Shown here piece after piece: positions 1 to 64,000 of a stretch of DNA of 64,000 nt. Both the position numbers and the translations under genes were made by a program. Source of the stretch: a virus. Within the stretch, counting starts at the first letter, position 1, and each line of letters opens with the position of its first letter. The stretch lies in IMG/VR virus record IMGVR_UViG_3300031227_000038, positions 1 through 64,000 of that record. The stretch is one strand, 5' to 3'. The notes under the pieces were generated by a model. That model worked only from the letters and a program-made list of their open reading frames with translations, did not search any database and was not told the origin of the DNA.

Positions 1-1739
1 CTGTAATTACCAGATTCAGAATGGCCAGAGCCATGCGCATATTTATCATTTGCTACAGGTGTCAGAGGAACAATACTTTGTCCCTTAGGAAGAATACAAA
101 CTCCTCCTGCATGAATACCTATGTTAGATAGGTTCTTAATTAATAAGTTAAACATATAGTGAAGATTATAGTTAGGAAATTTATTATTAAAATGTTGTTC
201 TAAATCTTCTACTTCAGCTAATTCCATAAACGAATCAACATCATATTGATCAAGATTATATTTGTCAACTAAATCTGAAAAGTAGTATCCAGAAGAAACA
301 TAGTCTTTCTTTGGATATGTAATATTAAAAACCTTAAACATATAATTAATTAAATTTTTGAGACCTAACTTACTTTTATTAGCAACAACAGTAACGTCAC
401 TATTTGGATAGAGACTTTGAATAATATTTATTAGATCTTCTCTATTTGAGCAATCTACATCAATATCAGGATAATCAATTCTATCTTCACTAATAAATCT
501 TTCAAAAATCAAATTATATTTTATTGGATCTAGATTAGTAATATTTAACAAATAGGAAACCAAACTTGAAGCTGCTGAGCCACGACCTACACCAAATACA
601 ATTCCTTGTTTTCTACCCTCTTCAACAATTTCACTTACAGCTAAAAAATAGTCAATAAAATTTTTCTTGCGTAATAATTTTGTTTCATAAGCTAAACGTT
701 CCATATATTGTGTACGCTCTTCCACTGGAATAATACCATCTATTTTTTCATTCCAGCCACTATAAACAAGATCAGAAAACTTTTGTAATTTTTCTTCTTC
801 TGTACTATTATGATATGTGAACACTTGAGGTTGAAATAATTCTATCTCTTCTAATTCATCAAAAATATTAAGCGTTTCATTTATTGCTTCACTCATATCC
901 TCTTCTGTTATTCCAAATTCTTTAATTTCCAATGCTTCAAAAAACTCATCAGAATTTTTTAACCAAACTGAATAATGAAGATGGCCTACTTTAAGAAATT
1001 GCTCCAATGTTGTTTTCCAACCCATTGCTACAGCAACCGCTTGATATTTTACATCGTCTTTTTTAATTATATGAGCATCAGAAGTTACAATAGCTTTAAG
1101 ATCATATTTCTCTTTAAAAATTTTATTAGCACAATTTACTCTAAGTTGCTTATCCGTATCATCTAAGTATACTTGGTATTCAATATAAGTATTTTCTTTA
1201 CCAAATATTTCCATTATTTTAATGAGATTTTCATGAGCAGCTCTAATATCGTTATTTTTAAGAATAGGCAGATTCCAATATCCACCAACGCAAGCTCCTG
1301 AACATTTTACGTTTCCTCTTTCGTCTCTAATTACTTCTTCTAATATATCTAATGTAACTACAGTAACTCGCTTTCCGCTTCTCATTTTAAGTATTTGCCC
1401 ACGTTGAATAGCTAAATTATTAATTTGAATTATTTGCTCATAACCTCTCTTGTTTACTCCAAATAAAACAAGATGACCTTTTTGATTTTCGCGTGGATTA
1501 TCAAAATTATATTTATCTTCAAGATATATTTCAACCGAAGGCATATATTTTAAATTATATTTTTTTGCTGCATTAAAAGTTTCCATCATTCCGTTTAGTG
1601 TACCGTGTTCAGATAATGATATTGCTTGTACATGTTGCTCTGGATTTTCGCTGATATATTTTGCTCACTGATCTGGAGTACCTACTCCATCATGTATTGA
1701 AAATGTACTATGATTATGTATGTTAAATATTTGTTTCAT
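1..1739 (-). CDS. dnaE: DNA polymerase III alpha subunit (DnaE), 5'-truncated by the window edge; the N-terminal PHP domain is present
   Basis: Minus-strand translation starts MKQIFNIHNHSTFSIHDGVGTPDQ(W)AKY, a PHP HxH..DG motif. A GVGRGSAASSLVSYLLNIT-like pol III motif lies further in. There is no >=60 aa standard-code ORF because in-frame TGA codons, read as Trp, interrupt it. Confidence 0.75.
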
Positions 1740-1742
1740 TAT

Positions 1743-2156
1743 TAATTGTTCCTTTTTAAAAAATATAACTTCTTTATCCTCGAGTATTAACTGAGTATTA
1801 TTCATTAAGTGAGTCACATATCGAACCTCTGCTCTATCTCATTTTCGCATTTCAGTAATTCCAGATACTTGATCTGGTTCGTATCAATTGTGAAATCTCT
1901 TATCCTTTGCTCAATTAATAGTTCTTTTCATGATCTCTGCTTCAATTTTTAATGCTTGATCTTCATTTTCAACAGTAATTGTCTTTATAATTTTAGTTAT
2001 TGGAAATGTTTTTATAATAGGATTGGGCTCATCAGCACCTGCATATCGTAATCGTATAAGAGCATTATCAAATTGAGTAATACCTATTTTATATACACAA
2101 TAAGGTCAACCTGGAAGTTGACCTCTTTCGAGTCTTGCTAAATATACCTTATACAT
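1743..2156 (-). CDS. T5orf172/GIY-YIG-like domain (MYKVYLARLERGQLPGWPYCVYKIGITQFDNALIRLRY...), in frame with and directly upstream of dnaE with no stop codon between them
   Basis: Codon-by-codon translation from the ATG at 2154-2156 runs without a stop (3 TGA read as Trp) into the DnaE ATG at 1737-1739. The YKIGIT..RL motif is typical of the T5orf172/MUG113 family. This is either a fusion or a separate gene whose stop has been lost. Confidence 0.4.
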
Positions 2157-2427
2157 AAAGTCCTTCAGCGAATAAGTATAGATTTGAAGCTATTATATCT
2201 AGCCCTATAGTACTATTAGTACTTTTAACTTTTTTCAAAAAAAGCGCTTGCTTACCTTTGTATGCGAAGTCATTTATGATTTTAATAACCATTGTGCGCT
2301 TTTTTTCTATATCATGTTCATTATAGATCAACTGCATATCATCTTTTGAAATCTTATTTGCATGTGAACTTACATATTTTAACTTTCTTTCTGCTTTAAA
2401 ATCCTGCACCTGTGTTCTTTCTCTCAT
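2149..2427 (-). CDS. hypothetical protein (MRERTQVQDF...)
   Basis: ORF downstream of the conserved promoter/RBS cassette. The true ATG follows GGAGGTTATTAAG. Confidence 0.5.
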   Translation of the reverse strand: MRERTQVQDFKAERKLKYVSSHANKISKDDMQLIYNEHDIEKKRTMVIKIINDFAYKGKQALFLKKVKSTNSTIGLDIIASNLYLFAEGLYV

Positions 2428-2454
2428 TTTAATAACCTCCAAGTTATATTTTTT

Positions 2455-2505
2455 TAATCTTACATATATATATAATATAAGCAAATTACAAAAAATAGTA
2501 ACTAC
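2455..2505 (-). promoter_or_regulatory. Conserved promoter/5'UTR/RBS cassette (one of about 19 copies). Other cores at about 12086, 16605, 19115, 21445, 27404, 30334, 31996, 34885, 36773, 39229, 41948, 45125, 49987, 53609, 54466, 57438 and 60234
   Basis: Plus-strand text CCTCCAAGTTAT...TATATAATATAA...AAATTACAAAAAATAGTAAC recurs almost verbatim before minus-strand genes. Confidence 0.7.
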
Positions 2506-2509
2506 TTTT

Positions 2510-3460
2510 TTATTTTAATTCTCGCCCTGCTGTCATTATTGCAGTAGCCATTATATCGTCTGAATGAATAGATTCATGATTGTTAACTATAATAGAATAG
2601 TCTAATATTCTGTTATCTAATTCTTTATCTAATTCAAAAGCTATATTTCTAACAATGTCTTCTACAAACATTGGACCACCGCCAGTATCTACAAATTTCT
2701 TATTCTCATCATAATACCCACCCATATAAGACCTTTCAGTTACATATTTCTCGTCTCCTCTTTTAAGAGTTGATCATGTAGGAGATGATACATTTTCTCT
2801 AATAATTTCCATTATATCTTCGATTCACATTGTTCTTCCTTCTATAAATTCAAATGTAACCTCAATTGTAGATTTTTGATTATGTGCTCCAAAGCCAGCA
2901 TTGTTTATTTTATTAAGTAATACCGGAGGAAATTGAGCATGTTGTATAAGTAAACTCTCAGTCATTGTCAGGTTATTTTTTAATAATGACATTTCTTTGC
3001 TACAAGGACATAATGACATCTCAGTAGTTTTAACTGTAATGTAGTTGAATAATTTATCATCTTTTAGTTTACTCTCAAATGTAATATTGACCGGCTCTAT
3101 TGACGATACCTTTTCAATTGGAGATAATGTATCATATAAATATTCAAAATTTGCCTTAATATAAATATCAGTTGCTCCATGAGCCTCTTGAAGCGCATAT
3201 ACAAAATCATTTAAATTTGTAAATCCATCTTTATTTCTCTGCAACACTTCATTAATTGCTCTGCTAATGCGAGACATATTTATCCCTTTAACATCTTCTA
3301 CAAGATTACAGTAGCTTGAAATTGTTGCTATTGTACTGAAGCTTTTTGAATTACCTTTCTGGAATATATGAAAGGGAACTTTGATTCCTCTCACTCCAAC
3401 TTTCTCTATTGGAAGCTTTTTAAATCCAGTTGTGTTTTGTTGTACGTCGGGTAAACTCAT
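2510..3460 (-). CDS. folE2: GTP cyclohydrolase I type 2 (FolE2/MptA-like)
   Basis: N-terminus is MSLPDVQQNT...VGVRGIKVP, a FolE2-like pattern. The ORFs 2825..3460 and 2510..2725 share a frame and are joined through two in-frame TGA codons (2825-2827 and 2774-2776), giving ...EGRTM-W-IEDIMEIIRENVSSPT-W-STLKRGDEKYVTERSYMGGYYDE... Confidence 0.65.
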
Positions 3461-3466
3461 TTAATT

Positions 3467-3994
3467 CTATACTCCTATTATATCTTTTATTTTTTTCATT
3501 CTTTCCTCTACCGTTCCAATAATTGTATGTACATTGGTTACATTATTTCGACCAATATAGTTGTGAAAAACTTCATGAGTCTTTAGTTGAAACTCTTCAT
3601 CTAAACTCCGGAAACCATCATCAACTATTTTGAACTCTGGTGGAAAGTAAAAGACGTAATCAATCTTTTCCATTTCCCTTTCCCATAGATTATGTATATA
3701 GTTAAAAATCCAATATTCAATGTTATCTTCCAATAAGTGAGTGTAAACAAGACAATCCAATATACACCTATCCAGAACTACATTCTTTTTGAATCCGTTA
3801 AAATAATGAGCGTTAGCAATCATCAACTGAGTGTCTCCGTTTCCTTGTTCATTAATTTGAATTCCATATTTTTTATGTAAATTTCTGACAATTTCTTCTA
3901 CAAATTCGTAATTACTAAATTCAGGCAATTTTTTCATTGCCTTCAATATTGTAGATTTTCCAACACTCTGGGCACCGGATAATGCTATTCTCAT
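3467..3994 (-). CDS. P-loop NTPase/kinase (GAQSVGKST Walker A; NadR/AAA_28-like)
   Basis: MRIALSGAQSVGKSTILKAM. It sits inside the deazaguanine cluster and its function is unknown. Confidence 0.45.
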   Translation of the reverse strand: MRIALSGAQSVGKSTILKAMKKLPEFSNYEFVEEIVRNLHKKYGIQINEQGNGDTQLMIANAHYFNGFKKNVVLDRCILDCLVYTHLLEDNIEYWIFNYIHNLWEREMEKIDYVFYFPPEFKIVDDGFRSLDEEFQLKTHEVFHNYIGRNNVTNVHTIIGTVEERMKKIKDIIGV

Positions 3995-4828
3995 TTATGT
4001 TTCCTTTAATAATTTAACAATATTTTTATTGAAGTATTTGTTTAAATAATAATCAATTTTATCGTCAAATTTAATTTCTTCCTTTACCCAGTTACAGCCA
4101 AAAACTGGATTAATTATTTTACTAACTATTGATAATAATATTCTTGAATTAGAACGTGGTATGTATTTTGCCACGTCTATTTTATTATTTTTCAAAAATT
4201 TATTAATATATGTATGTGGTTTTATCTCAACATCATTAATATATAAATTATCTTTTTTTGTAAAGACATTAAGAAATTCTACTTTATTTCTCTTATAAAG
4301 AATTATAATTTTATTGTCATCTTGTATTTTTAAATGTTTAAAATATGTTGGCTTATTATAATAATTTACAAACCTTCTTAAAAGCCCTATTTGAGTCCCC
4401 ATACCTGATTTTTCATTAAAAATCATAATAATATTTTTATCATAAAAAACTTTTTGTAAAAAAGTAAAATATCTAATGTCACCAATATAATATACATTTT
4501 TTGCAGTTTTAAGAATTGGAGAATGTTTATATGCATTTTCTCTATGTTTGATTATAAAAGTTTCATCGATTAATTTACAATTAGGCGTTATCATATCATA
4601 ATAACCACACAATGTTGTTGCAGAAACAATCCCTGGACCTGATGGTGTGACGTAGTAGTAATTATTTTTACCCGCGACTAAATTTATAAAATCTTGTCTT
4701 GCATTATGAAATGCTCCTTTGTAAAGTTTATGTAACGGCACATCATATTCAAAATGATATTTAACCTTCCCACAGGTCATCATAAATACAGTATCATTAT
4801 TAAGTAGTTTTATATCATTAATGTTCAT
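3995..4828 (-). CDS. hypothetical 277-aa protein inside the 7-deazaguanine cluster
   Basis: Intact ORF with no recognisable motif. Its position suggests a pathway accessory protein. Confidence 0.5.
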   Translation of the reverse strand: MNINDIKLLNNDTVFMMTCGKVKYHFEYDVPLHKLYKGAFHNARQDFINLVAGKNNYYYVTPSGPGIVSATTLCGYYDMITPNCKLIDETFIIKHRENAYKHSPILKTAKNVYYIGDIRYFTFLQKVFYDKNIIMIFNEKSGMGTQIGLLRRFVNYYNKPTYFKHLKIQDDNKIIILYKRNKVEFLNVFTKKDNLYINDVEIKPHTYINKFLKNNKIDVAKYIPRSNSRILLSIVSKIINPVFGCNWVKEEIKFDDKIDYYLNKYFNKNIVKLLKET

Positions 4829-5618
4829 TTATACTCCAAATCTTTCTGAATTGTTCAATGTTATATTGTATGTCATTCCATTGTTCTCTATCAACTTTTT
4901 TATCAAAGATATCAACCATTTTTATTTTATTCTTTGTAAATAAGCCTTTTTGTTCTTGATATTTAATATTTAGTATACCGTGAATGATAGGGTTTGATGT
5001 ATCAACGGATTCTATCCAATCAAATTGTTTGTAAAACTTACCTGCTTGAGGTAATACACAACCTAATATGTGATGCTTTATATTTGTATTAATGATACCA
5101 TCTTCAACCATTTTTTGGATCAAATCCATTCTACCAGTCATTCTACCAAAATCAAGTCCAATATCTCCTTGCATGCAAAAATCATCATACACTTTATCAA
5201 CAAAATTAAAAGCTATTTTATCAGCATTTCGTTCCATATATTGATAACACTTAACCATTTCTTCATATGTCTTTCCATGGACTACTCCTATTTTATTTCC
5301 TGGTAGATCTCCATGATTCTCTATCCAACTCTCAAACTGTGCAATAGTTCCATCACAATCCTCTAAAACGTCTGGAACTATATAATCAGTCGGATTTAAT
5401 GTGTGAATCCATTGTGAAAACTCTTCTGCATCAAAAGCGGTACCAAGTTCAAATATACTATTATCTAAAATAACGCGTCTTCCTAATTTCAATGACTCTT
5501 CAAAAAAATTATAATATTTGCCATTACTATCAAATAGATGAACTAGAGCATAATCATAATCATTATATTTTCTACTCTCTTCTAATAAGCATAACGGTGA
5601 TTCGTGTGATATTTGCAT
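4818..5618 (-). CDS. dpdA: tRNA-guanine transglycosylase-like protein, candidate DpdA (DNA 7-deazaguanine transglycosylase)
   Basis: ILDNSIFELG resembles the TGT LDSGGFQ region and GVVHGKT resembles GIVQGG. It lies next to queC/queD/queE/folE2. The call is an inference. Confidence 0.4.
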   Translation of the reverse strand: MQISHESPLCLLEESRKYNDYDYALVHLFDSNGKYYNFFEESLKLGRRVILDNSIFELGTAFDAEEFSQWIHTLNPTDYIVPDVLEDCDGTIAQFESWIENHGDLPGNKIGVVHGKTYEEMVKCYQYMERNADKIAFNFVDKVYDDFCMQGDIGLDFGRMTGRMDLIQKMVEDGIINTNIKHHILGCVLPQAGKFYKQFDWIESVDTSNPIIHGILNIKYQEQKGLFTKNKIKMVDIFDKKVDREQWNDIQYNIEQFRKIWSINEH

Positions 5619-5787
5619 AAATTTATTTTCCTTCTTTCTTTTAATTATAATAAAATAATGCCCTTTCTTATACTACAATGATAATATAAAAGAAAAGGCA
5701 AAAATAGTAAGTTATTTATTATAAAAATTTAGCTATTTAGTCAACCAATCACTCATACAAACTCTCATAATAAGTTACAGCTTTAAT

Positions 5788-6456
5788 TCAATCTTGTAAC
5801 TCATATAGAGGATCGATTTCATCGTTATCTAAAAACGCCTCTGTACGTTCGACGCAGGTGCCGCATTTTCCACAAGGACTCTCTTCACCACGATAACAGC
5901 TCCAAGTTAGCTCATATGGAACATCTAATTCAAATCCCAATTCACATATATCACTCTTACTCATATTTATAAATGGCGCCATTAACTTAACTCTATTATA
6001 TGTTCCTTCACACGCAGCGGATTTAAACGCATCAATAAATGATTTACGACAATCTGGATAAACTGCGTGATCACCTGCATGATTTCCTAAGAAAATTGAG
6101 CCAATGTCATTTGCTTCTGCATATGCCGTTAGTACTGATAAAAGTATTCCATTTCTAAATGGAACTACAGTAGATTTCATATTATCTTTAGCATAATGAC
6201 CTTCGGGTATCTCATCTGCTCCTGAAGTTAAGCTACTGTTAGAGATCTTATTTAAAAAATCTAATTTAATAATTTCAAACGGTACCCCGAGCTCTTCACA
6301 TTGTAGTTTTGCAAACCCTAGTTCCTTCTTATGATTTTGTCCATAGTCAAATGCTATAGCTTTCATATCATAGCCGAGATCAATGATAGCGTGATACAAT
6401 AATGTCGTACTATCCATTCCACCAGATAATGCTATTAGTCCTTTTTTCTTTTCCAT
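5788..6456 (-). CDS. queC: 7-cyano-7-deazaguanine synthase QueC
   Basis: LIALSGGMDSTT PP-loop, and a C-terminal CGKCGTC zinc motif. Confidence 0.9.
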   Translation of the reverse strand: MEKKKGLIALSGGMDSTTLLYHAIIDLGYDMKAIAFDYGQNHKKELGFAKLQCEELGVPFEIIKLDFLNKISNSSLTSGADEIPEGHYAKDNMKSTVVPFRNGILLSVLTAYAEANDIGSIFLGNHAGDHAVYPDCRKSFIDAFKSAACEGTYNRVKLMAPFINMSKSDICELGFELDVPYELTWSCYRGEESPCGKCGTCVERTEAFLDNDEIDPLYELQD

Positions 6457-6966
6457 TTATTTTTCCTTTTTATCTTTTATAATAACTTCACTATCAATTA
6501 TTTCATCTGAGCTTCCAAATCCGTTTTCTCCACGAATTGTTTCCACTTCATTAAATTCCTCTTCCGTAATTTCAGTGAATGTAAACCCAGGTACTCTATG
6601 TACTTTACATTGTACAATAGCTTTTCCTTTGAGAATAGAAATATCTTCTTTCCCCAAATTATACATTTTTACAGATAAGGGTCCTTTATATCCAGCATCA
6701 ATAATTCCCGGATGAACTCTCAAATCATATTTGATACCGTGGCCACTTCTGGTTGCAAATTCAATATATCAACCTTCAGGAATTAATACTCTTAATCCGT
6801 TTGGTATCATAGCACTTTCGCCTGCGGGAATTACGGTATTTCTAATCGCTATTAAATCAAAGCAAGCACTAGTGCCTTCATAAGCTACACACGGCATAAC
6901 AGCTCTTTTATCTTCTCTTCAAAATTTAAGTTCTAACTCTCTTCAAATTACTACATTATCTATCAT
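6457..6966 (-). CDS. dut: dUTPase
   Basis: Motifs TRSGHGIKY and HPGIIDAGYKG are present. The ORF extends upstream of the listed 88-aa piece through three in-frame TGA codons (IWRE, KFWRED, EGWYIE) to the ATG at 6964-6966. Confidence 0.8.
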
Positions 6967-7109
6967 CTACTAACTCCTCAACAATTCCTAAAAACTCAGA
7001 GCCTATTAATATAATAACTCCAACTGTAATGCTAAATATAAGCGCTACATATCCGAATCCTCTTAACATTGATTTAGCCATGCTAACATCAAAATGATTT
7101 ATCTTCATA

Positions 7110-7772
7110 CTATACTCCTCTTTTATCGTTCCATATAGAGACCTGGATTCTTGGACTATAATTCCAGCCATTTTCTAGCGCCCATTTAATTACCTGTTTG
7201 TTTTTCAATTGTTGAGATTCTGCAGTTATGCCTTCTGGCATTAAGTATATTTGACTTTTGTTAACTTCATACTCTAGATCATCTAATAAACTTTTTATTT
7301 CTTCAATATCTTCTTCTTTATCAACTACAAACTTAAGTATACTATTGTCCCAATAACCACCGTAGGTCTCTAGTACATTTAAATTTATTCTCTTTTCATA
7401 AGGTTCACCAGAATTGCTTAGTTTTGGAGATACGTTGTAATAAATAAAATCGTCAAATACTGCCGGCATAATTGTACCATTAGTTTCAATTTCTATATGA
7501 AAGTCTACAGGTAACTCTCCAATTAGTTTAGTAATCTCTTCCTTTTGTAAAAGAGGCTCTCCGCCAGTAATTACTATACCGTTTGCAGCTTTCAATCTAA
7601 TATATTCAACAATTTTATCTACACTAATATTAGCACCTTCATTCCAACTGTAAGTAGAATCGCAAAAGTTGCATTTCAAATTACATTTTGCTAATCTTAA
7701 AAATACAACATTCATTCCAACAGATTGAGATTCGCCTTGAATTGAATGAAACATTTCAATATATTTAAACAT
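7110..7772 (-). CDS. queE: 7-carboxy-7-deazaguanine synthase QueE (radical SAM)
   Basis: CNLKCNFCDS cluster motif, and ITGGEPLL. Confidence 0.85.
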   Translation of the reverse strand: MFKYIEMFHSIQGESQSVGMNVVFLRLAKCNLKCNFCDSTYSWNEGANISVDKIVEYIRLKAANGIVITGGEPLLQKEEITKLIGELPVDFHIEIETNGTIMPAVFDDFIYYNVSPKLSNSGEPYEKRINLNVLETYGGYWDNSILKFVVDKEEDIEEIKSLLDDLEYEVNKSQIYLMPEGITAESQQLKNKQVIKWALENGWNYSPRIQVSIWNDKRGV

Positions 7773-8145
7773 TAAAATCTCCATATTGACAATATGTCTC
7801 TTTCCCAACTGCAGTTTCGTATACTCTTACTACGAACTGTAACATTGGATTTTCGCTTACTAATTCTTTATAAAATTGTATACACAAATTTTCTGCAGTT
7901 GCATTTTTTTTATCAAATGGTGGAATTTCATTAATAAATTGATGATCATATTTTTCATGTAATTGTTTTATATTACCGAAATCGAATAATATTCCAACTT
8001 CATCTCTCTGGTCTACATTACCTTCAATCCAAATTGATATTTTCCAAGAGTGTCCATGCATATTACTACACTTGCCGTCATATCCTCTTAGCTGATGGCA
8101 ACTGTCAAGAATTGTCTCTGTATAAAGTCTTAATTTTTTTTGCAT
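7765..8145 (-). CDS. queD: 6-carboxy-5,6,7,8-tetrahydropterin synthase QueD
   Basis: CSNMHGHSW, the CxxxHGH zinc motif. Confidence 0.85.
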   Translation of the reverse strand: MQKKLRLYTETILDSCHQLRGYDGKCSNMHGHSWKISIWIEGNVDQRDEVGILFDFGNIKQLHEKYDHQFINEIPPFDKKNATAENLCIQFYKELVSENPMLQFVVRVYETAVGKETYCQYGDFNV

Positions 8146-8154
8146 TCTTTTTTC

Positions 8155-8396
8155 CCTAATCTTCTAATGGATTAATACTTCTATTTATATGTCCACAATT
8201 GGCACATTTATATACCTGAATTGGGAATATTTTATCTTTTGCTAACTTACTTTGTAGCTTACTTACCTTCACTAAAATAAATGCTGGATATCATACATCA
8301 TGTTCACACTCTTCACATCCTACAACTTCACCTTGTTTTGCTAATTCTTGAAAATTAGCTGTCGGGTTCTTAAATAAATCGTTTTGTTCCATTCAA
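8155..8396 (-). CDS. small zinc-ribbon protein (CxxC..CxxC)
   Basis: Manual translation: MEQNDLFKNPTANFQELAKQGEVVGCEECEHDV(W)YPAF...CANCGH. It contains one TGA and ends with TAG. Confidence 0.45.
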
Positions 8397-8403
8397 AGTC
8401 CTT

Positions 8404-8642
8404 TTTCCTTAGTTTTCTATAATATGTTCAAATTTACTTGCTTTGTCAAGAAATGCTTGACCAGAATATCTACGCCCTTTCTCGTCAATTATTTCATATT
8501 CCAAGCGATAAATATTACCTGAGTTTACAATACCTTGAAATATTTGTCATCCCTCTTCGGCTAACATTGTGTTGCCTAAGGTTACGCTTCCTATGATTGC
8601 AGGTCGTCTTTTCTCTCCATCAATTACTAAATAATACGTCAT
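8404..8642 (-). CDS. hypothetical 79-aa protein (MTYYLVIDGEKRRP...)
   Basis: Manual translation; contains one TGA read as Trp. Confidence 0.4.
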
Positions 8643-9383
8643 TGTTTTTCTTTTTTTTCCTTTTATTTTAAATTAATTTCTTTTACAGTAACTGGAAATA
8701 CATAATTGCTTATGTTATCATTGTAAATCTCAATACTATCATTTCTACCTAAGTTTTCCAAAATTTTCCAATCATACATTGGTGGCGCGTATGCCATAAG
8801 TCTACTATACTGTTTAATAATCCATGGATCAACACCGTCAGTCCATATAATATCTCCTCCATTAATAACGCCCTTATTCATTCTTTTATTCATAATTTAC
8901 TTTTAAACTAATTGTTATAAAACTTATTCCAAAGTACTATAAATAGCTCAAATGCTCCTAGCGTTAGTAGTGATCCAATTAAAATTGCTAATATCTTTTT
9001 AACTATTACTAACCACGTTTCAATTGGTAATGTTATAAAAAATGCTATTAGAAATACTGCAATAGAAAGTGCAGCTAATGATACACAAATGGCTGCAGTC
9101 ATTGATAAATAAAAATCTACTTTATTTTTCATTCTCTATCTCCTCGTTTTCATTATCTGCTATTGTATTATCTCCATCTTTTATTAAAAAATAGAAAAGT
9201 GTTATAAGTCCACCTAATACTAGTACTAATATCCAACCAGTTCTAAATAAATATTCAAGTATGTATAATATAAATCCAACTACTGGTAGACAAAGTAGTG
9301 CAATAATTACTACAACTACTATAAATATAGTTGCTCGAATAATAACTGGTATTTTTCTATTTGATATAAACTTATATATTAGA

Positions 9384-9827
9384 TTACCTATCTTTTCCGA
9401 CATTTACTGTCTCCTTATCTTCTCTATAATAAAAGTATTTAAAATGTGGTGTAAATCCTTCATTTATTTTTTCATTCCAGATGCCTGGAAAAATCTTTGC
9501 TTTTTTTAAATAGCCTTGAATATTTTTAGCGCCAACCGGATTCATTGAATGAATAATTATATGTGTGTCAGCTGCCTTAGCTGTATCAAGTCCATTTATA
9601 TTTTCTGTTTGATACATCCATTTTGCTATATCAATTGCATCCCCGCCTGGTCCTAGATCATGATCAAAGAAAATAATATCATATTTATTTTCGCTAAGAT
9701 AATCAATTGCTTCTTCGACATTATTTGTGTATGTAAGTTTTTGTTTGAATTTAAAAGCATTCTTAAACTTAATCATTCTCTTTGAATCATCCTCTATGAT
9801 TAATATTAATCTTTCTCCATCAAGCAT
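9384..9827 (-). CDS. CheY-like receiver (REC) domain protein
   Basis: LILIIEDD...IIFFDHDLG, the acidic pocket and a phospho-acceptor Asp pattern. Confidence 0.55.
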   Translation of the reverse strand: MLDGERLILIIEDDSKRMIKFKNAFKFKQKLTYTNNVEEAIDYLSENKYDIIFFDHDLGPGGDAIDIAKWMYQTENINGLDTAKAADTHIIIHSMNPVGAKNIQGYLKKAKIFPGIWNEKINEGFTPHFKYFYYREDKETVNVGKDR

Positions 9828-10576
9828 AATTTCTCCTTAATAATAATAATATAATACTTTTATTCAAAATAGTAACTAAGTTCCATTAAAAAGTGAATAC
9901 ATTAAATAAAGTGCCCAAGTAATCATAGCCAACACTAAAACGCCTACGATGAATTTAAATAAAAATATAGGAAATGTGAAACCAATTATTACAACAGACG
10001 TAATTATAAAAGCTGTTAAGAGTGTATATAATACTGCTCTTTTATTAATATCATGTTTATTTAACTTTTCATTAATAAATGCTAATACGATCATTAATAC
10101 AATAGATATTTTCTTTAACCAATGCTTAATGATATTCATTTTTATTCTCTTTGTACATTTCATAGAGTCCCTCATATATTTGATATATAAAAAATCCGAA
10201 AAACGATACCAATATAGTTTGAGTAGTCCATAAGCACATACAGGCTATAAATATTGTAATTCCAATTAATATAGCAAATACTGCTATTAAAGCTTGTATA
10301 GCGGCAGTTTGATTTTCAAACCAATCATCTGCTATTTTTAACCAAGTTTTAAGGTAATCAAGCATTTTTCTCTTCTCCAGATTTTGTTCTCTTATCATTA
10401 TCTGCTTCTACTTTATAACACCATAACCAGATTCTTATCATAAGAGCTAAGATTGCGATCACTAACAAAGAAACTATTGTCCATTTCGCAATACAGAATA
10501 TTATGAGTCCTAGTATTATAGTTGCAATAACTGTATCTATCAATGCTCTAAACCTGCTTTTAATTCTGAATACCAT

Positions 10577-12031
10577 TTATACATTATCTTTTACCTCTCT
10601 TAATTTTCTTTCCATTTCATCAAAATTCCAATTACATTCTGCTTTCGTATTAAGTAAACCAACCATAACATTTTTTCTTGTAGTATCTGGAAACTCTAAC
10701 ATATAATTTTCGATTCTTCGAAGAATCTCTCCAACTACTTTACCTGGCTTAATATCAAGAACTTCCATAATATCATTTCCATCAACTGGAATATTAATCT
10801 TATCTGTACCTTCATCTTTCAATTGTTCAATTCTCTTATAGATATTACTTACTTGATTCTCCATTATCCAATCAGGATGATGTGATTTATTATCTGCATC
10901 TACAAGTCTTAAAAGATCATCTAGGTGCTTCATTCTTCTTATTAATTTTCTAATAGATGAATCCTTAACAATAACTTCATCTTTCCAGGACTTTACATAC
11001 ATATGATTTTCGACTAAGAAAGTGATATAGTCAACATCATTGTTAGAAAACCTAAGTCCTTCTAATATAGTTTTTGCTATCTGAGCGCCAACTAATTCAT
11101 GCTTACGAAAATGAAACATCCCGTCTTCTCCAGCTGCTACTGTATCTATCTTTCCAATATCGTGTAGGAGTGCTGCTATCTTTTCTAAAGCACCTCCGCC
11201 ATTATCTTCTACCTTATCAACAACTTTTAAAGTATGTATAAGAGCATTGTCAGTATGATATTTGTTTAGCGGCATCTGCTTTAAATGATTAATATTATAT
11301 CCAAACATAAAATTTAACCAGTCGATGCTTTCCGCAATGCGAATAAAATTAGAGAAATTTTTACTACTTGCAGCTTTAATAATTTCATCTTTAATTCTTT
11401 CCTTACTAATATTATCAGCAAGTAAAATTGCTTGCATCATAGCATCTATAGTATAAAAATCAATCTTGAAATCATATCTTGCTGCAAATCTAAATCCTCT
11501 GATTACTCTCAGAGTATCTTCTTCGAATCTTTCAGTGGCATTTCCAACAGTTTTTATAATTTTATTTTTAAGATCGCTTTGCCCATTAAATGGGTCAATA
11601 ATTACATCAGGATAGTTCATATCAATTGCCATTGCATTGATTGTAAAATCTCTTCGGGATAAGTCTTCTTCAATTGTCTTTGCAAACTTAACATCTGTAT
11701 GACGCCCGTCACAATTATGATCAGTTCTGAAAGTTGTAATTTCAAATATTGAACCACTCACTCCAATCATTATAAATGTTACAGTACCAAATGCTGAGCC
11801 AGTATCAATTACTTTATATAATGCCTTATCCTCTGATAGTACGCAATTCCAACCTAACATTTCCGCCGGAGTTGCGTCAGTGGCAAAATCATAATCATGC
11901 GGCTCATTTCCAAGAACCAGATCTCTAACAGCTCCGCCTACTAGAAATAGTTGACGACCTTTAACATTAAAGACACCTTTTAGTACTCTAATATCTTCTG
12001 TCATTATAATTTTTTTCTTAATACTAACCAT
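10577..12031 (-). CDS. cca: CCA-adding tRNA nucleotidyltransferase with HD domain
   Basis: GGAVRDLVLG...DYDFATDA head motifs, and LLHDIGK in the HD domain. Confidence 0.85.
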   Translation of the reverse strand: MVSIKKKIIMTEDIRVLKGVFNVKGRQLFLVGGAVRDLVLGNEPHDYDFATDATPAEMLGWNCVLSEDKALYKVIDTGSAFGTVTFIMIGVSGSIFEITTFRTDHNCDGRHTDVKFAKTIEEDLSRRDFTINAMAIDMNYPDVIIDPFNGQSDLKNKIIKTVGNATERFEEDTLRVIRGFRFAARYDFKIDFYTIDAMMQAILLADNISKERIKDEIIKAASSKNFSNFIRIAESIDWLNFMFGYNINHLKQMPLNKYHTDNALIHTLKVVDKVEDNGGGALEKIAALLHDIGKIDTVAAGEDGMFHFRKHELVGAQIAKTILEGLRFSNNDVDYITFLVENHMYVKSWKDEVIVKDSSIRKLIRRMKHLDDLLRLVDADNKSHHPDWIMENQVSNIYKRIEQLKDEGTDKINIPVDGNDIMEVLDIKPGKVVGEILRRIENYMLEFPDTTRKNVMVGLLNTKAECNWNFDEMERKLREVKDNV

Positions 12032-12185
12032 CTTAATAACCTCCAAGTTATTTTTTAATCTCATATATATAATATAAACTAATTATAAAAAATAGTAACT
12101 TATTTTTAAAAAAAAGAGAGAAGGAACATGTCAAAAATCCTTCTCTCCCACCCCTACGGTGTGAATGTAAACCAATTACACTAAT

Positions 12186-13382
12186 CTATTTTCCTACTGA
12201 AGATTTCGCCATATTTCTACTAATTTCAATGAAACTTTGAAGTCCGACTGCATCAAACGGATTCAGTGCACTGGTTCCATCTCCGCCCTGACCTAGAACC
12301 ATTGTAGTTGGAAATACGACTTTCGACAATGCTTGTGCTACACCAATAGCAGTTTCTTTATCAATTTGCGCTTTCAGTAAAGGAGTTAAACCAGCTTTAA
12401 CAAGCAATGCATTTGCTTTAGCTTCAGTCTCTTTTTCTACAAGGATAGCAGCTGCTTTTTCAATTGCTTCTTTTCTATTCCACTCAGCAACTTCAAAATT
12501 CTTTTGTGCCTGAGTAGTAGCTTGGATCTTAATAACCAATTCGTCTGCTTGTGCTTTAGCTATACGAGCTTTACCCATTTCTTCCTCAGTAATAGCATCC
12601 TGCTTTGCTCTTTCGGCATTAGCACGAGCAACAACTTTTTGCTGTTCAGCTTCTTTCTTCTTTGAAATTAAATTATCAATAGTAGCATCAAAGTCAATTT
12701 CTTTTATAATGAACTGGAGAATCGAAATATTATATCTTATAAAAGGACTTTCTTTCCTTACTATCGGTAATCCGTCTTTGGTAAGTTTTAAAACAGTTTC
12801 TCGTTCGATAAAATCATTACCTTCGGTATCTTGAACTTTCTTTTCAACAGAAACCGTTTCATAAATTCCGAATCGAATTTGATTCTCTGCCAATGAAGTA
12901 AATTCCGCACGTCTGGTGGAATATGATTCTTCAGCTTTCATTAATGTAGCAGTTTGCATAAGAGCTTCTGATACTACTTGTCGAATTAAATCTTGCTGAA
13001 TTGCAGTGTAACTTTTAAATTCTCTATGTAGTGATAACTCATCTTGTTCTTTTTGACTTAACTTAAATTTAATAGCTCCAGAAATATCTGCAGTACCACC
13101 ATCGTTGAATCTAACTTTAATTGGTTGTGAATCTTCACCTACTCCACCGTCGAGATCTGACTTTGAAAAATAGCTCATATCAGAAATCTGATATTTTGTT
13201 AACTTAGCAAAAAATTGTGGGAATACTCCCGGTTCATTTCTCACTGTCATATTACCTGTTAGAGCTGCCTGTTTAACGATGTAATAACCTGCATTGTTTG
13301 TTTCTACTAAACTTCCTGCTAATGCAACTAATACTATAGCTGCGACTACGAATAAAATTACAGCAATTGTGCCTTTACCCAT
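12186..13382 (-). CDS. SPFH/band-7 (HflK/C, flotillin-like) membrane protein
   Basis: N-terminal transmembrane segment, an SPFH-like core and a long coiled-coil tail. Confidence 0.7.
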   Translation of the reverse strand: MGKGTIAVILFVVAAIVLVALAGSLVETNNAGYYIVKQAALTGNMTVRNEPGVFPQFFAKLTKYQISDMSYFSKSDLDGGVGEDSQPIKVRFNDGGTADISGAIKFKLSQKEQDELSLHREFKSYTAIQQDLIRQVVSEALMQTATLMKAEESYSTRRAEFTSLAENQIRFGIYETVSVEKKVQDTEGNDFIERETVLKLTKDGLPIVRKESPFIRYNISILQFIIKEIDFDATIDNLISKKKEAEQQKVVARANAERAKQDAITEEEMGKARIAKAQADELVIKIQATTQAQKNFEVAEWNRKEAIEKAAAILVEKETEAKANALLVKAGLTPLLKAQIDKETAIGVAQALSKVVFPTTMVLGQGGDGTSALNPFDAVGLQSFIEISRNMAKSSVGK

Positions 13383-13582
13383 TACTTTACCTTCCTTTTT
13401 TTGAGCTCTTTTTCGAGCTTCTTTATTTTCTTTTTTATCCTTTCTTTTTCTAACTTGATACGTGCTTCATCAAGTTTTTCCTCTTCTGTTTTTGTCGATA
13501 ACCAGATAGTGATTTTTTCTCGAGATGTCCATAGTAGCCACATAACGACTATAATCACTATAAATGTTGATAATGGTAACAT
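13382..13582 (-). CDS. small TM plus Lys/Glu-rich coiled-coil protein (possible SPFH partner)
   Basis: TM segment followed by KLEKERIKKKIKKLEKELKKRK. Confidence 0.35.
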   Translation of the reverse strand: MLPLSTFIVIIVVMWLLWTSREKITIWLSTKTEEEKLDEARIKLEKERIKKKIKKLEKELKKRKVK

Positions 13583-14050
13583 TCTTTTTTTATTCTCCTT
13601 TTTTCTTCTTTTAATTTTATGGAATCCAAACCATAAGTCCTAAGCCGAAAAAAAATACTATTACTCCTAAAATAAAAGTTAAGAATGCATATTTGAAATA
13701 ACTTGTCTCATTCTTATAAATATTATTACCCCAGAGTACCATTGCTATATTCACTCCAATTATTACAATATCTCCAGCTATTTTAAATAAAGTATAAATC
13801 ATTTAATTCTCCTTTTTCTTCTTTTTAAATTAATGATAACGATTATACTGATCTCTATTATCTGCTATTATGCAAGCAACTATCGTATAAACTGCTTCGA
13901 GTACAAATACTATAACTATACCCCATCCACCGATTGTAATATACATTAAGAATATTATTAAGTATAATAAAATAACTCCTAGAACCATACCTAATATATA
14001 GTATATTGCAATTTCCCAGGGCGACTTCTTTTCAAAACTTTCAATGAATT

Positions 14051-14090
14051 TTCCAATATTTTCCAATATTTTCCAATATTTTCCAATATT
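14051..14090. repeat. Tandem 10-mer (TTCCAATATT) x4
   Basis: Seen directly. It lies inside small TM ORF 13830..14123. Confidence 0.9.
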
Positions 14091-15137
14091 TTTTTCATAT
14101 AATTTTTCATTTATCTTGACCACCTATCTATACTAATAAAGATAGCTATTAAACTATATATCACTGTAGTACAAACTGTATTACCAAGATTCACATAAAT
14201 CATATAAAAGAAAAAAGAAACAATAGAAGCTATTATTGCAAATGTAATTAAAGTAACTAATGATGAAAGCCAAATACTCATATGTTTTAGATTACTATAA
14301 AAATCTTTAATTTTACCATATAACTTCTTAGTATCTTTTACTACACCATTAAATGTATTAATCATCCAGTTCTCCTCGATTAGTTTTTATTATAATAAGT
14401 GCCATAATATATGAGATACCTATACCGGCTAAAGCAATCATACCGCCAGCTCCTGAAATATTAAAAATTAATCTAATAAATAAAGCAAATATTATTGCTC
14501 CAATAATTGCAGTTATAGACTAAATTAATGCTGCAAATTCTGAATTCTTGTTTTTGAGATTTTTATAAAAATCTACTATACTATTAAATATTTTTTTCAT
14601 CTTTTTCCTCCTATTAATAACTCTCGAATTCATGTATTATTGCTAAAATTATAATATATATAAATGCAACAGTAAGTACAATTAATACACCTGGTGAACC
14701 AAAAAGATTGCTTACTATTTTAAAAAACAGTCCAACTATCCCAAGTATTATTGGTAAGGTCACAACAATGATTCCGGTACACCAAGCTGCTTGTACATAC
14801 TTTGACTTTTCAATAATTTTTTCAAATAAATTATCAATTCTTTTTCTTAGCTTCATTTATAACTTCTCCTATGTTTTGAAAATAATCTAAACGGAAACAT
14901 TACTTTCAGTGTTACTAAAAATCCAATTACACTAAAGACCATTAATGACACTCCAATAATATATTCCACAATTACCACCTATCTACTTTCTCTACTACGA
15001 TATCTTTCTTTGACTTAAGCTTATTAACAGCATATACTACTAACCAAAATGGTATAGCTACAATCAATGCAAGAACTACTGCTACGAATGAAATTGTTAT
15101 TGCGCAGTAATCAATAAAGTCTGGCTTCTTGTCTTCC

Positions 15138-15950
15138 TTATACATACATTTCTTCATGATTTCTCCTCATAAAACCTTCTCGATTAAAATACCTAACTTT
15201 GAATCCACCCTGATAAGTTCCTGGTAATGGAATCATTGCATTGCTATTAATTACTATTTCGTTTTTATCATTACTTCTCTTCGCACCGCAATCAAGTATA
15301 TGAGTTAGTTCATATAGATTAAATTTCTTTGGAATAGTGGAGAGCTTTAACACTACATGATAGCCACCTCGAGTTTCAATAATAAAGAAATAAATATTTT
15401 GACTTGTCATATCATTAATAAATTTATCTAATAAATAGCAATCTTTTTCTTTATCAATATCGAAATCAATATCAATAAAATGCTTACTACCACGAGCTTT
15501 CTGAATACAATTCATATATTCAATATCACCATGTCTCATTTTTGTCATCATTGTATTAGTATCTTTACCACCTAGACTAGCAATTAAAAGTTCACTACTA
15601 AATTGAGCCATATTTTTAGCAAACATATGATAAGCTTTAATCGTACTTGAAGGATTAATATTGAAATAGTAGACCATTGCTTTTCGAGGTATTTCAAGTC
15701 CATTACTTGTAGTATATGTTGGTGTTGATATATCAATTCGCTTTAGTATCGTTAAGAATTTTTCATCATTTCTAATTATTTTTCGAGCAAACATTTCAGT
15801 TCTGCTTAAACCATAGTAACATCTATCATCATTAGTGAGATATTTATTTCTTGCAGATAATGAAATAAATCTTACTTCATCATTAATGAGAGCTGGAAGC
15901 GTTTTTATAAACTCTTTAACTATTTCTTCGTCATATATAATACTCTTCAT
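15138..15950 (-). CDS. possible archaeo-eukaryotic-primase (AEP/PrimPol)-like protein
   Basis: IDIDFDID (DxD) and ETRGGYHVVL (sGxGxH-like). This is a weak motif call. Confidence 0.3.
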   Translation of the reverse strand: MKSIIYDEEIVKEFIKTLPALINDEVRFISLSARNKYLTNDDRCYYGLSRTEMFARKIIRNDEKFLTILKRIDISTPTYTTSNGLEIPRKAMVYYFNINPSSTIKAYHMFAKNMAQFSSELLIASLGGKDTNTMMTKMRHGDIEYMNCIQKARGSKHFIDIDFDIDKEKDCYLLDKFINDMTSQNIYFFIIETRGGYHVVLKLSTIPKKFNLYELTHILDCGAKRSNDKNEIVINSNAMIPLPGTYQGGFKVRYFNREGFMRRNHEEMYV

Positions 15951-16171
15951 TCTTATAACTCCTTTGCTAATTCATAAGATTCATAAAAATAATCATATTC
16001 ATCTATAAATGTAAATTCGCCATTCAATAATTGATATATAGAATAACCGGAGTTAGTTAAAATAATAATTACATCCTCTGCTGAGTTAACATAGAAGTAG
16101 TCTGCATGTTCCATTTCTGGAAATGTATTAGTTCCTGTTTCATTAATGTTATAATATTTTAAAACTTTCAT

Positions 16172-16555
16172 TTATTTTTCTTCTTCAAATTTTTCCAACC
16201 ACCTTTCAATGTGATCTACTCGTGCTTGAAAAGCATTGAGTAAGTCGTCTACAGTTCCCGCATTTTTAATTCTATAATATGTCTTTTCATGATCATTATG
16301 TAGACAACCGAATTGTGCTCTGTGCTCTTTCATAATGACTTCATTAAAATAAGTCTCTATTCCGTAACAATATTTACAGCGGTGATCAAATGCTCTACAT
16401 AATATACAAGATGTACTTCCTCCAAATCCTGTTAAATGCATTGCAATGATATTAAATCCGCTGACTCCAGAATCTTTAATAGCTTGAATTTCAGCTATAG
16501 TAATACTTCGATACTTTTTAATCAATTCTAAAAAAGGCTTTTTATTAATTTCCAT
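16172..16555 (-). CDS. Cys-rich small protein, paralog family member A
   Basis: Shares EPF(L/K)ELIKKYRSIT...CILC..F..C..CYG...LLNAF..R..HIE.WL with 17995..18378 and 18365..18772. Confidence 0.55.
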   Translation of the reverse strand: MEINKKPFLELIKKYRSITIAEIQAIKDSGVSGFNIIAMHLTGFGGSTSCILCRAFDHRCKYCYGIETYFNEVIMKEHRAQFGCLHNDHEKTYYRIKNAGTVDDLLNAFQARVDHIERWLEKFEEEK

Positions 16556-17551
16556 TCTAATTAACCTCCGTTTACTAATTTCATTAATAATATAATCAAA
16601 TTATAAAAAATAGTAACTTTTTTAAATTAATTTCCACTCTACCCTAACTCTTAGTTTATTGATTATTACATACCCAATCACATCATTTCTGAGTATATCA
16701 TATGAATCTATAGTGCCGTCTTTATGATTAATTTTTCCAATTTTAGTTTTATCTAATTCTTTTAGTCTTTTTGAAAACTCATTATTTCCTAAGTCTTTAA
16801 TCATATTACAAATATTATATGTTTGTGTACTTTGCAAGAAGTATAAGACTTCTTGTTGTTGAGTTACTATCTTAGTCATTAAACTTTTCAATTGTCACCC
16901 ACTCCTTTATATTTTCATTTAACTCTCTAATTTCAAGTTTATAATAGCTTTTTTTATTATATGAACTCATTGCATTTTGAGCTTGTTTAAGAGTTTTGTA
17001 TGAATTTATATAATCTAACTCATGATCTAGAAAAGATATTCTTTCTTTTTGTTCACACATTTTTCTTGCAGTTACAAAATCACCTAGATTAATGTACATA
17101 TCATAGAGATGTTGCCATGGCCAATTCTTACCATATACTCTAAAGTTTTTTTTCTTATTTCCAGCCTTTACATTTCTAGGTTTTTCTTCTGGACGAATAA
17201 ATGTTTTAGCTTTCTTAATTTCTTTTCTATCAAATTTTTTATCCCAAAACATAATTCTCCTTACTTAATTCTTTCATAAAGGCATTAGTAAATACTTTAC
17301 AGTGTTCGCCATTTTTTCTATAAAATGAAAAAGTTTTGTTTTCAATATCCCATCGAATATCATCAGGACCAATATTATGGAATACACATGCTCTCTGCAT
17401 GATGTCATTATTAACATCAATCAAAAATCCATATTGATTTGTAACTGTATATTCTAAAGGTTTATGAGACTCATTCTCTGTAAGATAGCTGGCTGCTGTC
17501 ATAAATCCTAGGCCAAATATAAGTACTAGAGCTATTATCCAAGGTGCGGTA

Positions 17552-17992
17552 TTACTCTGCTGACTCATATCCGTGCTCCTTTAGCCATTTTTTAATTACT
17601 ATAACTCTCTCTTTAATATTACCAAGCAACTCTGCCGGAGTTTCAGAAACGTGAATGTTATGCGCTGTTACGTCTAAGCTCTTATCAACACATCCTCCTA
17701 AATTTCCGAAACAAAATTTACATACATGTCTTTTATCAAAATGAATTGTATTAAAGCAATTTCTAGCGACTTCCCAAGCGGTCCAGCACAATATAAAATC
17801 ATCAGTTCCTAATCCAAATTTTTTTTTCATTACATATCTGCCGAATTTATCTGGTAAATAAGGTGATCTTTTTGTTATATCTGAATCGCGATATCGCTTA
17901 AATTCATCTTCATATACTTTGATGTCTTCTATAGAAATATTTTCATAACTAGATAATAGACTTTGAAAAGCCTCTTTTATTTTTTTGTGCAT
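17552..17992 (-). CDS. Cys-rich hypothetical protein
   Basis: CWTAW...CKFCFGNLGGC. Confidence 0.45.
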   Translation of the reverse strand: MHKKIKEAFQSLLSSYENISIEDIKVYEDEFKRYRDSDITKRSPYLPDKFGRYVMKKKFGLGTDDFILCWTAWEVARNCFNTIHFDKRHVCKFCFGNLGGCVDKSLDVTAHNIHVSETPAELLGNIKERVIVIKKWLKEHGYESAE

Positions 17993-17994
17993 TT

Positions 17995-18378
17995 CTACTC
18001 CTTAGTTTTCTCATCTTCAAACTCATCGTCAAATCCCTCTAACCATTCTTCTATATGATTAGCTCTTTCATTAAAAGCATTGAAAAGTTCGTTAAATGTC
18101 TGAGCTTCTCCAATATTAGCATATGTTTTTTCATGCACCCCTCCCACACAGGCATATTTCTTGCGATTTACTCCACATTCAATACCATAACATTTTGAAC
18201 ATTCTTCTTTAAAGGTTAAACATAAAATACAAGTTAGCGTACAGCCCCATCCAGTTAGTTCAGCTGCAACATCTCCCATGCAAAATTCACATTTACTAAT
18301 TTTTTCAATTTGCTCCGAAGTAATACTTCGATATTTCTTAATCAATTCTTTAAATGGTTCTTTATTAATCTCTTCCAT
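17995..18378 (-). CDS. Cys-rich small protein, paralog family member B
   Basis: See 16172..16555. Confidence 0.55.
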   Translation of the reverse strand: MEEINKEPFKELIKKYRSITSEQIEKISKCEFCMGDVAAELTGWGCTLTCILCLTFKEECSKCYGIECGVNRKKYACVGGVHEKTYANIGEAQTFNELFNAFNERANHIEEWLEGFDDEFEDEKTKE

Positions 18379-18772
18379 CTTTGAATCCTTTTAACCACTT
18401 TTCTATATGGTTAGCTCTTTCATTGAAAGCGTTGAGTAAGTCTTCAGCATCACGAGCATGAGATATTTTATAATATGTCTCTTCATGTCCATAATGTAGA
18501 CATCCTAAGCCATTATAATCTCCAAAACCTTCATGATACGCTCCATAGCAGAACATGCAATTGCCATTAAACGCTCTACATAATATACAACCACTTCCAC
18601 CAAAGCCAGTAAGCCTATACGGAGTAAACATTATAGACGACAATACACGAGCTTCACTAAGAGCGGAATCAATAGGATTAGAGTCAATATCATCTTCAAT
18701 CTGCTTCAAAGTAATACTTCGATATTTCTTAATCAATTCCCTAAACGGCTCTTTATAAATTTTACTTCCCAT
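18365..18772 (-). CDS. Cys-rich small protein, paralog family member C
   Basis: See 16172..16555. The start is probably MGSKIYKEPF. Confidence 0.5.
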   Translation of the reverse strand: MGSKIYKEPFRELIKKYRSITLKQIEDDIDSNPIDSALSEARVLSSIMFTPYRLTGFGGSGCILCRAFNGNCMFCYGAYHEGFGDYNGLGCLHYGHEETYYKISHARDAEDLLNAFNERANHIEKWLKGFKDGRD

Positions 18773-19132
18773 TTTCGTCCTCCCAGATTTTAGTATCTTC
18801 ATTATAAACCTGAATAATTGCTCCACCAAATTCGCGCTCAGTGTTATAAAAGTTAAACCATTTGATTGCTTCTTTTAGAGTAAGATTATCATTCATTACG
18901 TTCTCATCACGATTCATATTCTTACATCTTCTATAACATCTCAATACATATTCATGTGCTGCTGGTTTATCATAAGATTCATATCTGTAATATATGTCCA
19001 TACTAAGTACTTCCATTGCACATACTCTATAAATTTTTTTCATCTTAATAACCTCCAAGTTATTTTAGTTCCTTAAAATATAAAAGATCTAAATATAATA
19101 TAATTAGAAATTAAGAAATAGTAACTTTATTT

Positions 19133-20335
19133 TTACCCCTTTATTACTGCTAGCGGCATCAACTTAGTAACTACCTTGACAAGATCTTCCTGATTATACA
19201 TAACACTATTAATATCTTTATAAGCACCAGGTGCTTCATCTAAATCTCTTTCATGTCTGATTCCATGAATGATTTCTTGATCATCTAATATTTTAATTTG
19301 CTCATTAAGGCTCAATTCATTTTGAGCTTTGGTTCTTGACATCAATCTGCCGGCTCCATGAGAGCAAGACATAAAGCTATCTGGATTTCCGAGTCCATTA
19401 ACTATATACGATGGAGTACCTGGAGAGCCTGGTATAATTCCTATAGTTCCTGTTCTCGCAAGAGTGGCTCCCTTTCTATGAACTAAAACATTTTCGCCAA
19501 AGTGATTCTCCATTTGAGCATAGTTATGAGCTATATTAATCATGCTAGATAAATCAATAGTTTTCCAACTCATAATAATATCAAACGATTCTTTAATTCT
19601 TTCCATCATTAATGCTCTATTTGCAAAAGCATACTCAACTGCAAAGTTCATTTCACGAAGATAATTTTGAGCATATTCAGTACCAAACGGTAAGAATGCT
19701 AATTGATATTCTGTAGGAATTTGCGTATGCCAGATTTTGTTATTCTTAATAGCAATATTATTGTAATAATCAGCGATTCTTTTACCTAAGTTACGTGAAC
19801 CAGAATGAACCATTACCCAAATATTCTCTTCTTTATCTTTCTGAATTTCAATGAAGTGATTTCCACCACCCATTGTTCCTAATTGTGTCATAGATGCTTC
19901 ATAGCGACGAAAGCTAATTTCCCCGAGATCGTATCCAGTACGACCATTCATTAATTTTACCATTGCATCTATCTGAGGACTATTATGACTATTTTTTCCA
20001 AGTGGTATTCTTTTACGAATCTCAGCCATAATACGTAATATTTCATTACGTGGTATCTCATGTGTTTTCCATGGTGTTTTCACAGCACACATTCCACAAC
20101 CAATATCAACACCGACTGCATTTGGAATTACCACATTTCTAGTCGCTATAACTCCGCCGATCGGCATTCCATATCCTTGGTGACAGTCCGGCATTAATGC
20201 TACGTGTTTAAATATGAATGGTAGAGATGCTAAGTTTCGTGCCTGTTGTAATGCTCCTTCTTCTATTTCATTAAATGGTAGCCAATGCTTGATTGGTTTT
20301 ACTCCACTATCTTTTTCAAATATTACTCCGTTCAT
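19133..20335 (-). CDS. rtcB: RtcB RNA 3'-phosphate/2',3'-cyclic phosphate ligase
   Basis: ALQQARNLASLP, MPDCHQGYGMPIGGV and SHGAGR are hallmark RtcB motifs. Confidence 0.9.
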   Translation of the reverse strand: MNGVIFEKDSGVKPIKHWLPFNEIEEGALQQARNLASLPFIFKHVALMPDCHQGYGMPIGGVIATRNVVIPNAVGVDIGCGMCAVKTPWKTHEIPRNEILRIMAEIRKRIPLGKNSHNSPQIDAMVKLMNGRTGYDLGEISFRRYEASMTQLGTMGGGNHFIEIQKDKEENIWVMVHSGSRNLGKRIADYYNNIAIKNNKIWHTQIPTEYQLAFLPFGTEYAQNYLREMNFAVEYAFANRALMMERIKESFDIIMSWKTIDLSSMINIAHNYAQMENHFGENVLVHRKGATLARTGTIGIIPGSPGTPSYIVNGLGNPDSFMSCSHGAGRLMSRTKAQNELSLNEQIKILDDQEIIHGIRHERDLDEAPGAYKDINSVMYNQEDLVKVVTKLMPLAVIKG

Positions 20336-21550
20336 TTCATACTCCTAAATAGTTCTACTACTCTCCTTACGTTAAATATTCCGTAACGAGGTGTTTCAAT
20401 TAAATTTAGAGAATAGTATACAAGCATATAATCAGATAAAAAATTATACTCAATAGTTACCCTTGTGGAAATACTGGTATAGCTCACTGAAATAAAATCC
20501 CCTATTTTCCTGTATTCGATATCCTCTAAGTTCTTGGCGTCACCATTATTTGCCCATTGAGCAATTTCAACCGCTATTTCTTGGTTTGTCATTAAATCTC
20601 CTCTTTCTCAAATATAGGTTTTACTAATCTCTTCATTAAGCTTTTCATTTATTTCTTCTTTCGAAGCTTCTATTTTCTTTTCCATCTTTTACAACTCGTT
20701 TTCAAGCAACTCAATAAACGTTGATAGTGTTATGATGAACTGAACGCTTGCCATAAGAAGCGGAATAAGTAATATCGGGTTACCAGTATTGAAAATAACA
20801 ACCACTAATGTAATAATTAAAAATAAAAGAATGAATGAGCATGCGCCCATTATAGGTGTATTAATATCCATAATTTACTCCTCTTCCAATTCTTCTTGCA
20901 CTTTAAAATAAAACGATAAAACTGAATACATCCAAAAAATCGCTGATATTACCATGGTAATTGATAATAAAATAGCGCTGCTAATAAAGTCAGTAATATT
21001 AGTTTCCGGGAAATAGGGATTAAGAAAACATGTAATAAATAAAGCAATTTGTGTAGCAGCTATTACACTTGCGACTAATAATCTTATTGTTGCTTCTTTC
21101 ATTTTTCCTCCGTTTTTATAGATATCTACAAACACTAAATAAACCATATTCTTGAGCAATCTTATCTGACTCATCTATGAGATCAAATCCATTTGAATTA
21201 ACTGAACCACTATAAACTATCCAGCCCCAATATGAATCTTTTTTGGCGCCAAGAGCTTTAGCCTCTCTCCATCGATTTTTAGGATACTTAATACCAACCC
21301 AGACACAATAAAGTTGATCACCTTTCTTACATTCTTCTTTTTTAGCTTCCATTCTAGCTCTAATTTCTTTAAACTGACTTTCGCTAATTAACATTTTTAA
21401 TAAACCTCCAAGTTATTTATTTATAATTATAATATAAACAAATTACAAAAAATAGTAACTAATTTTTTAGAATTATAAACAACAAAAAAAGAGAAGGAAC
21501 CTTGTAAAAACCTTCTCTTCCTGTACTCGGTACTTGATTACCGATTTTCT

Positions 21551-22204
21551 CTATCTTACTAAAAGATTTACTATATTAAGACTATCAAATATTATTGGAA
21601 TTTGTTTTTTAAACTCTTCTAACATTGGAATCGCTATTTCTCTCATTTGCGGATGCGCTGCTAGTGAAGTTCTAAGTTTAAAAAAATGTAACCACTCTCT
21701 TAAATTCATCGTCATAACTATTTCTGTCTTCAATGAATTCGGGAGTACACTTCTCGCTTCTTGTGGACTTGCACCTAATTCGACTAATCGGATATATGCT
21801 TTTTCAATATGTCTCATCATATCTGCTCAAATCATATATTTGCTAGCATCGTCTACTGTTGATTCTTTTCAAAATATAGGTTCAATGAACGTTAATTCAT
21901 TACCAAATTTATTTTTACTATAATTACAATATCTAGTGCTTTCCTGTGTGTAGCTTGCTAATCTATGTCTAACTATTTCGTGTGTTACTCCTCTATCACA
22001 AATTACTCTTACGGTAACAGAATAATGTTCTAATACTGATAAGTGACCTCTTTCAATTATCATCTTAACAAACTTAGCTGCAGAGTCTTCAGTTATTTTA
22101 TCTTCACTTTTATATGCAGTTCGACCTGCCTTCTCAATATGTTTCAGTAGAGCTCAACCAACTATCTCCGATTCAATTTCAAAACTTGGTTTAATTATTT
22201 TCAT
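21551..22204 (-). CDS. thyX: flavin-dependent thymidylate synthase ThyX
   Basis: HEIVRHRLASYTQESTRY (RHR..S) motif. ORFs 21869..22063 and 21551..21820 are joined in frame through TGA codons at 21869-21871 and 21827-21829. Confidence 0.8.
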
Positions 22205-22709
22205 TTATTTCTTTTTCCCTTATTTAATTGCAAGCTGATCTATAATAAACCAACCGAGATATATGCTGATCAGTTTAATTTCTTCACGAATTAATTCTTC
22301 ACATTGATATTCAGCTGATTCAATATATAAATCACTAACGTGGTGTCTCTCTTGACCAATGATACCGAATTGAACAGTAAAATCTTCAAGGCTGTATTCT
22401 CCATTATTGTAGTCTCTCATAAAACTACTAGTAAATTTTTCCATCTTAGTCTCTCCTTCCCTTAGAATAATATTTCTGCATACTCTACTCTTCTACTATT
22501 CATCTCTTTTTTCCTTATGCAGTCTTAATGCTGCTTCCTTTTCTCTATAGTTTGCATAATGCTCATTGAGATTTTCTATAGCTTTGTCTATATTATTATT
22601 AAATATATCAAGTCCTTCGTCAGTTACCTTAACTAGCCAACTATATGCGCCTTGAAATAATGCTGCTGCACTTGCATAATCTTTCATTTTCTCTTCTAGT
22701 GTTCTTTCT

Positions 22710-22973
22710 TTAAACATCTTCTCGCTCCTCTACAATTTCAAATGAATCAAAGTCGGTACTAATACAAGCTCCACACTCTTCTTCTAATTTACAATTTATT
22801 TGATTAGGACACCAATCACAACTCCATGCAGGTTCAGTTGATATACCACACTTAGGACAGTGTTGGTGTTCAACTGTAGGATCTCCATCTTCATCTGGCA
22901 TCCAGCCGAATGTCTCATCTGATTCAAATATATGTCCACAATTTGGACATTTTACCATTATTAATATTTTCAT
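22710..22973 (-). CDS. multi-CxxC zinc-ribbon protein
   Basis: CPNCG...CPKCG...CDWC. Confidence 0.45.
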   Translation of the reverse strand: MKILIMVKCPNCGHIFESDETFGWMPDEDGDPTVEHQHCPKCGISTEPAWSCDWCPNQINCKLEEECGACISTDFDSFEIVEEREDV

Positions 22974-23150
22974 TTTTAGTTTTCCTCTATTACTCTAAAG
23001 GAATATTCTGGAAGCCAAATATCTGGCTGCTCTTCAATTAAACGTAACTTATATTGATGTTCTCTATGTGAAGTGTCTATATCAACAATAATATATTTTG
23101 ATTTCTTTCAACTTGGACCATATTCTACAATATTTCTTATCTTAGACATT

Positions 23151-24152
23151 TCACACTCTCCCTTCTGCTAATATAGCATTTCCACAGGTAATTTTACTTT
23201 CATCTTCATCAAACGAAGGTATAAAAACTATGACATCAAAACCGGCTTCAATCAATTCCCTTTCTATTTGCTTATATGGTGTAAAGTATTCATATCCGCC
23301 GGTTGTTTTGATGTTATTTTTTATACAAGAATCTGTTAAATGCATTGGGGTTATTTTAACCATAAACTTATCAGGATTAAATAATGTTCTAAGTTTAGCA
23401 GCATCAATTTCATACTCATCAGCTAATGCAAAATTAAGAGCGTATTTTCTACCAATTGGATATGGCATCATATTGCCTAATGTTGAAATCTCCTCTAATG
23501 TTAATGCACTTCCTGAAAACATTTCTTTTCTTTGAAAATCTGATGTTGAATTAATTGAAAATTGTAATCCAGCATTTCCAAGATATGTTGTATTTTTAAT
23601 GAAACACCACTCTAAAATAAATTGATATAAACGTCTATTATTTTTTGGTAGCATGGTTGAGATTACTGGATGAACTATACTATCGCCTAAGTAATGTCTT
23701 GTAATCTTCTTCAATACCTTTGCATGTGATAGTACATCCGCATTAAATGTTGGTTCTCCCATTCTTGCATAATGTATATTTAGTCTTTTTGTATGCTTAA
23801 CTTCTGGATGTAGCATTAGCGCTTGTTCAATCTGATTAAATAGATCATTACTAGTAGCGTTAATACCTGGTCCAACTTTAGGTACATCACAAAATGTACA
23901 GCCCATTGAACAGCCATATTGAGTTGAAATTGTTATAACCCATTTCTCTTCTAATGGCATTACACTTCCATTTGAAACACCTTCAATTTCTTTAGTTAAT
24001 CCAAGAAACTCAGCTTTAACATTTTGCTCTTTTCCATAATCACCAATTGATAAGAATTCAAGCGGCTTTCCTAAGTCTCCATTAATTATACAAATATGTC
24101 CTGTCGGTACTTTTCTAGTTTCCATAATTTTTATAAATACCTCACTGACCAT
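23151..24152 (-). CDS. radical SAM enzyme, RlmN/Cfr-like (rRNA/tRNA adenine C-methyltransferase family)
   Basis: ISTQYGCSMGCTFCDVP (CxxxCxxC) and ARMGEPTFN, compared with RlmN MGMGEPL. The assignment is from motifs only. Confidence 0.5.
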   Translation of the reverse strand: MVSEVFIKIMETRKVPTGHICIINGDLGKPLEFLSIGDYGKEQNVKAEFLGLTKEIEGVSNGSVMPLEEKWVITISTQYGCSMGCTFCDVPKVGPGINATSNDLFNQIEQALMLHPEVKHTKRLNIHYARMGEPTFNADVLSHAKVLKKITRHYLGDSIVHPVISTMLPKNNRRLYQFILEWCFIKNTTYLGNAGLQFSINSTSDFQRKEMFSGSALTLEEISTLGNMMPYPIGRKYALNFALADEYEIDAAKLRTLFNPDKFMVKITPMHLTDSCIKNNIKTTGGYEYFTPYKQIERELIEAGFDVIVFIPSFDEDESKITCGNAILAEGRV

Positions 24153-24348
24153 TCATCAGCATTATTTTTATCTGCTCTGAATATTAGATTATTCTTATCG
24201 CCGGTTCTTATTGTTAATGTTTCACCAATTGTAATAGAGCTAACTGGTCCACTCATCCATATATTTTGGATGCCATTATAGAGTCCATATACTATAATTT
24301 CTAATTCGCGTGTTTTCATTTTATTTCTTCCTTCTTACTAGTTTCCCG

Positions 24349-25197
24349 TTAGTAATTTCCATATCTTTCCCAATCTTCTTGAGCTTCCCACCAATTAAAA
24401 TGTGACATCGGATGTAGTTTATGCTGAGAATTTTTATTTAGCTTTCTAATTTTTAACCAGGTTTTAATATGAACAGGCAATGAATAAGTTGAGTCTTCCC
24501 ATCTTGCATCCATCCATTCATATAACTCTATATTAGTCAAATTATGACGATATTGTTCAATTACAGTATCAAGTTCGGCATATAAAAATCCCAGCTCATC
24601 TTCATCAGTTTGTCCGTCCCATAATCCTGCAGTAGGTACTTTATTAAGAATCTCTGCTGGTAGTCCTAATTTCTCTCCCCATTTCCAAACTTCAGTCTTT
24701 GTAAGATGAACTATTGGAGCAATATCTCCAGCAGCGTCACCATATTTAGTTTCATAGCCAACAAGTGTTTCTGACATATTACAAGTATTTAAAACGAGAG
24801 CGTTAAATCTTGCTGCTGAATTATAGAGTTGTGTCATCCTTATTCTTGCCATAATGTTTCCTTTACGATAGTTGTCCTTTTCTGAAAACGAATCAACCGT
24901 TTCTTTAATGCTCATTTCAATATAATGTCCATCTAGTCCAAGACTATCAAGATAATCGTCAGCAGGTATTAAATTACCTACATGCTCGAAATACGGAAGC
25001 TTATATGCAAAAACATGATCACTTCCAACTGCCATTACTGCCAACACTGTAACAAGTGCGGAATCGATTCCTCCAGAATATCCAATTATGTAATTCTTTT
25101 TTCCTGAGTCTGCTAATTTTCTCTCTAGGAAGTTAATTACTTTTTTAATTGGTCGATTTTCATTTAAAATTCGCCCATAGTTTACCTTACTATACAT
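24349..25197 (-). CDS. nadE: NH3-dependent NAD+ synthetase NadE
   Basis: YIIGYSGGIDSALV PP-loop. Confidence 0.85.
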   Translation of the reverse strand: MYSKVNYGRILNENRPIKKVINFLERKLADSGKKNYIIGYSGGIDSALVTVLAVMAVGSDHVFAYKLPYFEHVGNLIPADDYLDSLGLDGHYIEMSIKETVDSFSEKDNYRKGNIMARIRMTQLYNSAARFNALVLNTCNMSETLVGYETKYGDAAGDIAPIVHLTKTEVWKWGEKLGLPAEILNKVPTAGLWDGQTDEDELGFLYAELDTVIEQYRHNLTNIELYEWMDARWEDSTYSLPVHIKTWLKIRKLNKNSQHKLHPMSHFNWWEAQEDWERYGNY

Positions 25198-25541
25198 CTA
25201 TATACTCCTCGTTTTCTTTAATTTTTAAGTTATGTCATAACTTTTAACATAATGTGGTGTTGGAGAGTCATCTATTCTCCATACATCTATTTTTGTACCA
25301 GAAAAAGATACAGAAAATAGAGTTTCAGGAAGCTTTTCAAACTTAAAAACCACATCAACTATTACTGTACTGGGTGGTGTTAAAATATTATTTATTCCTA
25401 TATGCGATAGCTCTTAAGGTTCCTTTTTCACATACAACAGCTTTGAGCTCTGAATTGATATGCATAATACAATTATACTTAAATAAACTATGATTAAAAA
25501 GTATAATTCTATCACCTCCGTAGCCTTGTCTAATAGTAATA

Positions 25542-26726
25542 CTAAGATTCTCCATTTACATGCTCCTTCATAAATTCTAAATAATTTTTATTTCTACACA
25601 TTGCCTTCTCAGGTGTATCTGATATTTTTACAACTGGCATTCCATTACACATTTGCATTTTAATTACAATTGACAATGGCTTTATTCCATCACAATCATT
25701 AGTGAGATTAGTTCCTATACCAAATGATATTTTAATTTTACTCTTAAACTTATCAAAAAGTCTTTTTGCTTTAACTAAATCTAACGAATCACTGAATACA
25801 ATTGTCTTTGTCATCGGATCAATGCCTAGCTTTTTATAATGCATAATAGTCTCTTTTGCAAAATCTTCAGGATCGCCACTATCATGTCTAACTCCATCAA
25901 ACATTTTTGCTAAATCAGCTGTAAAATCTTCAAAGAATTTTTTACTTCCAAGAGTATCTGATAATGCTATTCCTAGATCGCCTTTAAATTCCTTTGCCCA
26001 TAAATATAATATATCTTTCTGATGAGTAGGTAGTGGGAGTAATGCCTGTGCAGCCATTATTACTTCATGTGCCATTGTACCAATTGGTGTTAATCTATGC
26101 TTCATTGCAAAGTGAACATTACTTGTCCCAACAAACGTTACAGGACTTATTCCATATAATTCCGAAATTACTTTATCTTGATTTTCACGACTATGTCGTC
26201 TTCTTGTACCAAAATCTGCAAAATGAAAACCATCTGAACTAATATCTTCGGCATAATTATACTTTTTAACTAAACGATTTCGCGCTTCAACAGTCGTATG
26301 ATACCAATTACTTTGCTCCTTTAAGTCGTTTTTTTTATGATAAATTTCAGATATAATTGCAAGTATAGGAACTTCATATAATATAGTATTAATCCATAAG
26401 CCTTTGATTGTAATTGCAAGTTGACCATCTTTCTCAGTTACTCTTACTTCTTCCTCAGGATTAAATTTAAAGTTATATAACCAATCAACATAATCTTCTG
26501 ATAAGAACCTTAAATTTCTAAGATAACAATCTTCATCAGATGTAAGCTTTAAAAATTGTAGGTTACTTATTGCCACAGCAATATCGAGTTTATACGATCT
26601 TAAGTCAACATCAGAACGAATTGATAAGTCGTATTCGACCTCGACATTATTAAAGTTATGCAATACGAATTGTTGCATCGTAAATTTATATAAGTCGTTA
26701 TCTAGGATACTATTAATAATACTCAT
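25542..26726 (-). CDS. pncB: nicotinate phosphoribosyltransferase PncB
   Basis: N-terminus ILDNDLYKFTMQQFV matches the PncB LDTDAYKLHMQQAV signature. Confidence 0.8.
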   Translation of the reverse strand: MSIINSILDNDLYKFTMQQFVLHNFNNVEVEYDLSIRSDVDLRSYKLDIAVAISNLQFLKLTSDEDCYLRNLRFLSEDYVDWLYNFKFNPEEEVRVTEKDGQLAITIKGLWINTILYEVPILAIISEIYHKKNDLKEQSNWYHTTVEARNRLVKKYNYAEDISSDGFHFADFGTRRRHSRENQDKVISELYGISPVTFVGTSNVHFAMKHRLTPIGTMAHEVIMAAQALLPLPTHQKDILYLWAKEFKGDLGIALSDTLGSKKFFEDFTADLAKMFDGVRHDSGDPEDFAKETIMHYKKLGIDPMTKTIVFSDSLDLVKAKRLFDKFKSKIKISFGIGTNLTNDCDGIKPLSIVIKMQMCNGMPVVKISDTPEKAMCRNKNYLEFMKEHVNGES

Positions 26727-27346
26727 TATTTAATCTCCTTATGATGTTTTTTAATTCTTTTATACGATTCATAAGAAGCAACATCAATATGATGAAAGTA
26801 TTTACAAAAGCAATACGGACATTGCATAATCACAACTACATCATCATAATGATAATTAAATCCAATTATATTTGGCGAGTTATTTTCAGCATCTATTTCG
26901 GTAACATGACTTCCACAATCAGGGCAGGTGTAAATACCTGCATTATATTCTGCACCGGAGAGAGGTCTCTTGTCGCTTAATTCTAACTTAAACTTTTTAC
27001 TTGCCCAATTTTTACCAGGAGTATATTTAATTTCAGCTTCATGTTGATGAAACATTACCCTTCCAGTTTTAGGTTTGGTTTCTGCTACTTCAACACTAAC
27101 AAATATTCTTCTTGGATCAGGATTTGCTGGATCAATTGTATCATTATAAAAATTAAGTATCTGCTTTCCACATTCCTCTTCTGTTAAGGTTTTGCAATCG
27201 ATACCTTTTTCGTCCAACCATTCACCAAACCAGCTATCCCTGAGCTTGCTATAATGTGAATAGTCTATTTTTTCATTATGTATCCCTGCTGCGTATTCAA
27301 CATTTGGATGCTCTGGCACCCGATAAAATAATTTAAATACATTCAT
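26726..27346 (-). CDS. hypothetical protein with C-terminal zinc ribbon, inside the NAD module
   Basis: CPDCG...CPYC. No NMNAT HxGH motif was seen. Confidence 0.45.
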   Translation of the reverse strand: MNVFKLFYRVPEHPNVEYAAGIHNEKIDYSHYSKLRDSWFGEWLDEKGIDCKTLTEEECGKQILNFYNDTIDPANPDPRRIFVSVEVAETKPKTGRVMFHQHEAEIKYTPGKNWASKKFKLELSDKRPLSGAEYNAGIYTCPDCGSHVTEIDAENNSPNIIGFNYHYDDVVVIMQCPYCFCKYFHHIDVASYESYKRIKKHHKEIK

Positions 27347-27426
27347 TTTTTTTTAATAAACCTCCATTTATTAATTTCTACATATATAATATAATATAAT
27401 TACAAAAAATAGTAAAAATTTTATTT

Positions 27427-28074
27427 TTATATCTCGAAGACAACATCTTCAGAAAACGCAACTGTAATATATTCATAATCATATACGAGTTTTTTAATAT
27501 ACTTTATAAACTTTTTATCGTCTATGCTAGCAATTAAATCAAGAAGAACAACTATTTGTCTGCAATCTGATCTGCCATACTCAATTAATTGAACCATTCC
27601 ATCAAGCACACCCTTAACACAAATATCTCCAGCAACTCCAAATATAAATATTTTATCGATATTGTACATATCATCTATAATATCAGCTTCAAATGCACTA
27701 TTACCTTCAAATACAGAAAACTTGTTTTTATAATATACGGAAGCAAACGGCGGCATAGATTCTTCAAGTATTGCTTCTGAGGAATATTCATTTCCTGTTG
27801 CATGATCAATAAGCCACGATCCTTCAGTATTCCTAATACAATGTGGAGGAAAAGTATTAGTAAGATCTGGATGTGTTGAAATCTCTTCATCATCGTAATC
27901 ATGTAAGTCTGCTGTATACCATATTTTGTGATTCGTATCAAGAGCTCGCATGGCTCGATACATAAAGTCATTTACTTCTTCTTTAATATCTTCTGCTCCA
28001 GGAACATATAAAGCTCCATTTTTATTCATAAAGTCATTTTGTAAGTCAACTGCAATTACTAATGTTTTTTCCAT
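27427..28074 (-). CDS. pncA: nicotinamidase PncA (isochorismatase family)
   Basis: VIAVDLQNDF motif. Confidence 0.75.
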   Translation of the reverse strand: MEKTLVIAVDLQNDFMNKNGALYVPGAEDIKEEVNDFMYRAMRALDTNHKIWYTADLHDYDDEEISTHPDLTNTFPPHCIRNTEGSWLIDHATGNEYSSEAILEESMPPFASVYYKNKFSVFEGNSAFEADIIDDMYNIDKIFIFGVAGDICVKGVLDGMVQLIEYGRSDCRQIVVLLDLIASIDDKKFIKYIKKLVYDYEYITVAFSEDVVFEI

Positions 28075-28299
28075 AATTTTATCTATTAATCTCCTCTATT
28101 GCTATTTTAATTGATTCTTTATTCTTTTAAGAAGCTCTTCCTTGTTACCTGCAAAATCTGGTTATAGTTTCAACTTCTATTTCTTCTATCAGTCCCCTGA
28201 ATATTTCTTATTATGTTACCCAAATACCTGTTCTCATCGTAAACTCCAAAAAATAAAATACCCCGATCAGATGAGTAACATCTAAGTGTTTTCATAATT

Positions 28300-28743
28300 T
28301 TATCTATTAATCTCCTCTATTGCTATTTTAATGAAGTCCAAAATATCATTATTTTCAATTAGATTATAACAAATGAATTTATCTTCAAGATAACCTTGCA
28401 TATACTCTATACTATCATCTATTAATAAATCAATGTTGTTCTCTTCACAAATCTCAGCTTTGATTGTCCACCACATTTCATCAGAAGGAATCCACCAACC
28501 ATAAGAATTGACTGTAATATCAACCTCTGGCCTTGTTCTACGTACATGATCAATAACTGAGAAGAAGTCTTTAAATATGCTTAAACTATATCCATACTTC
28601 TGCTCTAATTCTTCCTTCATCTCGTCTACAGGTGTACCAGATATTACATAAATATCATGTCCGGCAGCCAATAATTCATTGACCACCGGAATTATATTTT
28701 GTACATCTGATAATACACCATGTATATCAAATGCTATATTCAT
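28300..28743 (-). CDS. HAD-family phosphatase, 5'(3')-deoxyribonucleotidase-like
   Basis: FDIHGVL (DxDGV-like motif I), ISGT and LIDDS. Confidence 0.45.
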   Translation of the reverse strand: MNIAFDIHGVLSDVQNIIPVVNELLAAGHDIYVISGTPVDEMKEELEQKYGYSLSIFKDFFSVIDHVRRTRPEVDITVNSYGWWIPSDEMWWTIKAEICEENNIDLLIDDSIEYMQGYLEDKFICYNLIENNDILDFIKIAIEEINR

Positions 28744-29673
28744 TTATGCAACCATCCTTAGCTGACTATTCATAAAACGATGTAACAATTTCTGTGATTT
28801 AATTGCTTCAGAATAGTTCTTCAACATTATATAATTACTAATGTAATTCGTTGCTGTTGAATAGAGTGCCCAGAGAGTATCTTGCTTAACATCTTCACTG
28901 TTGTTAAGTAAATACTTTTCTACGATAACCGGATAGTGCTTGATGAATGCTTTGTTAAATCCCATTAGCTTAAGTGTTTCAAGCATTGTGTCGTTGAATT
29001 TAACTTCCTGCATACGATATATTGATTGAGTTAATTCATTAAATTCAACCATAACCTTTTCATATGTTTCTTCAAAATTCAATTTCGTTACAATTGAAGG
29101 TGTGTGAATCATTTTCTGCATATTGAACTTTACACCAACTAACATTCCGTTTAAACATTTGAAGCGATATGCTCCGAAAAGAATTCCAGCTGGTAAACTA
29201 CCATCTGTAGAATTGAATATATCAATTGTAGGAGCAATATCTGATCCGTCAACATTTACTCTTACGTCATCAAAAACTACATTTCCGTATGCGCGATTCC
29301 GTCCTGGTCTTTGATCAATATATAGTTTTGGAATTGAAAAATTAACATTGTGTTCATCAAGCACTTTCAACACATTATCAAAAACTTCTTTATGTTGAGT
29401 TAAATGATAGCGATCACTTACAATTGTAACAATTCCCTCTTCTGGAGTGAGATCTCTCATTGCTCCACTCTTTTCGATTATTCGTCCAGTTCTGCGAACA
29501 GAATTGAATCCATTATAACCCGGATCATTAAGTGCATCTTTTAGTGAAACTATCTTTGTTTCGGTTGCACCAAAAATTGCAGGTAGATCTGCTCTTTCTA
29601 CATCTGTAAAATGCACTGACATATTTTTCTGTGCAGCTGCAACTGGATAAATCGTATCTACTTTTGCTTCCAT
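28744..29673 (-). CDS. hypothetical 309-aa protein
   Basis: Intact ORF preceded by the promoter cassette. Confidence 0.5.
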   Translation of the reverse strand: MEAKVDTIYPVAAAQKNMSVHFTDVERADLPAIFGATETKIVSLKDALNDPGYNGFNSVRRTGRIIEKSGAMRDLTPEEGIVTIVSDRYHLTQHKEVFDNVLKVLDEHNVNFSIPKLYIDQRPGRNRAYGNVVFDDVRVNVDGSDIAPTIDIFNSTDGSLPAGILFGAYRFKCLNGMLVGVKFNMQKMIHTPSIVTKLNFEETYEKVMVEFNELTQSIYRMQEVKFNDTMLETLKLMGFNKAFIKHYPVIVEKYLLNNSEDVKQDTLWALYSTATNYISNYIMLKNYSEAIKSQKLLHRFMNSQLRMVA

Positions 29674-29745
29674 TTTAGTCTCCTTTGTTTTTTATTTTCA
29701 TAATTATAATATAAGATAAAATCAAAAAAAAGTAATTTAAAAATT

Positions 29746-29820
29746 AAATTAAAAAAAGAACCGCTCAACTTATGCGTAATTTACGACATGTGGTTGAGCG
29801 GCTTGGAGGCTCTTTTTTAT
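29746..29820. terminator. Rho-independent terminator, probably bidirectional
   Basis: 9-bp GC-containing stem CCGCTCAAC...GTTGAGCGG, flanked by A-run 29751-29757 and T-run 29811-29819. Confidence 0.55.
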
Positions 29821-31413
29821 GGTAAGAAAATTTTTTTTAATAATTAATTTACTCCAGAGAAAAATTGAGCAGTTTAGGTACATCCTCATACTCAGGAGGC
29901 AATCTAAGCAGGTCTGGAGGTATACCTACTCAGCTAAATCATTATTATGATTTTTCATAAACCAGCATCTTGCTAATTCTTGTAATTCTATTTTTATTTC
30001 AAAAATGCCAAATTTGTTATTAACTGTTGGAAGACCCATATCATCGCCATCAAAATACAAATTTAAAACAACTCTTTTACTTGATAAGTTGTTTGGATCG
30101 TTAGTATCAATTGTTGCGTGTGCTTCAAGTTCTATGAATTCTGGTATAGCATCTTCATCTTTAAGATCGTAAAAGTTTAGATCAAATCCGAGTATTTCAA
30201 GATCTTCTACTGTTATTGCAATTCTGCTATAACTTTTTAACTCTTTAACTAAATCTCTAATTGTTCTTTTCATCTTAATAACCTCCAAGTTATATTTTTT
30301 TAAATCTACATTATATAATATAAGAGGAAAGTAAAAAATAGTAACAAAAAAATAAATTAATATCCAAATACTTTATCAACTAATCTTGAATATTCTCTAG
30401 AGCTAAACTCATTAGGATTTAATAGAACTTTATTATCTCTCTTCTGTGGTTTAATTATTGTGATCACTTCATCTTCAGTATGTAATGAATTTTCTAAGAA
30501 ATCATTTAGACGTTTTCGCGCACTATCAACATTCATTCCATATAGTGTTCGAAGACCTGTTGTATCATTTGTTCTATGAGCTAATTCATCATTATTATGT
30601 CTGTCTAATTCAATGGAACATTCGACAATATCATTTACGTATTCAGTTAGTGCGACTATAAAATTTCTTTTATTAATGTTCATTTATTTTCCTCTTTGTA
30701 TCAAAGATTAGTTCTTTTTATTTAATCTTTAAGCTTATTCCTGTATTTTTAGATATGTTATCTTCAAGCTCTGAGATATTTTCAATCTTTGTTCTAAAGA
30801 TTGATTCCTTTCCACAGTGTGAACAACGAGCTTGAAAATAAACATCACCACAATACAGACTTAAATTTTTTACTATTGATATTGCGCTATCAAACGGCTT
30901 ATAATCTCCATTACAGTATACACATTCCATTCTTTTACCTCGAATACCTATCGGCTATTCCTGATGAAGCCCATGCTTCATCTTTAATTTTAGATTCAAA
31001 ACCATAAGCACCGCACATTCCTACAATGCCTTTAATGAATTTACCAGATTTTCCACCCTCTGATAAGTCTAAATGAATTTCAAGCTTATCAATATCTATA
31101 CCATTTGCAATTAACTCTTCTGCGACTTCAATTGACATTGCAGCTTCTTTATATAATTTTTCAGCGAGTGAATATTTTTTATCTTCTCTCATTCTCTTAA
31201 CAAAGAAAATTCCACCGTGACCCTCATTTATAAGAGCTATTACTTGTACAAATACATGACGTCTTCTTTTAGCTTTTTGACTATCACAGCCAATTGCAAG
31301 ATATCAACCTGCTGCCATTTTCTCTTTAATTGTATTAAGTATTTTGCTAAAATCTTCTATAATCTCTCCACTTCCTGTAATATACATAATCTGTAAACTT
31401 CCTTCTTTTTAAT

Positions 31414-31941
31414 TCATTCTATTATTATAATATCAGATAAATCTATGCCATATATTTTTTGTAGTTTTTTAATTCCACTTCTTCTTTTAAAGTCCAAATT
31501 CCATCCAGATGCAATTGAGTAATCATTTATAGTAGCTAATAAAAATTCTATTCCAATAGAACTTACTGAGACAATATCAGTACCTTCATACTTTCCTAAT
31601 TTAATATAACTCTCGTATTCATCTTTAGCTTCTACATCAAAAATAAATTTATCTAATTTCAATAATATATGAGATGGTACATGCGGGTGAATTTTACTAT
31701 TATTATTTTCTTTTAACTCTTCTATAATACTACGATTCTCTGACATCATCATACTCATGCCATTATAAAAATAAACAATTTCAACTTCACTTAAGTACTC
31801 TGAATATTTCTTTTCTATATATCGTAACATTGCTAATGCTGCAATCCCGCAACCGCCTCTATTAATTGATTCAACCTTGTTAGTATTATGTATTAATATA
31901 ATCTCATCAATTATTTTTCTAGTAATTCTATTACTTACCAT
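31414..31941 (-). CDS. hypothetical protein
   Basis: Intact ORF; contains GGCGIAALAM. Confidence 0.45.
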   Translation of the reverse strand: MVSNRITRKIIDEIILIHNTNKVESINRGGCGIAALAMLRYIEKKYSEYLSEVEIVYFYNGMSMMMSENRSIIEELKENNNSKIHPHVPSHILLKLDKFIFDVEAKDEYESYIKLGKYEGTDIVSVSSIGIEFLLATINDYSIASGWNLDFKRRSGIKKLQKIYGIDLSDIIIIE

Positions 31942-32160
31942 TTTTAATAAACCTCCGTTTTATAAAAATAAGATAATTATAATATAGGCAAGTTATAAAA
32001 AATAGTAACTTAAAAAAAGTATGTAAGCGAAGAATAAACATTTGCCATACTAACTTTTGTCTGTCTTCTGGCTTAAATTGAGCATCATTGGTCATCATTG
32101 GTCATGACCCTCTACTCTTCATTTTTGCCTTCGATTGCTTACATACTTTGTTAATCTATC

Positions 32161-32236
32161 TGGTACCCGACATAGGAATTGAACCTATAACCTTTTGAAT
32201 GTAACTCAAATGCTCTTCCAGTTGAGCTAGCCGGGC
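32161..32236 (-). tRNA. tRNA-Val(TAC)
   Basis: Hand-folded cloverleaf with acceptor GCCCGGC/GTCGGGT, anticodon loop GTTACAT, T-loop TTCAATT and CCA encoded. Confidence 0.8.
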
Positions 32237-32603
32237 ATATATAATTTATTCTTTTGGCGTATCGTCAACCTTATTAATATCTATGATCTTGTAACTAAGT
32301 ACAGTTTCTTCAAACGGTTTGTAAAATTCAATAGTATCTTCATCAAATTCCCAGCCTAGATCAAATATTGATTCATCTCTATTTGCTTCAGCCCAACCAT
32401 ATCCAATATAATATATTTCACCATTTGAAATTCTAAACTCTTTTATTACTGTTATTTCATCCCACCATCTATGAGGATCTCTATCGAGTTTTGCACATTG
32501 TGTTCCACATTCCCATAGTATTTCAAGTCTCTCATTAGCTGTTGGTTCTGAGTCTTTTGGCCATTTTATAGCAGCATATTTATTCAATACTTCTATTACT
32601 TTA

Positions 32604-33362
32604 CTATTCATCTATGTTCTCCTTTATTTTAGATACAAAATCCCAAGACAATCGAGGTTCTATTCTACAACGATTTATAATCGATTCAGACTCTTCCGGC
32701 TGGGCTACACTAAAATCAACTACAATATGCTCTGCGGTTTTAAAAGGTTTAATATAGATATCGATGTCAATTCGCTCATCATCAAATAATCTATCATACA
32801 CCTCTTCAACAATATTGTTTTCATCTAACATTGACTTTAACTGATCAGTAGCTTCTTTTCGAAGAAGTTCTTCTTCATTTTGTTTTGCTTGAAGTCTTTT
32901 TACTTCATCTTCAAACAAATCTATAGCTTCTTGTAAAACGTGAGGCTCTTCTTTTCCTTCTATCCATTCTCCTGAACTATAAATACTTAGGAGATCACCG
33001 TCTAGCATTCTATCATAATCAGCTATCATCTTAATGAAGTTTTTACTTGCACTATTGACGAAATCGCTAACATCATTAATTATATAAATCGGCTTTCTTG
33101 CTGCAAATGCTACTCCAATATCAAAATGACTTCCAGTACTTCCTCTATCATACCACATCCAAACCTCATCACACGCTTCAATTGCATTTGAATTCTGTAA
33201 ACAGATTTCTAGCTCATTAACTGTTTGATCAGTACAAAGCAGCGGATCATAAACATCAACTCCTTCATTATACATCTCTTCTCTAAACTCTTCAATTGCT
33301 CGATTGATTTCGTCGTTTGTACGCCTAACTGGTCTAATTATAAAAATCTTCTTGTTTTTCAT
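32604..33362 (-). CDS. hypothetical protein (N-terminus resembles nucleoside 2-deoxyribosyltransferase-like fold, weak)
   Basis: KIFIIRPVR...DVYDP. Confidence 0.35.
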   Translation of the reverse strand: MKNKKIFIIRPVRRTNDEINRAIEEFREEMYNEGVDVYDPLLCTDQTVNELEICLQNSNAIEACDEVWMWYDRGSTGSHFDIGVAFAARKPIYIINDVSDFVNSASKNFIKMIADYDRMLDGDLLSIYSSGEWIEGKEEPHVLQEAIDLFEDEVKRLQAKQNEEELLRKEATDQLKSMLDENNIVEEVYDRLFDDERIDIDIYIKPFKTAEHIVVDFSVAQPEESESIINRCRIEPRLSWDFVSKIKENIDE

Positions 33363-33429
33363 AGTCTTTTTTATACCCTACCTAAATATTTTTCTCTTTT
33401 CTTATTCCACTTTTGAATAAATTTCATTT

Positions 33430-34036
33430 TTAGTTTTCCTCTATTACTCTAAAATCTAGTGAATACTCTTTTTTATATTGCTCTTCACTGTATGTCATTT
33501 TTAATTCCTCTTCACTACATCTATAATCAACATGAAGTTTTTTAATTTCCATCGGAAATTTCATTGTTGATACAGCACCTTTAAATTTTTCACTATTACA
33601 TTTGTTAAAATAATACTCATCAATATAAAGATTATTCCAAAAAGATTTAGTTGGCATTACTGGTCGTCCTGATAATGCTGTAATTGGGTAATTTCTACCC
33701 ATATGAACTATTCTCTCTTTAACATCTTTTTTAAACTCTTTGAACCCTTCAGGGTCATAATCTATTAAAGATGAACAATATTTATTATATAAATTTACAA
33801 TCTTATTAAAATAATTCCTTGCAGAAGCTTGTGAAAAAGCCAATAAATATGAATTAGACTCCTCAACTAAAAGCTCAATCAAAGCTTGAGATTTTCCTAC
33901 TTGTCTGTTCGTAATTAATAATCCACTGCGATTTTCTCTAAGTCAATCTTTAATGTAATTTACGTTTTCTCTATTACAAAAATCTGATGTGTCAAGATTG
34001 TATAATAATGACTTGTTAAAATTAATTCTATTCATT
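33430..34036 (-). CDS. P-loop protein (LITNRQVGKSQALIELL)
   Basis: The 150-aa ORF extends upstream through TGA codons to MNRINFNK. Confidence 0.4.
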
Positions 34037-46369: not shown

Positions 46370-46984
46370 TTAGTCTTCTTCTGTATTTACTTTACTTGAA
46401 ATTGATTTTGATAAGCTTTTATAGGAACTATTATCTCCAACATATCCCTTTTCGGAAGCGGCAAAGTGAACTGTATTACATGCTTGAAATCCATATAATC
46501 TTTGAGCATTATTTATTGAATTCAAATCTGATGATAAAAATAAATAAGACCAATTATAATCATTTTCTTGTCGTTTGATCAAATTCTTAATTGCTTCTGC
46601 TGAAAAGTCAACCGAGGCATTCTCTTCACCATCTGTAATTATTGCAATAATAACACTTTCAGGTCGTTCATCTTCGCCCATCTCAGTAAATCTTTCACCT
46701 AACTCATCAGTAAGTCTACCGATTGCATCTAGCAATGCTGTGCATCCACCAGGAGTATACTCTGTTTGTTTCATTTTTTTCACATCTTCAAATTTCACAC
46801 AATCAATAACTTTATTATATATTGTATCAAATAAAACTAATGAAAATTTTACCTCTTTACCTTCAAGTGATTTCTTCTGCTCTTCAATGAAAACATTGAA
46901 ACCTTCAACGGCTTTTTCTTCTAAATAACTCATTGAACCAGACTTGTCCAATATCAAACCAATTTCTACATAACCTTTTTTCAT
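46370..46984 (-). CDS. von Willebrand factor A domain protein
   Basis: ILDKSGSM MIDAS motif (DxSxS). Confidence 0.65.
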   Translation of the reverse strand: MKKGYVEIGLILDKSGSMSYLEEKAVEGFNVFIEEQKKSLEGKEVKFSLVLFDTIYNKVIDCVKFEDVKKMKQTEYTPGGCTALLDAIGRLTDELGERFTEMGEDERPESVIIAIITDGEENASVDFSAEAIKNLIKRQENDYNWSYLFLSSDLNSINNAQRLYGFQACNTVHFAASEKGYVGDNSSYKSLSKSISSKVNTEED

Positions 46985-47226
46985 TCTTTCCTTCCTTCTT
47001 TCTTAACTTTTATTATTAACTGCTGCTGGAGCTGCAAACACTCCACATAAAACAACTGTTGCAAACCAATCAGTAAAAGTATGTCCAATATTGAAATTAA
47101 ACAAATAGTTGATACTCCATATTACTAAATGTGGCCCTACAATAACCATAACGACAATAAATAAAACTAACAAAATTAACCAAAATGTATCCATAACCTA
47201 CTCCTTTTTTTTTAAAAATAATCTAT

Positions 47227-47302
47227 TGGTTGCGGGAGCGGGATTTGAACCCGCGTCTGAAGCTTATGAGACTTCTAAGGCACCAAACTCCTCTATCCCG
47301 CA
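47227..47302 (-). tRNA. tRNA-Met(CAT) (elongator/Ile2/initiator unresolved)
   Basis: Anticodon arm GAAGT-CTCATAA-GCTTC. Confidence 0.75.
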
Positions 47303-47604
47303 AATTAATTTCTTAATTCGATTTCAGCAAGCGCTCTCAATCTATTCTTTTTAGATATTTTTTCATCATATTCAACTAAGAATGGAATCACTGGAAGTAA
47401 TATAATATGTGCTAAAGGAAAAATTATTACTATTGAAATTATTGTCCAGATTAAATCAAGTAATTCCTTAGTAATTTTTTTAGCTAACTTCTTTATTTTC
47501 TTAAAGGCATATTTATAAGAATCTGGTAGATCTATTTTATAATGATACTCAATAATTTTGAAATATTTTTTTACTGTCATTTAATTCTCCTATAAATTAA
47601 AAAA

Positions 47605-47682
47605 TGGTACCCGCCGCGAGATTTGAACTCGCACTGTACGGCTTCTAAGGCCGCTCTCTGCTTCCAATTGGAGTACGCGGGC
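47605..47682 (-). tRNA. tRNA-Leu(TAG), atypical (3-bp D-stem with long D-loop, 5-nt variable arm)
   Basis: Acceptor GCCCGCG/GGCGGGT, A73. Anticodon arm GCGGC-CTTAGAA-GCCGT. Variable ACAGT. Confidence 0.6.
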
Positions 47683-47897
47683 ACGTTTAATTATTTTCTA
47701 AAATTTCCGTTTTTAACAACTCAATTTCTTCAAGCGATTCTATTTCATAAATGCTAATTTCAAAATCTTTCGCATTCTTTCCAATCTAATATGCTCCAGT
47801 CCAAAATTCATATTTATCATTTCTTAATGAATATTTTTCATTATCTCTATTTTTACATATTGTTATGTCTAACATTTTTCCTTTTTTTGATAAATTT

Positions 47898-47975
47898 TGG
47901 TCGGGATGGCAAGATTCGAACTTGCGACCTCGTACTCCCAAGGCACGCGTCATAACCTGACTAGACTACATCCCG
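47898..47975 (-). tRNA. tRNA-Pro(TGG)
   Basis: Anticodon arm CGTGC-CTTGGGA-GTACG. Confidence 0.75.
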
Positions 47976-48049
47976 ATTTATCTTTTCTAACAAATATACT
48001 CTTTTACTAAATTTTCCCATCTGTAAACTCCTTTAATCTTTTTTTATTT

Positions 48050-48125
48050 TGGTATCCCCGGAAAGATTTGAACTCTCAACACTTGGAATAGAAGTCCAAT
48101 GCTCTTCCAGTTGAGCTACGGGGAC
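48050..48125 (-). tRNA. tRNA-Arg(TCT)
   Basis: Anticodon arm TTGGA-CTTCTAT-TCCAA. Confidence 0.8.
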
Positions 48126-48235
48126 TTATTTAATTAAAATTTCATTTTCCTTCCAGCTTTTCAATCCATATCTAATCAATATCATAAGTCTTCTTTCATA
48201 ATTTTCTTACTCTGCTTATACTCTTCGCTATAGAC

Positions 48236-49006
48236 TCAACAAGTTCCATATTGAGAGTTTAGTTTTCCAGCACTCTTACCTTTAGAGGACTTTGACATTT
48301 TTTGCTTAGTTTCTTCAGAATGATGTTTTCCTGTAAACATTCCAACAAGCTCGCCAGATAGTCGCCTCGGATCATTAACAGAAACGTTAAAAATATTACC
48401 ATATTTATCTTTTGCACTCATTCTACCTTTCATTATACTTACTCATTCTCCAGATAAATATCTAGGACTATCAACAAAAGTATTAAAAGTGTTTCCATCT
48501 TTATCCTTGACTGTCAGAGTATTTTTTGCTACACTTACTCATTCTCCAGATAAATATCTAGGATTAGTTAAATCTGTTTGAATTGTGTTACCGTTTTCAT
48601 CTCTAACGCTTACTTTACCTTTATTTACCCCAACTAATTCGCCAGACAAGAATCTTAAATCATTAACGGAGACTCTAAAAGTGTTTCCGTCTTTATCTTT
48701 GACAGCTGTAGTACCGGTTGAATGAGCTCATCCACCTTCTCCGCCTAGTTTAATATTATAAGTATCTTTTCTTTTAACAAACTCTTTGTTAACTATTTTA
48801 GTTTCCATTAAATAAGCATCTTCTTCGATGTCAAAGTTATATAAAATCTTTTTCTTAAACTTATCAACACCATATTTATTAACCAACCTATTTAAATATG
48901 TTCCTGAACCCATGTAGCCATCTTCAATATTATCTGTTGAATGCTTACCAATATAAATCTTATTATTAACAATATTCGTAATTTTATAAATAAGATGATT
49001 TTTCAT
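48236..49006 (-). mobile_element. GIY-YIG homing endonuclease with NUMOD-like repeats, contains in-frame TGA
   Basis: MKNHLIYKITNIVNNKIYIGK...GYMGSG, followed by four repeated ~35-codon modules (..VNDPRRLSGE..). Confidence 0.65.
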
Positions 49007-49093
49007 TTATTAATTTGTTTTCCTTTATTTCTTTAATAATAAATATAAAGAAATCAAGAAAAGTTCGATATAAATTACTTACTTTGTTCAAAA

Positions 49094-49165
49094 AGACGAT
49101 CCCCAGAGTCGAACTGGGAATAGTAGGGTTGCAATCTACTGCCTTAGCCATTTAGCTAGATCGTC
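49094..49165 (-). tRNA. tRNA-Cys(GCA)
   Basis: Anticodon loop TTGCAAC, T-loop TTCGACT. No CCA encoded. Confidence 0.6.
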
Positions 49166-50006
49166 TTATTTATCGTATTTATCTTTTAACGCTAAATAAA
49201 CTAATTCCCAAACATGTTTTTGTTTTCTCTTGAATCCCTTAACACATCCTTCTTTCATTAGCTTATCATTTGCGCCTTTTAATTTATATCCATAATTACC
49301 AGTCGTTAAAGTTCCTGATACATCATTTCAGATTTTTGCTTCGGCAATTTTACGAGGAGTACCTGTACCAAATGGTACTAATTCTACTGTGACTCTAATC
49401 ATTCCCTAGCTCCTTCTCCGGCCGTTACTGCTTGTTCTTTTGTAATTTTAATTAACTGATGTGAAAGAAGTTCTGCCCTCTTATGTCACCCCTCAGCGGT
49501 ATACCAGCAAGAATCTCATCGTCTGTATCATATCTTAACAAGTTCTTTTGTAAATCCTGTTATTCAACCAACTGTAAAAGTTTTATTGCCTGTAAAATCG
49601 TGAGCAACTGGTTTAATTAAAACAATACAATCGCCAATACTTAATTCTTCTCCAAAATAATCTTTATGCATTTTCTTCTCCAGTGTAAATTAAAGAAAGA
49701 GGATTTGCTCGTTCTTGCGCCAAACCATTTTGACAAGCTTTCCACATTTCCATTAGTCCATCAAGCCCAATAATAGTCTTATTTGATTTAATTTAGATTC
49801 AGAGCGGTCTCTCCATATACCCAGCTGATGTGCTTTATCTGGATATGGTGGCTTATCTGTTTCCCTTTGAATATCTCTCATTATTAGACCATAACCTTTT
49901 ACTTGTTCAATTATAGCTTCTTTGTATTCTTTACTCATAATTTCCTCCGTTTTATATTATAATTAATTATAATATAAAGCAAATTACAAAAATAGTAACT
50001 ATAAAA

Positions 50007-50082
50007 TGGATGACTCGATAGGACTCGAACCTATAACATCCAGAGTCAAGGTCTGGTGTTCTGCCAATTGAACTACGAGTCA
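50007..50082 (-). tRNA. tRNA-Gln(TTG)
   Basis: Anticodon arm CCAGA-CCTTGAC-TCTGG. Position 33 is C, which is unusual. Confidence 0.55.
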
Positions 50083-50085
50083 TCT

Positions 50086-50162
50086 TGGTACCTATGGTGA
50101 GACTTGAACTCACACTTTACAAGGTTTGAACTTGCTCTCTCTGCCGATTGGAGTACACAGGC
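50086..50162 (-). tRNA. tRNA-Leu(CAA), atypical short variable arm
   Basis: D-arm CTC-CAATCGGCAGA-GAG. Anticodon arm GCAAG-TTCAAAC-CTTGT. Variable AAAGT. Confidence 0.6.
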
Positions 50163-50606
50163 ATATTTTTTAGTTTATTTATTTCTATTAGTTTGAATTC
50201 TAACTTTACCATCTTTACCTATAGTCACGCTCTCTATTGCTGCAATATTATAGCCACTTTTAAATTTTCTTTCTTTTAAGGAATCGTTATACTTTATAAT
50301 TAGGCTTTTAACACTTTCTACTAATTCTTTTGACAGTCCAATATCACCAAGCTCAATTGGTCGTCTTCCAGAATCTAAATCCATTTTTCTAAGAATCTGT
50401 CAAATCTTCTTACCATGACTTACAGCATAGCTAAGTACTCCTTTTCCAATTTGTCTACTTCTCTTTTCGTAACGTTTTTGATTTTTTAATCACAATCTGC
50501 GACTTGCTAATATTCTATGATACTTTTTCTTATCTTTAAATCACGATCACAAAGATTTCTTTTTATTCATTTTTTAATTTCCTTTTTTTAATTTCCTTAT
50601 TTTAAT

Positions 50607-50683
50607 TGGTGTCCGCAGCGAGATTCGAACTCGCACTGTACAGGGTTTAAGCCTGATTCCTCTGCCGATTGGGATACACGGAC
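50607..50683 (-). tRNA. tRNA-Leu(TAA), atypical short variable arm
   Basis: D-arm TCC-CAATCGGCAGA-GGA. Anticodon loop CTTAAAC. Variable ACAGT. Confidence 0.6.
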
Positions 50684-50740
50684 ACATGATTTAATTTAGT
50701 AAAAAATAAAAACAATGACGAAGAGTAATACATCACGACC

Positions 50741-51420
50741 GGCCTTTGACAACCGGTTATGGGAGTCGAACCCAATTTAAAAAGGAACTGTTTATGTCAT
50801 TGTTCTCATTCAATTTATGAAGGCGGGAAGTAAGTTTTTTACCAATTAAAAGTTTAAAGGAACTTCCAATGCCTTATGTTTCTTAAAAATTTAGGATGAT
50901 TAGTAGGTGCCGCCACTCTACCAGTTGAGCTACTTCCCCATAAAAACTTTGGCAGGGAAGGTAGGACTCGAACCTACAAACAAGCGGATTGATTGTTTTC
51001 AAAGGAACTAATTTATATCCTTTTTTAACTTTTTTTTTAAAAATAACAATTATAAGATGATCAGTAATTATAGGCGGCTACTCTACCAGTTGAGTTACGT
51101 TGGTTCACTCTAGGCTTAACAACGATGGGATTCGAACCCACAACTAGCTGCTTGGTTTTTCAAAGGAACTGATTAATATCTTATTTTCTAATTTATATGG
51201 ACGGCTGGTAAGGTTGCTTAGAAGGCAACTGCTGATTATGCAGTTTAAGGAACCGGCTTATGTCCAATCTTTAGACGGTTAGTAATTTTTTTTTTATCAT
51301 TGTTTTTCAAAGGAACTAACTATGTCTAATGTATACTTAATCATATGAGGCGGGCAGTAGTTTTTGGTTAAAGCGGCGAACCGCTTCCCTATGTTTTTCA
51401 AAGGAACTGCCTAAGCCTCG
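50741..51420 (-). repeat. Repeat-rich non-coding block with 7 copies of a TTTTCAAAGGAACT(nnn)TATGTC motif, a second repeat family (AAAAACT(T)ACTnCCCGCCT(T)CATA, 2 copies) and tRNA half-like segments
   Basis: Motif copies at about 50780, 50853, 50996, 51156, 51243, 51303 and 51395. T-arm/acceptor-like segments at 50741-50775, 50949-50985 and 51124-51155. D-arm/acceptor-5' segments at 50918-50940 and 51070-51105. Confidence 0.7.
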
Positions 51421-51430
51421 TTTTTTATTT

Positions 51431-53227
51431 CTATGCAAATAATTCAATTAACGTTGCTTTGTTAAGCTCAGTCAAATCAATTTCTGCTTCTTCTTCTACA
51501 AATTCAAATCCAGCTTCTTTTAATATGTCATTTAAATAAACATAACAATCAACTGTATTTTTAACGTATTCAATATATTCTGTTCTTTGCCCATGTGAAA
51601 CTTTTGAATTACCAGTACTTACATTCGCAAAAACAAATTTGTTATTAACTACCAGTCCCAAAGTATTCTCCTTTCGGTCACTTTCTAAGTCAACCTGAAA
51701 TACAATGTTATTTGGATCAACCATATTCTTGTTTTCATATCTTCGTCTAGGTTCATATACTTCTGTTGCTATAAACATTTTAAATTTATACTCTGGATTA
51801 GCACTATATGCGTTAACCTTAAAGATACAAGCATTTTCACCAAATCCATTTTCTCCATATATAAATTCATTGGCTCCATTCTGCGCATTAGTAATATCAC
51901 CTGAATAGATCACTGACTTATTTCCGTTATAATAGCTTGAATTCCAACCTATCTTATTACCGGAAATATCAACATATGACAAGTCAAGATCTACTGCTCC
52001 ATCACTATTTTTCCAATATATACCAACCATAGCGTTCTTATCTGCTAAGTCTAAACTCGTTCCAATTGGAATATTTCCAATGAAAGACTTCTCACTTGTT
52101 GGAGCTGTAATGTTTAATCCTACTGGAATCTTCACAGTTGTTGCTTTCTTCGCCATAGACTTTACAAGACTCTTGAATATTTTTGTGTACATTTCGTAGT
52201 AAAGACCTTCTACATAAGTTGATAACTTGCTGTCTTCTACTGTCTTTATATAAAGCTTTTGATTTCTAATCAAATAAGCTTTTGTACTCAAATTTTTCTT
52301 ACGAACGCTAATCGCCTGAAGTAAAACAACTTTCTTATAGTTGTTCAATTTTGAAAGCATTTCATCTAATTTATCAAGCTTTGCTTGACTTGGATCAGTA
52401 AGTAATGTTTCAAAATACTTTTTTCTATATGGAACATGATTAGTCTTAGAATATTTACTAAGCTTGTTAATGATAGCTTTATTTCCAGGTGTATTTCTCA
52501 TTGCCAGGAACAAAGGTTTGTATCTATTGAAAACAGCAGATAGTTTCTTTACTCCAAATGTTACAATGAAAGGAGAAACATCAATTTGATTTTCCTTAAT
52601 CATTCTAATAGTTGCATCATTCTTAACAACCATTGAACGCCCTGTAAACATATCTATTAAGAATCTAACAAACTCTTCTGAAGACTCTGGAAATACATTA
52701 AATTCTTTACAAAGAATCATTTTTGCTTCTCTGTTTTTAATGTCTGCTGGCGTAAAAGCCGTTTTTAATTCTTTTATCAAGAATATTAAATCATTTATAG
52801 TCTCTCCATCAAGAGCTATTCCTGAGCCAAGCATAGTCATAACACTTTCTGTAACTTCATCTCTGTCAATTGCTTTAATTACTTTCATATCTGTAAACGA
52901 AATTGCCTCAATACCATTATGTGGTAAGTAATCTTCGCCTTCAAAATTAGTTCCGTATGTTGACATGTAATGTACGATTTGGTCGATAAACAACTCAAAT
53001 CTACTTTTACTTATAACGTCATTCCAAGTTTTATAGAACGACTTATTGTAATCAACCTTTTGTGTATTTAGCCAAACTAGTACACTTGAAACACATAGTT
53101 CTTCTGGTACAAAATATCCAAGTTTTGCAGCGACTTTGTTTACTTCTGCAAAATCTAATAGACTTTCCTTTTCAATGTACGGAATGGCCGCGTTAAATAG
53201 CCTTAGTGTAACTTCATTAACTCTCAT
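51431..53227 (-). CDS. large hypothetical protein (598 aa)
   Basis: Intact ORF with no recognisable motif. Confidence 0.55.
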   Translation of the reverse strand: MRVNEVTLRLFNAAIPYIEKESLLDFAEVNKVAAKLGYFVPEELCVSSVLVWLNTQKVDYNKSFYKTWNDVISKSRFELFIDQIVHYMSTYGTNFEGEDYLPHNGIEAISFTDMKVIKAIDRDEVTESVMTMLGSGIALDGETINDLIFLIKELKTAFTPADIKNREAKMILCKEFNVFPESSEEFVRFLIDMFTGRSMVVKNDATIRMIKENQIDVSPFIVTFGVKKLSAVFNRYKPLFLAMRNTPGNKAIINKLSKYSKTNHVPYRKKYFETLLTDPSQAKLDKLDEMLSKLNNYKKVVLLQAISVRKKNLSTKAYLIRNQKLYIKTVEDSKLSTYVEGLYYEMYTKIFKSLVKSMAKKATTVKIPVGLNITAPTSEKSFIGNIPIGTSLDLADKNAMVGIYWKNSDGAVDLDLSYVDISGNKIGWNSSYYNGNKSVIYSGDITNAQNGANEFIYGENGFGENACIFKVNAYSANPEYKFKMFIATEVYEPRRRYENKNMVDPNNIVFQVDLESDRKENTLGLVVNNKFVFANVSTGNSKVSHGQRTEYIEYVKNTVDCYVYLNDILKEAGFEFVEEEAEIDLTELNKATLIELFA

Positions 53228-54056
53228 AGTTAAACCTCTTTTGTTTTTTTTATTTTCTTAATCTACTTTTCATTCATTAAAATAAGCTTGCTATATGTTC
53301 AATTATTTCAATATCTATACTTTCTATAGTATGGACTTCTTCATTATCCATGGAAGGCATATAATCATAAAATTGCTCTTTTGCTTCACAATCATCCCAA
53401 TCTTCATAATTATATCCTGTCGTTGGTATCGTTTTAACCATTTTAATAATTTCATTAAGCTCTTCCTGACTATTTATTGGAGACGTTTGATTAATATAAT
53501 CTCCATCGTTAACGTCTGCGCTTACCACTAAATTCATTCCTTCTTTAAATTTCATTTTTTACATCCTTATTTTTGTTTGTTTTTATTAATCATAATATAA
53601 TGAAACTATAAAAAATAGTAACAAAATTAATTTTAAAAAAAATTCAAACTAAACAAATAATATCGTTGAGGTTCCCGCGCTCTCAAACCCTAATCCGAAT
53701 ATAATGTACCTGAGTTATAACTAACTCTCAGTCTTATAACAACCAGCACAGTACTGTGCTCCAATTACTCATTCAGTTTGAATACTTTAAATCACTTCGT
53801 TTAAAGAATTTGACTTTTCTTAATTTTAATTAGATCCTCAATGACCAAGTGTTCGTCAAAGATTCAGGTGTTCCGTTTCGGCCTGCCACCCATTTATTAT
53901 AATTTTAGGTTGTTTACTGCATCTTTCAATGCTCAACTTAATAATGCAGACGTTAGTTTATTAAGCTGGATTTTTGGCGGGACTGACGAGGATCAAACTC
54001 GCCTTACGCGGGCGACAGCCGCGCGCCTTCTCAGATGGCTACAGTCCCGAGTTTAT

Positions 54057-54218
54057 TTTTTAATTTTTTGATATATCCCAGCCGGCATCATATCCTTCAT
54101 TTCGAGCAATTTCATAAAACTCATTAATACGTTTTATTGCTTGTTCCACATCAATAACATCCACAAAACGTATTAATTCTTTAAATTTTTCTTTAATTTC
54201 TTTACTACTTAATTTCAT
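54057..54218 (-). CDS. small protein (53 aa) behind a long structured leader
   Basis: GGAGGTTAATTTATG RBS, then MKLSSKEIKEKFKELIRFVDVIDVEQAIKRINEFYEIARNEGYDAGWDISKN. Confidence 0.4.
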
Positions 54219-54476
54219 AAATTAACCTCCGTTTATCTTTTTTAAATTAAAAAATTCGGCAGATGCGATGGTGCTTGGATCATGAGATCGAATCACTTAT
54301 GCATACAAATTCGCCCATCGTTGGATTTCGTCCGCCTAAGTGCCTAATAAATCTAAATGTACATATTAAACTTAAATAAACATCATTTTCTGCAATTGAT
54401 AGGCATAATTCAAAAAATCAATTAAACAGTTGATTACCAATCAATTATAATATAAGATAAAGATCAAAAATAGTAA

Positions 54477-55028
54477 CTAATTAAAATTTATATCATCTAC
54501 TTTAACAATTATTTTTTTAATCAATTCAAAATCACTTTTAGTATATGCAACTATTTCAACCATTTCAACATTTTTATTTATTGTGTTACCAAATTCGACA
54601 ACCGAATTTAGAATTATATCAATTGCAGGCTCTTTTGGAAACATAAAAACTCCAGTACTTATTAGTGGAAACGATATACTTTTACAATTATAATCATCAG
54701 CTAATTTCATACAATTATATATTGTCTCCCATAACTGTTCAGGCGCTTCATTTTCATGACACGGAAATACTGGACCAACTGTGTTTATTATATATTTTGA
54801 TTTTAAATTAAAGCCTGGAGTGATCATCGCTTTACTAGTTTCTAATGCTATATTTCCTTTAATCCACTCAGCACAATAATTAGTAAATTCCATTCCTGCT
54901 CCAACATGAATTACTCCATTAACTGTAACATCTTCCCAAAATAAATATTTATTAGAAGCATTAACTATTGCATCAGTTTCTCTCTTCTCTATATTACCTA
55001 GAATTATCACTATTTCCATTAAAACCAA
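54477..55028 (-). CDS. macro domain protein (ADP-ribose binding/hydrolase)
   Basis: ETDAIVNASN...VGAG. Confidence 0.65.
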   Translation of the reverse strand: MVLMEIVIILGNIEKRETDAIVNASNKYLFWEDVTVNGVIHVGAGMEFTNYCAEWIKGNIALETSKAMITPGFNLKSKYIINTVGPVFPCHENEAPEQLWETIYNCMKLADDYNCKSISFPLISTGVFMFPKEPAIDIILNSVVEFGNTINKNVEMVEIVAYTKSDFELIKKIIVKVDDINFN

Positions 55029-55755
55029 TCAATTGAAGTACCTTCAATAAACGGAAATAATGAATTGCTATAAACACATATTTTTCTTGCTCTATAATAA
55101 GTACTTATAGTTAGCTTAACATCTTCTTCTCGATAGGCACTTGCTCGTACCTGAATATCCAATGTTACTGTCTTATCATTTATTTTTATTAACTCACCAA
55201 TTTTTATATCAGTACTTCCATTAGAGTTATGAGCTCTAATATACATATTTCCTATTACTAAATCTTGTCCAAATATATCTTTCATTTATTTTCTCTTTAC
55301 ATTAGGGAAAGCATTTGAATATGTGTCTATAAGTAGCTTATTATATTTTTTATGCCAAAAATCAGCTCCTATTTGAATATCACGGACTTCACAACGTAGA
55401 ACCATGAGTTCAACTGTTTGACTCTGTATTTTTTCTTTTAAGTCATTATTCCTAACTACAAGACCTTCATTATCTGACCGTCTGTTAGCTAGGGTAGTTC
55501 TTAATCTTTCTATCTCTTGTCTTAGAGTGATATTTATAATTATGAGCTTTTCTCTGTCTTTACCCACTTCTGTTGCTGCTGTAGACGAAATGTTATACTC
55601 TTCTTTAAGACTTTCATTTTCTTTTTTTAATCGATCTATTGTATTATAACAGTTTTGAATTATTTGCTCTAATTCCGACTCTCTTGATATTATATAATCT
55701 GGAGTATCATCATAATAATATGCTGGCATTTAAGCCTCCTTTTTTAATTTAAAAA

Positions 55756-55832
55756 TGGTGGACGAGGACGGATTCGAACCGACAATTATTCTTCCTTGCA
55801 AGGGAAGTGCCATCCCGTTAGGCGACAAGCCC
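55756..55832 (-). tRNA. tRNA-Ala(TGC)-like (possibly defective)
   Basis: Anticodon arm CTTCC-CTTGCAA-GGAAG and a G3.U70 pair are present. The acceptor pairs at only 5 of 7 positions and the D-arm is irregular. Confidence 0.4.
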
Positions 55833-56767
55833 ACTTTTATTATTCTATCTAAGGTATAAATCTCTCATCATCAATTCTATCATTATAACCAACAATATAC
55901 CCATTGGTATAATCTCTATCATAAAACTCTTTCTTTATTCGATCAGCAGCTGTTTCTGCTTGACATATTCCTTCTTCAACTCCAATATCATATCCATGAC
56001 TCATTCTATCTTCATAAAGCTTTTGAAAATATTTAGTTAACTCTGCTTTCTTACCCGGTAAAATCTGAAGAAAGTCAACGAAATCTTGTAACTCTCCATA
56101 AAGATTAAACTCTGGCTTTTTTGATTCTGTTACTTTAAGTTCCATAGTCTCCTAATTTTAAATAAAAAACGAAATAAATTAACCAATCCATGCGTCTCAA
56201 CATGGTCAAGATTTTTATAAAAATGGTTTGTTCCCCATCTCCTATTCTTTACGTGCACCAAAAATAGGTTCCCCTACACTAGCTCCGCGGTCATGCGAAC
56301 TTCCAATTTAGTAGCTTAATCAATTTAGGAAGGCGAAGCTTCTTTCAACTCGGCTAATCAGTCTTATGTAAAGGTCAATTTATTTCTTTGCTTTCTTTTT
56401 AATATAAATTTATTCTTACAACATCTACAGTCAAATTATAATACTTTAGATATTGCATTTTATCTCCATTCTATTAATTCTGACTCTTCCAAAGCACTTT
56501 CAAATTCGTCAATAATATCCATTGCTTCTCTCACTTTTTTAGCATCCTTCTCATCAACTAATTCCTCTGGAACAATATATCCACCACGGAATAAATCATA
56601 TCAGAAATCATCTACGCTAACTACTTCTGCGTTTTCTTTAACTTTCATTTATACACAACCTTTTTCTATATACTTATTTTAAAAGTCAGTACTCTACCTA
56701 ATTGAACTACCTGCCCTCCGCCGAGGACAAGAAGGGAATCAAACCGCATATCTCTGACTATTTTTAT

Positions 56768-56843
56768 TGGCGGCTCAGGCGGGACTCGAACTCGCACCCT
56801 TTCGGTTAACAGCCGACTGCTCTACCAGATAAGCTTCTGAGCC
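56768..56843 (-). tRNA. tRNA-Asn(GTT)
   Basis: Acceptor GGCTCAG/CTGAGCC, G73, CCA. Anticodon loop CTGTTAA. Confidence 0.6.
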
Positions 56844-57454
56844 ATTTAATTCTATAACATTTCCTATTGTTTCTACTAATCTCTTCTGTTATAGCCATTT
56901 TGAAATATACTTATACCATTCCAGTAATAGCTTGCTTCTTGTATACTATCGCCTCATCACTTGTCAATGTCAGTTTATTATAAGAACTGTTTGTATTTTG
57001 TATTTTTATTTTCATCTTATTATCCCTCCAAAAGTGACATTAAGATCTTAAGCTTTGCATCATCATAAGGAGGTTTAATTATATGTATTGTTAACATATA
57101 ATCTTCAATAATAGCTTGAAATTTTAATTTCATCTCCCCATATGATCCTATCTCCATATAATCCATAAGAATACGAAAGCTCTCTCCACCTTTAATTATT
57201 TCTAAAGTACCGTCTTGATATTCTTTTGCATATAATGGTGGTAAAGGAATATCACATATAATAGCATCCGCTATATTCGAAGATATTTTAGATTTATCAT
57301 TAAATGACGTAGATATGTATCCATTCTTATAGTCATTCCTTAACTTATAAACTGTCGATTTTTGTGTTCCGAATTTCATTTTCATAACCTCCAAGTTATT
57401 AATTTTTAAATCTTACATATATAATATAAGGTAATTATAAAAAATAGTAACTTT

Positions 57455-57508
57455 ATTAAATAATTAAAAAGAAAAAGAGAACTCTATCCAGCTTTGACAG
57501 ATCGCGTA
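57455..57508 (-). terminator. Rho-independent terminator downstream of tRNA-Phe
   Basis: Stem GAGAAC...GTTCTC, followed on the minus strand by TTTTTCTTTTT. Confidence 0.5.
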
Positions 57509-57618
57509 ACCTGTTCTCACGGTATGCTTAACTATTCATTGTTCGGTTTGAATAAACTAAACAGCTGGCGTAACCTTTCACACCTCTATAAACGATGTTC
57601 TCTTTTCTTTTTAAATTT

Positions 57619-57694
57619 TGGTGGGAAGTACAGGAATCGAACCTATCCCTTAAGAGCTTCAATCTTACGTGCTTACCTTCTACACCTACTTCCC
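57619..57694 (-). tRNA. tRNA-Phe(GAA)
   Basis: Anticodon arm TAAGA-TTGAAGC-TCTTA. Confidence 0.8.
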
Positions 57695-57854
57695 ATTTTC
57701 ATAATTTAGGCGAGAGGTGGAGGGTTCGTCCCTCTCTAAATCACATTAGAATGTGTCAACCCACGCTAATATAACAGAATTTCCATGACCGTCTAAAAGC
57801 TCAACTATGCATAATTAAGCAATCACTAATCGTTTATCTACCTCTCATAATTTT

Positions 57855-57929
57855 TGGAGCGGATAGAGAATTTCGAAATCTCGACACCCAGGTTGGAAAC
57901 CTGGTGCTCTGCCTCTGAGCTATATCCGC
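57855..57929 (-). tRNA. tRNA-Gly(TCC)
   Basis: Anticodon arm CCAGG-TTTCCAA-CCTGG. Confidence 0.75.
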
Positions 57930-58705
57930 TAATTTTTAAAAATAATAGTAAAGCATTATCTGTTGTTTTCTATCCTCATCTGTTGTGACCCAGACCAGAT
58001 AATTGCACCGGAGAAGCAATATAAAAAACTATCCATCGCAATGATAGAAACATAATTTACATTTATAGCTAATTTTCATAGCTACTGATTATAGACGACC
58101 TACTAGCAATCAAAGGGTATAATTTATTCACATTCAATCCTCGTTTTTTGACTTTCGCGTCGCCTGCTTTACTATATTTTCTCTTCATACATATATCTAT
58201 ATGCTGTTAATTTATAATTTTTATCTCTACAACTTCTTTTAGCTTTATATCAATGAGAATATTTTCCGTTTAACCAAAGACCAATTTTACTTCTATGGCC
58301 ATTTGCCAAAAGTTGAGTTTTACCACTACATGTACCAAAGTACTCAAATTCCTTAAAAACTTTCATATTTCTTTTATATGACACGTTTCCAATTCCACTC
58401 TACTATACTATGGTAACCTCTAACTCTACGAATAAATCTCTTTATTAAAAATTCAAATTTACTCATTGGTTTAACACTTTTGAACTTATATGATATTGGA
58501 TCAATATTACAATTCTTAATGATTGGAAGTTCTATTCCTGTAAATTCTTTCATGTTCTTTTTATATGACATTTGTTGTTTTCCTCAAATTTAAAAAATGA
58601 AAAAACGATTTAGTGCTGATACCGGATTCGAACCAGCAATCGTGGTTTGCCCATGCATTTGCCATTTATGCTACAATTCCTACTGCCTACTTTTTAAATA
58701 ATCTT

Positions 58706-58779
58706 TGGTCCGCCTGGAAGGAATCGAACCTTCTTCGACCGGTTAAAAGCCGGCTACTAAGCCAGTTAGTTACAGGCGG
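58706..58779 (-). tRNA. tRNA-Lys(TTT)
   Basis: Anticodon arm GCCGG-CTTTTAA-CCGGT. Confidence 0.75.
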
Positions 58780-59432
58780 AAATATTTTTTTATTCAGTCA
58801 TTTTTAAAGTTATTAATGGCAATTTTTCATCATAAAATATTAGCCAGCTTATTACAATATTTCTTTTTTGCATTTTCTTCGTTATCAAAATACTATTATA
58901 CTCTTTTATCTCAGTGCGTAAATCACGAATAAACAATGCCATATTTTCTTGATAGCCTTGATATTTGAAATCAGTAATTACTGTTCCAACATCTAATTCT
59001 GCCTTATTACCATACATCGTTACAGCACTTCGATATTGCTCAATTGTACCATCATATGTTACATGCATGGTAACATTAGAACTCCAAGAATTCCCGAGAA
59101 TACAACAGATAACTACACCAAAAAGACAAATAAACATTAAACATGTTCCACCAAGATTTGGTCCATTTTCTCCAAGGTTTATTTCTTTAAACAATGTAAT
59201 AAGCATTAACACAAGTAAAACTATAACTATTCCTATTAAAATCATTTCACGCTCCTTTTTTTTTTAAAAGATTATAATTTTTTAAAAGACAGATGTCGGA
59301 TTTGCACCGATTGGATATGGCAAGAGAGCGACTCTTGTGTTCCCTTAACTCCTCTTTTACGTTGAGGCAGCTAGTTGGCATATATTCTGTATTTCTGCAA
59401 TCTACTGTCCCTTAAAAGATTATAATTTATTT

Positions 59433-59508
59433 TGGTACCCCTACCCGGAATTGAACCGAGGCTATCTGAGCGAAAGTCAGATGTCCTAAACCACTAGACT
59501 ATAGGGGC
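59433..59508 (-). tRNA. tRNA-Glu(TTC)
   Basis: Anticodon arm TCTGA-CTTTCGC-TCAGA. Confidence 0.8.
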
Positions 59509-59910
59509 ACATATATTCTCTTCTTTAAAAAACTAAAGGTCTGTAATCTGGATTTACGATCTAACAGCTTCAACGCTATCCACTTTTCAGCTCCACCGTC
59601 TTACTACCTCTTCTTTTGCTCGGGCATTTCAAAGGCTCATATTCTAGGAATGAATATGCTTTCACGTTGACCTTTACAAACTAACAAGAGAAGAAACAGA
59701 CCTTTATAATTTAAATTTTAACAATCATCTATATTCAATTGCATTAGCTCCAGCTCCAGTTCATAGTTTGATATCCCTCGGTATATCCACCAGTATACAT
59801 TTCAACCAAGATTGCTCTTACTTTTTTCTCATCGCCTTCAAAATCACCATTAGTCTCAGCGACTATTGTCATTATCTCTTCTAATTTCTCTTCTATTAAT
59901 TCATTCATAA

Positions 59911-60171
59911 TTATACCTCATTCATTTGAGTTGTTGCTACTGCTTCATCATAACCTTCTTCAAATCCTTCAACATGACCTTCATCAAATCCTTTAACATG
60001 ACCTTCATCAAATCCTTTAACATGACCTTCAGAAATCCCAGTCATTGTCATTTCAGTTGTTAATGAGAGTATACTTAATCTTCTACTTTCAGGCATTTCA
60101 GTATTCCAAAGTAAACTCTTTAGTCTTTCAATTTGCTCGTCTCTTATCTTCTCATAATTTACTGCTTCCAT
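59911..60171 (-). CDS. small acidic protein with 3 tandem GFDEGHVK repeats
   Basis: 24-nt tandem repeat within the ORF. Confidence 0.45.
   Translation of the reverse strand: MEAVNYEKIRDEQIERLKSLLWNTEMPESRRLSILSLTTEMTMTGISEGHVKGFDEGHVKGFDEGHVEGFEEGYDEAVATTQMNEV
59971..60042. repeat. 24-nt tandem repeat x3 (encodes GFDEGHVK)
   Basis: AACATGACCTTCATCAAATCCTTT repeated. Confidence 0.85.
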
Positions 60172-60338
60172 TTTCATAACCTCCAAGTTATTTTTTTTAA
60201 ATTCCTAATTACATATATAATATAATAGAAAAGTAAAAAATAGTAACAAATTTATATAAATTTTAAACTTATTTTTCTTTTTTATACATATTTATTATTA
60301 ATAGAATAATAAAAAACAAACTAAAGGAAGTAATTAAA

Positions 60339-61187
60339 ATGATAACACTTATTGATAGCATGATATATCTAACAACACAAAAATATAATACAAGTAAATT
60401 TAAATCTCTACTAGAAAATATATCGAAACAAAAAACTGATAAACGTCTACTAACAAGAGAAGATATTAGAAACGTAGAGTCTTCATCTCCTATTCATTAC
60501 TATATTAAGAGATATGAACCTATTGATGATCCTGATGAAGAAAAAGAACTAGTACTTAGATATCAAAAGAAAAAAGATCCTCGTGCATTCGATAGATTAA
60601 TTAGAGCACAATCAAAATATATGCTGAAACTAATAATGAATAACAAAAGTAGACTTGAAAAAATTGATAAGAATATTTCTACAGAAGAAGTATTCAATGT
60701 TATGATTATTAATTTTGCTAAAGCAATTAATAAATTTAATGCAAATAAAAATGTAAGATTCTATACATATCTAAGACATTGACTTAATGAAGTAATTACT
60801 AATCCTAGCAGATTCTTAACAAAATCAGCTCATGAAATGGATAAAAAAAGTAGCTCTATGGATATCAAACTAGGAACTGGATCTAATGGAAAAAGTATTA
60901 GTGATTTAATAGCAGATCCAAATGCTACTAATATGTATTCAGATAGAGAAAAGGAAAAATTTATGAGTTCTTTCATGAAAAGAGGAATGAGAGCTCTTAA
61001 TAGTAAAGAGCAGTTTGTTATAAAGGCTTTTTATGGGCTACTTGATTCTCGAGAAGAAGATAAAGTTAAAAGCTCTAAAGGCAAAGTAACCAATGCTGCA
61101 GTGGCGAAATATCTTGGTATTACTGACCCTGGAGTATTAGCTATTCATCGAAGAGCACTTAGTAAATTAAAATCAGCATTAAGTTAA
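60339..61187 (+). CDS. sigma-70 family sigma factor
   Basis: ORFs 60339..60782 and 60837..61187 share a frame and are joined by TGA at 60780-60782. Region 2-like FDRLIRAQSKYMLKLI and a region 4 HTH VAKYLGITDPGVLAIHRRALSKLK are present. Confidence 0.65.
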
Positions 61188-61194
61188 AAATCTG

Positions 61195-61927
61195 ATGAAA
61201 TTAGCAAAAATAATTACAGAGTCTGTTTTTAAAGTAGATCTAAAATTTATTGAAGAATATCTTAATGGCGTTTATAAAATATTCAACAGCTTTGATAACA
61301 GCAAAGAAAAAGACAATTCACCAAAAATAGTAAATCTACTAAATAAAAAAGCAATAACATTAGCTAAAAAAACCGAGTTATTTGATGAGATGGTTTGAGT
61401 ACTTACAAAAGAAAAATCATATGAAACAAGAGATAAGAAAGTCGGCATCGTTAACACCACTGGTAGTAATGAGGGTGATGTAACAATATATGTTAATGAT
61501 AAGATAATACTTCCATTTACAAAAGGTGATAAATTATGGAAATTGTTCGTTTCAATAATTAAAGGATACTTATCGCATGAGCTTGTTCATATCTATCAAT
61601 TTGATAAGATATATGCAAAGAATAAAGATAATCCAAAAAAATATTGAAAAATCGTTAATAAAATAGCTGAAGTCGATCCTGAGCAAGTTGTTAAATATCT
61701 TTCTGCTCCAATGGAGATTATGGCATTTGCTAGTCAAGCATATAGTGAATTTAAAGAAAATGGATTTAGTGATGATGATATAAAACGCTATATTAAAGAA
61801 TGAAGGAAATATCTTAATCCTAAACACTCTTATGTATTTTTTTCATATGTAGGATGAATGAGAGACCACAAAGCATTTAAAAAATTCTTAAAAAACATCT
61901 ATGAATATACAGTAGATAATAATATAT
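61195..61927 (+). CDS. HExxH zinc metallopeptidase-like protein
   Basis: SHELVHIYQ. Extends past the listed 67-aa ORF through four TGA codons. Confidence 0.45.
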
Positions 61928-62750
61928 AAAAAAATAAGCCTTCAATTAGTAAGAATTAACAATACATTGGAGGCTTTTTATTTTTCAAATATTAATAAAA
62001 AAATTAATCAAGTAATATCTTTCTTTTAGCATTACCTTTATTTTTTATATCACCACCTTTGTTTTCTTGATTTATCGCTTGATATTTTCTGCCGCAATTT
62101 GAACAAAACTTATCCTTCAACACTCTTAATGTACCACATTCTGGACAATACTTTTCTAACATTTCTTCCTCATTAATAGTTTCGAGAAAATAGAGTACAA
62201 CATTACTGGAACACGTGGGTTTTTCTCAACCTTGAGTGTTGGCTACTATTGATATATTACTACTGTCATCTCTATTCATTTTCTTTCTTTTTATCCTACT
62301 TGTTTCTTAACTTCACTAAGTTGCATATCACTTACTATAAACGATCACATCTCACATCTATCTGGGTAATATTTTAATGATTTATAATAATAACTATATG
62401 GTTTGCCTAAAAAAGTTTGAACTTTTTTAAGATTTCTTTTTCCAAGAATAGTTACTAGGTGTTCGTTTTTCTGTATCTTTTGTACTACTCATTTCTTTTC
62501 TATTGTTGGTAACATATTTTTCCTTTTTACTCAATATCTAATATTGGCGAATTTGTTGCAGGATCTTTATAACACGATCTGATTTCAAAATAATCATCAT
62601 CATGTTTGGAAGGTCTTAAATCGCCATGACTTATCTTATAGCATGCTCCAGGACTTAACTCAATATATATAAGATCTTCATTATTATATTGCTCTAATAT
62701 TAATTTTAATTCTTTAACCTTCATTCTAATATCTCTTCTTCTGTTCCACT

Positions 62751-63953
62751 TTACATTTCCTCAGTTATTTTTTCAAAACTATCAGCAAATTCCTTATCAT
62801 CTCTAACTTCAATAAAGCGAGGAAGGAATAGGCTATGTTCACCGGCTGCATTTTCAATGACTTCATTATACTTAACAGTAATTATTTTTCCAACGATATT
62901 CTCTTTATCCATCTTATGTGATACTCTTTTTGTTTCCATCGTATCTGTATCAACTATAGTAAAACCTCTATCATGATATGAAAATCCGGTTCCAACACTT
63001 ACTTTAAGCTTTCCTCTTGCTGATTCACAAACTAAAGCACCCATATAATCCTTCATTATTCCAGTACCTTCTTGCCAGTCTACAACAATTAAATCTGCTT
63101 CATGTTCTGCTTTGATCTTTATTTGATCTCTTGTTCGCTTACCTTTATAAGGAGCATCTATATTTTTCAATATTGCACCTTCAAAACCTTCTGAAATGTA
63201 TTCTTCAGCTATTCTTTTTACATGAACAAGTGTAAATACTACTTGAGATGGAATTATTTTTAAATTTTTATGCTTCGTTTTGTCTACTTCCATTTGTTCA
63301 AAAGCATTACTTAGATGATTAAATCTCTCACCGTAAGTTGAATCTCCTTTATGATCTTCAAACTCCTCTTTTGAAATAACATCCCAGATCAAAAAACGAA
63401 CTTTAGCAAGATTTTCAGCACTAATTTCTTTTCTATTCAAAATACCATTCGAGATTTTCCTATCAAATGGATCTCCATGACTATCTTCCATGATAGCTTC
63501 ACAATCAAAAACAAAACTTTCACAAGAGTTTTGAACTCTAATCATACATGAGAGAATTGAAAACTGAGCAGCTATTTCTGGTTTTTCAAGTTTACCATCT
63601 CTCTTGCCAGAGCGTGTATAAATTTCAAAATTATCGTTTGAGACGTCGTAAAATACTATTGTTCTTCGACCATCACCTTTGAGTTGACAAATTGCCGGGA
63701 ATTGAATATGTTTGATTTCTTTTTCACCTGAAGCTAATGCAACTTTAAACTCTGGAATTAGCTTCTTCCAAACTTTATTTACTGTTGAAGCACTAAATCC
63801 AGCTCTCAAATCTTTAGTAAGAATTAACAAGAATATCTTTTTGATATCATCATTTAAAAACGAATAAACATCTGCAGCTTCATTTAATGCTGAATGACCA
63901 GTAATTTTTCTTGCTCTTAACTTATCAAGAAAATCGAACATATCTTGATACAT
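62751..63953 (-). CDS. lig: ATP-dependent DNA ligase
   Basis: Motif I CQLKGDGRR (KxDGxR), motif III FVFDCEA, motif IV EGAILK, motif V KIKAEH. Confidence 0.7.
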   Translation of the reverse strand: MYQDMFDFLDKLRARKITGHSALNEAADVYSFLNDDIKKIFLLILTKDLRAGFSASTVNKVWKKLIPEFKVALASGEKEIKHIQFPAICQLKGDGRRTIVFYDVSNDNFEIYTRSGKRDGKLEKPEIAAQFSILSCMIRVQNSCESFVFDCEAIMEDSHGDPFDRKISNGILNRKEISAENLAKVRFLIWDVISKEEFEDHKGDSTYGERFNHLSNAFEQMEVDKTKHKNLKIIPSQVVFTLVHVKRIAEEYISEGFEGAILKNIDAPYKGKRTRDQIKIKAEHEADLIVVDWQEGTGIMKDYMGALVCESARGKLKVSVGTGFSYHDRGFTIVDTDTMETKRVSHKMDKENIVGKIITVKYNEVIENAAGEHSLFLPRFIEVRDDKEFADSFEKITEEM

Positions 63954-64000
63954 ATCATAAGTTGTTCTAATATGGTAATCTGTGTTTTCAACTGCACGCT

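Follow-up and report, generated by a model that had tools for sequence, protein, structure and literature searches.

We found that an abundant, uncultivated phage of Ace Lake, Antarctica, almost certainly reads TGA as tryptophan and uses TAA and TAG as its stops, as the original prediction had proposed from in-frame TGA codons inside conserved domains. Recoding of TGA to tryptophan in phages is already known, and is uncommon. The lake is saline and meromictic, and the phage was recovered from its oxic–anoxic interface and anoxic zone. It is huge (contigs of up to 176 kb), AT-rich (31% GC) and tRNA-rich, and independent assemblies from 2008 to 2014 contain the same sequence at 99.5–100% identity. 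We analyzed a window of 64,000 nucleotides (the whole stretch of DNA presented here), in which Shine–Dalgarno use is strong and no structural or lysis genes were detected, together with flanks of +8.7 kb and -7.8 kb (around 16 kb), giving around 80 kb overall. Comparisons were made with a contig near-identical to the window (L001), two further loci that are probably from the same phage (L103 and L109), a syntenic relative (L012/L013), a sister lineage represented by a 9.6-kb contig (L007) and a 540-kb relative (L005). Searches of INPHARED by megablast (25 kb) and tblastn (DnaE) retrieved nothing above 30% identity, and an IMG/VR pattern search with DnaE returned no relative. The published 528-kb huge phage of Ace Lake was rejected as the same virus, being a different one with a GC content of 0.56. 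Assignment of a host from metagenome-assembled genome (MAG) bins carrying homologues of a 598-aa protein was also rejected, because this family is present in ordinary high-GC bacterial contigs too.

Conserved domains across in-frame TGA codons

The principal genes with TGA codons in frame are the following.

3–2159, minus strand: DnaE, running off the left end; TGA at 1665–1667 (PHP domain), 1839–1841, 1884–1886, 1911–1913 and 2106–2108
2510–3460, minus strand: FolE2 (GTP cyclohydrolase IB), 316 aa; TGA at 2825–2827 (aa 212) and 2774–2776 (aa 229)
5737–6456, minus strand: QueC (Pfam QueC); TGA at 5788–5790 and 5749–5751, in the C-terminal tail
6457–6966, minus strand: dUTPase; TGA at 6943–6945, 6919–6921 and 6769–6771
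21551–22204, minus strand: ThyX, ending in a TAG stop; TGA at 22154–22156, 21869–21871 and 21827–21829
45140–45799, minus strand: GIY-YIG homing endonuclease; 6 in-frame TGA, 1 TGG
48134–49006, minus strand: GIY-YIG/NUMOD3 homing endonuclease; 7 in-frame TGA, 0 TGG
49384–49671, minus strand: 95-aa protein; 5 TGA, 1 TGG; its counterpart in L001 carries PF23835 (DUF7205)
50175–50570, minus strand: 131-aa basic protein; 4 TGA, 0 TGG
60339–61187, plus strand: phage sigma factor (PHROG 351, aa 35–281, E = 3e-19); TGA at 60780–60782
61195–61929, plus strand: 244-aa protein with a weak match to the BSP peptidase family; 4 in-frame TGA

Both TGA codons predicted in FolE2 lie exactly at the coordinates given above, and the Pfam GCHY-1 match (aa 3–305 of 316, profile 1–260 of 260, E = 9e-58) crosses them. 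Read as tryptophan, the stretch across TGA is GRTMWIEDIMEIIR; in the JGI table-11 calls the gene is broken into pieces of 211 and 71 aa. The TGA expected near position 1670 in the PHP domain of DnaE is the one at 1665–1667, and it is accompanied by four more in a frame that matches Pfam PHP (translation positions 147–329) and DNA_pol3_alpha. This frame is fused to a 140-codon N-terminal extension, with no TAA or TAG between the two; the extension is absent in L012. All three TGA codons foreseen in the dUTPase, between 6724 and 6966, were found, and its Pfam domain (aa 23–153) runs across aa 66, a codon that PDB alignments also cross. In ThyX, the predicted codons at 21869–21871 and 21827–21829 are present, together with the further one at 22154–22156; the Pfam Thy1 match covers aa 21–203 and alignments with ThyX structures in the PDB lie on both sides of the TGAs.

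The sigma-factor TGA is likewise where it was predicted, within the PHROG match. PDB matches to RpoS/SigA are weak; when aligned by eye, the codon corresponds to the second W of 'YATWWIRQ' in region 2. The two GIY-YIG endonucleases both contain TGA as anticipated, these paralogs have it at the same positions (GGxGGw, YGTCw), and the endonuclease at 48134–49006 has its full 290 aa in an ENA-derived gene call from this phage. The 'terminal' TGA of QueC (5788–5790) is TGG in L013, and the tail beyond it is conserved. Reading TGA as sense thus restores conserved domains, with Pfam and PHROG matches running across the in-frame codons. Re-calling the genes in this way, as had been suggested, raised coding density from around 72% to around 81% (our own gene caller: 71.9% with table 11, 80.7% with TGA as sense and 72.4% with TAG as sense). 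The JGI table-11 annotation of the phage breaks FolE2, dUTPase, DnaE, RNR and the endonucleases into fragments, and annotation of this Ace Lake phage, including any inventory of its auxiliary genes, must use TGA = Trp.

Identity of the amino acid at TGA

Among 120 homologues of FolE2, the TGA at aa 212 falls on the sole Trp-rich column of the alignment (W 95, Y 16, G 0), and the column at aa 229 holds W 33, Y 31 and F 30. At orthologous sites shared by the window and L012, TGA in the relative corresponds to TGG here in 12 cases, the reverse is seen in 4 and both have TGA in 3, with none aligned to glycine. Aromatic columns likewise coincide with TGAs at another locus that probably belongs to this phage. 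The Trp columns of homologues, the exchanges between TGA and TGG and the aromatic columns at the further locus together bear out the code-4 reading. Strain polymorphism, comprising 27 SNPs among eight loci, held nothing informative on TGA/TGG synonymy.

Hosts of the Gracilibacteria and Absconditabacteria type, in which TGA encodes glycine (code 25), live in anoxic waters, which would be in keeping with such a code here. Their phages use it too, and code-25 phages are known (Borges et al., bioRxiv 10.1101/2021.08.26.457843), but no glycine occurs in the TGA-aligned columns and the exchanges are between TGA and TGG, never GGN. Judged by these alignments, the glycine reading is already refuted, and we give it practically no chance. 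The same near-zero probability attaches to the TGAs being nonsense mutations in decaying genes, selenocysteine codons or assembly errors, to which the bare presence of in-frame stops would point. Against this, every one of the around 60 TGAs keeps frame and domains, they lie on Trp and aromatic columns and at the same positions in paralogs, and the independent 2008–2014 assemblies agree (99.5–100% identity); this reading, too, is already refuted.

We also considered TGA as an occasional true stop and rejected it, since there is no TGA enrichment near 3' ends (13 of 55 TGA compared with 47 of 198 TGG) and the QueC tail is conserved past its TGA. Beyond a stop, the same frame gave the best coding signal in 73% of cases for TGA (n = 11), compared with 24% for TAA (n = 68) and 39% for TAG (n = 18). 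No gene requires TGA as a terminator, with one reservation for the DnaE frame, where neither TAA nor TAG separates the ORF from the 140-codon extension ahead of it.

TAA and TAG as stops

TAA ends 96 (80%) and TAG 24 (20%) of the 120 complete genes in the window, and no conserved domain broken by TAG was found in the window or flanks (around 80 kb). The TAG codons of particular relevance are these.

8156–8158: TAG stop just upstream of queD
22493–22498, minus strand: tandem TAG-TAG at the end of a 73-aa gene (22496–22717)
14358–14600, minus strand: small membrane protein ORF of 80 codons, with an in-frame TAG at 14520–14522 (codon 27)
47687–47875, minus strand: weaker second candidate, a 62-codon ORF with an in-frame TAG at 47786–47788

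The tandem TAG-TAG was confirmed, as was the TAG predicted at about 8157 ahead of queD. The more general claim that TAG is a genuine stop stands for the 24 genes that end with it and for the conserved domains, none of which it breaks, but is qualified by the TAG-interrupted ORF at 14358–14600. This ORF has a strong Shine–Dalgarno sequence, its TAA overlaps the ATG of the next gene, four neighbouring paralogs align on both sides of the TAG, and it stays open for 53 more codons past the TAG, for which we estimate a chance of around 0.02. Because it is identical in all eight assemblies with full coverage, we regard TAG as the default stop, perhaps not an absolute one. Apparent read-through of TAG at 36146 and 39932 was rejected: in each case the ORF that follows has an ATG of its own, two codons past the TAG, and these are therefore separate genes. 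A back-up stop within three codons follows 29% of TAG stops compared with 12% of TAA stops, a difference that is not significant (p = 0.06). The evidence does not fit code 15 (UAG = Gln), with 24 genes ending in TAG, no domain broken, no gain in density and an in-frame TAG in just two ORFs, 14358–14600 and the weaker 47687–47875.

Extent and patchiness of recoding

TGA occurs in 27 of 121 genes (22%) and makes up 60 of the 263 Trp codons (23%), TGG accounting for 77%. Only 16 genes mix the two codons where 35 would be expected (permutation p<1e-4), and TGA-containing genes are clustered along the genome (runs test p = 3e-4). The heaviest load is carried by endonucleases, with 6, 7 and 12 TGA compared with 0–1 TGG; TGA is also present in RNR, ThyX, dUTPase, FolE2, DnaE, primase and the phage sigma factor, while tRNA-repair, NAD-salvage and most small genes are free of it. 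Recoding is partial and patchy, and the count of TGA per gene and gene class that had been proposed places it most densely in homing endonucleases and DNA-metabolism genes.

The relatives differ in their use of recoded stops. On its 9.6-kb contig, the sister lineage L007 has 14 TAG codons in frame within the homologous endonuclease, and the other seven ORFs that we examined have none; this confinement is a sign of regulation more than of a code used throughout the host. Endonuclease recoding, by TGA here and by TAG in the sister, lends support to a role of recoded stops in restraining selfish or late functions. In L012, TGA represents around 65% of Trp codons and is present in all eight genes compared, which gives the impression of a code that is fully in place. 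An RF1-like factor, with both PPT and GGQ motifs, is encoded by the 540-kb relative L005 in a gene that itself contains TGA; L005 also has a CUA-like tRNA.

tRNAs and decoding factors

The phage has an array of 25 tRNAs for 19 amino acids, two of which bear on the decoding of stop codons.

34908–34982, minus strand: tRNA-Trp(CCA), the sole Trp tRNA in the window (ARAGORN; Rfam tRNA, 65 bits)
40376–40450, minus strand: tRNA(CUA), which reads UAG (ARAGORN; Rfam tRNA, 61.4 bits)

The tRNA-Trp(CCA) has a 6-bp anticodon stem, a U11–A24 pair and A9. In the tRNA(CUA) the anticodon stem is 4 bp long, with C27 and A43 unpaired, the loop is of 7 nt, position 73 is G and the CCA end is encoded. The search for a tRNA(UCA) that had been advised was negative in the window (ARAGORN with default and relaxed settings, and Rfam) and in the 16 kb of flanks, and the window contains neither a release factor nor a TrpRS gene. 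A hidden tRNA(UCA) in the non-coding region at 50.7–51.4 kb was considered and rejected, the tRNA-like matches there being permuted, YrlA-like elements.

How UGA may be decoded

On balance, we think it probable that the phage employs phage-type stop-codon recoding like that of gut phages. UGA-free genes could then be translated by an unmodified host, which would use the standard code, and UGA-containing genes would first require a UGA-reading tRNA-Trp, the putative decoder being a tRNA-Trp(UCA) whose gene would lie in another part of the phage genome. UGA may in this way gate when endonucleases, replication proteins and the sigma factor are made. Where the host uses the standard code, 26–71% of phage genes are recoded, compared with around 90% when phage and host share a code, and a matching tRNA was detected in just 35% of the phages using code 4 (Borges et al., bioRxiv 10.1101/2021.08.26.457843). 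The same study counted a homing endonuclease among the genes with the strongest TGA bias in Agate phages, and found RF1 in the TGA-recoded Jade phages and replication genes recoded too in Lak phages. Several observations count against this mechanism: no tRNA(UCA) is found in the 25-tRNA array or the flanks, the phage's own Trp tRNA being CCA; TGA makes up around 65% of Trp codons across all compared genes of L012; and the RF1-like gene of L005 contains TGA. Moreover, DnaE, RNR and primase contain TGA without being late genes, so a model in which early genes keep to the standard code describes the phage only in part. The original prediction had left the choice between a Mollicutes-type host and recoding as in large gut phages; the partial, patchy use of TGA favours the latter, and phage-type recoding is a better fit than the code of a Mollicutes-type host.

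A host that itself reads UGA as tryptophan, with the phage following its code and the host tRNA-Trp(UCA) reading TGA, is unlikely. Candidates would be Mycoplasmatales-type bacteria or lineages of Patescibacteriota and Fastidiosibacteraceae reported recently, and free-living UGA = Trp lineages do exist. Such a host would account for a near-complete phage tRNA set that has no tRNA(UCA), for the supply of a tRNA-Trp(CCA), as needed by a TGG-rich phage in a mostly-UGA host, for TGA in replication and nucleotide-metabolism genes, and for its presence in every compared gene of L012, at around 65% of Trp codons. Strong Shine–Dalgarno use, which argues against a Bacteroidota host, can be counted on the same side. 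However, the genomes of the bacteria known to read UGA as tryptophan are very small, which makes it unlikely that they host a phage of 176 kb or more. TGA is also strongly gene-specific: in this genome of 31% GC, just 22% of genes contain it and it makes up only 23% of Trp codons, whereas phages that share the code of a recoded host have around 90% of their genes recoded (Borges et al., bioRxiv 10.1101/2021.08.26.457843). Furthermore, L007 recodes TAG, not TGA, in the same endonuclease family, and L005 has its own RF1-like gene.

A UCA tRNA would be unneeded if UGA were read by the phage tRNA-Trp(CCA) through near-cognate C:A pairing, helped by an A24 'Hirsh' D-stem. The U11–A24 pair and A9 of this tRNA, with no UCA tRNA seen, resemble what is known of tRNA-Trp(CCA) variants with G24A or a 4-bp anticodon stem, which give UGA read-through in E. 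coli; in 'Candidatus Zinderia', a near-cognate tRNA of this kind is the only one present (PMC13092985). We nevertheless hold this to be very unlikely: A24 is common in bacterial tRNA-Trp, the 4-bp stem is here on tRNA(CUA) whereas that of tRNA-Trp is an unshortened 6 bp, and genes with 7–12 TGA would presumably need efficient decoding, beyond leaky reading. Also quite unlikely is a dual suppression, in which UGA would be tryptophan in a fifth of the genes and UAG would be read conditionally by tRNA(CUA) in a few (ORF 14358–14600 and possibly late genes outside the window), leaving UAA as the only unconditional stop and placing the phage in a group of huge phages that recode either UGA or UAG. 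The canonical tRNA(CUA) (61 bits) is consistent with it, as are the TAG as sense in L007 and the CUA-like tRNA in L005. So are ORF 14358–14600, with its Shine–Dalgarno sequence, paralogs on both sides and presence in eight assemblies, and the second candidate at 47687–47875. Yet ORF 14358–14600 could represent a nonsense allele that has become fixed, the excess of back-up stops after TAG (29% compared with 12%, p = 0.06) is not significant, 24 of 120 genes end in TAG, and TAG breaks no conserved domain in around 80 kb and brings no density gain when read as sense.

Comparison with known recoded genomes

The phage resembles the Agate and Jade phages (Borges et al., bioRxiv 10.1101/2021.08.26.457843) in being large and of low GC content, with TGA = Trp, partial recoding, TGA-biased homing endonucleases, TAA and TAG stops and RF1, the last found here only in the relative L005. 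It differs from them in coming from an Antarctic saline lake rather than the gut, in having a tRNA(CUA) and no tRNA(UCA) in 80 kb, and in carrying TGA also in replication, nucleotide-metabolism and sigma genes, with no late genes in the window. The range of UGA-to-tryptophan recoding in phages thereby widens beyond animal guts, taking in a polar meromictic lake and a lineage that has relatives as large as 540 kb. The phage offers a compact system for asking how UGA is decoded when the only visible Trp tRNA is CCA, and why a UGA-recoded phage keeps a tRNA that reads UAG.

Lak megaphages and other TAG-recoded (code 15) phages are similarly huge, AT-rich and tRNA-rich, with a tRNA(CUA) and replication genes that may be recoded, and the sister lineage L007 uses in-frame TAG. 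Unlike in those phages, TAG here ends 20% of genes and breaks no domain, the sense codon being TGA, and the INPHARED and IMG/VR searches found no close sequence relationship to them. The Mycoplasmatales and Entomoplasmatales that use table 4, and their phages, also have TGA = Trp with TAA and TAG as stops. Their genomes use TGA as the main Trp codon and contain a tRNA-Trp(UCA), whereas in the Ace Lake phage TGG represents 77% of Trp codons, the use of TGA is gene-specific and the only Trp tRNA seen is CCA.

Gene content and origin of the phage

Pfam and PHROG scans of the window, which has 30.8% G+C, a strong strand bias and nearly all of its genes on the minus strand, recovered a region of replication, nucleotide and RNA-repair functions of the kind that huge phages typically have, with no structural or lysis genes among the matches. 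In curated form the window is 82.1% coding, 3.6% tRNA or tmRNA and 14.4% neither.

Features of the window (Pfam/PHROG matches unless stated otherwise)
DnaE, and the 7-deazaguanine set FolE2 (2510-3460, minus strand), QueC, QueE and QueD
dUTPase and ThyX
CCA-adding enzyme, RtcB (19133-20335) and RNA ligase
NAD synthase, NAPRTase and a Macro domain protein
ATP-dependent DNA ligase and sigma factor
Two GIY-YIG endonucleases
32-59.5 kb, 25 tRNAs and a tmRNA (ARAGORN and Rfam)

Dozens of metagenome contigs, up to 176 kb in length, hold exact or near-exact copies of this phage, and its independent assemblies are 99.5-100% identical in sequence. The JGI samples were taken in Ace Lake, Antarctica, at the interface (13.5 m) and in the anoxic zone (18-23 m) (0.1-um fraction; 2008, 2013 and 2014; PMC7416419 supplement). 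The 528-kb huge phage described in PMC7416419 is a different virus, with a GC content of 0.56. Other assemblies of the phage carry a 587-nt insertion at window position ~56950 (5593-6178 of contig L001, and also in contigs L008 and L009) and differ from the window by roughly 80 nt near 54330; the window is therefore a structural variant of the phage population.

TGA is a sense codon read as Trp

The original prediction held that TGA encodes Trp (code 4) while TAG and TAA remain stops. Every in-frame TGA on which it was based, in FolE2, dUTPase, ThyX, DnaE, the sigma factor and the GIY-YIG endonucleases, is present, and conserved domains run intact across these codons when they are read as sense. 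The GCHY-1 domain spans residues 3-305 of the 316-aa FolE2 over its full profile (E 9e-58), and TGA is likewise crossed by the dUTPase domain (residues 23-153), the Thy1 domain of ThyX (residues 21-203), the PHP domain (positions 147-329 of the DnaE-frame translation) and the PHROG family match of the sigma factor (residues 35-281). Using a codon model trained on long table-11 ORFs, we found that the same-frame coding score stayed positive after TGA (mean +0.15; best frame in 8/11) and fell to -0.03 after TAA (best frame in 24% of 68) and to -0.04 after TAG (39% of 18). With a simple self-trained gene caller, coding density rose from 71.9% under table 11 to 80.7% with TGA as sense, compared with 72.4% with TAG as sense. 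Since the coding score persists after TGA and coding density rises, the in-frame TGA codons are not due to chance. The JGI gene calls (table 11) fragment FolE2 (211 + 71 aa), dUTPase and DnaE; in the ENA-derived calls for this phage, TGA is a sense codon.

Among the 120 best FolE2 homologues, the column of the TGA at residue 212 contains W in 95, Y in 16, N in 3, T in 2 and four singletons, and is the sole Trp-rich column of the alignment. That of the TGA at residue 229 contains W 33, Y 31, F 30, R 17 and K 6, and Gly occurs at neither. A syntenic relative (loci L012/L013; 25.6% GC; protein identity 55-70%), in which the order AAA_28, FolE2, DnaE, PDDEXK is kept, has TGA opposite TGG of this phage at 12 aligned positions of L012, the reverse at 4, TGA in both at 3 and TGG in both at 5, with no Gly codon opposite TGA. 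Both GIY-YIG paralogues carry TGA at identical motif positions. A 301-aa protein on L103, which is probably a further locus of the same phage (29% GC, the same promoter cassette, and an Ace Lake sample that also holds this phage), has 4/6 of its TGA codons on aromatic or hydrophobic columns, F being dominant and W a minority in three. Because TGA aligns with Trp and aromatic residues and exchanges with TGG, selenocysteine, pseudogenes and assembly error are excluded, the last also by the near-identity of the independent assemblies; code 25 (TGA = Gly) is ruled out by the absence of Gly from TGA columns and of Gly codon exchanges. The assignment of TGA to Trp is thus supported.

TAA and TAG remain the default stops

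With TGA as sense, 120/120 complete genes called in the window terminate with TAA (96) or TAG (24). TGA is not in excess at 3' ends, where the last 20 codons hold 13/55 TGA and 47/198 TGG (odds ratio 0.99), and no TAG lies inside a conserved domain in the window and 16 kb of flanks. Apparent TAG read-through at 36146, 39932 and 39734 was rejected, as a separate ATG, two codons after the TAG, opens the following ORF. Together, these gene ends, 3'-end counts, domains and separate ATGs uphold the second half of the prediction as the default; the two TAG features cited in its favour, a tandem TAG-TAG (22493-22498) and a TAG just before queD (8156-8158), are also present. The TGA at 5788-5790 was considered as a stop for QueC and rejected, since the relative has TGG at this position and the tail beyond it is conserved.

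One ORF is interrupted by TAG, and a second is a candidate. The ORF at 14358-14600, preceded by a strong Shine-Dalgarno motif and unchanged across eight assemblies that derive from different samples, has TAG at codon 27, aligns on both sides of it with four adjoining small-membrane-protein paralogues, and stays open for 53 further codons to a TAA overlapping the next start codon (chance of remaining open ~0.02 by our own estimate). The second candidate, 47687-47875, is a weaker case. A back-up stop follows within ≤3 codons in 29% of TAG stops versus 12% of TAA stops (p = 0.06).

TGA use is patchy

Counted per gene, in-frame TGA occurs in 27/121 genes and accounts for 60/263 Trp codons (23%). 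Genes favour one codon or the other, only 16 using both versus 35 expected (0/10,000 permutations as low), and TGA-bearing genes lie clustered rather than scattered through the genome (28 runs versus 41 expected, p = 3e-4). The enrichment by gene class that had been proposed as a check was borne out: homing endonucleases are richest, the two window genes having TGA/TGG of 6/1 and 7/0 and those of the flank 12/1 and 3/0, followed by the ribonucleotide reductase N-extein (11/5), a DUF7205-like protein (5/1), the DnaE N-terminus, ThyX, dUTPase and FolE2. RtcB, the CCA-adding enzyme, RNA ligase, NAD synthase, NAPRTase, QueE, DNA ligase and most small ORFs use TGG only.

Beyond window position 64000 (L008 1-8700), both intein-like segments and free-standing endonuclease genes split the ribonucleotide reductase gene, and all of them are TGA-rich (12/1, 3/0 and 4/1). 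Upstream of DnaE, a 140-codon extension with 4 TGA (1740-2156, minus strand) continues in frame into DnaE with no intervening TAA or TAG and has no family match. Both it and a 92-aa gene (2149-2427) are absent from L012, where DnaE comes directly after FolE2. The extension may be a mobile gene that inserted here and is now joined to DnaE by fusion or read-through.

A conserved promoter and 5'UTR cassette of roughly 75 nt, GTTACTATTTTTT - 8 nt - TTATATTAT ... AATAACTTGGAGGTTATTAARATG, occurs in nine copies, which probably mark transcription-unit starts. The promoter-proximal genes are TGA-free in 9/9 cases, which is not significant (p about 0.1).

Cassette copies (minus strand), by the ATG of the downstream gene
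2427, 12031, 19043, 21394 and 30273
36714, 41885, 57385 and 60177

Origin of the recoding

Recoding is also found in relatives of the phage. In L012/L013, TGA makes up ~65% of Trp codons and is present in 8/8 compared genes. A 540-kb scaffold (L005) encodes a short RF1-like protein (3800-4570) with a PPT tripeptide, GGQ and one in-frame TGA, and an odd tRNA-like gene (14879-14952) whose 6-nt anticodon loop, GUCUAA, holds CUA. A sister lineage contig (L007; 24.8% GC; 56% identity in the conserved 598-aa protein) encodes an endonuclease homologous to the GIY-YIG enzyme of the window, in which TAG occurs in frame 14 times, chiefly facing E, K, Q or D; in-frame TAG was not found in the seven other ORFs examined on this 9.6-kb contig. 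This huge-phage group thus has both TGA- and TAG-recoding members, a mixture also seen in gut phage clades (Borges et al., bioRxiv 10.1101/2021.08.26.457843).

The original prediction had left two origins open, stop-codon recoding of the kind reported for gut phages and a Mollicutes-type host code. The former, by analogy with Borges et al., appears to be the best fit, and the latter less so. Recoded genes amount to 26-71% in phages of standard-code hosts and ~90% where host and phage share a code, and an Agate intron endonuclease shows extreme recoding bias (Borges et al., bioRxiv 10.1101/2021.08.26.457843). The low share of recoded genes here, the extreme TGA bias of homing endonucleases, as in Agate, and the RF1 of one relative together with the TAG-recoding sister lineage all argue for phage-type recoding. 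TGA-free genes would then be translatable at once, and those with TGA (endonucleases, dNTP synthesis, DnaE, primase and sigma factor) would await a UGA-reading tRNA-Trp; as the sigma factor itself contains TGA, the switch could even gate late transcription.

Three observations stand against phage-type recoding and favour a host whose own code assigns UGA to Trp: the UGA decoder is missing from a near-complete phage tRNA set, TGA occurs in replication genes, although Lak phages recode theirs too (Borges et al., bioRxiv 10.1101/2021.08.26.457843), and L012 is heavily recoded. We consider such a host unlikely. The expected tRNA(UCA) was found neither in the window (ARAGORN, default and relaxed; Rfam, E ≤ 1) nor in the flanks. 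The sole Trp tRNA in the window, tRNA-Trp(CCA), pairs U11 with A24 and has an anticodon stem of 6 bp, and A24-type variants are able to read UGA (PMC13092985); near-cognate reading by this tRNA nevertheless seems very improbable. Strong Shine-Dalgarno motifs precede ~80% of genes, which argues against a Bacteroidota host, given how translation is initiated in that phylum.

The array also contains a good tRNA(CUA) at 40376-40450 (61 bits), which combines a 4-bp anticodon stem with a 7-nt loop and has G73. That it serves as a conditional read-through tool for the few TAG-containing genes is doubtful; it could be left over from the TAG-recoding sister lineage or form a bridge to it, or could be unrelated to phage gene expression. 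Pairing with A at the third codon position has been proposed for C34 tRNAs with a 4-bp stem (PMC13092985), by which the phage tRNA(CUA) would, speculatively, also read UAA. UGA-to-Trp recoding in phages is already known, and what is new here is the habitat. A tRNA(UCA) is not in view and the CUA tRNA is mismatched to the recoded codon, two puzzling features that each make the complete genome worth examining.

Other RNA features

The tRNA array (32161-59508) provides, in essence, a single tRNA for each codon box, and Tyr is the one amino acid without a tRNA in it; its C34 anticodons are limited to UUG, UGG, AUG and UAG, and tRNA-Ile(UAU) is present. The 3' CCA is encoded in 23/25 genes, those for His and Cys being without it. 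All three tRNA-Leu genes in the window (47605-47682, 50086-50162 and 50607-50683) are only 77-78 nt long and do not have the long variable arm normal for bacterial tRNA-Leu. A 750-nt non-coding stretch (50684-51430, minus strand) contains four exact copies and one near copy of AGTTCCTTTGAAAA, and two permuted tRNA-like elements (50911-50986 and 51077-51148) with a T-arm, a closed acceptor stem and a D-arm, which match Rfam YrlA (Y RNA-like) at 31.6-31.9 bits, under the gathering score of 69. Bacterial Y RNA-like genes are located in rsr/rtcB operons. A sub-threshold match to the Rfam 'freshwater-1' sRNA (38 bits versus gathering 72; E 5e-5) lies at 56215-56278 (minus strand), in a 314-nt non-coding gap.

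Follow-up and report, generated by a model that had tools for sequence, protein, structure and literature searches.

Phage-encoded routes that rebuild NAD+ and defeat NAD-depleting defences in experiments are known in three forms: NARP1, NARP2 (NadV/Nampt plus Nmnat, from Vibrio phage KVP40; Osterman et al., bioRxiv 10.1101/2024.02.11.579819) and NARP3 (PnuC plus NadR; PMC13464706, Sci Adv 2026). In addition, ‘NAD-jumbo phage’ pncB-nadD-nadE clusters such as that of Kuafu_71 have been described under a definition that requires all pathway genes to be phage-encoded, and counter-defence against NAD+ depletion was put forward there as a hypothesis, without experiments (PMC11662467, Microbiome 2024). 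A sequence-only reading of the DNA analysed here had counted only Adps plus Namat and NadV plus an NMNAT as known pathways, a list outdated by NARP3, and had offered the present genes as a possible undescribed route. That novelty does not hold, as Preiss-Handler-type jumbo-phage clusters, phage pncA and the counter-defence hypothesis all appear in the 2024 study, annotated versions exist in the isolates Phosso and Atu_ph07, and the arrangement is widely represented in IMG/VR. Big phages often carry such clusters, and the literature has already noted them.

The window, a 64 kb stretch of a phage genome of at least 176 kb, carries seven minus-strand genes between positions 24349 and 29673, all placed and oriented as first read, and a macro domain gene further on:

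24349..25197, minus strand: NadE, 282 aa, single-domain NH3-dependent NAD+ synthetase (PF02540, TIGR00552)
25388..25555, minus strand: 55-aa ORF, overlapping the pncB 3' end by 14 nt, with its own AAGGAG Shine-Dalgarno sequence
25542..26726, minus strand: PncB, 394 aa, nicotinate phosphoribosyltransferase (TIGR01514, NAPRTase_N plus NAPRTase)
26726..27346, minus strand: 206-aa Zn-ribbon protein of two small domains (CPDC and CPYC)
27385..27399, minus strand: promoter-like motif TTATATTATA, upstream of the 206-aa gene
27427..28074, minus strand: PncA, 215 aa, nicotinamidase by motifs and PDB matches
28300..28743, minus strand: cap-less HAD-fold protein, 147 aa, invariant DIHGV
28744..29673, minus strand: DUF932 protein, 309 aa (PF06067, E 3e-13)
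54477..55028, minus strand: macro domain protein of MacroD/YmdB type, 183 aa (PF01661, E 2e-29)

The organisation is tight and confined to one strand, with the stop of the 206-aa gene overlapping the pncB start and a Shine-Dalgarno sequence before every gene. The 55-aa ORF is predicted as a gene in every metagenome copy and has no family match, and its membership of the NAD module is uncertain. The motif TTATATTATA, with 10 matches against 3.15 expected, recurs at 29705-29719 (upstream of DUF932), 30309-30323 (upstream of orf120) and 54441-54460 (upstream of the macro gene), and so stands ahead of two of the cluster's gene blocks, where it may act as a common promoter. The phage reads TGA as sense in some genes, about a quarter of the Trp codons in the window being TGA.

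The identities first proposed for the three enzymes are borne out, PncB and NadE passing curated cut-offs and PncA keeping its nicotinamidase motifs. NadE matches PF02540 (E 2e-55) and scores 186 bits with TIGR00552 (cut-off 63.65), its P-loop SGGIDS lying at residues 41-46. PncB, for which a profile comparison with NAMPT had been suggested, combines NAPRTase_N and NAPRTase domains, reaches 436 bits with TIGR01514 (cut-off 269.55) and retains GTMAHE with His220. Its six PDB matches are all NAPRTases (top 1YIR, E 1e-100), which together with the TIGR01514 score rules out a NAMPT or Namat identity for 25542-26726. PncA scores weakly on family models (PF00857, Isochorismatase, 29.8 bits; PncA equivalog NF008623, 30.7, cut-off 174). 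Of its eight PDB matches, two are isochorismatase-family entries and six are named nicotinamidases or pyrazinamidases, among them the top match, M. tuberculosis PncA (3PL1, E 2e-10), and yeast Pnc1 (2H0R). The motifs VDLQNDF (D10), DLH (D56, H58), PPHC (H78) and GDICV (C152) align with the catalytic and metal residues, and the catalytic lysine is probably K116, at a place where the alignment is ambiguous. Judged by these residues, all three enzymes look catalytically intact.

The genes do not stand together by chance. Across 66 distinct viral PncB loci from IMG/VR, a collection whose contigs may contain some mis-binned bacterial DNA, PncA was found within 8 kb of PncB in 48, NadE in 41 and both in 36, whereas PncB stands alone in 16 of the 17 loci that hold the closest PncB proteins in a bacterial-genome collection. 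Since PncB is mostly solitary in these bacterial loci, the clustering is a viral trait and not a captured host operon. The NAD islands of two relatives, L013 and L019, add genes for a Nudix ADPR pyrophosphatase-like protein, macro, NADAR and Tpt1 proteins, and PnuC with NadR; the presence of ADP-ribose-handling genes among these suggests that the products of NAD breakdown are the common theme.

One step of the pathway lacks a gene in the window, as had been noticed from the sequence. Pfam gave no CTP_transf_like, NadD or NMNAT domain in any ORF of the 64 kb, and a purpose-built NMNAT HMM, derived from the adenylyltransferase-like ORFs (34 hits) of the loci retrieved, found no match in the window under code 11 or code 4, that is, with TGA as stop or as sense. 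The enzyme is also absent from about 8 kb beyond the window start. Among the 36 viral loci that carry PncA, PncB and NadE together, an adenylyltransferase lies within 8 kb in 16 and in none of the other 20. Adenylylation would most likely be supplied by the host's essential NadD, or else by a phage copy outside the window.

The suggestion that the partner genes are NAD-linked holds for the HAD-fold protein, extends to the Zn-ribbon protein in close relatives only, and is not supported for the DUF932 and macro genes. In the 147-aa protein D-x-H replaces D-x-D, giving DIHGV, and four or more other phage loci have a gene with this signature next to pncB. In Desulfobacterales the gene that immediately follows pncB encodes this domain as a fusion, with either NadD or the NAD regulator NrtR. 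These arrangements argue that it is a real, conserved partner of PncB and would make it a new piece of NAD metabolism; as a guess, it could be a phosphohydrolase or pyrophosphatase, or have a ligand-binding role. The 206-aa protein, correctly read as a Zn-ribbon protein, comprises an N domain (~19-87), a disordered linker (92-115) and a four-Cys Zn-ribbon C domain (118-204). Each half matches stand-alone proteins of ~90 aa, and the AlphaFold model (pLDDT 80) has no fold match in the PDB. In L013 a C-domain homolog lies between pncA and pncB, and at two further loci (L014, L015) the N domain has homologs in the neighbourhood of a Nudix gene. Linkage of the protein is confined to close relatives, and it is best explained as a putative lineage-specific accessory co-translated with PncB. 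The product of 28744-29673, put forward as possibly NadD/NMNAT-like, proved to be a DUF932 protein. It has no homolog within 8 kb of PncB in any of the 66 viral loci, L013 and L019 carry different genes in its place, and although it abuts the HAD gene it probably lies outside the NAD module. The macro gene, which had been counted with the set, lies outside the cluster and is only loosely associated with it, being 25 kb distant and behind its own promoter-like motif; macro genes occur within 8 kb of PncB in seven of the 66 viral loci, and one lies inside the NAD island of L019.

We favour the view, with a probability of roughly 0.6, that the cluster encodes a deamidating pathway of the Preiss-Handler type, by which the phage salvages nicotinamide to NAD+. 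PncA would convert nicotinamide to nicotinate and NH3, PncB would join nicotinate to PRPP to give NaMN, with ATP coupling through His220, host NadD or a phage copy encoded elsewhere would form NaAD, and NadE would convert NaAD, ATP and NH3 to NAD+, possibly reusing the NH3 released by PncA. The most likely benefit, by analogy with the NARP systems, would be to sustain NAD+ in infected cells, also once SIR2, TIR, DSR or SEFIR defences have split it into ADP-ribose and nicotinamide. The earlier argument, that NAD+ could be remade from the nicotinamide that NADases release, is sound, and a counter-defence role may follow from it. Against this explanation, the route takes four steps, spends PRPP and several ATP, and uses enzymes that many hosts already own, so that a plain metabolic boost would fit equally.

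Such a boost is the core of a more tentative alternative, in which a general auxiliary module gives the phage more NAD+ for purposes of its own (nucleotide metabolism, RNA repair, NAD-consuming enzymes) in a salvage-poor host, independently of defences. The carriers are large phages rich in auxiliary genes, queuosine/deazaguanine, ThyX, dUTPase and RNA-repair genes are present in the window as well, relatives encode Tpt1, an NAD+-consuming RNA 2'-phosphotransferase, and PMC11662467 emphasises NAD+-consuming phage enzymes and pathway complementarity with hosts. However, entry into the pathway is at nicotinamide, the NADase product, relatives join the cluster to ADP-ribose-processing genes, and the DNA ligase in the window is ATP-dependent rather than NAD-dependent. 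The two purposes are compatible.

An unlikely variant would have NadE act as a Francisella-like NMN synthetase, the route running from nicotinamide through nicotinate, NaMN and NMN to NAD+, with a host NMN adenylyltransferase (NadR or NadM) performing the last step and NadD bypassed. F. tularensis NadE, an NMN synthetase whose activity as an NAD synthetase is marginal (PMC3376133), is the second-best PDB match (3FIU, E 3e-34, 122 bits), and NadR lies beside PncB in L019. The best match is nevertheless P. horikoshii 2E18 (E 8e-45, 157 bits), which by these scores places the phage enzyme closer to the archaeal type; the M. jannaschii member of that subfamily is a true NaAD-using synthetase without NMN synthetase activity (PMC3376133), and an adenylyltransferase would still be required, so the gap persists. 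It is very improbable that the genes are host cargo, acquired recently and serving no selected function in the phage. The module uses only TGG for Trp (0 TGA of 23, against about a quarter in the window), which could mark a foreign origin, but most window genes are TGA-free, including RtcB and RNA ligase, identity to the closest bacterial PncB does not exceed 49%, the genes are unclustered in bacterial relatives, dozens of unrelated viral contigs, with a GC content of 22 to 58%, carry the same trio, and every motif is intact. That one of the partner proteins is a non-canonical NaMN adenylyltransferase making the module self-sufficient, as the sequence-only reading had allowed, is hardly credible despite the pathway gap and the close association of pncB with the genes for the 206-aa and 147-aa proteins, since the first of these genes encodes two ~90-aa domains that include a Zn ribbon but neither an HxGH motif nor a Rossmann fold, the second a HAD fold that in bacteria is fused to canonical NadD and so would complement rather than replace it, and DUF932 is absent near all the surveyed viral PncB genes.

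Among described systems, the NAD-jumbo phage clusters share a clustered, deamidated phage route to NAD+ in large genomes; the present cluster differs in its nicotinamidase entry step, in the lack of nadD from the window and in two extra conserved genes, the DIHGV HAD-fold and Zn-ribbon genes. The cultured jumbo phages Sinorhizobium phage Phosso (annotated NadE and PncB, plus a PncA homolog) and Agrobacterium phage Atu_ph07 (PncB and a PncA-like gene) have, unlike the present window, an NMNAT-type adenylyltransferase and a Nudix enzyme nearby, and no homologs of the HAD-fold or Zn-ribbon gene. Desulfobacterales such as Desulfonema limicola (CP061799.1) place the same HAD-fold domain directly after pncB, but this bacterial version is fused to NadD/NrtR, whereas the phage domain is a free-standing protein in a window that lacks the adenylyltransferase. 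NARP1 and NARP1-AP (Adps plus Namat, with or without the macro phosphatase Adpp) likewise recycle the products of NADase cleavage, with a macro-domain protein as a possible accessory, but make NAD+ from ADPR-PP and nicotinamide; the window has neither a PRPS-like Adps nor a Namat, and, unlike that of NARP1-AP, the macro protein is of MacroD/YmdB type and 25 kb away. NARP3 is also a phage NAD+ salvage module, and L019 combines PnuC, NadR, PncA, PncB and the HAD-fold gene; NARP3 imports nicotinamide riboside, whereas the window is without PnuC or NadR and offers no more than a stand-alone AAA_28 kinase-like protein at a distance of 20 kb. NARP2 also starts from nicotinamide and PRPP and rebuilds NAD+, by an amidated two-step route (nicotinamide, NMN, NAD+) with its own adenylyltransferase, whereas the present route would be deamidated, take four steps, use PncB instead of Nampt and draw its adenylyltransferase from elsewhere. 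If the counter-defence reading is true, the cluster would be the deamidating counterpart of NARP2.

The NAD genes form an operon-like minus-strand cluster at positions 24349–29673, which reads from its upstream end (29673) down to 24349 as follows:

28744–29673, minus strand: DUF932 protein, 309 aa
28300–28743, minus strand: HAD-fold protein with a DIHGV motif, 147 aa
next, minus strand: PncA, 215 aa
26726–27346, minus strand: Zn-ribbon protein, 206 aa
next, minus strand: PncB, 394 aa
next, minus strand: ORF of 55 aa
last, minus strand, ending the cluster at 24349: NadE, 282 aa

A Shine-Dalgarno sequence precedes every gene. The stop codon of the gene for the 206-aa protein overlaps the start of pncB, and the DUF932 gene abuts that of the 147-aa protein. 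The identities of the three NAD enzymes proposed in the sequence-only reading are borne out by profile and structure searches, and their motifs are intact. PncB scores 436 bits on the curated equivalog model TIGR01514 (cut-off 269.55), carries the PncB-specific NAPRTase_N domain and retains GTMAHE, with His220 as the phospho-His site, while its sole matches in the PDB are nicotinate phosphoribosyltransferases (top match 1YIR, E 1e-100); together these exclude a Nampt (NadV) or Namat identity. PncA is divergent, reaching 30.7 bits on the curated PncA model, where 174 are required; of its eight matches in the PDB, six carry the name nicotinamidase or pyrazinamidase. Its residues D10, D56, H58, H78 and C152 align with the catalytic and metal residues of these enzymes, which have an Asp-Lys-Cys triad and an Asp/His/His metal site. 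The catalytic Lys is probably K116, since it is conserved in the homologues of two comparison loci, L013 and L019. NadE exceeds the cut-off of TIGR00552 (186 bits against 63.65) and has the PP-loop SGGIDS at residues 41–46 (motif SGGxDS). Its nearest solved structures are the archaeal-type single-domain enzyme 2E18, followed by 3FIU from Francisella. NadE could alternatively act as an NMN synthetase, which from its sequence seems less likely, as the phage protein is nearer to archaeal-type enzymes and the NadE of M. jannaschii, a member of the archaeal-type subfamily, has been shown to use NaAD only (PMC3376133).

The Preiss-Handler enzyme that does not accompany these three is NaMN adenylyltransferase. 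Its family, CTP_transf_like, is absent from every ORF of the window in a Pfam search with the ORFs passed as concatenated chunks, and a custom NMNAT/NadD HMM, built from adenylyltransferase-like ORFs of the fetched comparison loci (34 hits), matched none of the six frames of the window with TGA read either as stop (code 11) or as sense (code 4). Neither is there a NadD in the ~8 kb beyond the window start, which encode a polymerase of the DnaE type and a PDDEXK nuclease, so the lack of this enzyme noted earlier now holds for ~72 kb.

It had been suggested that the enzyme might hide among the uncharacterised partners, the 206-aa protein being one candidate. That protein has no (H/T)xGH motif, its structure model (pLDDT 80) consists of two small domains with a disordered linker between them, and a Foldseek search of the PDB with the model gave no match with E below 0.8; a NadD/NMNAT identity is therefore rejected. 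It is instead a fusion of two small-protein families, in which residues 19–87 match proteins of ~88 aa and residues 118–204 match 4-Cys Zn-ribbon proteins of ~90 aa. The protein has no match in Pfam, NCBIfam, PHROGs or PADLOC, sequence matches in the PDB were attributable to chance, a word-indexed homologue search returned only the protein itself, and neither the protein nor a Zn-ribbon alignment drew anything useful from viral and metagenome contigs. In the relative L013, a Zn-ribbon gene lies between pncA and pncB exactly as in the window, with identities to the window proteins of 59% (Zn-ribbon), 60% (PncB) and 49% (PncA). In L014 and L015, homologues of the N-terminal domain are encoded two genes away from a Nudix gene, and more distant homologues have no NAD genes nearby. 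Judging from these sequences, we regard the 206-aa protein as a putative lineage-specific accessory of the PncB module.

The 147-aa protein has a Rossmannoid HAD core fold in which motif I reads D6-I-H8-G-V rather than D-x-D-x-T/V; the second Asp of this motif is the general acid/base in HAD phosphatases. The His of DIHGV is kept in phage and bacterial members, and motifs II (ISG), III (K95) and IV (D109-D110) are present. Sequence matches in the PDB were spurious, comprising only de novo TIM-barrel repeats. Stand-alone homologues adjoin pncB in an island that also encodes NADAR, Nudix, PncA, PnuC, macro and NadR proteins (L019/L020), and occur in the orders NadE, HAD, PncB (L035) and PncB, HAD (L107); in seven other, more distant phage loci with a homologue, no NAD gene lies within 8 kb. 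Desulfobacterales carry this domain at the N-terminus of NadD (e.g. in Desulfonema limicola), on NrtR, which regulates NAD genes and is of the Nudix type (Nudix plus winged helix), or on both, and the fusion genes lie directly downstream of pncB (L113, 1679–2659; L129, 6001–7044, Desulfonema limicola CP061799.1; L130, 6001–7116). An HMM of the phage members recognises these N-terminal domains with E values of 1e-25 to 1e-29, and Pfam covers none of them. Fusion and conserved neighbourhood, in two unrelated settings, link the HAD-fold domain to NAD synthesis at the PncB/NadD stage, as a component of NAD metabolism that lacks an annotation. The domain might hydrolyse pyrophosphate: by standard chemistry PPi is released in each of the three steps of the route that depend on ATP or PRPP, and the fold matches of the 147-aa protein include a HAD pyrophosphatase (3QU2). 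Dephosphorylation of a pyridine or ADP-ribose nucleotide is another possible activity. Alternatively the domain might bind a metabolite, as the NrtR fusions suggest.

An IMG/VR scan with the PncB alignment gave 367 stretches, and 66 distinct loci among the 80 fetched were analysed. Within 8 kb of PncB, PncA is encoded in 48 of the 66, NadE in 41 and an adenylyltransferase in 25; PncA and NadE occur together in 36, without an adenylyltransferase in 20 and with one in 16. The architecture of the window is therefore the commonest viral one. The closest PncB proteins from bacterial genomes are 44–49% identical and stand alone in 16 of 17 loci, whereas the viral trio recurs, so we take the clustering to be a viral feature. 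These same observations rule out recently acquired host cargo. We set aside the PncB assigned to "Acinetobacter phage MD-2021a" (CAKLQH020000008.1, L012), which is flanked by bacterial housekeeping genes (serB, dtd, psd, phoBR) and looks like part of a bacterial chromosome rather than a phage.

The survey also narrows the list of partners. No DUF932 homologue was found near PncB in the 66 viral loci, and in relatives the gene is replaced by others; we therefore exclude from the NAD module the 309-aa protein at 28744–29673, which had been counted among its members. For the macro protein, likewise proposed as a partner, the domain is genuine and macro genes accompany PncB in 7/66 loci, as well as in L019; its gene here lies 25 kb from the module. 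The AAA_28 kinase-like protein (3467–3994) was rejected as a nicotinamide riboside kinase, as the PHROG it matches best is of a thymidylate-kinase-like kind and no homologue accompanies PncB elsewhere; nor does it give a tblastn match to the NadR of L019. A 252-aa protein 3 kb from the module (32604–33362) weakly resembles nucleoside 2-deoxyribosyltransferases (26 bits, below cut-off); in L051 a homologue (12358–12729) is likewise 3 kb away from the PncB-PncA-NadE cluster, and a gene next to the NAD genes of phage Phosso is annotated as a deoxyribosyltransferase (L011, 10659–11111). The island of L019, a related phage contig, spans 2042–7989 and encodes a NADAR fragment, the HAD-fold protein, Nudix, PncA, PnuC, macro, NadR (NMNAT plus kinase) and PncB, uniting a pair like that of NARP3, the published PnuC and NadR pathway, with deamidating enzymes.

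The sequence motif TTATATTATA is found 10 times where 3.15 matches are expected and may be a phage promoter; four of its sites precede genes considered here:

27385–27399: upstream of the 206-aa gene
29705–29719: upstream of the DUF932 gene
30309–30323: upstream of orf120, the next gene upstream of DUF932
54441–54460: upstream of the macro gene

A hairpin followed by a T-run lies ahead of the promoter-like site of DUF932. A sigma-70 promoter scan showed no enrichment (47 against 46.7 in shuffles), and the long intergenic gaps gave no riboswitch or structured RNA match in Rfam, with z-scores of -1.1 and -1.3.

The window is AT-rich (~31% GC), has nearly all its genes on the minus strand and carries 25 tRNA genes and a tmRNA gene, homing-endonuclease-like ORFs and matches to phage families (RNA ligase, ATP-dependent DNA ligase, phrog_24834); a nucleotide search of 50,697 phage records found no match. 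Copies of the module that are 100% identical, and across which dN/dS yields no signal, are present on at least 23 metagenome contigs, the longest being 176,279 bp. We conclude that the module is part of a large uncultured phage.

In several genes of the window an in-frame TGA must be sense for the full-length product, namely thyX (21551–22204, three TGA codons), folE2 (2510–3460), the dUTPase gene (6457–6966) and the ORFs at 45140–45799, 48134–49006 and 60339–61187; two GIY-YIG-like endonuclease ORFs contain six and seven, and a GCHY-1 Pfam match is split over two code-11 ORFs. The sense TGA is most likely read as Trp. Trp codon usage (TGA 63, TGG 185 overall) is bimodal, some genes using only TGA and most, including the NAD module, RtcB and RNA ligase, only TGG. 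The tRNA array (32161–59508, 25 genes, with the tmRNA gene at 35372–35745) includes a tRNA with anticodon CUA, an amber suppressor called "Pyl" by ARAGORN (40376–40450), and no tRNA(UCA) for sense TGA is among the 25. The module genes are free of TGA codons and therefore directly expressible in standard hosts.

Elsewhere in the window, a 7-deazaguanine/queuosine precursor cluster (FolE2, QueC, QueE, QueD; 2510–8145), accompanied by the dUTPase, the AAA_28 protein and two uncharacterised proteins (3995–5618, one of them phrog_19058), suggests DNA or tRNA base modification. An RNA-repair set comprises cREC_REC, a cyclic-phosphate-processing receiver domain, a CCA-adding enzyme, RtcB and RNA ligase (9384–9827, 10577–12064, 19133–20335, 37576–38742); in relatives Tpt1 is present as well, and the macro protein might be a further member. 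Three or four tandem Cys-rich paralogues of ~125–150 aa at 16872–18829 share the pattern KPF.ELIKKYRSIT ... LTGFGGS.CILC ... C..CYG and match no family.

NAD+ depletion is among the commonest effector strategies in bacterial immunity. In our proposed scheme, PncA would deamidate nicotinamide, PncB would convert the nicotinate to NaMN, host NadD would adenylylate this to NaAD, and NadE would amidate NaAD to NAD+, a step that the NH3 from the PncA reaction could serve. The benefit to the phage is plausibly escape from NADase immunity, by analogy with the published phage NAD+ rebuilding pathways NARP1–3 and supported by the ADP-ribose-handling genes of related islands; a general boost of NAD+ is not separable here from such escape. 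Our most far-reaching reading is tentative, with a probability of roughly 0.3 for its two parts jointly: that large phages use a fourth, deamidating NAD+ reconstitution pathway, completed by host NadD, to escape NADase immunity, and that the DIHGV HAD-fold protein, alone in phages and fused to NadD or NrtR in Desulfobacterales, is an unrecognised component of PncB salvage with a new activity such as hydrolysis of pyrophosphate or a phosphorylated nucleotide, or metabolite sensing. The survey suggests that the PncA-PncB-NadE set is the usual encoding of the deamidated route in large environmental phages, often without an adenylyltransferase of their own. Should the set function as proposed, large phages would have in it a widespread fourth counter-measure, whose reliance on a single host enzyme makes for a testable vulnerability.

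The validated phage NAD+ pathways are NARP1 (Adps and Namat) and NARP2 (Nampt/NadV and Nmnat) (10.1101/2024.02.11.579819), NARP1 with a macro phosphatase, and NARP3 (PMC13464706), none of which uses PncA, PncB or NadE, and our literature search found no paper testing the deamidated route in phages. The window differs from NARP1 in having no PRPP-synthetase-like domain (Pfam) and the PncB equivalog as its sole phosphoribosyltransferase; from NARP2 in that this enzyme is PncB-type and no NMNAT is present; and from NARP3 in lacking PF04973 and an NMNAT, the AAA_28 protein best matching thymidylate-kinase-like PHROGs. The route is, however, not undescribed, as had been supposed: Preiss-Handler clusters (pncB, nadD, nadE) in jumbo phages were reported in 2024, with mention of phage pncA and a proposal, explicitly without experimental verification, of counter-defence against NAD+ depletion (PMC11662467). 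The module thus belongs to a kind of phage NAD+ pathway that has already been described, of which it is a variant. The same study defines a "NAD-jumbo phage" as one with a genome >200 kb that encodes one or more NAD+ pathways in full (PMC11662467); the longest contig with our module is 176,279 bp, and no nadD is present in the ~72 kb read, which comprise the 64-kb window and ~8 kb beyond its start. In the cultured phages Phosso and Atu_ph07, the corresponding gene sets include an adenylyltransferase and a Nudix enzyme; no adenylyltransferase lies near the window module. Compared with the reported jumbo-phage clusters (PMC11662467), the module dispenses with a nearby adenylyltransferase, and adds the PncA entry step and a conserved new accessory domain.

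Follow-up and report, generated by a model that had tools for sequence, protein, structure and literature searches.

An array of small structured RNA genes in a tRNA-rich phage region

We analyzed a 64,000-nucleotide stretch of viral DNA (positions 1 to 64,000 of IMG/VR record IMGVR_UViG_3300031227_000038, a contig of 106 kb), referred to here as the window. It contains 25 tRNA genes and one standard tmRNA, together with genes for RtcB, a CCA-adding enzyme and an RNA ligase, all three of which had been reported in the initial annotation (Table 1). A blastn comparison of the window with GenBank phages returned matches to tRNA-Leu only, and the window is therefore without a close sequenced relative.

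We found that seven genes for small structured RNAs, all of a single family (units A, B, B2, C, D, E and F), stand in tandem in one block of the minus strand. The array starts with the outer helix of unit A, 13 nt past the stop codon of a 598-aa open reading frame, and unit F is followed by a T-rich tract and then by a tRNA-Leu gene. Promoter and terminator scans between the units stayed at background level and gave no convincing candidate. The units are embedded in tRNA-rich transcription units that run on a single strand; relatives lie among tRNA genes in 18 of 60 cases scanned, and elsewhere units have RNA ligases, a release factor and an aminoacyl-tRNA synthetase among their neighbors. The family is apparently undescribed, and is encoded by many large phages beside one uncharacterized protein of ~600 residues. 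In the literature on phage permuted tRNAs and Y RNAs, TerD and RNA, S-CRM01 non-coding RNAs, and tRNA decoys, we found no description of such a module.

The block had been thought to hold seven copies of a repeated motif. This motif, AGTTCCTTTGAAAA, does belong to the units, and there are seven of these, but only four copies in the block are exact and one more carries two mismatches; with two further, more degenerate copies at the start of units E and B2, the number of units comes to seven. Allowing up to two mismatches, AGTTCCTTTGAAAA matches the window 7 times against 1.7 expected, a count that none of 100 shuffles reached.

Table 1. Features of the window discussed in the text, with matches to covariance model R1
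Feature	Position	Strand	Sequence	Description	R1 match
CCA-adding enzyme	10577-12064
RtcB	19133-20335
RNA ligase	37576-38742
tRNA-Leu	50683-50607
Array	50717-51417	-		seven units
Unit F	50717..50798	-		handle with single P1 mismatch; T-arm-like hairpin, then second hairpin	26.7 bits, E 7e-6
Unit F, T-arm-like hairpin	50774-50759		TGGG-TTCGACT-CCCA
Unit E	50822..50873	-	GGC-AUU-GGAAGU / ACUUCC-C-GCC	minimal	49.0 bits, E 3.8e-13
Unit D	50895..51019	-	GAU/AUC + AUUAGU/ACUAAU	cargo a tRNA mimic
Unit D, T arm	50977-50961	-	GTAGG-TTCGAGT-CCTAC
Unit D, acceptor 3' strand	50960-50954	-	CTTCCCT
Unit D, segment after acceptor 3' strand	50953-50950	-	G-CCA
Unit D, linker	50949-50940	-	AAGTTTTTAT
Unit D, acceptor 5' strand	50939-50933	-	GGGGAAG	followed by TA
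Unit D, D arm	50930-50915	-	GCTC-AACTGGTA-GAGT
Unit D, stem at anticodon-stem position			CCGC/GCGG
Unit C	51056..51180	-	GAU/AUC + AUCAGU/ACUGAU	cargo a tRNA mimic
Unit C, T arm	51141-51125	-
Unit C, acceptor 3' strand	51124-51118	-	CGTTGTT
Unit C, cap	51117-51105	-		13 nt
Unit C, acceptor 5' strand	51104-51098	-	ACCAACG
Unit C, D arm	51095-51080	-
Unit C, stem at anticodon-stem position			GCAGC/GCCGC
Unit B2	51200..51264	-	GGUUCC	degenerate, one C.A mismatch within P1, by direct reading; cargo two hairpins	6.6 bits
Unit B2, second hairpin	51229-51213		GUUGC-CUUCUAA-GCAAC	anticodon stem-loop-like
Unit B	51274..51326	-	GAC-AUA-GUUAGU / ACUAAC-C-GUC	minimal, handle only, A/U-rich loop	52.6 bits, E 2.5e-14
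Unit A	51349..51417	-	GGC-UUA-GGCAGU / ACUGCC-C-GCC	UUCG-capped hairpin AAGCGG-UUCG-CCGCUU	38.5 bits, E 1e-9
598-aa ORF	51431..53227	-		putative protein partner of the array

A common handle is formed by two covarying helices

The units share a handle that consists, in order, of an outer helix P0 (3-5 bp, consensus GGC/GCC), a bulge of 3-4 nt on the 5' side (AUA) facing a single C, a 6-bp helix P1 that ends in G-U on its 5' strand and A-C on its 3' strand, and then UCCUUUGAAAA. Next to P1 are conserved single-stranded nucleotides, UCCU(A/U)U.AAA on the 5' strand of the handle and a U on its 3' strand. The cargo enclosed by these two strands is variable: it may be only an A/U-rich loop, or a hairpin, which in some cases resembles a T arm. 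Units C and D have a tRNA mimic here, made of a short stem, a variable region, a T arm, a capped 7-bp acceptor-like helix, U8-A9 and a D arm. In the other five units of the array the same handle either has no cargo or encloses a hairpin, T-arm-like or otherwise.

Both helices covary. In an unbiased pairing test on 153 motif pairs, the four variable positions of P1, which occur there as 51 different sequences, were fully paired in 82% of pairs, compared with 9% when partners were shuffled; P0 was paired in 93% versus 63%. In alignment A4, whose members were selected without using P0, this helix was paired in 98%, and all three of its base pairs vary on both sides. A unit finder that required a 7-bp P1 returned no units, P1 being in fact 6 bp long.

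We built a covariance model, R1, from 75 minimal units of other phages, with no sequences from the window. R1 gave four full-length matches in the 64-kb window, all of them in the block and on the minus strand (E 2.5e-14 to 7e-6), while the next-best match had an E value of 0.04. By its R1 score, unit B2 is a marginal member of the family. The model cannot bridge the ~100-nt cargo of units C and D, whose handle elements (P0, bulge, P1, UCCUAU loop and 3' UAC....CGCC) were assigned by direct reading. Energy-based folding of single units is uninformative about the proposed fold or counts against it: this fold lies 8-9 kcal/mol above the minimum-free-energy structure, with z-scores near 0.

Units C and D contain a permuted tRNA-like module

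The initial annotation interpreted two minus-strand units, our D and C, as circularly permuted or split tRNA genes. The permuted order itself stands: read along the minus strand, both units present a T arm, the acceptor 3' strand, a linker, the acceptor 5' strand and a D arm. The acceptor helix is paired at 7 of 7 positions in unit D, including one G.U, and at 6 of 7 in unit C, as originally counted. The segments were also placed correctly, apart from a shift of 1 nt in unit D and of ~7 nt at the end of the 3' half of unit C, and what had been taken for a truncated third copy is present as the T-arm-like hairpin inside unit F. Units C and D both contain U8-A9, A14, G18, G19, a UUCGA T loop and an A15-U48 pair, and unit D additionally has U-1/G+1 and an encoded GCCA.

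We compared ten permuted units drawn from 8 loci, one of which is the window; these were segmented by hand, since a MAFFT alignment of the tRNA-like units (A3) was structurally inconsistent. The acceptor strands of units C and D differ from each other yet are complementary within each unit, and over the ten units the acceptor helix is paired at 68 of 70 positions in 10 different sequences. When acceptor strands were swapped between units, a mean of only 3.3 of 7 positions paired and none of 90 pairings reached 7, so that pairing with the unit's own partner exceeds chance. The earlier proposal that this helix is under selection is thus borne out by compensatory change in all ten units. The T stem (50/50) and D stem (40/40) are fully paired; U8, A14, G18, G19 and a UUCRA T loop are present; and positions 15 and 48 form a purine-pyrimidine pair in 7 of the 10, with both A-U and G-C represented. 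Among the ten, CCA follows the acceptor strand in unit D only, and the cap between the acceptor strands shrinks in relatives to as few as 4 nt, there without CCA. None of the tRNAs in the window could be recognized as the parent of unit C or D.

Other cargos in the family also resemble parts of tRNAs. These include T-arm hairpins, hairpins shaped like anticodon stem-loops (15 observed versus 2.2 in shuffled sequences), and tRNA-like cargos in normal order with 8-nt anticodon loops. Most units in the family have no structured cargo, however, so tRNA mimicry cannot be the family-wide function.

Units C and D are two members of the small-RNA array and are not tRNA genes. If they were circularly permuted tRNA genes, their ends would be cut and circularized, for example by the phage RtcB, and the linker opened by RNase P and 3' processing to yield a decoding tRNA. 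This would fit the order of 3' half, linker and 5' half with complementary acceptor strands, the GCCA and U-1/G+1 of unit D, the presence of RtcB and the CCA-adding enzyme in the same window, and the fact that no tRNA-Tyr gene was called there. Permuted tRNA genes that share the 3'-half-first order, with a short linker at the acceptor ends, reportedly occur in Cyanidioschyzon merolae and some archaea. Known permuted precursors end in a bulge-helix-bulge motif, where cleavage and ligation give back a normal anticodon arm, or some other tRNA region, and yield a decoding tRNA. In our units, by contrast, an anticodon loop cannot form: the stem at the anticodon position (4-5 bp in units C and D, 2-5 bp across relatives) leads into an internal loop of unequal sides, 16-19 nt (5') and 5-8 nt (3'), and the strands flanking this stem lack the U33/R37 pattern. 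The internal loop is closed by the covarying helices P1 and P0, which units with no cargo and no tRNA feature possess as well, and the ends form not a 3-4-3 bulge-helix-bulge but the conserved protein-type handle, with its 3-4 nt bulge opposite one C. Together with the relatives that have 4-nt caps and no CCA, the mismatched acceptor helix of unit C, which also lacks CCA, and the result that ARAGORN, searching for tRNA genes, made no call in the block, these features make a decoding tRNA very improbable. The notion of inactive tRNA-gene relics, left as scars by recombination or mobile elements, draws on the likeness of the segments to tRNA halves and on the tRNA-rich surroundings; it is refuted by the conservation of the whole architecture, with compensatory changes, in many unrelated contigs. 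Trans-acting split halves, the other alternative raised earlier, are not supported.

The permuted order also recalls two-piece tmRNA, whose genes place the T arm and the CCA-bearing acceptor 3' strand ahead of the acceptor 5' strand, and a weak Rfam match to beta_tmRNA was returned. Unlike two-piece tmRNA, the units lack an mRNA-like reading frame, pseudoknots and G3.U70, and they have a full canonical D arm; the phage moreover has its own standard tmRNA.

The RNA units are linked to an unannotated protein family

The 598-aa protein encoded upstream of the array has no match in Pfam, PHROG, NCBIfam or PADLOC and no meaningful sequence match in the PDB, and it belongs to a family of roughly a thousand sequences without annotation. 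Its predicted structure comprises an N-terminal helical domain (residues ~1-360), a TerD-like domain (~390-535) with a β-sandwich fold and the DxDxS and SGD metal-binding motifs, and C-terminal helices. The model shows no match to Ro60 and no nuclease fold, structural comparison of the helical domain gave no informative neighbor, and we found no recognized RNA-binding domain in the protein. Residues R188, R235, K237, K299, R321, K324, K361 and K380 are invariant.

Starting from the protein, we found RNA units within ~1 kb and on the strand of the protein gene at 64 of 80 viral loci (~150 units on this strand versus 3 on the opposite one). In a set of 80 genome loci, where protein identity is 26-48%, same-strand units again lie beside the gene in 64 (101 units versus 4 opposite). 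The remaining 16 of 80 in each set had no unit under a strict rule. Across loci the array lies upstream or downstream of the protein gene or on both sides, and usually immediately upstream. The linkage also holds in the other direction: in an RNA-first search by DNA pattern, the protein was encoded in the stored stretch for 21 of 33 complete units, compared with 1 of 87 incomplete matches. A scan of viral contigs for the exact 14-mer AGTTCCTTTGAAAA gave chance matches, with a doubtful unit at only 2 of 120 loci and the protein at none of them. Units detected by R1 adjoin the gene in S-CRM01, S-CBWM1, Phass-1 and Anaerovibrio sp. JC8; S-CRM01 and S-CBWM1 are cultured cyanophages that possess both the protein homologue and the RNA units; in S-CRM01 the homologue is g174.

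The array resembles Y RNA systems, with a candidate partner other than Ro60

In topology, units C and D match YrlA-type Y RNAs, and as in bacterial Y RNAs their tRNA look-alike has no anticodon. YrlA (RF02553) is the only Rfam match apart from that to beta_tmRNA, and it covers the tRNA-like part only (unit C, 31.9 bits, E 6.5e-5, model positions 24-84; unit D, 31.6 bits, E 8e-5, positions 23-85). Six relatives score 35.9-48.1 bits with the tRNA-like module aligned, and no unit reaches the gathering threshold of 69 bits; at gathering thresholds, Rfam makes no call anywhere in the block. As in YrlA (Chen et al. 2014, PMC4201824), a terminal stem is formed from the 5' and 3' ends, the tRNA-like module consists of a T arm, a capped acceptor-like stem and a D arm with 15-48 covariation, several different small RNAs stand in tandem on the same strand beside the partner gene (Y RNA genes share the strand of Ro60 and are no more than 4 kb away from it), RtcB-type RNA repair genes are associated, and a variant has a 7-bp acceptor stem, one that in YrlA can be opened by RNase P and here may be. 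In Mycobacterium smegmatis, YrlA is a substrate of RNase P cleavage and of CCA addition (PMC4201824). The pairing of phage small RNAs with a phage protein, here a candidate, further recalls the Ro60-Yrl particles of Thermus phage phiLo, proposed to act on host RNA metabolism (PMC12135203), and mycobacteriophage Ro60/YrlA (PMC4201824). Those particles contain a bona fide Ro60 ring, whereas here we detected no Ro60 and the protein family is unannotated.

The units might accordingly be read as ordinary YrlA-type Y RNAs, served by a Ro60/Rsr protein from the host or from a phage gene outside the window and unrelated to the 598-aa protein. That YrlA is the only Rfam hit besides the weak beta_tmRNA match would fit this, as would the association of RtcB with Rsr and Y RNAs in Salmonella (PMC4201824, PMC7790460) and the Ro60 and Y-like RNAs encoded by some phages (PMC12135203, PMC7824862). 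We regard it as improbable: the scores fall short of 69 bits, and the basal part of YrlA stays unaligned, its helices being deleted or non-canonical in a global Rfam alignment. The 5' motif GNCGAAN0-1G, which marks the Ro60-binding base of Y RNAs (PMC4201824), is absent; in place of this motif and its two-stem base the units have GU-UCCU(A/U)U.AAA with P0 and P1. Cargos are interchangeable and missing from most units, there is no TROVE protein among window ORFs of at least 380 aa, and at 128 of 160 loci the handle is found beside members of another protein family, one with a new helical domain and a TerD-like domain instead of TROVE or vWA. Another reading is that the array acts in cis or inhibits the adjacent protein, as an autoregulatory leader or trailer or in the manner of a type III toxin-antitoxin system. 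A tandem, same-strand array of short structured RNAs, usually immediately upstream of a protein thought to bind them, is indeed the arrangement of ToxIN-type systems, and one directly upstream of the gene could be a regulatory leader. ToxI consists of near-identical pseudoknot repeats, which a small endoribonuclease toxin processes; the units of one array, however, differ in P1, loop and cargo, the array may lie on either side of the gene or on both, and the ~600-aa protein matches no nuclease fold and no toxin or defense family (PADLOC, Pfam, structure). This reading would also leave the diverse tRNA-like cargos unexplained, and we think it unlikely. Alternatively, the handle could be a processing and stabilizing cassette for host RNases that releases small RNAs from a tRNA-operon transcript and protects them, with the protein not binding. 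The setting in tRNA-rich single-strand transcription units and the dearth of convincing promoters and terminators between units speak for such a cassette; it would explain neither why the units of distant phages are so closely linked, in both search directions, to one protein family nor why the single-stranded UCCUAU motif is conserved, and we give it little weight.

A proposed RNA-protein particle

We favor, with a probability of roughly 0.6, the interpretation that the array encodes a Y-RNA-like RNA-protein particle with a non-Ro partner, on which mimics of tRNA parts are displayed. We infer that the array would be transcribed together with the upstream 598-aa gene and the neighboring tRNA genes, that the transcript would be cut into units of ~50 to 125 nt, and that each handle would be bound by the helical/TerD-like protein. 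The particles would then present their tRNA-like parts to tRNA-recognizing factors, among which RNase P, the phage CCA-adding enzyme, modification enzymes and host tRNA-cleaving defense nucleases are candidates, and may serve as tethers or decoys during infection, within the phage's apparatus for tRNA supply and repair. In unit D, with its 7-bp helix, U-1/G+1 and GCCA, the cap may be opened by RNase P, like that of Mycobacterium smegmatis YrlA. A growing view is that phages counter host defenses that target tRNAs with tRNA arrays of their own (e.g. PMC10264068).

A broader version of this idea, which we put forward tentatively and consider possible rather than probable, is that many large phages have a second, Ro-independent Y-RNA-like system, in which a new helical/TerD-domain protein would bind a universal RNA handle fitted in evolution with interchangeable mimics of tRNA parts. 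The mimics would comprise the elbow with the acceptor, the T arm and the anticodon stem-loop, as well as complete tRNA-like bodies that have 8-nt loops. The particles might act as decoys or sponges for host tRNA-cleaving defense nucleases, or as a platform on which the machinery of tRNA repair and maturation docks. Cleavage of unit D by RNase P could expose the CCA end and leave a two-piece, possibly chargeable tRNA-like RNA on the protein.

The analysis removes a tempting but wrong claim, that of permuted tRNA genes in bacteriophages. It also offers a lead to the function of an unannotated protein family of roughly a thousand sequences, with R1 as a model that finds the RNAs and the cultured phages S-CRM01 and S-CBWM1 as places in which to test the idea. 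If our interpretation is correct, a widespread RNA-protein module that shows tRNA look-alikes would add a new layer to the conflict between phages and hosts over tRNAs, and would be a second, independently evolved case of the logic of Ro and Y RNAs, whose function is still debated.

The permuted units mimic tRNAs

Of the seven small RNA units in the minus-strand block, C and D have a tRNA-like body in permuted order. Unit D runs from the T arm through CTTCCCT, G-CCA, a 10-nt linker, GGGGAAG and TA to a canonical D arm (GCTC-AACTGGTA-GAGT), with the two 7-mers paired at 7/7 positions. Unit C follows this order too; its cap is 13 nt long, and CGTTGTT pairs with ACCAACG at 6/7. The initial annotation had correctly described the segment order (T arm, acceptor 3' strand, linker, 5' strand, D arm) and two different yet complementary acceptor pairs; its anatomy holds, but its positions needed correction by 1 nt for unit D and by ~7 nt at the 3'-half end of unit C. 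The stem at the anticodon position (GCAGC/GCCGC in C, CCGC/GCGG in D) opens into an asymmetric internal loop closed by a 6-bp helix, P1. In this structure reading, neither unit has an anticodon loop, and end-joining cannot create one.

The acceptor-half covariation that had been proposed as a check is borne out in relatives. Ten permuted units from eight loci (the window counted as one) have ten different acceptor helices, paired at 68/70 positions, against a mean of 3.3/7 in a cross-unit control. Their T and D stems are perfectly paired, the 15-48 pair is purine-pyrimidine in 7/10 (both A-U and G-C occur), and their caps range from 4 to 48 nt. Our data show that units C and D mimic tRNAs. In a tRNA array of one related locus (L137 703-760), two consecutive tRNAs, 7 nt apart, have complementary acceptor strands where they adjoin, the 3' strand of the first and the 5' strand of the second (CGGGGGC-TCCAGAT-GCCCCCT). 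Tandem paralogous tRNA genes could give rise to a permuted unit in this way.

A shared, covarying handle carries variable cargo

All seven units share flanks that form a handle around a variable cargo. The 4 nt preceding AGU/GGU-UCC vary between units and are complementary to the 4 nt following the downstream UAC; the P1 pairs are GGCAGU/ACUGCC, GUUAGU/ACUAAC, AUCAGU/ACUGAU, AUUAGU/ACUAAT and GGAAGU/ACUUCC. Outward of P1 lie a 3-4 nt bulge facing a single C and a short helix, P0 (GGC/GCC, GAC/GUC or GAU/AUC in the block). Units A, B, B2, E and F have the handle and no tRNA-like body. The repeated motif AGTTCCTTTGAAAA, noticed earlier, is enriched (7 matches in the whole window with <=2 mismatches vs 1.7 expected) and restricted to the block; the shared P1 and P0 flanks had been only partly recognized.

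We tested P1 without requiring pairing, taking each GTTCCT with the nearest TACNNNNCG[CT]. Among 153 cases, all four variable positions were paired in 82% vs 9% with shuffled partners, with 51 different sequences represented, and P0 was paired in 93% vs 63% in the same test. In an alignment of 75 minimal units that leaves out the window and did not use P0 as a selection criterion, P0 pairing reaches 98% and each of the three pairs varies on both sides. A covariance model built from this alignment found four full-length matches in the 64-kb window, all within the block (E 2.5e-14 to 7e-6). Energy-based folding gave no support, placing the proposed fold 8-9 kcal/mol above the minimum-free-energy structure; support for this predicted fold is comparative, not energetic. 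These data show that the RNAs form a conserved family with covarying helices and modular cargo.

Minimal units, whose loop is A/U-rich and 19-36 nt long, are the majority. Some structured cargos resemble tRNA parts (an elbow-plus-acceptor body, T-arm hairpins). Anticodon-stem-loop-shaped hairpins (>=5 bp, 7-nt CU-NNN-R-H loop) number 15, vs 2.2 ± 1.5 in shuffles (~7-fold): one in unit B2 and 14 in related loci, with loops such as CUUCUAA, CUGUAAA, CUGUUAA and CUUUUAA. In two related phages (L137 2138-2213, L184 2465-2540) the handle surrounds an entire tRNA-like body in normal order, which ends in ACCA and has an 8-nt anticodon loop; ARAGORN labels both tRNA-???, with ggaa and ctat as their anticodons. 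They may be tRNAs of the frameshift type or mimics that do not decode.

Features of the window relevant to the RNA array
Feature	Position	Strand	Remarks
CCA-adding enzyme beside SPFH/Band-7 protein	10577-13382	-	
RtcB	19133-20335	-	
NadE + NAPRTase	24349-26726	-	NAD salvage
tmRNA	35372-35745	-	Rfam 121 bits; tag peptide ANNLQLAA*; within tRNA-rich region
Rnl-type RNA ligase	37576-38742	-	
tRNA, CUA anticodon	40376-40450	-	ARAGORN label Pyl
tRNA-Ile, UAU anticodon	41571-41646	-	
RNA array	50717-51417	-	
Unit D T arm	50977-50961	-	GTAGG-TTCGAGT-CCTAC, read from sequence
Unit B2 hairpin	51229-51213	-	GUUGC-CUUCUAA-GCAAC; anticodon-stem-loop-shaped
Unit A			cargo: UUCG hairpin
Units B, E			minimal, ~52 nt
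Unit B2			cargo: two hairpins
Unit F			cargo: T-arm-like hairpin + second hairpin
598-aa ORF	51431..53227	-	candidate protein partner

The units are linked to one protein family

The 598-aa ORF ends 13 nt ahead of unit A and has 949 metagenome homologues, on contigs of up to 540 kb; no close relative of the window was found among GenBank phages. Under a strict rule (GTTCC, perfect 6-bp P1 and CRY tail), 64/80 viral loci fetched with the protein carry units, ~150 on the gene's strand vs 3 opposite and nearly all <=1 kb upstream or downstream. An independent set of bacterial and archaeal genome assemblies, mostly metagenome bins with 26-48% protein identity to the window ORF, has units at 64/80 loci (101 vs 4 by strand). 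Searching with the RNA pattern GGCATANNNNGTTCCTAT yielded complete units in 33/120 matches; the protein lies in the stored stretch for 21 of these 33, most others sitting at stretch ends, and accompanies only 1/87 incomplete matches. The module also occurs in the cultured Synechococcus phages S-CRM01 (g174) and S-CBWM1 (gp22), in gut phage Phass-1 and in the Anaerovibrio sp. JC8 genome. Together, these data show that the units are tightly linked in genomes to one protein family, whichever of the two the search starts from, amid tRNA and RNA-repair genes.

Among genome contigs (L203-L282), the module is especially frequent in those binned with rumen Selenomonadaceae, Bacteroidales and Fibrobacter. 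Methanobacterium, Woesearchaeota and Pacearchaeota bins also hold it, probably as co-binned phage contigs. In S-CRM01, a small opposite-strand hypothetical ORF, g173c, overlies the array (L201 2791-2937, NC_015569 132391-132537), as does a hypothetical 100-aa CDS in Phass-1 (L405 5501-5800); neither is probably a gene. Genes near the homologue in huge phages (L283 and the 540-kb contig L284) include a release factor split between two neighbouring ORFs (PCRF and RF-1), two RNA ligases, a 2H phosphoesterase, a class II aminoacyl-tRNA synthetase and a vWA protein.

In its structural model, the protein has an N-terminal helical domain and a TerD-like beta-sandwich. Sequence searches of Pfam, PHROG, NCBIfam, PADLOC and PDB gave no match, and its structural relatives in BFVD, from Campylobacter and Lactobacillus phages, are uncharacterised; the candidate partner is therefore not Ro60. 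Many Arg, Lys and Tyr residues are invariant in the family, which would suit an RNA-binding role but is no proof of one. Its ORF stops at TAG.

All 25 tRNA genes of the window, and its tmRNA, lie on the minus strand. The CUA tRNA is of amber-suppressor type, a hint that part of the genome may recode TAG. The RtcB, CCA-adding enzyme and RNA ligase named in the initial annotation are present and, with SPFH/Band-7 and NadE/NAPRTase, make up an RNA-repair and tRNA-maintenance gene set.

Comparison with YrlA and proposed function

YrlA is a bacterial Y-RNA-like tRNA mimic. In a permissive Rfam scan it was the one meaningful family for units C and D (31.9 and 31.6 bits, E ~7e-5), aligning only at model positions 23-85, the tRNA-like module; six relatives match it below threshold (35.9-48.1 bits). 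YrlA is ordered T arm, acceptor stem-loop, D arm, with a Ro60-binding stem replacing the anticodon arm (PMC4201824), so the "permuted" order has a known precedent without tRNA maturation. By global alignment, the handle does not match the YrlA base, which carries a GNCGAAN0-1G motif.

The segment order had suggested true permuted tRNA genes, a reading disfavoured by the missing anticodon loop, the lack of a bulge-helix-bulge motif and the handle's presence on cargo-less units; ARAGORN and Rfam at gathering thresholds made no call in the block. The initial annotation was right on anatomy and wrong in interpreting the units as tRNA genes, and recombination debris, one of its alternatives, is refuted by the covariation. 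Despite the shared module, three of four membership tests came out against canonical Ro60/YrlA RNAs. A cis-regulatory array, or one like a type III toxin-antitoxin system, is a less probable reading, a poor fit to units that are heterogeneous, an array whose position varies and a protein without a nuclease fold. Our literature search found no description of the RNA family, the protein family or permuted tRNA genes in phages. The units would form Y-RNA-like tRNA-mimic particles, which resemble known ones but have a different handle and a non-Ro candidate partner.

We propose that the array would be co-transcribed with the 598-aa ORF and neighbouring tRNAs (a promoter/terminator scan gave no signal above background) and processed into units, whose handle the protein may bind. 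Unit D has RNase P substrate determinants and an encoded CCA, like M. smegmatis YrlA (PMC4201824); by this analogy, opening of its cap is plausible. The resulting particles may tether or decoy tRNA-recognising factors.
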